Origin: Candidatus Bathyarchaeota archaeon
GTDB lineage: Archaea > Thermoproteota > Bathyarchaeia > 40CM-2-53-6
DNA: 20,308 nt
Assembly: GCA_963833125.1 (NCBI GenBank)
Contig: CAWHWX010000003.1
Coordinates: 1-20,308, forward strand
Direction: 5' to 3'
Positions 1 to 20,308 of this stretch are shown here, in pieces. The position numbers were made by a program, and so were the translations under genes. Under the pieces are notes generated by a model. The model did no database searches. It was not told where the DNA came from and was given only the letters and a program-made list of their open reading frames with translations. The first letter of the stretch is position 1; each line of letters starts with the position of its first letter.

Positions 1-956
1 TTGGCGAAAACGACTACGACCCGCGAGCTTTTGTCGACGCAACGGTTTATGCCGAAAAATTGGGATTCGGGACTGCCTGGTTTGGAGATCATATATTCCC
101 TTGGTATCACTCAGGCAAGAGGTCCAGTTTTGTTTGGTCAGTAATGCCAATAGCGTTAGCTAAAACAACGCGAATTAAGGTCGGGCCCTGGGTTACCGTC
201 CCAACCGGTGCAAGATACCACCCTGCAATAATCGCCCAAGCCGCCGCCACCATTGACAACATGTACCCCGGCAGATTCCTTCTCGGCATCGGAACAGGCG
301 AGGCATTGAATGAACGGCCGTTTTGGAATGGTAAGTGGCCTAAGTGGGAAGAGCGGATGGAGAGGCTCACTGAAGGAATTAGGTTAATTCGTATGCTCTG
401 GACTTCGAACAAACCCTTCAAGTTCGAAGGCAAATTCTTCACCTCCGATTTCTACTATCTATACACCAAACCCAGGACGAAGATTCCAATCTATGCCTCA
501 GCGATAGGAAAAAGAGCTGCGCATGGTGCGGGAATGAATGCGGACGGACTGATTACCATCGCTCCAAGGAACAACGCCCAGAAGCTGGAGAATGAGATTC
601 TTCCAGCCTATCGTCAAGGAAGAGCCGAAGTAGGAAAGAGGGGTCTAGGAAAAGTTGCGGTAGAATTAGTTTCCAGTTTCCAAACTCCCCGCCAAATTAT
701 TCGCACTGCTTGGCAGATAGGGATAATGAATAAGGATTCGTGGAGTATCACCGATCCGCTCGCCGTCGAAGAAGCAGGCAAGAACGTTACTGAGGATCAG
801 GTGCGAGAGAACATTGCCATATGCAAGAACTGGAAGGACCTGGTCAAGGCCATCGAATCATATCATCGTGTTGGCGTGACTGAAATTACCCTGTACACCG
901 GCTGCGCGAAGAAACAGATTCGAGCAATCGCCGATAATGTTCTAAGCGTATTCTAG
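1..956 (+). CDS. LLM-class, probably F420-dependent oxidoreductase (F420-dependent glucose-6-phosphate/alcohol dehydrogenase-like); 5'-partial
   Basis: The frame is open from position 3 (GENDYDPRAFVDATVYAEKLGFGTAWFGDHIFPW), so the gene starts left of the window rather than at 60. It has DH.FPW, RYHPAIIAQAAAT and LGIGTGEALNE motifs typical of the FGD-like LLM subfamily. Confidence 0.85.
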   Translation, partial: GENDYDPRAFVDATVYAEKLGFGTAWFGDHIFPWYHSGKRSSFVWSVMPIALAKTTRIKVGPWVTVPTGARYHPAIIAQAAATIDNMYPGRFLLGIGTGEALNERPFWNGKWPKWEERMERLTEGIRLIRMLWTSNKPFKFEGKFFTSDFYYLYTKPRTKIPIYASAIGKRAAHGAGMNADGLITIAPRNNAQKLENEILPAYRQGRAEVGKRGLGKVAVELVSSFQTPRQIIRTAWQIGIMNKDSWSITDPLAVEEAGKNVTEDQVRENIAICKNWKDLVKAIESYHRVGVTEITLYTGCAKKQIRAIADNVLSVF

Positions 957-999
957 GCGATCCCATCCTATTACATCAAATCGCCCGAGGCAATTCGCT

Positions 1000-1950
1000 T
1001 TAGAAGATGGCGATTGGATTAAAGAGTGAACCCGTACCGCCAGGCATCCGCAACGGGGCCGCGACCACCATGAACTCCCACCGTTTCTCATCCTCGCATA
1101 CCTTAACCAACTCTTCGAATTGGAGACTGTCACATGCAGCCATTCCCATCGCACAAATCTGAAGCGCGTGGATAGGATATGCGACGCTTTCAACATTGCT
1201 AGGCACCGTCTCCCCATCACCGTCCGGAAGGAAAGCAGCAACCTTACGCTCATGAAGTAATGCCATCGCGTTAGAATGTAGGCCTGCCTTGCCTTCGCCG
1301 TCGTATCCATTATTCCAGGGCCCAAGTTCCAGGCGGCGTCGGTGATGGCCTGTTCGAAATAGTAACAGGTCTCCTTCCCGAAGTCGTACATCTTGTGCTT
1401 TCTCCGCCTGTTCCAATTCCTCTCCTGTCACAGCTTCGCCCGGCTCCAGCCATTTTACTCCTCGTAGGCGCGGAATGTCGAGGAGAACTCCACGGCCAAC
1501 TATGCCGTTAGCGTAGGCTGTGATGTCCATCGATGACGGTCCTCTGGAGGTTACCGTGGTCATTGGTTTGTCGTTGTAGAGTTTTCCTTTGTAGGCAATG
1601 TGGCATAGTGCGTCGATGTGAGTGTGACAATCTCCATGAAATTCGCAGGCCAAGTAGTCCATCGCAAACCGTGGCTCGTCGGTGTTCGGTGTGTCGTAGG
1701 CTTGCACCATGTAGTGGAATGCAGGTCGTGGATTATCAGGCCCCGCAACTGTGCTGATTGGAATAGCCATCGAAATTGAACGGCCGGTACGGACGAGAGC
1801 CGCGGCAGCACGAATGTGGTCCGGTGTGATGTAGTTCAGAGTACCCAACTGGTCGTCTGGGCCCCATCGTCCCCAGTTGCATACTTTCTCGAATAATTTG
1901 TCAAACTCGCCGGTTGTCATGTGGCTGGGTGTTTTGGTTGGGGTATGCAT
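1000..1950 (-). CDS. Cyclase family (kynurenine formamidase-like) metal-dependent hydrolase
   Basis: NWGRWGPDDQLGTLN N-terminus, HGDCHTHIDALCH metal motif (variant of HxGTHxDxxxH), GRGVLLDIPR, GDLLLFRTG, C-terminal APLRMPGGTGSLFNPIAIF. Alternative ATG at 1920. Confidence 0.88.
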   Translation of the reverse strand: MHTPTKTPSHMTTGEFDKLFEKVCNWGRWGPDDQLGTLNYITPDHIRAAAALVRTGRSISMAIPISTVAGPDNPRPAFHYMVQAYDTPNTDEPRFAMDYLACEFHGDCHTHIDALCHIAYKGKLYNDKPMTTVTSRGPSSMDITAYANGIVGRGVLLDIPRLRGVKWLEPGEAVTGEELEQAEKAQDVRLREGDLLLFRTGHHRRRLELGPWNNGYDGEGKAGLHSNAMALLHERKVAAFLPDGDGETVPSNVESVAYPIHALQICAMGMAACDSLQFEELVKVCEDEKRWEFMVVAAPLRMPGGTGSLFNPIAIF

Positions 1951-1961
1951 GTGTCCGGAAC

Positions 1962-3134
1962 CTACGTGGTGGCTAGTAAGCTTCCGTGTCCAGGCCCTCG
2001 AGGGATGATCGGCCAGATGTCGACGACTATTCCGCCCTCGACAACATGGTATGCATCGTAGATGTTTACTGTAGTTGGACTATATCCGGGAACGAACTCC
2101 ATAGTGTCTCCAAGTTTGAGGCTACATCGCTTGTCGACGTCGAAGATTGCATGTTCCTCCGCAAGGTAGCGTGCCGCGTAGAATGGGTAATCTATCATCG
2201 TGGGTTGCGCGTGGTCGCTGCTGACTGACTTACTACCGCAGTCAAATACGATGGTATCGCCGTGATGTATCACAACTGTTCCCAGGACAGTCAACGATTT
2301 CGAGAAGCCTGGTACTAGGTTTCCATGGAAATTATCCATGAAAACGTAAGACCCAGCTTGAATCTCAGTGACGCGTGGATCCGCGGCCGTAATATCGTAA
2401 GTGCCAGTTCCGCCAGCGGAAACTATCTCACACTTGAACCCTGACTCAGCTAGGCGATCGACGACGCTACCTACGTAATCCATGGCTTGCCTAGCTTTCT
2501 TTACTCTTAGTTCACGATCGGGTTCAAGCATACAATGTCCTTCGTAGCCCTGCACGCCTCTGAACCTGAGGCCAGAAAGAGTTGCCAAGTGTTTAGCCAG
2601 ATCTACGGCTTCATCTGTAGAACGAACTCCGCCTCGCCCCATTCCGACGTCGATCTCGATGATGACGTCAAGTTTGCTTCCTGCCTTAGAGACAGCCTTG
2701 GAGATGTCATCGGCATTATTGGCATCATCTACAGTAACTGTGAGGCGTCCATCTTTGGCGACTTCGGCAAGCGTTTGAATTTTTTCCTTGCCCACCACCT
2801 CATTCGCTATCAACACGTCTTCGATTCCGCCGCGGCTCATAACAAGGGCTTCCCAGACTGTGGCTGTACAGACTCCGATCGCCCCAGCTTCGACCTGCAT
2901 TTTGGCCAGTTCAATGCTCTTCTGGACCTTTATGTGAGGTCTTAGCTTAGCGTGCATTGACTTCAAGCGTTGTGTCATGAAGTTGATGTTGCGACGAACC
3001 ACATCAAGATCCAAGATCAGTGCCGGCGTAATGAGCTCACGGCGATGTCTGCCTACCGCGGAGCGGTACGAGTTACGTACGCGCTTCTGAATTTCATCAA
3101 GCTGCGGATAAGTTCTCGCACTTAGTTGACCCAA
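1962..3134 (-). CDS. DSD1 / D-threonine aldolase-like PLP-dependent enzyme (alanine racemase fold, type III)
   Basis: TPALILDLD, RPHIKVQKS (PLP lysine; family RPHxKTHK), EIDVGMGRGG, GVQGYEGH, SAGGTGT, EIQAGSYVFMD, AEEH. TTG start. Confidence 0.85.
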   Translation of the reverse strand: MGQLSARTYPQLDEIQKRVRNSYRSAVGRHRRELITPALILDLDVVRRNINFMTQRLKSMHAKLRPHIKVQKSIELAKMQVEAGAIGVCTATVWEALVMSRGGIEDVLIANEVVGKEKIQTLAEVAKDGRLTVTVDDANNADDISKAVSKAGSKLDVIIEIDVGMGRGGVRSTDEAVDLAKHLATLSGLRFRGVQGYEGHCMLEPDRELRVKKARQAMDYVGSVVDRLAESGFKCEIVSAGGTGTYDITAADPRVTEIQAGSYVFMDNFHGNLVPGFSKSLTVLGTVVIHHGDTIVFDCGSKSVSSDHAQPTMIDYPFYAARYLAEEHAIFDVDKRCSLKLGDTMEFVPGYSPTTVNIYDAYHVVEGGIVVDIWPIIPRGPGHGSLLATT

Positions 3135-3210
3135 GATAAACGGCTCTCAACGTTCATGAGAAATCTCTGGTAATAAGAAGCATGGCTCAGGTTCAGGGTT
3201 AGACATTCAT

Positions 3211-3959
3211 CTAGTGCATTCCTCGGCCGCCCGTTATCATGTGGAGCTCTCCGGTTACAAAGTTGGAATCATCAGAAGCTAGATACAGTGCAGCATTAGC
3301 CACCTCATCAGCGGTTCCGAACCGCTTTAGGGGTGTTTCCTCAAGGACCATCCTTTGAACTTCGGGATCGATATCCCCGACCATTTCGGTTTTGATCCAA
3401 CCTGGACAGATTGCGTTAACGTTGATGTAGGGTCCAAGTTTCAGTGCAAGTGCTCTTGTCAATCCGTTCATTCCTGCCTTTGAGACAACGTATTCGACGA
3501 ATCGTAGAGCTGAGGGATGGTACATCCCAGAGTTGGAGGAGATGTTGATTATTTTTCCCTTCTTCTGTTTCAACATGATTGGGGCCACTTCTCTTGAGCA
3601 TAAGTAAGCACCTTTGAGGTTGATGTCGATTGTTTGGTCCCAGATTTCTTCAGTGGCGTCAAGGAACGTATTCTGGAACATCACTCCTGCATTGTTCACT
3701 AGAATATCTACACTTCCGTAAGCGTCGACCGTTTTCTTTACGAGTTGTTTCACTTCATCTGGCTTAGATACGTCGGCTCTCACAGCAATAGCCTGTCCGC
3801 CGTTCTTTCTTATCTCGTCCACTAACTGAGAAGCCTTCTCTTCGGACTTATGGTAGTTAATGACGACCTTGGAACCTTCAGCAGCGAATTTTCGGGCAAT
3901 GGCGCTGCCAATTCCGCCGAACCCCCAGTAACGATCGTCACCTTGTCCTTCAATTTCAT
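3211..3959 (-). CDS. Classical short-chain dehydrogenase/reductase (FabG-like), about 249 aa, one frameshift near 3918
   Basis: ATG at 3959 reads MKLKDKVTIVTGGS. Adding one base near 3918 joins it to GGIGSAIA and restores TGxxxGIG. NNAG, YVVSK and NAICPG follow. The N-terminus in the ORF track (4062) is an artefact. Confidence 0.88.
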
Positions 3960-4145
3960 CTGAGATCACGAAAAGGAGATGTGGTCTTTGTTCTAATATC
4001 TTCTTGGAGAATCCAATATCGTAATCTCCCTGACTGGAGGATTGTTTTCGCCCCAACCTCACATGGGAAAGCGCATATTAATCAAGTAGCGAGCCCTCGA
4101 ACGTTCAATTTTTACCCTTGAAATTCGCCGGCTTCATGCCAAGTG

Positions 4146-4154
4146 TTAAATATA
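4146..4154 (+). promoter_or_regulatory. Putative archaeal TATA box for the APC permease
   Basis: TTAAATATA ends about 28 nt before the probable TTG start at 4182, consistent with a short-leader or leaderless archaeal transcript. Confidence 0.5.
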
Positions 4155-4181
4155 CTTCGAAGAACCAGTTTTCAGATCTGC

Positions 4182-5759
4182 TTGGCTACTACACAGAAGG
4201 TATTCCTACGGGAAGCAACTGGATTAGTCAGGTCCTTCACGTGGTATGATGCGACGATATTGAGCTTGGCCGTAACCGGGCCGACCCTCTTCGGAATCTC
4301 CTCCCAAATCGGCTACGTAGCCCCTAACGGACCTGGAGCCGACTTCACACTTTCCGCAATCATTGGATTCCTGTTCATGATCCCCCTCGCGGTAGTATAC
4401 TACATCTTTTCGGTTCAGATGCCAAGATCTGGAGGGGACTATGTGTGGCTTGGGCGGACGCTGAATCCAATTTTGGGATTTGTTGGGGGTTGGGCTATGT
4501 TCATTTCATTCATAGCGCTTCTGGCAAGTGCATCTGTAACGGAACCCGCGGTCGTTATGCCCGACGTAGGCGTGGCCCTGGGGTACATATGGAATAATCC
4601 AGGACTGATTTCGTGGGGACAGAACTTCGCGAGTAGTACCACAAATCTATTCGCTGGGACAATTCTCACGATAGTTGTTGGAATTGCTATTGCCAGTTGC
4701 ACGCCAAGAGTTTACAGTCGCATCATGCTTGTTTTGGCTGCGATAATCTTCGTCGCCTCTTTCATCTTCATAGGCGCATTCGCGACCGCCACAAGCTCCT
4801 CATTTGCGACAGGGTTGAGTAACTTAACGAATGGAAGTATGACAGTTAATGGGGTAGTATCTCAAGCTGCCTCGGCGGGTATGGCATTCGTTCCGGTGAA
4901 TCAAACCGCCACTTTCCTAGCCATTCCATTCGGCGTCTTGCTATTCAACGGATTCAATTATTCTGTCTACATCTCTGGTGAAGTGAGGAATGTGAAGAAT
5001 GGCATGTTGTGGGGTGTGCTAGTTGCACTCTTGATCTGCGGAATTCTCGATATAACGGGACTTTACTTCGTGACGAGCGCGGAAAGCTACCCGTTCATGC
5101 AAGCAGTGTTTGGGTTATTCGGCGCCGGTAAACTCTCCCTGGGGGTTTCTCCATGGTCGCCCGTTTTCATCCCAGCAGTCCTAAGTAATCCATACCTGTC
5201 GAGTTTCGTCGAGATCGGCTTCCTATTGTTCAACTTCTGGTGGGCCGCGGGCCTCGCCATCTGCATTTCAAGGTATGTGTTCGCGTTCTCCTTTGACCGA
5301 GTACTCCCAACGGTTTTTGCAGATGTGAACGACAGGCTGCATGTCCCACTCAAAGCAATCGGGTTGACTTTCGTAATATCCGTCATCCTAACCTACATCG
5401 CGATATACACGACATACATTGGCCAACTGCTCAATGTGGTCACGATCTGGGCCGTAGTGTGGATTCTAGTAGGAATATCAGCAGTGGTCCTTCCATTTTG
5501 GAAGAAAGAATTCGCCAAGGGTCTCATCGGTGGTCGCTGGTTACTCCCGATCTTTGGCGTTCTAACTATCATAGGCATGGGCACCACATTCTACTGGTCT
5601 GTAACAAATCCTGCCATTGGGCCCTCGACTTTAGGATCAACCATCCTGCTAGTCGTGATATTCGGGTCCGCTGTAGTCATCTATATGGCACGATACTTCT
5701 ACTTCAAGGGCAAAGGCCTTGACTTGATCCGTGGCCAAATGGAGATACCGCCCGAATAA
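4182..5759 (+). CDS. APC-superfamily (amino acid/polyamine/organocation) permease
   Basis: About 12-14 hydrophobic segments, N-terminal VFLREATGLVRSF, MPRSGGDYVW, YISGEVRN, SRYVFAFSFDRVLP and C-terminal EIPPE typical of archaeal APC permeases. TTG 4182 is preferred over GTG 4143, which overlaps the TATA-like element. Confidence 0.88.
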   Translation: MATTQKVFLREATGLVRSFTWYDATILSLAVTGPTLFGISSQIGYVAPNGPGADFTLSAIIGFLFMIPLAVVYYIFSVQMPRSGGDYVWLGRTLNPILGFVGGWAMFISFIALLASASVTEPAVVMPDVGVALGYIWNNPGLISWGQNFASSTTNLFAGTILTIVVGIAIASCTPRVYSRIMLVLAAIIFVASFIFIGAFATATSSSFATGLSNLTNGSMTVNGVVSQAASAGMAFVPVNQTATFLAIPFGVLLFNGFNYSVYISGEVRNVKNGMLWGVLVALLICGILDITGLYFVTSAESYPFMQAVFGLFGAGKLSLGVSPWSPVFIPAVLSNPYLSSFVEIGFLLFNFWWAAGLAICISRYVFAFSFDRVLPTVFADVNDRLHVPLKAIGLTFVISVILTYIAIYTTYIGQLLNVVTIWAVVWILVGISAVVLPFWKKEFAKGLIGGRWLLPIFGVLTIIGMGTTFYWSVTNPAIGPSTLGSTILLVVIFGSAVVIYMARYFYFKGKGLDLIRGQMEIPPE

Positions 5760-5801
5760 GCAAACCAAGACGACTGAAACCGCCGAATCGAACCACTGAA
5801 A

Positions 5802-5821
5802 TCCTGCGGCTTCCCGCAGGA
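5802..5821. other. GC-rich stem-loop downstream of the permease (possible terminator or RNA stability element)
   Basis: TCCTGCGG-CTTC-CCGCAGGA is a perfect 8-bp inverted repeat about 40 nt after the stop codon. Confidence 0.45.
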
Positions 5822-6002
5822 CAATTTCGGGATGGCAAACTCCCCCTAGCCTACTTTGTTTAGCCTATCGGAGAATTATTCAGTTGGACGGACTATCGCA
5901 TTTCTGGGGCTGCTTTTATCGGAGGATGTCGCACTAGCCCAAGATGGTGGATAGAGAATGCTTCCGGCAGATTCAGATAATGTGGGTCATAAGTGGGGGC
6001 GG

Positions 6003-6233
6003 ATGGTTGTAGAAATTCTGGGTTGGTATGGATTGATCGCTATCGTAGTTGCCTATGCGACCGTGAGCTTGAGCTTAGCCTTACCGAATAGTTACGCGTA
6101 CCAATTCTTGAACCTAAGCGGAGCGGTAGGACTTGGCCTAGTGGCCTTCGTCAAGAAGGCGTATCAAAATGGTGTTCTAAACATAGTTTGGGGCGCTATT
6201 GCTGTTGTGGCTCTGATACGACTGATTCTTTGA
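6003..6233 (+). CDS. Small 3-TM membrane protein (CBU_0592-like)
   Basis: ILGWYGLIAIVVAY...SYAYQFLNLSGAVGL...VLNIVWGAIA matches the pattern I recall for this family. ATG 6003 is more likely than 5958. Confidence 0.7.
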   Translation: MVVEILGWYGLIAIVVAYATVSLSLALPNSYAYQFLNLSGAVGLGLVAFVKKAYQNGVLNIVWGAIAVVALIRLIL

Positions 6234-6264
6234 ACTTTGGTGTCGCGGATTTATGGCAGGATGG

Positions 6265-7167
6265 TTATCGGCGATTCCTCGATGCGCTGGTTGGTAGGAA
6301 TTTCTCTACGCGTTTCCTGAGTTCTATTGCGGCTTTTGACCATTTTCCGTCGCACACATTGTTTAGGTAACTGTCATTCTCAAATTCGAGCGAAAGATAC
6401 CCGCGGTACCCAGAGTTTCGTAGGGCCACAAAAAACCTCTTCCAATCCACTACACCCTCGCCAAGAAATGGAAAAATGAATGTTTCTCCAAGGCCGCCGG
6501 GTTTTCCAAAAGCATCTTTCACATGTACATGCCGGACCTTCTCGCCGAGCATTTTCGCTGCCCACACGGGGTCGTTTCCATACACAACGAAGTGAGACGG
6601 GTCCAGGTTCACGCCTAGATACTTGGAATCAAAGTAGCTGAGAAACTCCTTAACCGTATAGTAGTCGTGCACCAACATTCCGAATACAGGTTCAACCGTG
6701 ATCACGACATGATTCTTCTCCGCCGAGTTAACCAGATTAGAAAATGAATCGACGACAACCTTCCAAGCTTCGCCTTCCGAGATTTCCCGACCGATCCTCT
6801 GAAACTCAGGATTCCATGTCATCGGACCGGTGAAGACGTTCATCAAGGGGATAGACAATTCGCTCGCTTCCATCAACATAGTGTTCAAGAGTTTCAGGCG
6901 TCTATTCCTAACTTTGCTATTCTTTGTTACGAGGTCCTGCCAACACATTATGTTCGATACGGCAAGGCCACGTCTTCTCGTTTTATTGACCAGCTCTCTG
7001 AGTTCCCTGGTATTCCGGAAATGCTGGCCTAGCATCCATTCTACACCCGCGTACCCTGCTTTCGAGATGACGCGGATCGCTTCGTCAGTCGACGGCGAAG
7101 CCCAAACGGCCGGGGAAGTCATGTAGTAAGGGATGAATGATAACTTCCAGCCTGACGTTCTTGTCAA
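6265..7167 (-). CDS. Sugar phosphate isomerase/epimerase, xylose-isomerase-like TIM barrel (AP_endonuc_2)
   Basis: AGYAGVE, TVEP, NLDPSH, HVHVKD, LGEGVVDW and GYLSLEFE supply the E/D/H/E metal-ligand set. TTG start 4 nt downstream of the LLM stop. Confidence 0.85.
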   Translation of the reverse strand: MTRTSGWKLSFIPYYMTSPAVWASPSTDEAIRVISKAGYAGVEWMLGQHFRNTRELRELVNKTRRRGLAVSNIMCWQDLVTKNSKVRNRRLKLLNTMLMEASELSIPLMNVFTGPMTWNPEFQRIGREISEGEAWKVVVDSFSNLVNSAEKNHVVITVEPVFGMLVHDYYTVKEFLSYFDSKYLGVNLDPSHFVVYGNDPVWAAKMLGEKVRHVHVKDAFGKPGGLGETFIFPFLGEGVVDWKRFFVALRNSGYRGYLSLEFENDSYLNNVCDGKWSKAAIELRKRVEKFLPTSASRNRR

Positions 7168-7171
7168 CTTT

Positions 7172-8014
7172 CTAGAATGAGCCTCCTATTTCCTTCGCGA
7201 CGCGGCCTATTTCTGTCAAGCATTTTTCATCTTCTGCTTTCTCGCCTAAAGTAAAATGCGTCATACCAGCGTCCACATACTGTTCAACGTCTCTCCGGAG
7301 AGTTTGGATATCTGTTCGGTTGATTAGGCTTGTAAATGTAAATTTGTCATGAGGATATTTTCGCTTGTTCAACTCATCGAGGATTACTTTTCTCATTTTC
7401 GAGTACTCATTGGGTTTAGGGTAACTTTCGTCAAACCACCTGGGGCCTATAGGCATCCATCCATCCGCATACTTTCCCGCTGCGTGAAGCGACACTGGTA
7501 GATGTCCGCCCCACCATATTGGTGGATAGGGTTTCTGAATGGGTTTAGGCTCGAGAGCGGCACTCTTTGCGTTGACATATTTGCCATGGAAATTCACGGG
7601 CCCCGGCTCGGTCCATAGGCGTTTCATCAATCGGATCGCTTGCAGGCTAAATGCGATTCTCTCCCTATTCTCATGCCATTCCGCATACCCTTCAAATTCG
7701 GGTCGGTACCACCCAAAACCTACTCCAACTATGAGACGACCGCCGGAGAGATAGTCTGTGGTAGCGACCATCTTTGCGAGCATGCCAGGCGGTCGAAATG
7801 TGAGAGGAGTAACGGCGGTTCCCAATTTGATCTTGACGGTTTTCGCCGCAAGGTAAGGGAGGAAGGACCAAACATCGATATGATTGTTCGCGTTTGGTAG
7901 CATGAAATGGTCGGTTACAAGAAAATAATCATAACCCACTTTTTCGGCTTCTACCGCTAGTCTTTCGATGAGCTTAGGGTTTGCCCGTCCCGTGACAGCG
8001 ACTCCACATTTCAA
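7172..8014 (-). CDS. LLM-class flavin/F420-dependent oxidoreductase
   Basis: TDHFM, IKLGTAVTPLTFRPPGMLAKMVATTDYLSGGRLIVGVGFGW...EF, PKPIQKPYPPIWWGG, YADGW. Confidence 0.88.
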   Translation of the reverse strand: MKCGVAVTGRANPKLIERLAVEAEKVGYDYFLVTDHFMLPNANNHIDVWSFLPYLAAKTVKIKLGTAVTPLTFRPPGMLAKMVATTDYLSGGRLIVGVGFGWYRPEFEGYAEWHENRERIAFSLQAIRLMKRLWTEPGPVNFHGKYVNAKSAALEPKPIQKPYPPIWWGGHLPVSLHAAGKYADGWMPIGPRWFDESYPKPNEYSKMRKVILDELNKRKYPHDKFTFTSLINRTDIQTLRRDVEQYVDAGMTHFTLGEKAEDEKCLTEIGRVAKEIGGSF

Positions 8015-8051
8015 TCCAACTACCTCGTTGAAGTAGGTCGATGTAAACCAA

Positions 8052-8068
8052 CGCTAATATACAAAGCG
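8052..8068. promoter_or_regulatory. Candidate bidirectional promoter/operator between divergent gene sets
   Basis: The 82-bp intergenic region has a central TAATATA (8055-8061) inside the inverted repeat CGCT-N9-AGCG, roughly 35-45 nt from both start codons. Confidence 0.4.
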
Positions 8069-8096
8069 AATCGCCTGTTCTACGAGATGACAACCT

Positions 8097-8591
8097 ATGC
8101 CCACACCCGTTCCATCTGGAATGAGGATTACCCAGGTCGCGGTAGTTGTGAAGGATTTACGAAAAACCATGGAAGCATATCACAAGATTCTCGGTTGGGC
8201 GCCTTGGAGTGTCTACGAACATAAACCTCCAATCCTGCACCACCAAGAGCTCCACGGCAAATCAGCTAACTATTCAATGCTTGGCGCGGAAGTCCACTGT
8301 GACCCGATCGACTTCGAGATACTGCAACCCTTGGAAGGGCCAAGTATCTACAAGGAGTTCTTAGAGGAGAAGGGCGAAGGACTGCACCACGTTTCCGTTG
8401 TCAGCCCAGCTGAGGATGTTGAAAAAGCGCTCGCAGAATTCAAGAAAAATGGCGTTGATGTAATGATGAGCGGAAGACTGGGTGAAAACATCAGATTCTA
8501 TTACATGAACACTGAGCCTGTGTTGAAGATGGTGGCAGAAACAGTTAGTGGCCACGCGATTTCTATGAAGCCTATCTACACCTATCCTTGA
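8097..8591 (+). CDS. VOC family protein (glyoxalase / methylmalonyl-CoA epimerase-like)
   Basis: ITQVAVVVKDL, FEILQPLEGPSIYKEFLEEKGEGLHHV and a C-terminal Glu give the Q/E/H/E metal set of Glyoxalase_4-type proteins. Confidence 0.85.
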   Translation: MPTPVPSGMRITQVAVVVKDLRKTMEAYHKILGWAPWSVYEHKPPILHHQELHGKSANYSMLGAEVHCDPIDFEILQPLEGPSIYKEFLEEKGEGLHHVSVVSPAEDVEKALAEFKKNGVDVMMSGRLGENIRFYYMNTEPVLKMVAETVSGHAISMKPIYTYP

Positions 8592-8646
8592 CATTCATCC
8601 ATCAAAAATAGAAGCCTCGTGACAGACAGCCCTAAGGTGGATTCAG

Positions 8647-9349
8647 ATGCCGGATTTCAGCTTACCAGGCGTTGAACAACGAATTATTGATGACTTGGCG
8701 AGTAAAACCGTTGAAGTGGCTCGTGGCCTGTTTGAGAACCACCTGGTAACGTCAACATTTGGTGTCGTGAGTAACCGAATCCCGAACACCGACTATGCAC
8801 TAATCACTCCGAGCGGGTTCAGCAAACTCATGCTCAATACCCGCCATCTGATCGTCGTAGACCTAGATGCGAAACTTGTTCAAGGAAACTTCAGGCCGTC
8901 TGTAGAAACGGCTATGCATACTTACATACACAGGAACCGACCCGAAATTAGTACGGTGATTCATACGCACTCACCGATGGCCTGCGCTTTTGCAGCCGCT
9001 AATATAGAGATTCCATGTGTCACGGCGGAACAGGCGTTCTACCTTGGAGGCAGGGTGCCGCTGGTAAGGAAATATTCACTTCCAGGTACGACGGAACCTG
9101 CCGAGTTGGCGGCGGTCTTGAAGGCGCTCGAGAGATGTGATGCCGCTCTCCTGAGGAAGCATGGAGTGGTTGTTGTGGGAAGAACTCCCGAAGAAGGGTT
9201 GGAGACCGCAGATAGTGCTCGAGGACGTTGCTAACATGGCCGTCCATTCAATGGTTCTTGCGAAACCCAAGGAGTTCACCAGGAAGGAACTATCCTACTT
9301 GAAAATCTTCAAACGGACGAGGTACGGACAGCATCCTTCCGCAAAATGA
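8647..9349 (+). CDS. Class II aldolase/adducin family protein (fuculose-1-phosphate aldolase-like), one frameshift near 9210
   Basis: ITPSG, PSVETAMH, HTHS and LLRKHG motifs. Removing one base near 9210 gives ...EGLETAIVLEDVANMAVHS...KRTRYGQHPSAK*, joining the two track ORFs. SD-like AGGTGG lies upstream. Confidence 0.87.
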
Positions 9350-9374
9350 CCCTTCCCCTAGGGCATGAGTCAGT

Positions 9375-10937
9375 TTGAGCAAGGACTATCTGGCCGCAAT
9401 AGAGCGCGGGAACCGGAAGCGGCAGGTGCGTAATCTTTGATTCGGAGGGTATCCAAGTCGCCATTGCTTCAAGGGAGTGGGCACATCCTACAATCCCAGG
9501 ATATCCCGGAGCTTTTGTCTTTGAAACCGCTCGAAATTGGGGGCTCATCTGCGAATCAATTCACGAGGCGATTGATCGGGCTAAGATTCGGCCCGATGAA
9601 ATTCGTGGCATAAGCGCGACCAGCATGCGTGAGGGTATGGTGCTCTATGATAAGGCTGGTGGAGAACTCTGGGCATGCCCGAACGTTGATTCACCGCCAA
9701 GAACGAAGTTGCCCAGATGATTAAGAAAGGTCTCGCCAAGAAGATATACTTCAAGGCTGGCGACTGGCTTGCGATTACCTCGCCTCCAAGATTCCTTTGG
9801 ATCAAGAAACACGAACCAGACATCTTCAAGAAAACAGCCCATATGACGATGATAAGCGACTGGATCCTTTATAGGCTGACAGGGAAATTTGCTACCGATC
9901 CTTCGATTGGCTCAAGCTCAAATCTGTTTCAACTTGCAAAAAGAACTTGGTCGGACGAAATCATCGACTGGTGTTCCCTACCTAGAAGTATATTTCCGGA
10001 CGTAAAGGAACCGGGAACAGTGCTAGGAGATGTCACGGCTGAGGCCGCCGCTGAGACAGGTTTCAAACCGGCAACCCCTGTAGTCGTAGGTGGGGGCGAC
10101 ACTCAGCTCGGTCTTATCGGTATATCTGCCGTTCAACCCTATGATTCCGCCACAATTGGCGGAACGTTCTGGCAACAAACGGTTGTCACAGACAAACCGA
10201 TCATAGACCCGAAGATTCGATTGCGCACTCTTTGCCACGCAGTTCAAGGAATGTGGATGACAGAGGGGATAGGGTTCCTTTGTGGATTGACAATGAGATG
10301 GTTTAGGGACGCATTTTGCGAACGAGAAAAGGAAATTGCGGCTCGGGAAGGAGTTGACGCATACTCTTTGCTTGAAAAAGAGGCCGAAAAAGCGGATGCC
10401 GGTTCGAATGGTGTCATCCCAATTTTCTCAGACATAATGAATGCTAGAAGGTGGATTCATGCCTCCCCTTCCTTCGTGCAATTCGACATCAACCGACCCG
10501 AGGCATCTGGCAAGAAAGAATGCGTCAGGGCGATTGAAGAGAGCGCGGCTTATGTGGCGTTAGGCCATCTGCAAATATTGCAAGCTCTCACCCATAGAAA
10601 AATGAAACAAGTTGTATTCTGCGGGGGGGCATCGAAAGGCTTCCTGTGGCCCCAAATATTATCAGACGTATTTGGTATCACGGTCAAGGTTCCCGTAATC
10701 AAGGAATCTACGGCCCTAGGCGCGGCAATTTGCGCGGGGGTGGGCGTCGGGATATTTCGGAACCTGAAAGAGACTGCGAAGAGCATGGTCAAATGGGACC
10801 GGACCTTCGAGCCCAATCAGACCACCCATAGAGAATACGCGAAATTTTACGGCCGATGGTGCAAAGTGTACAAGAAGTCGTTAGGGATGGTTGAAGAAGG
10901 TCTGGTGCAACCGATGTTCAGGGCCGCCGGAACATAG
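9375..10937 (+). CDS. lsrK: Autoinducer-2 kinase (LsrK-like FGGY kinase), about 520 aa, with compensating indels near 9404 (+1) and 9695 (-1)
   Basis: The repaired N-terminus MSKDYLAAIDAGTGSGRCVIFD...YPGAFVFETARNW...SATSMREGMVLYD...WACPNVDSRA, and downstream TMISDW, GGTFWQQ, GLTMRWFRDAFC.REK.IA, GVIPIFSDIM...WIHASPSF, GGASKG.LW.QIL and GLVQPMFRAAG, match E. coli LsrK as I recall it (SMREGIVLY, WACANVDARA, GGTFWQQ, GLTMRWFRDAFCAEEK, GVMPIFSD, WYHAAPSF). Confidence 0.85.
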
Positions 10938-11047
10938 ATCGAAGATCCTAGAATGAAACTCATACGCGAAATTGAAATTGACTTGGGAATACGAAGCGGA
11001 GAATGGCTAAAGAACTAGCCTGCAACTATTGACCTGCTGAGAAAGAG

Positions 11048-12067
11048 ATGGCGACCATAACCGAAGTACAAGAAATACCGCAAAACGACTACGCAAAGTA
11101 CGGCCTAACGAAAGATCTCTTACGTGAAATGCTCAGGAAGATGCTCATCATTAGAAAATTCGAGGAGAAAGTCGAGGAACTATTCATAGTCAAGGGGCTA
11201 TTGATAGGCCCATCGCACCTGTACCTAGGCCAAGAAGCGGTAGCGACAGGCGCAATGATGGCACTTCAGCCCAACGATTTAACGGTAACCACATATCGCG
11301 GCCACGGACACGCACTTGCCAAAGATGTTCCATCCAACCTCTGCATGGCAGAACTTTTTGGAAAATCAACGGGTAACTGCAGGGGACTGGGCGGCTCGAT
11401 GCACGTCGCTATCTATCCTAAGACGGGCTCCATTTACGCTACGGCTATCGTTGGTAGTGGAATACCCATAACTGCAGGGGTTGGGCTGGGCCTCAAGCAA
11501 AGGAAAACGAAGCAGATTGCGGCCACATTCTTCGGCGACGGTGCCTGCAATACTGGCGCGTTCCATGAGGGTGTAAACCTTATCGCCCTTTGGAAGCTAC
11601 CGGTTCTACTATTCTGTGAGAACAATCAGTACGGAATGTCCACCAATGTCAAGATGTCTGTTTCAAGCCCAAGCATCGCTGAGAGAGCCCGCTCCTACGG
11701 AATGGAAACGACGGTTGTCAATGGAAATGATGTTGTAGCGGTATACGCAGCGACCAAATCCGCTGCTGAAAAGGCTCGCAGAGACTCCACCCCAACTTTT
11801 CTTGAATGCTTAACTTACAAGATGAAGGGTCACGGAGTCTATGACAAGGGAGAATATCGTCCCAAGGAAGAAGTCGCGAAATGGCTCGAACACGATCCTA
11901 TTCTTACATTCAAGAAACGGCTCCTAGACCAGAAGATCATGACAAAGGCAGAACTTGAACAACTCGACGCGGCAACACAACAAGAAATCGAGGACTCGGT
12001 TAAATTCGCCATGCAAGGTTCACCTTTACCTTTCGACGAGATCGGAAACTACGTTTACGCAAAGTGA
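11048..12067 (+). CDS. TPP-dependent dehydrogenase E1 alpha subunit (acetoin/pyruvate dehydrogenase, AcoA/PdhA-like)
   Basis: HLYLGQEAVA, YRGHGH, GLGGSMH, FFGDGACN...ENNQY TPP motif, TYKMKGH. Confidence 0.92.
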   Translation: MATITEVQEIPQNDYAKYGLTKDLLREMLRKMLIIRKFEEKVEELFIVKGLLIGPSHLYLGQEAVATGAMMALQPNDLTVTTYRGHGHALAKDVPSNLCMAELFGKSTGNCRGLGGSMHVAIYPKTGSIYATAIVGSGIPITAGVGLGLKQRKTKQIAATFFGDGACNTGAFHEGVNLIALWKLPVLLFCENNQYGMSTNVKMSVSSPSIAERARSYGMETTVVNGNDVVAVYAATKSAAEKARRDSTPTFLECLTYKMKGHGVYDKGEYRPKEEVAKWLEHDPILTFKKRLLDQKIMTKAELEQLDAATQQEIEDSVKFAMQGSPLPFDEIGNYVYAK

Positions 12068-12072
12068 TACCG

Positions 12073-13050
12073 ATGAAAGAACTCACTTATGCTGACGCAC
12101 TCCGTGAAGCGCTGCGCGAAGAAATGATCCGTGATCCGAACGTGATACTTCTCGGGGAAGAAATCGGCGTCTTCAACGGGGTCTACAAGGTTACTAGAGG
12201 TTTGCTCGACGAATTCGGGCCTGAACGTGTTAGGGATACTCCAATATCGGAAGCAGCCATCACTGGGGCGGCAGTGGGTTTGGCCTTGGCTGGCATGAGG
12301 CCCGTAGCCGAAATCATGTACATGGATTTCCTCCCTATATGCATGGATCAGTTGTCTACCCAAGCTGCAAAAATGCGCTTCATGAGTGGAGGCCAACTCC
12401 AGGTACCCATGGTCTTGAGAACCCAATACAGTCTCGGCCGACAACATGGATCACAGCACTCACAATTCACTCCCGCTTGGTTTCTGCAGGCACCCGGATT
12501 GAAGGTAGCTTTGCCCGCTGATCCAAGCGACGCTAAAGGTCTACTGAAGTCAGCAATCCGAGATCCCAACCCAGTCCTCTTCGTAGAGAGCGGCTTACTC
12601 TACCGAACCAAAGGACCAGTACCTGAAGAAGAATACCTAACTCCTCTCGGACAAGCAGCCGTGAAGAAGAAGGGGGACGATGTCACAATTGTGGGAGTTT
12701 CAAGAATGGTTAATGAATCTCTCGCAGCCGCGAGAAAACTTGAAGACAATGGCGTCTCAGCTGAAGTCATAGATGTGAGAACAATCCAACCGCTCGACCT
12801 TGATACAATCATCGAGTCAGTTAAGCGAACTTCCAGGCTGGTTATCGCATCCGATGATGTAAAGAGAGGTGGCGTGGGAGCCGAGATCTCAGCTTCAATC
12901 ACAGAGACAGCCTTCGATTACTTAGACGCACCAATTGCAAGAGTCGCATGCCCGGACATGCCAATTCCATTCTCCCCATCCCTCGAGCAGCAGTATATGC
13001 CGAACGCGGCGAGCGTTGTTCAAGCCGTCCAAACAATACTGGGCAAGTGA
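12073..13050 (+). CDS. TPP-dependent dehydrogenase E1 beta subunit (AcoB/PdhB-like)
   Basis: LGEEIG, RVRDTPISE, RPVAEIMYMDF, QHSQ, DAKGLLKSAIRDPNPVLF, YLDAPIARV. ATG 12073 follows an SD-like GTGAT overlapping the E1 alpha stop; GTG 12064 is the alternative. Confidence 0.92.
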   Translation: MKELTYADALREALREEMIRDPNVILLGEEIGVFNGVYKVTRGLLDEFGPERVRDTPISEAAITGAAVGLALAGMRPVAEIMYMDFLPICMDQLSTQAAKMRFMSGGQLQVPMVLRTQYSLGRQHGSQHSQFTPAWFLQAPGLKVALPADPSDAKGLLKSAIRDPNPVLFVESGLLYRTKGPVPEEEYLTPLGQAAVKKKGDDVTIVGVSRMVNESLAAARKLEDNGVSAEVIDVRTIQPLDLDTIIESVKRTSRLVIASDDVKRGGVGAEISASITETAFDYLDAPIARVACPDMPIPFSPSLEQQYMPNAASVVQAVQTILGK

Positions 13051-13056
13051 TTCGTC

Positions 13057-14220
13057 TTGACGCAAGTTATGATGCCCCGTCTCGATCCTGGGATGCAATC
13101 GGGCAAGATAGTTGAATGGCTGAAGAAGGAGGGCGAGTTGGTTAGAAAGGGGGAGCCTATACTCGTCGTAGAAGGAGAGAAGACTACATTCGAAGTTGAA
13201 GCTCCAGATAGTGGCCCTTTAACCAAGATTCTAGCGAGCATCGGGACAGATGTCCAAGTTGCCGAACCAATTGCAATCATCGGAGAAGCCGGATCGGCAA
13301 CACCCCAATCAGTGCCAAACGAGAAAACTGAGCAAGAGCGACCACAGCAACCTTCGACTATCCCTGCCTCCGGAACTCTGTCGGATCGGGTAATTGCATC
13401 TCCCGCAGCACGGCGTTTAGCCCAAGAATACGGCCTCAACCTAACCTCCCTAAAGGGAACTGGCCCAGGTGGCCGAATAACTCGAGAAGATATCCTCACC
13501 GCAAAACAAAACACACCAGCATCGCAGTCTACATTAATCCTCTCAAAGATGCCTCAACCCGCCGTTCTAAAGAGAACGAAACTCGCCGGGATCAGAAAGG
13601 TTGTAGCGGAAAGGCTCTCGTTTAGTGCACGAACAGTTGTCCCGGTTACAATCACCATCGAAGCAGACGCCACGAAATTATTGGCGATGAAAGAACAGAG
13701 CCACGTTGGGTTCTCAGCTTTCGGAGTAAAAGCAGCTGCAAAAGCATTAGGTGACCACAATGATGTTAACTCAACAATAGAAGGCGACGAAGTTACAAAT
13801 TACTCTGACGTCAACGTCGCCGTAGCCATACACACCGAACAAGGCCTAGTTGCACCTGTAATCAGGAATGCAAACAAACTATCACTGAAGGAGATTAGCT
13901 CAACGATTGAAGAACTTGCCAAGAAGGCGGCTGAAAATCGGTTAACGATTGAGAACTTGACTGGCGGCACATTCACGGTAACAAACCTCGGCGCATTCGA
14001 CGTCGAATCATTTGCACCCGTCATAAACCCTCCCCAGTGCGCAATTCTTGGACTCGGCCGAATCGCTTACAAACCATTCGCCAACGGTAGTCAGGTATCC
14101 GCGCGACCATCGACCCTCCTAACACTAGTTTTCGATCATCGAATTATCGACGGAGTCCCGGCAGCTAAGTTCCTCAGAGACGTAAAACGTAATCTTGAGG
14201 AACCGGAAGGCCTGCTCTAA
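13057..14220 (+). CDS. Dihydrolipoamide acyltransferase E2 (AcoC/PdhC-like)
   Basis: Single lipoyl domain (VEGEKTTFEVEAP, Lys retained), subunit-binding domain (ASPAARRLA...GTGPGGRITREDI), catalytic GGTFTVTNLG, PVINPPQ and FDHRIIDG. Confidence 0.92.
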   Translation: MTQVMMPRLDPGMQSGKIVEWLKKEGELVRKGEPILVVEGEKTTFEVEAPDSGPLTKILASIGTDVQVAEPIAIIGEAGSATPQSVPNEKTEQERPQQPSTIPASGTLSDRVIASPAARRLAQEYGLNLTSLKGTGPGGRITREDILTAKQNTPASQSTLILSKMPQPAVLKRTKLAGIRKVVAERLSFSARTVVPVTITIEADATKLLAMKEQSHVGFSAFGVKAAAKALGDHNDVNSTIEGDEVTNYSDVNVAVAIHTEQGLVAPVIRNANKLSLKEISSTIEELAKKAAENRLTIENLTGGTFTVTNLGAFDVESFAPVINPPQCAILGLGRIAYKPFANGSQVSARPSTLLTLVFDHRIIDGVPAAKFLRDVKRNLEEPEGLL

Positions 14221-14260
14221 CGCCAACCTTCGATCGACGGAATATCGAGTATCTAGTAGC

Positions 14261-15322
14261 CTACTTTGTTGGCGGACGCAGGGCTATCTTTAACGCTTTT
14301 CCGCTTCCCATCAGCTGAAGAGCTTCCTCAGCCCGTTCAAGTGGCATCTCGTGGGAGATTAGGGGTTTTATGGATACCCGCCCTGACACGATCAACCGGA
14401 AGGCGCGTTCAACTGATGAAGGTGTATGGTGGAACGATCCTTGAACGTGCAATTCCCCATAGTGTATCTTCTCCGCCTCGAACGAAGCCAGAGTCCCGGA
14501 CGGGCATCCGCCGAAGAGAAGGACCGTCCCACCCTTCCTAGCTAAACCCGGAGCCGCGTCCCAAGTTTCACGCCTACCGACCGCTTCCACGACCATATCA
14601 GCCCCCCTGCCATCAGTTAGCTCACGAACCCTCGCTAGAAGATTCTCATTTGAGGAGTTTATCGTTACATCCACTCCAACTCCCTCAGCCTCCTTCAACC
14701 GATCTTCCACTACATCACACAAAACCACCTGACGTGCACCGTTAAGGCGCGCGAGTTGGGCATGTAACAGGCCGATTGGGCCGCCACCGATGATCACGGT
14801 TGTTCCTCCGGCAGGTAGATCCTTAGCCAAATCCCATCCGTGAACAACACATGCCAAAGGTTCTAGACTGGCTACAGTCTCGAGTGGCACGCCTTCCGGC
14901 ACCTGAAATGTATTTTGCCGAACTATTCTTTCCGGAACCCGAACATATTCAGCGTATGTACCTGGCCAAGTGAACCCAATTATGCTCTCATTCAAACGTT
15001 CGCACAGATTCGGTTGGTGCAAGAGGCAGTAGAAGCATCGATTGCAAGGAGCTGAGTTCGCAGCAACCACCTTCATCCCGACGCTAAATTTTGTGACATC
15101 TTTTCCGATGGCTGACACGGTTCCGGCGAATTCGTGTCCCATTATTTGGGGCGGTTTTGCGAGTTGGTGCCCCCGCTTGTACATCTTAACATCTGTGCCG
15201 CATGTCAAGGCGACGGCGCTCTTCACAATCAATTCTCCTGGTTCAGGTTCAGGGATAGCGACCTGCTCCGCTCTGAGATTGCCAGGTTCGTAGAACCTAA
15301 CTGCAAGCATTGTATTTGCCAT
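14261..15322 (-). CDS. Zinc-dependent medium-chain dehydrogenase (L-iditol/sorbitol dehydrogenase-like)
   Basis: CGTDVK, GHE, structural Zn motif CNRCFYC-x7-C, EPLAC, GGGPIG. ATG 15322 has an upstream GGAGGTTAGGAG SD-like sequence. Confidence 0.9.
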   Translation of the reverse strand: MANTMLAVRFYEPGNLRAEQVAIPEPEPGELIVKSAVALTCGTDVKMYKRGHQLAKPPQIMGHEFAGTVSAIGKDVTKFSVGMKVVAANSAPCNRCFYCLLHQPNLCERLNESIIGFTWPGTYAEYVRVPERIVRQNTFQVPEGVPLETVASLEPLACVVHGWDLAKDLPAGGTTVIIGGGPIGLLHAQLARLNGARQVVLCDVVEDRLKEAEGVGVDVTINSSNENLLARVRELTDGRGADMVVEAVGRRETWDAAPGLARKGGTVLLFGGCPSGTLASFEAEKIHYGELHVQGSFHHTPSSVERAFRLIVSGRVSIKPLISHEMPLERAEEALQLMGSGKALKIALRPPTK

Positions 15323-15392
15323 GAATGGACTCCTAACCTCCACTGGTCAGACGATATTTAGCTCCGCTGCACCCGACCGAGCTTCGCACTTC

Positions 15393-16421
15393 TCATTCGT
15401 TTTCAACCATTATCTTACCCGCATCTCCAGCACTCCCAGCGAGCCAAAGCGCATCTATTGTTCGAGAGAGCGGGAATCTGTCGGTAATGATCGCTGAGGG
15501 TCTAACTCGTTTACTCTCGATCAGTTGCATTGCCACTCCCATTTCAGTTTCGGACGTGGAGTAGCTCGATTGAAAGCGTACCTCTCGGAGAAACATTTTA
15601 CCCATATCCAGTGACATGGTCGCGCCTCGTGTTGGTGCGCCGAACAGAAGAACCGTCCCTCCTTTTCGAACCGTGGCAAAAGCGGATTCGAGCGCTTTCA
15701 AATTGGCGGTCGCAACAATCGCGTAATCAACCCCGAGACCTCCGGTCAACAGAGAAATTGCCTTAGGGACGTCGTCGGTTGTTGGATCAAATGATAAATC
15801 CGCGCCCAACTTAGTGGCGAGATTTCTACGCAGCTTGATTACATCCACGGCATATATCGGCTCGACTCCGAGACATCTCAGGAGCTGTACGTGTGTCAGA
15901 CCAACTGGACCCACACCATAAATCGCGACACTGTTACCCACGGAAACGCCGACCTTACGGAGTGCTCGGATGCAACACGCAGTGGGCTCTGCCTGTGAGC
16001 CTTCCTCGAAACTCACAGACTCAGGCAGCTTGTACACCGCTCCCCCGTTCACTAGCGTCTTTGGAACCCTGAAATATTCCGAGAATCCGCATGGGTCAAG
16101 GTTGCTTTTCGGGTATTCTTCGCAAAGCGTTTCGAGGCCATTCTTACAAAAATGGCAATGGCCGCACGAAACATGATGATGTACGACGACTCGGTCGCCG
16201 ACAGCAAAGTCTTTGATCTGTGTTCCGGCCTTGTGAATTACTCCAGACACTTCATGTCCAAGGATGGGTGGAGTAATGTGTTCGCCACGAACCTTCTCCA
16301 CATCAGTCCCGCAGATCCCGCACGCTCGCATTGCAACGAGAATCTCGTCGGAATTAATCTCAGGCGTGGGGAGGTTCTGCATTTGAACCGTTCCATTGTT
16401 TTGGATGATTGTGGCTTGCAC
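15393..16421 (-). CDS. Zinc-dependent medium-chain dehydrogenase (L-iditol/sorbitol dehydrogenase-like), second of a tandem pair
   Basis: CGICGTDVEK, LGHE, HHHVSCGHCHFC-x7-C, AEPTACC, GVGPVG, FQSSYST. Confidence 0.9.
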   Translation of the reverse strand: MQATIIQNNGTVQMQNLPTPEINSDEILVAMRACGICGTDVEKVRGEHITPPILGHEVSGVIHKAGTQIKDFAVGDRVVVHHHVSCGHCHFCKNGLETLCEEYPKSNLDPCGFSEYFRVPKTLVNGGAVYKLPESVSFEEGSQAEPTACCIRALRKVGVSVGNSVAIYGVGPVGLTHVQLLRCLGVEPIYAVDVIKLRRNLATKLGADLSFDPTTDDVPKAISLLTGGLGVDYAIVATANLKALESAFATVRKGGTVLLFGAPTRGATMSLDMGKMFLREVRFQSSYSTSETEMGVAMQLIESKRVRPSAIITDRFPLSRTIDALWLAGSAGDAGKIMVENE

Positions 16422-16579
16422 CGTTTAACCCTACCAAACAAGTTCAAGATTCTAGGACCGAGTCTTATGAAGTAGGGACATATTTCAGAGAGTCGATTAA
16501 CGATTACCGGTATTGAGTGGCAGTCCTAGTTCCACAAGATTCAAGGGTTAGAGGAACAGGTTGCCGAACTCGTTGCCTC

Positions 16580-16672
16580 GGGCTCGTGGTCCAGCCTGGT
16601 TAAGACGTCGCCCTCACATCTCCAAGGTGAGACCGGCGAAGATCCCCGGTTCAAATCCGGGCGGGCCCACCA
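16580..16672 (+). tRNA. tRNA-Val: tRNA-Val(CAC) with a 15-nt intron at canonical position 37/38 (16619-16633); CCA encoded
   Basis: Acceptor GGGCTCG/CGGGCCC plus A-CCA; D-arm region GTCCAGCCTGGTTAAGAC; anticodon stem TCGCC/GGCGA with CT-CAC-A; T-arm CCCGG-TTCAAAT-CCGGG; BHB central helix CTCA/TGAG flanked by 3-nt bulges CAT and ACC. Confidence 0.95.
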
Positions 16673-16782
16673 CTCCAACATTTCAACAAGCCCGCACACT
16701 TCGTATTGTGCTCGACCGTTCGGGTAGTCTCTAAATATGAGCAGGTTATGAAGCACGAGTAACCGATCAAGGGGTAAAGCTG

Positions 16783-17059
16783 TTGAAGTCTAACATGAAA
16801 ATGCTAGTTTACGCCGTTGTGGCGGGCGTTGTAATCACTCTGTTAACTGGCCTAATTGGTAACACCCCTGAAATCGGGGGTCAACCGTTGATGGGGGCTG
16901 TTTATTTCGGGTATCCATTCGTGGTTGGAGATGCTTGTGGTGGCTCCTCAGTATTTCCCGTGGGTCCTCCGTCCCTTGCGATTGATCCTTGATATCGTCG
17001 TCTGGACGGTTGTAGTCTGGGTTATCCTCTTCGTCGTGTCGAAGGCTAAGAAGAAGTAA
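16783..17059 (+). CDS. Small two-TM membrane protein of unknown function, frameshift near 16921
   Basis: TM1 MLVYAVVAGVVITLLTGLI, then YFGYPF. A frame change gives WLEMLVVAPQYFPWVLRPLRLILDIVVWTVVVWVILFVVSKAKKK*, a second TM with a basic tail. Confidence 0.7.
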
Positions 17060-17084
17060 CCGTCTGCTATGGGTTCCTTGCAGT

Positions 17085-19751
17085 TCAGCTTAGCTTAAGC
17101 TCTGCAAAAACGTTCTCCTGTTCTCTCCGGATGGAGCACCCAAGTTTTTCGCAGAGTCGGATCATCCTGAGATTCTCAGCCATTACTGTACCGTAGATCG
17201 ATTCAATTCCCTTCTCCTTTGCGAATTCAATTAGCATATCGACTAACTTGACACCGAGACCCTTTCCCTGATATTTGTCGGCAACCACGACAGCGAATTC
17301 TCCCCGTTTCTTATTGGGTTCGAGAATTAATCGGCTCACTCCGATCTCAAAAGTTCGGTTTCCTTCTCGGGTTTCGGCGATGATTGCCATCTCCCTGTCG
17401 TAGTCGATGTTGCAGAAACGGACGAGGGCCTCATGTGGGAGGTCCTTGATTATTTGGAAAAATCTGAATCGGCTCGTTTCCGTAGACAAGCCTCTTATGA
17501 ATTCTAACTCTATGGGTTCATCTTCCGGTTTTATTGGCCGTAGAGTAACTTCGGTCCCATCTTTCATCCTCCAGGGCATGACATATTTCGACGGGTAAGG
17601 AGTGATTACGAGATGCGGGTAGGGATCGGTATGGTCGAGAGCGCGGGGGTCAATAATCATCCTTGCGTCGAGAACGGAAAATTCACCCTTGGAGGCGATG
17701 AGAGGGTTGATGTCCATCTCAGCGATTTCAGGGAAGTCAACGATTAGATTGGAGAAGCGTACCATGATCTCTTCGAGGGGTCGTATGTCGACAGGTTTCT
17801 TGTTCCGCAGACCTTTCGTAAGTGCTTTGAATATATTTGTTTCTTCCATGATACGGTGTGCCAGAATCTGATTCAACGGCGCGAGTCCGATCGATACATC
17901 GTTAATGAGCTCCACTCCTGTCCCGCCCATTCCAAACAGAATCACCGATCCAAAATCCCTGTCTTTTTTCGCGCCCAAGATGAGTTCGTAGTCGATCTCA
18001 GATGCCATCTTTTGAACATAGATCCCGTCGATCTTGGCTTCGGGATACGCTTTGTGTGCTCTATCGATAATGGCCTTGTACGCATCCTTGACTGCTTGAG
18101 CTGACTCCAGGCCGATAACGACTCCACCAATGTCCGTTTTGTGAAGAATATCTTCAGACGAGATTTTCAACGCTACTGGGTAACCAATGTCTAACGCGAT
18201 CATTGCCGCTTGGTCTGCACTCTTACTTAACGCGCCCTTCGCTCTCGGGATCGCATAAGCATCGAGGAATCGGTCAACTTCAGATTGAGTGAGGGCTCTT
18301 CGCGTCTTCGCGGCCTTGCGAATCAATACCTTGAGATGGCTCTTGGGTGGAGAAAAATCCACGCGTAATTCTTGTGGAGTTTGGTAGAGCTGATCGAGGT
18401 TTCGTCGGTATTGGTACATGTACGTGTAGGTCTTTATCGCTTCTTCAGGCGTTGAGTAAGTGGGTATGTCGTTTCGGTGGAATATTTCACGGCTTTCCCT
18501 AACGCTGCTCTCGCCCATCCAGACAGTAAGCATTGGCTTCCGTCTGTCCGCGGCGATTTTCGTAACGGCTTCGGCAAGCTGCGTGGGTTGAGTCGTTCCC
18601 TGAGGAGTGTAGATTACAAGGAGCCCATCAACATTCGGGTCCGCAATGCATGTCTTCACTGCGAGTTCATACCGAGAGACATCAGCGTCCCCTAGTATGT
18701 CGAGTGGGTTTCCTCGGCTCCAGTATGAAGGAAGGGCTTCATTCAGTATTTTCATGGATTCGTCAGACAATCGCGCTAATTGTCCACCATGAGCAACAAT
18801 TGAATCAGCCGCTAAGACGGCGGGCCCTCCGGCGTTGGTGACAATGGCTAGATTCGGGCCCGCTGGCAGAAACCTTGAATCTAAAACAGTGGCGCAATTG
18901 AAGAGGTCTCCAATCTCGTCGACCATCACGACTCCGGCTCTCTTGAAGGCAGCCTCGTAGACTGCGAAGTCACCCGCCAGTGCCCCTGTGTGTGATGATG
19001 CCGCCTTTGCGCCTGCAGAGTTTCTTCCGCCTTGATCACGATAATGGGTTTTGTGCGTGCAAAGCCCCTAGCCGAACTCATGAACTTCTTAGCATTTCCG
19101 ACGCCTTCCATGTAGATGATGATGCTCCTAGTGTTTGGGTCCTCGCCAAGGTAATCGATCATATCCCCATAATCGATGTCTAGGGTCGATCCTAGCGAAG
19201 CAAAAATGCTGAAGCCTATGCCCGTGCTTACAGCCCAGTTGACTATCGCAGATCCCAATGCTCCGCTCTGTGAGATGAATGCAATTTGGCCAGGTTGCGG
19301 GTTGCTCGGAGGAATGTGGCATTCAGGGCTACCTGTGGCCTCGCCACCCCCACACAGTTTGGTCCTAGAATCCAATGTCGTGCATCGATTGAATTTGCTT
19401 AATCTCGCTCTCTAGTTGGCGCCCTCAGCTCCGATCTCTCGGAAGCCGGCCGAAATGATGACGGTGCCGTCGACGCCAGCTTTCGCGCACTCCGCTACTA
19501 TGGACGGTACGGTCCTTGCCGGCGTAGCGATTACAGCCAGATCGACGTGTTCTGGTATCTTGGATATCGATGGGTAACACTTCAATCCCAAGACGGTATC
19601 CTTGTTTATGTTCACTGGGTAAATTTTTTTCCGGCGATCTTTCCCCAATAGTAGGTTTCTCATCAGAGATTGACCGATCGAACCCTCGCTTCTAAGAAGC
19701 CCCGATTACAGCAACGACTTTGGGGTTCAGCATTTTCTCGATACTAGCCAT
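17085..19751 (-). CDS. Fused ADP-forming acetate-CoA ligase (alpha+beta) / GNAT acetyltransferase (Pat/Pka-like), about 890 aa, five frameshifts near 19694, 19416, 19374, 19305 and 19027
   Basis: Repaired reading: MASIEKMLNPKVVAVIGAS..EGSIG...IYPVN...DLAVIATPA...IISAGFREIG...ILGPNCVG...ISQSGALG...IYMEG...KAGR...SHTGALAG...TNAGGP...NPLDILGDA; ATP-grasp YPVALK...HKTDIGGV...FGSVILFGMGG...EMDINPL; GNAT LRPIKPED...EFAVVVADKYQGKGLG. Confidence 0.88.
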
Positions 19752-19782
19752 TGCAACTCGTCTGATTCTGAGCTCACGGCTA

Positions 19783-19870
19783 GTGATAAACGGGTTATCC
19801 TAACGCTCCGTGATTATTAGTATTTTGAATTGGGGGACGTTTTAAAACTAAAACTTTCACCATAAAACGT
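19783..19870 (-). promoter_or_regulatory. AT-rich upstream region of the ligase/GNAT gene with TATA-like element and inverted repeats
   Basis: Minus-strand TTTATCAC (19783-19790) lies 32-39 nt upstream of the ATG. Also GATAA-N5-TTATC (19785-19799) and ACGTTTTA-N18-TAAAACGT (19837-19870). Confidence 0.35.
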
Positions 19871-20308
19871 TATCTGTGCCTTCTCTGACATTTGGTTAGC
19901 GCATCAAAAATGCCAGAAACGACTCCGAAGGTCAGCGTCGCTCCAAAGGTCATCTGGAAGAAAGGCCGTGCCTCGAACAGCGCTGGCGGAGCGGCTTGCC
20001 TTCCACTCCGGAAGCGACAAACCGAGTGAGCCGATACGCTTGTGGAATCGTTAGGAACGCTAAGAGGGTCGACAGAGGCGCAGAGTTAGTCGCAACAAGC
20101 CCTGCTAAGATGATATACGCTCCAGCGATCATCGCGCAAAAGACCAAACGGGAGAAAACCCTACCTCGCTCGATGCCCCACGACCTACTTGACAGTACTG
20201 CCCAAGTGATCCGATTTCGCTCCTTGTCTTGTACAATGTCTCGCAGGTTGTTAGCGTGTAGGATGGCCGTTACTAGGAGCCCTACGGGGAGGGAGACAAG
20301 CAGGGGGG
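19870..20308 (-). CDS. menA: UbiA-superfamily prenyltransferase, MenA-like (DHNA polyprenyltransferase); only the 3' part is present, frameshifted near 20216, 19985 and 19957
   Basis: From the right edge: LLVSLPVGLLVTAILHANNLRDIVQDKEA..ITWAV (NNxRDxxxD...TxAV motif), then TM helices LLAFLTIP and GTAFL-QMTFG. The stop is uncertain (19870 or 19896). Confidence 0.72.

What the first reader, a model, noticed from the sequence alone, without database searches (positions are those of the whole stretch)
8097..14220. Archaeal LsrK (AI-2 kinase) in a non-Lsr catabolic operon: candidate new route for consuming the bacterial signal AI-2/DPD
Seen: a co-directional run of VOC, class II aldolase, LsrK-like kinase, E1a, E1b and E2 in DNA that the intron-containing tRNA marks as archaeal. 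The kinase carries LsrK-type blocks along its full length once two indels are repaired. No lsrACDB, lsrR, lsrF, lsrG or luxS is present in the window. Established: in enterobacteria LsrK phosphorylates DPD, LsrG isomerises phospho-DPD, and LsrF cleaves the product to DHAP plus acetyl-CoA. Inference: other enzymes replace LsrG and LsrF here. Route A: phospho-DPD is reduced at C3 to a 1-deoxy-pentulose 5-phosphate, an acetoin-like CH3-CO-CHOH-R, which the AcoABC-like complex cleaves to acetyl-CoA plus glyceraldehyde 3-phosphate. Route B: the VOC enzyme isomerises the dicarbonyl, a dehydrogenase reduces it to a 5-deoxy-pentulose 1-phosphate, and the aldolase yields DHAP plus acetaldehyde. Either route would mean an archaeon feeds on or quenches AI-2, or salvages DPD formed spontaneously from ribulose 5-phosphate. 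I know of no characterised archaeal example but cannot confirm novelty.
Basis: partly seen in the sequence, partly recalled or inferred. Interest (0 to 1): 0.88.

Follow-up and report, generated by a model that had tools for sequence, protein, structure and literature searches.

The report
Archaeal LsrK-like kinase, VOC, aldolase cassette
A peat archaeon carries a three-gene set, a close relative of the bacterial AI-2 signal kinase plus two unrelated enzymes, that probably breaks down AI-2-like sugar diketones by an unstudied variant of the bacterial Lsr route.

Summary
The gene run is real and lies in Bathyarchaeia DNA. Related contigs and all intact orthologues lack them, so they are probably assembly errors.

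Intact orthologues pass NCBI's LsrK profile (656-686 bits, cut-off 528). They align end to end with solved E. coli LsrK. In the tree they form a sister clade (94/94) to the operon-linked LsrKs, not a branch inside them.

The conserved unit is VOC + class II aldolase + kinase. All three occur in the same 11 of 23 genomes of the genus. The E1a-E1b-E2 and two-ADH module also occurs, in the same order, in kin without that trio, so it is a separable neighbour.

Across 80 metagenome loci this kinase clade never sits with LsrG or LsrB (0/80 each). It often sits with the VOC (39/80). It sits with either true LsrF (29/80) or this aldolase (13/80), never both.

My reading: the VOC does LsrG's job and the aldolase does LsrF's job on phospho-DPD or a close analogue. 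No substrate was tested.

The parts
8097..8591 (+). VOC / glyoxalase-fold protein (164 aa). It is the steady partner of the kinase and the proposed phospho-diketone isomerase, the LsrG analogue.
   Evidence: It matches Pfam PF13669 at 51.1 bits. No NCBIfam equivalog passes; methylmalonyl-CoA epimerase scores 45.8 against a cut-off of 114.95. Orthologues of 83% identity or more occur in exactly the 11 genus genomes that hold the kinase. At class level they occur in 12 of 401 genomes. The VOC lies next to the kinase in L039 and G183 too.
8647..9349 (+). Class II aldolase/epimerase-fold protein, with a frame break near 9211. It is the proposed DHAP-releasing cleavage enzyme, the LsrF analogue.
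   Evidence: It matches PF00596 at 135.6 bits. All NCBIfam equivalogs fall below their cut-offs; the best is PRK06557 at 135.9 against 251, and OtnC-type decarboxylase scores 64.8. The G016 orthologue (212 aa) matches frame +1 up to 9210 and frame +2 from 9188 to 9346. Orthologues of 70% identity or more occur in the same 11 genomes. It is never found together with LsrF in the 80 loci.
9375..10937 (+). LsrK-family FGGY kinase, with frame breaks at 9404 (one base too many) and behind 9694 (one base missing). The probable start is TTG 9375.
   Evidence: Evidence comes from Pfam FGGY_N and FGGY_C, NF008187 at 128 + 510.3 bits, and intact orthologues at 656-686 bits. The G016 orthologue scores 514 bits on E. 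coli LsrK 5ya0. The indels are absent from related contigs.
11048..12067 (+). E1 alpha of a 2-oxoacid/acetoin dehydrogenase-type complex.
   Evidence: It matches PF00676 at 261.9 bits. The best NCBIfam hit is PDH_E1_alph_y at 347.5 bits, below the cut-off of 393.85. The nearest solved structure is human PDH E1 alpha at 194.5 bits.
12064..13050 (+). E1 beta.
   Evidence: It matches Transket_pyr and Transketolase_C. NF006667 scores 384.6 bits, above the cut-off of 321. Orthologues of 77% identity or more occur in 21 of 22 other genomes of the genus, including those without the kinase.
13057..14220 (+). E2 acyltransferase with lipoyl, E3-binding and catalytic domains.
   Evidence: It matches PF00364, PF02817 and PF00198.
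14261..15343 (-). Zn-dependent MDR alcohol/polyol dehydrogenase (ADH1), convergent with E2.
   Evidence: It matches ADH_N and ADH_zinc_N. It stays with E1/E2 in kin that lack the cassette.
15393..16421 (-). Second MDR dehydrogenase (ADH2).
16580..16669 (+). A 90-base tRNA with an insert (probable intron) in the anticodon loop.
   Evidence: Rfam RF00005 scores 50.8 bits, with 17 unaligned bases where the model has 2. ARAGORN finds none.
4143..5759 (+). APC-family permease, a possible importer.
   Evidence: It matches PF13520. An orthologue of 74-78% identity borders the cassette directly in G008, G002, G010 and G006. It is rare in the metagenome loci, at 2 of 80.
1962..3134 (-). PLP enzyme of fold type III, like D-serine dehydratase or D-threonine aldolase. 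It is a recurrent member of the wider kinase clusters.
   Evidence: It matches PF01168 and PF14031. Homologues occur in 27 of 80 loci, and in 20 of 28 loci with at least 3 kb on both sides.
1000..1950 (-). Cyclase-family (PF04199) metal hydrolase, another recurrent cluster member.
   Evidence: The Pfam match is. In G183 it lies between the VOC and the kinase, at 77% identity. It occurs in 15 of 80 loci.
3211..4062 (-). SDR oxidoreductase.
   Evidence: It matches PF13561. Homologues lie next to the kinase in L039, L045 and G183.

Best explanation
Shown by the calls:
- The window is a whole contig of a Bathyarchaeia metagenome-assembled genome.
- VOC, class II aldolase and an LsrK-family FGGY kinase form a three-gene cassette.
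- The cassette is gained or lost as a unit within the genus.
- It sits directly upstream of an older E1a-E1b-E2 plus two-ADH module.

Inferred steps:
1. The kinase phosphorylates the terminal CH2OH of DPD, or of a very similar small 1-deoxy diketo or keto sugar.
2. The VOC is a metal-dependent enzyme of the glyoxalase fold. It shifts the carbonyl along the chain, turning the 2,3-dione into the 2,4-dione. That is the job of LsrG in enterobacteria.
3. The class II aldolase-fold enzyme holds the dihydroxyacetone-phosphate enediolate on its metal and cleaves off DHAP. It thereby takes the place of the thiolase LsrF.
4. The two-carbon remainder may be acetate, or acetaldehyde if one ADH first reduces the methyl ketone. 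It may then be taken to acetyl-CoA by the neighbouring E1/E2 complex.

The three frame breaks in this copy are most likely assembly errors. The route looks catabolic or salvage in purpose. Whether it serves to quench bacterial AI-2 is not shown.
For: Kinase identity:
- Intact orthologues score 656-686 bits on NF008187, cut-off 528.
- The G016 orthologue scores 514 bits over the full length of solved E. coli LsrK, against 134 bits for the next family.
- An LsrK-wide clade has 100/100 support.
- 92 of 129 columns invariant in canonical LsrKs are kept in at least 90% of archaeal sequences, as are 23 of 47 LsrK-specific columns.

Cassette as a unit:
- VOC, aldolase and kinase orthologues occur in the same 11 of 23 genus genomes.
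- At class level the VOC occurs in 12 of 401 genomes. The kinase occurs in 13 of 401: 11 over the cut-off plus the two broken copies in G000 and G006. 12 of those 13 hold both.

Swap pattern across loci:
- E. coli has K + LsrG + LsrF.
- S. meliloti and Paracoccus have K + LsrG, with a class II aldolase-family gene in LsrF's slot.
- Bacillus and Deinococcus have K plus a cupin.
- Archaeon L039 has K + VOC + true LsrF, which scores 398 bits against a cut-off of 297.
- The window has K + VOC + aldolase.

Metagenome survey of 80 loci:
- LsrG 0, LsrB 0, VOC 39, LsrF 29, aldolase orthologue 13.
- LsrF and the aldolase together: 0.

Other support:
- The aldolase fold is used by a known decarboxylase that releases DHAP from 3-oxo-tetronate 4-phosphate. 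The profile hit scores 64.8 bits. The chemistry is recalled from the literature.
- The indels are absent in related DNA and RNA contigs and in all intact orthologues.
Against: - No substrate was tested.
- The kinase clade is sister to the LsrKs that lie in lsr operons, not inside them (94/94).
- It has lost 15 of 47 signature columns, several replaced by its own invariant residues.
- Most relatives also carry a D-2-hydroxyacid dehydrogenase (43/80), a PLP enzyme (27/80), SDRs (30/80) and a cyclase-family hydrolase (15/80). A plain three-step DPD route does not need these. They hint at a different or more complex starting compound.
- The VOC is missing from 9 of 28 loci with long flanks.
- The window's aldolase is only distantly like the alphaproteobacterial one: 32% over 100 residues, E 2e-6 against Paracoccus, and no hit against S. 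meliloti.
- The aldolase's best profile hits are epimerase and aldolase models, all below their cut-offs.
- This copy of the kinase and aldolase is broken as assembled.
Confidence: 0.42

Rival explanations
1. The cassette belongs to a catabolic island for another compound. Candidates are a deoxy- or keto-sugar, a tetritol or pentitol, a sugar acid, or a nitrogen-bearing sugar derivative such as an Amadori-type product or a hydroxy-amino acid. Under this reading the 'AI-2 kinase' label is annotation transfer from a sister clade. The kinase phosphorylates an intermediate made by the dehydrogenases, the PLP enzyme and the hydrolase. The VOC and the aldolase (or LsrF) then process it to DHAP.
For: - The clade is sister to canonical LsrK and has lost 15 of 47 signature columns.
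- It never sits with LsrB or LsrG (0/80 each).
- Recurrent extra partners are 2-hydroxyacid dehydrogenase (43/80), a DSD-like PLP enzyme (27/80; 20/28 with long flanks), cyclase hydrolase (15/80) and SDR (30/80).
- The window itself holds an APC permease, a TIM-barrel isomerase/epimerase, two LLM oxidoreductases, an SDR, a PLP enzyme and a cyclase upstream.
- G183 adds DhaK/DhaL, a class II FBP aldolase and a xylulokinase-like gene.
- Bacterial clade members sit with aldo-keto reductases and sugar ABC transporters.
Against: - True LsrF, 58-62% identical to the E. coli enzyme, is the commonest downstream neighbour (29/80). Its only known substrate is the phospho-DPD isomer.
- Profile scores are well above the LsrK cut-off.
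- The substrate-side motifs shared with E. coli LsrK are largely kept.
Confidence: 0.33
2. All six genes form one pathway in which the AcoABC-like E1/E2 complex is the essential LsrF replacement. In Route A, phospho-DPD is reduced to a 1-deoxy-pentulose 5-phosphate and cleaved to acetyl-CoA plus glyceraldehyde 3-phosphate.
For: - The genes are co-directional with short gaps: 110 bases between kinase and E1a, an E1a/E1b overlap, and 6 bases between E1b and E2.
- In G010 and G006 the VOC lies behind E2, so it shares a unit with E1/E2.
- A second, divergent E1/E2 set (41-43% identity) lies by the kinase in L039, L045 and L202.
- E1 follows the kinase in 4 of 8 aldolase-type loci but in 1 of 21 LsrF-type loci with at least 2.5 kb downstream.
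- Two ADHs are at hand for the reduction.
Against: - E1b orthologues occur in 21 of 22 other genus genomes, regardless of the kinase.
- E1a-E1b-E2, ADH1 and ADH2 keep their order without the cassette in G014, G013, G011 and G018. G001 keeps E1/E2 only.
- E1/E2 lies by the kinase in only 5 of 80 metagenome loci.
- These genomes hold several E1/E2 sets, so adjacency is easier by chance.
- The aldolase-type loci are close kin, so the 4-of-8 figure counts few independent events.
- No E3 gene lies in the cluster. The only one over the cut-off is at C1.
Confidence: 0.17
3. The cassette is decaying in this organism. Under this reading the three frame breaks are real, and the kinase and aldolase are pseudogenes.
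For: There are three frame breaks within 500 bases of the window. The two other copies in the same assembly (C2, C16) also have stops in the kinase.
Against: - The C2 and C16 copies have breaks in many unrelated genes, which is typical of an error-prone assembly with haplotigs.
- Every related contig that covers the sites lacks the indels, including one from an RNA library.
- Ten or more orthologues are intact.
- Between the breaks the protein is 78-89% identical to the G016 orthologue, with no further stops.
Confidence: 0.06

Closest known systems
Enterobacterial Lsr phospho-AI-2 processing (LsrK kinase, LsrG isomerase, LsrF thiolase; E. coli b1511, b1518, b1517)
   Same: The kinase is about 45% identical to E. 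coli LsrK over its full length and passes NCBI's LsrK profile in intact orthologues. A kinase plus a small isomerase-type protein plus a DHAP-forming cleavage enzyme lie side by side. Related archaeal and metagenome loci carry true LsrF.
   Different: There is no LsrACDB transporter, LsrR, LsrG or LuxS (0/80 for LsrG and LsrB). The kinase is in a sister clade. A VOC-fold protein stands where LsrG would. In this genus a class II aldolase-fold protein stands where LsrF would. The host is an archaeon.
Alphaproteobacterial lsr loci (Sinorhizobium meliloti pSymB-type plasmid, Paracoccus aminophilus pAMI4)
   Same: lsrACDB is followed by a gene annotated as class II aldolase/adducin family in the slot that LsrF holds in E. 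coli. This is a precedent for that fold beside LsrK.
   Different: Those proteins are 413-416 aa and only distantly related to the window's protein of about 233 aa: 32% over 100 residues against Paracoccus, and no hit against S. meliloti. LsrG and the Lsr transporter are present there. Their function has not been assayed in any paper that I could read.
Bacillus cereus group and Deinococcus lsrK loci with a cupin
   Same: A small non-LsrG protein (a 120-132 aa cupin) sits directly behind lsrK. One paper remarked on it as a possible phospho-AI-2 processing enzyme (PMC3420918, passages read). So the isomerase slot varies in fold.
   Different: The fold is cupin, not VOC. The kinases belong to the canonical clade. 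No cupin lies in any of the 80 loci of the sister clade.
Acid-sugar (tetronate) catabolism with OtnI, OtnK and OtnC
   Same: The layout is the same: dehydrogenase, TIM-barrel isomerase, kinase, then a class II aldolase-fold enzyme that releases DHAP from an X-CHOH-CO-CH2OP compound. The window's aldolase hits the OtnC profile at 64.8 bits. The TIM-barrel proteins of related loci hit the OtnI profile weakly.
   Different: The kinase there is a DUF1537 protein, not an FGGY kinase. All scores are far below the cut-offs.
Acetoin dehydrogenase (AcoABC) and heterotetrameric pyruvate dehydrogenase E1/E2
   Same: The set has E1 alpha, E1 beta and an E2 with lipoyl, E3-binding and catalytic domains. 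Two MDR dehydrogenases lie beside it, as in acetoin and butanediol clusters (this parallel is recalled).
   Different: There is no E3 in the cluster. The profiles cannot tell Aco from PDH: E1 alpha is below the PDH cut-off and E1 beta is above the subfamily cut-off. JGI's name is the generic 'pyruvate/acetoin dehydrogenase alpha subunit'.

Membership tests
LsrK, autoinducer-2 kinase (NCBIfam NF008187, equivalog) | FGGY N- and C-terminal domains along the full length | tested here: met
   PF00370 and PF02782 match the window's pieces. The G016 orthologue aligns over residues 5-519 with 5ya0 residues 23-539.
LsrK, autoinducer-2 kinase (NCBIfam NF008187, equivalog) | Whole-protein score at or above the curated cut-off of 528 bits | tested here: met
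   Eleven intact archaeal orthologues score 656-686 bits. The window's own broken copy gives 128 and 510.3 bits on separate pieces, each below the cut-off.
LsrK, autoinducer-2 kinase (NCBIfam NF008187, equivalog) | Branches inside the clade of kinases that lie in lsr operons | tested here: not met
   The canonical clade of 8 rows has 100/100 support and excludes all archaeal rows. The archaeal and metagenome rows plus 3 bacterial rows form the sister group at 94/94.
LsrK, autoinducer-2 kinase (NCBIfam NF008187, equivalog) | Genomic link to lsrACDB, lsrR and lsrG | tested here: not met
   None is found in the own genome. LsrG is in 0 of 80 loci, LsrB in 0 of 80, and an LsrR-like gene in 9 of 80.
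LsrK, autoinducer-2 kinase (NCBIfam NF008187, equivalog) | Genomic link to LsrF | tested here: inconclusive
   LsrF lies by the kinase in L039 (398 bits) and in 29 of 80 metagenome loci. It is absent over the cut-off from all 23 genomes of the window's genus.
LsrK, autoinducer-2 kinase (NCBIfam NF008187, equivalog) | Phosphorylates DPD at C5 | not testable with these tools
   I found no solved DPD complex to read binding residues from (passages of PMC8028047). As a proxy, 23 of 47 signature columns are kept and 15 are lost.
LsrG, phospho-DPD isomerase (ABM fold) | ABM-fold protein of about 96 aa homologous to E. coli LsrG | tested here: not met
   There is no tblastn match in the genome or in the 80 loci. 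The candidate stand-in is a VOC-fold protein. The claim is 'works like', not membership.
LsrF, 3-hydroxy-5-phosphonooxypentane-2,4-dione thiolase (NF006081) | Score at or above 297 bits | tested here: not met
   The best match in the own genome scores 182.3 bits, at C4. The window's cleavage candidate is a PF00596 protein.
Class II aldolase/epimerase superfamily (PF00596) | Aldolase_II domain over the gathering score | tested here: met
   It scores 135.6 bits against a cut-off of 22.2. None of 27 NCBIfam models reaches its cut-off. The His-x-His, the later His and the Glu that I take for metal and acid-base residues are visible in the translation, but their positions are recalled, not tested.
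VOC / glyoxalase superfamily (PF13669) | Glyoxalase_4 domain over the gathering score | tested here: met
   It scores 51.1 bits against a cut-off of 27. The nearest solved chain is 3gm5, of unassigned function, at 56 bits.
2-oxoacid / acetoin dehydrogenase complex | E1 alpha, E1 beta and E2 with a lipoyl domain, plus E3 | tested here: inconclusive
   E1 alpha, E1 beta and E2 are present with all domains. E3 is not in the cluster; one over the cut-off lies at C1, with 3 stops. The substrate class (pyruvate or acetoin) is not resolved.

The most novel reading that the evidence does not exclude
Peat and soil Bathyarchaeia, and the many uncultured microbes that share this kinase clade, take up the bacterial signal AI-2/DPD without the Lsr transporter. 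They then burn it through a parallel pathway built from unrelated folds. A sister-clade LsrK traps it. A VOC-fold metalloenzyme isomerises phospho-DPD in place of LsrG. Either LsrF or a class II aldolase-fold enzyme releases DHAP. That would make archaea consumers, and thus quenchers, of an interspecies bacterial signal. It would also make the phospho-DPD isomerase a case of at least three independent inventions: ABM, cupin and VOC.
Probability: 0.25. Interest if true: 0.85.

Novelty: new variant of a known kind. Interest (0 to 1): 0.6.

Why it matters
AI-2 uptake and destruction through Lsr is the best-studied way in which one species interferes with another's quorum sensing. It is known only from bacteria.

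A second processing route would widen the set of organisms that can remove AI-2 from a community. That route would have a different isomerase fold and an alternative cleavage enzyme. It is spread through uncultured soil and peat microbes: 559 relatives were confirmed in one metagenome scan. It is also present in archaea.

If the substrate turns out not to be DPD, the result still matters. It would show that databases name a large sister clade 'autoinducer-2 kinase' wrongly. It would also point to an unassigned, widespread catabolic operon: VOC, 2-hydroxyacid dehydrogenase, kinase, LsrF and a PLP enzyme.

Either answer can be reached with a handful of enzyme assays.

Tried and rejected
**Checks that led nowhere**
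- ARAGORN finds no tRNA; Rfam does.
- The ESM Atlas look-ups of the VOC and the aldolase returned only generic VOC and fuculose-aldolase/epimerase clusters.
- PDB sequence searches gave no functionally assigned close relative for the VOC or the aldolase.
- JGI names for E1 alpha are the generic COG name, so they do not tell acetoin from pyruvate.
- I looked for experimentally defined DPD-binding residues of LsrK. In the passages of PMC8028047 that I read the solved structures are open forms without DPD, so no residue test was possible. The signature-column count is a substitute.

**Literature**
-, 'LsrK' + 'archaea': 39 papers. I read passages of PMC12781772 and PMC12503165. Neither treats an archaeal LsrK locus.
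-, 'Bathyarchaeota' + 'autoinducer-2': 0 papers.
-, Bathyarchae / lsrK / AI-2 kinase terms: no listed paper holds 'Bathyarchae'.
-, FGGY + LsrK + phylogeny: 1 irrelevant paper.
-, on class II aldolase in lsr operons: only PMC2728841 and PMC3420918 (passages read). Neither assigns the alphaproteobacterial aldolase.
- led to PMC12274486 (passages read). There an LsrG-like ABM protein shares an operon with a glyoxalase in Pseudomonas aeruginosa. This is a chemical parallel only.
- Supplements were not opened, and they may list archaeal lsrK hits in the survey papers.

**Ideas considered and dropped**
- That the LsrF-like gene at C4 is a hidden LsrF. It scores 182 bits against 297, and every genome of the genus has such a gene, so it is probably the archaeal ADH-synthase/aldolase type.
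- That the E1/E2 complex is needed in all relatives.

**Sequencing runs**
The best holders share only 0.20-0.23 of the words, so no run is shown to be the source sample and no habitat claim is made from them. Parts of the stretch without cover mean nothing.

No structure prediction, complex prediction or representative-library search was run, because none would have decided the substrate.

Full report
**1. What is in the window**

The window is the whole of contig C3 of a 3.07 Mb, 39-contig metagenome-assembled genome (87.8% complete, 7.0% contaminated).

The + strand between 8097 and 14220 carries these genes:
- a VOC/glyoxalase-fold gene;
- a class II aldolase-fold gene;
- an FGGY kinase in three frame pieces;
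- E1 alpha, E1 beta and E2 of a 2-oxoacid/acetoin dehydrogenase-type complex.

Two MDR alcohol dehydrogenases converge on E2 from the minus strand. A 90-base tRNA follows, with a 17-base insert in the anticodon loop. ARAGORN reports no tRNA.

A contig titled Candidatus Bathyarchaeia carries the same genes in the same order, with 93% kinase identity.

**2. The frame breaks**

Contigs from related populations are 91-97% identical to the window. They lack one base at 9404 (3 of 3 contigs that cover it: two from DNA runs and one from an RNA library). One contig carries an extra G behind 9694 (1 of 1).

The 212-aa G016 orthologue matches frame +1 up to 9210 and frame +2 from 9188 to 9346. The gene therefore ends at 9349, just before the kinase start (probably TTG 9375).

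The same assembly holds two more copies of the whole region (C2 and part of C16). In those copies many unrelated genes are split. Ten or more orthologues in other genomes are intact, with open frames of 518 to 591 aa.

The breaks are therefore most likely errors of an error-prone assembly with haplotigs. Only reads of the source sample could prove it.

**3. Is the kinase an LsrK?**

- By profile, yes. Eleven intact archaeal orthologues score 656-686 bits on NCBI's equivalog NF008187, cut-off 528. The window's pieces give 128 and 510.3 bits. The next family, xylulokinase, gives 193.8 bits.
- By pairwise comparison, yes. The G016 orthologue aligns over its full length with solved E. coli LsrK at 514 bits, against 134 bits for glycerol kinase.
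- By tree, only in the wide sense. I built a maximum-likelihood tree of 63 kinases (quick version).
  - A clade holding all LsrK-like rows has 100/100 support.
  - Inside it, the eight kinases of the canonical group form a 100/100 clade that excludes every archaeal row. Seven of them lie in lsr operons (E. coli, S. meliloti, Paracoccus, L. paracasei and three Bacillus). The eighth is the Deinococcus kinase with a cupin.
  - The archaeal rows, the metagenome rows and three bacterial kinases (Desulfobacteraceae, Spirochaetia, Scrofimicrobium) form the sister group at 94/94.
- By signature columns, mixed. I took the 47 alignment columns that are invariant in the eight canonical kinases and rare in 16 other FGGY kinases. 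The 13 archaeal sequences keep 23 and have lost 15, several of them to their own invariant residues. Of all 129 canonical invariants, they keep 92.

The clade is inside the profile-defined family and outside the operon-validated clade.

**4. What travels with the kinase**

Within the genus:
- Kinase, VOC and aldolase orthologues occur in the same 11 of 23 genomes.
- In eight loci the order is VOC-aldolase-kinase-E1a-E1b-E2. In G010 and G006 the VOC sits behind E2 instead.

Across 401 genomes of the class:
- The kinase passes the cut-off in 11. The two broken copies (G000, G006) bring the total to 13.
- The VOC is found in 12.
- 12 of the 13 kinase genomes hold both.

By contrast, E1 beta orthologues occur in 21 of 22 other genomes of the genus. 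I examined five kin that lack the kinase:
- Four (G014, G013, G011, G018) keep E1a-E1b-E2, ADH1, ADH2 and the downstream genes in the same order, without the trio.
- The fifth (G001) keeps E1/E2 only.

The six genes are thus two modules: a three-gene cassette set down beside an older dehydrogenase-complex module.

**5. The wider clade**

Other archaeal loci arrange the parts differently.
- L039 (titled Nitrososphaerota archaeon) has E1a, E1b, E2, SDR, a D-2-hydroxyacid dehydrogenase, the kinase, the VOC (82% identical to the window's) and a true LsrF. That LsrF scores 398 bits against a cut-off of 297.
- G183 has SDR, VOC, a cyclase-family hydrolase, the kinase, DhaK, DhaL, a class II FBP aldolase and a xylulokinase-like gene.

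One scan of metagenome contigs confirmed 559 relatives and kept 80 loci, 51-77% identical to the query. I tallied neighbours by tblastn:

| Neighbour | Loci of 80 | Loci of 28 with at least 3 kb on both sides |
|---|---|---|
| LsrG | 0 | 0 |
| LsrB | 0 | 0 |
| cupin | 0 | 0 |
| VOC | 39 | 19 |
| LsrF (58-62% to E. coli) | 29 | 15 |
| aldolase orthologue | 13 | 5 |
| LsrF and aldolase together | 0 | 0 |
| 2-hydroxyacid dehydrogenase | 43 | 21 |
| PLP enzyme like window 1962-3134 | 27 | 20 |
| cyclase hydrolase like window 1000-1950 | 15 | 9 |
| SDR | 30 | 18 |
| E1 beta | 5 | 2 |

The commonest layout is (LsrR-like) VOC, SDR, 2-hydroxyacid dehydrogenase, kinase, LsrF, PLP enzyme, all on one strand.

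E1 follows the kinase in 4 of 8 aldolase-type loci and in 1 of 21 LsrF-type loci with at least 2.5 kb downstream. The aldolase-type loci are close kin, so this counts few independent events.

**6. The swap pattern**

- E. coli has K, LsrG and LsrF.
- S. meliloti and Paracoccus have K and LsrG, with a class II aldolase-family gene in the slot of LsrF.
- Bacillus and Deinococcus have a small cupin behind lsrK. One paper noted it as a possible processing enzyme (PMC3420918, passages read).
- L039, and 18 of the 29 LsrF-bearing metagenome loci, have K, VOC and LsrF.
- The window has K, VOC and the aldolase.

The simplest reading is that two catalytic slots, isomerase and DHAP-releasing cleavage, are each filled by interchangeable folds. 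This is inference from gene order. The window's aldolase is only distantly related to the alphaproteobacterial one.

**7. Mechanism proposed**

Shown: family membership, co-occurrence and adjacency.

Inferred:
1. The kinase phosphorylates the terminal hydroxymethyl of DPD or a near analogue.
2. The VOC, a fold that handles alpha-dicarbonyls and enediol intermediates on a metal, moves the carbonyl to give the 2,4-dione.
3. The aldolase-fold enzyme binds the C1-C3 part as the DHAP enediolate and breaks the C3-C4 bond. This could happen on the hydrate, giving acetate, or after reduction by an ADH, giving acetaldehyde.

A known member of this fold releases DHAP from 3-oxo-tetronate 4-phosphate, a compound of the same X-CHOH-CO-CH2OP shape. 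That chemistry is recalled; the profile hit of 64.8 bits is.

The E1/E2 complex may then carry the two-carbon product to acetyl-CoA. That would explain why it tends to accompany the aldolase rather than LsrF, since LsrF makes acetyl-CoA itself. An E3 exists elsewhere in the genome.

**8. What argues against a plain DPD route**

- The extra conserved genes (2-hydroxyacid dehydrogenase, PLP enzyme, cyclase hydrolase, SDRs) are not needed for three steps from DPD. The window adds an APC permease, a TIM-barrel isomerase and two LLM oxidoreductases upstream.
- These genes may feed a precursor into the pathway or belong to another substrate altogether.
- Bacterial members of the clade sit with aldo-keto reductases and sugar ABC transporters.
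- LsrF over the cut-off also occurs in six related genomes that lack the kinase. There it lies beside an MDR dehydrogenase in 3 of 4 loci examined. The 2,4-dione phosphate may therefore arise from other sources in these archaea.

**9. Comparison and novelty**

The system works like the LsrK/LsrG/LsrF arm of the Lsr system, but it fails several membership tests for that system:
- no transporter, regulator or LsrG;
- a sister-clade kinase;
- in this genus, no LsrF.

NCBI and JGI already name the archaeal proteins 'autoinducer-2 kinase'. I found no paper that treats them.

I rate it a new variant of a known kind, with moderate to high interest. The claim that an archaeon consumes a bacterial signal is attractive and testable, but rests on inference.

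**10. Limits**

- Taxa of most metagenome loci are unknown, because the look-up that could have named them was switched off.
- Supplements of the survey papers were not seen.
- Kin are not independent, so the counts above describe loci, not events.

Noticed in passing
G000:C2 (L024, whole contig) and G000:C16:88000-107000 (L025): The assembly holds three copies of the roughly 19 kb region: the window, C2 and part of C16. Proteins are 82-100% identical. The C2 and C16 copies have many genes split by frame breaks. This looks like haplotigs of strain variants in an error-prone assembly, so copy number in the organism is unknown.
   Followed up: partly
L105 (G036:C10), L107 (G040:C54), L108 (G028:C71), L106 (G023:C23): True LsrF (397-441 bits, cut-off 297) occurs in six related Bathyarchaeia genomes that lack the LsrK-like kinase. 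In 3 of 4 loci examined it lies next to an MDR alcohol dehydrogenase 35-37% identical to ADH2. One idea is that a dehydrogenase oxidises a 5-deoxy-pentulose 1-phosphate, for example from 5'-deoxyadenosine salvage, to the LsrF substrate. This was not tested.
   Followed up: partly
window 17085-19375, minus strand: Two adjacent frames carry a Succ_CoA_lig domain (18926-19375) and Ligase_CoA_2, ATP-grasp_5 and a C-terminal GNAT domain (17085-18929). This resembles an ADP-forming acetyl-CoA synthetase / Pat-type protein acetyltransferase. It stays beside the ADH and E1/E2 module in kin.
   Followed up: no
window 1000-8014: Upstream of the cassette lie a cyclase-family hydrolase, a fold-type III PLP enzyme (like D-serine dehydratase or D-threonine aldolase), an SDR, an APC permease, a 91-aa ORF without a family, a xylose-isomerase-like TIM barrel and an LLM oxidoreductase. 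The first three recur beside the kinase in many metagenome loci, so the functional island may be larger than the finding's coordinates.
   Followed up: partly
L038 (contig titled Desulfobacteraceae bacterium) 4478-6043 and 7986-9551: Two LsrK-family kinases (51% and 53% identical to the G016 kinase) lie 2 kb apart, with an iron-type alcohol dehydrogenase between them and a D-2-hydroxyacid dehydrogenase behind the second. The two copies do not group together in the tree.
   Followed up: partly
L131 923-2173 (S. meliloti plasmid) and L134 1056-2297 (Paracoccus aminophilus pAMI4): In these annotated lsr loci a 413-416 aa class II aldolase/adducin-family gene follows lsrB, where E. coli has lsrF. 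I found no assay of it in the papers I could read.
   Followed up: partly
G000:C1:348109-349473: The only dihydrolipoamide dehydrogenase over the profile cut-off (521.5 bits) has three in-frame stops. It lies about 8 kb from another E1 beta paralogue (C1:357768-358721). This is a second dehydrogenase-complex locus, also hit by assembly errors.
   Followed up: no
window 9248-9511 (run X8): A 264-base contig from a peat metatranscriptome library covers the end of the aldolase gene and the start of the kinase, with 9 mismatches and without the extra base at 9404. It is a weak hint of joint transcription in a relative. DNA carry-over in the library cannot be excluded.
   Followed up: no
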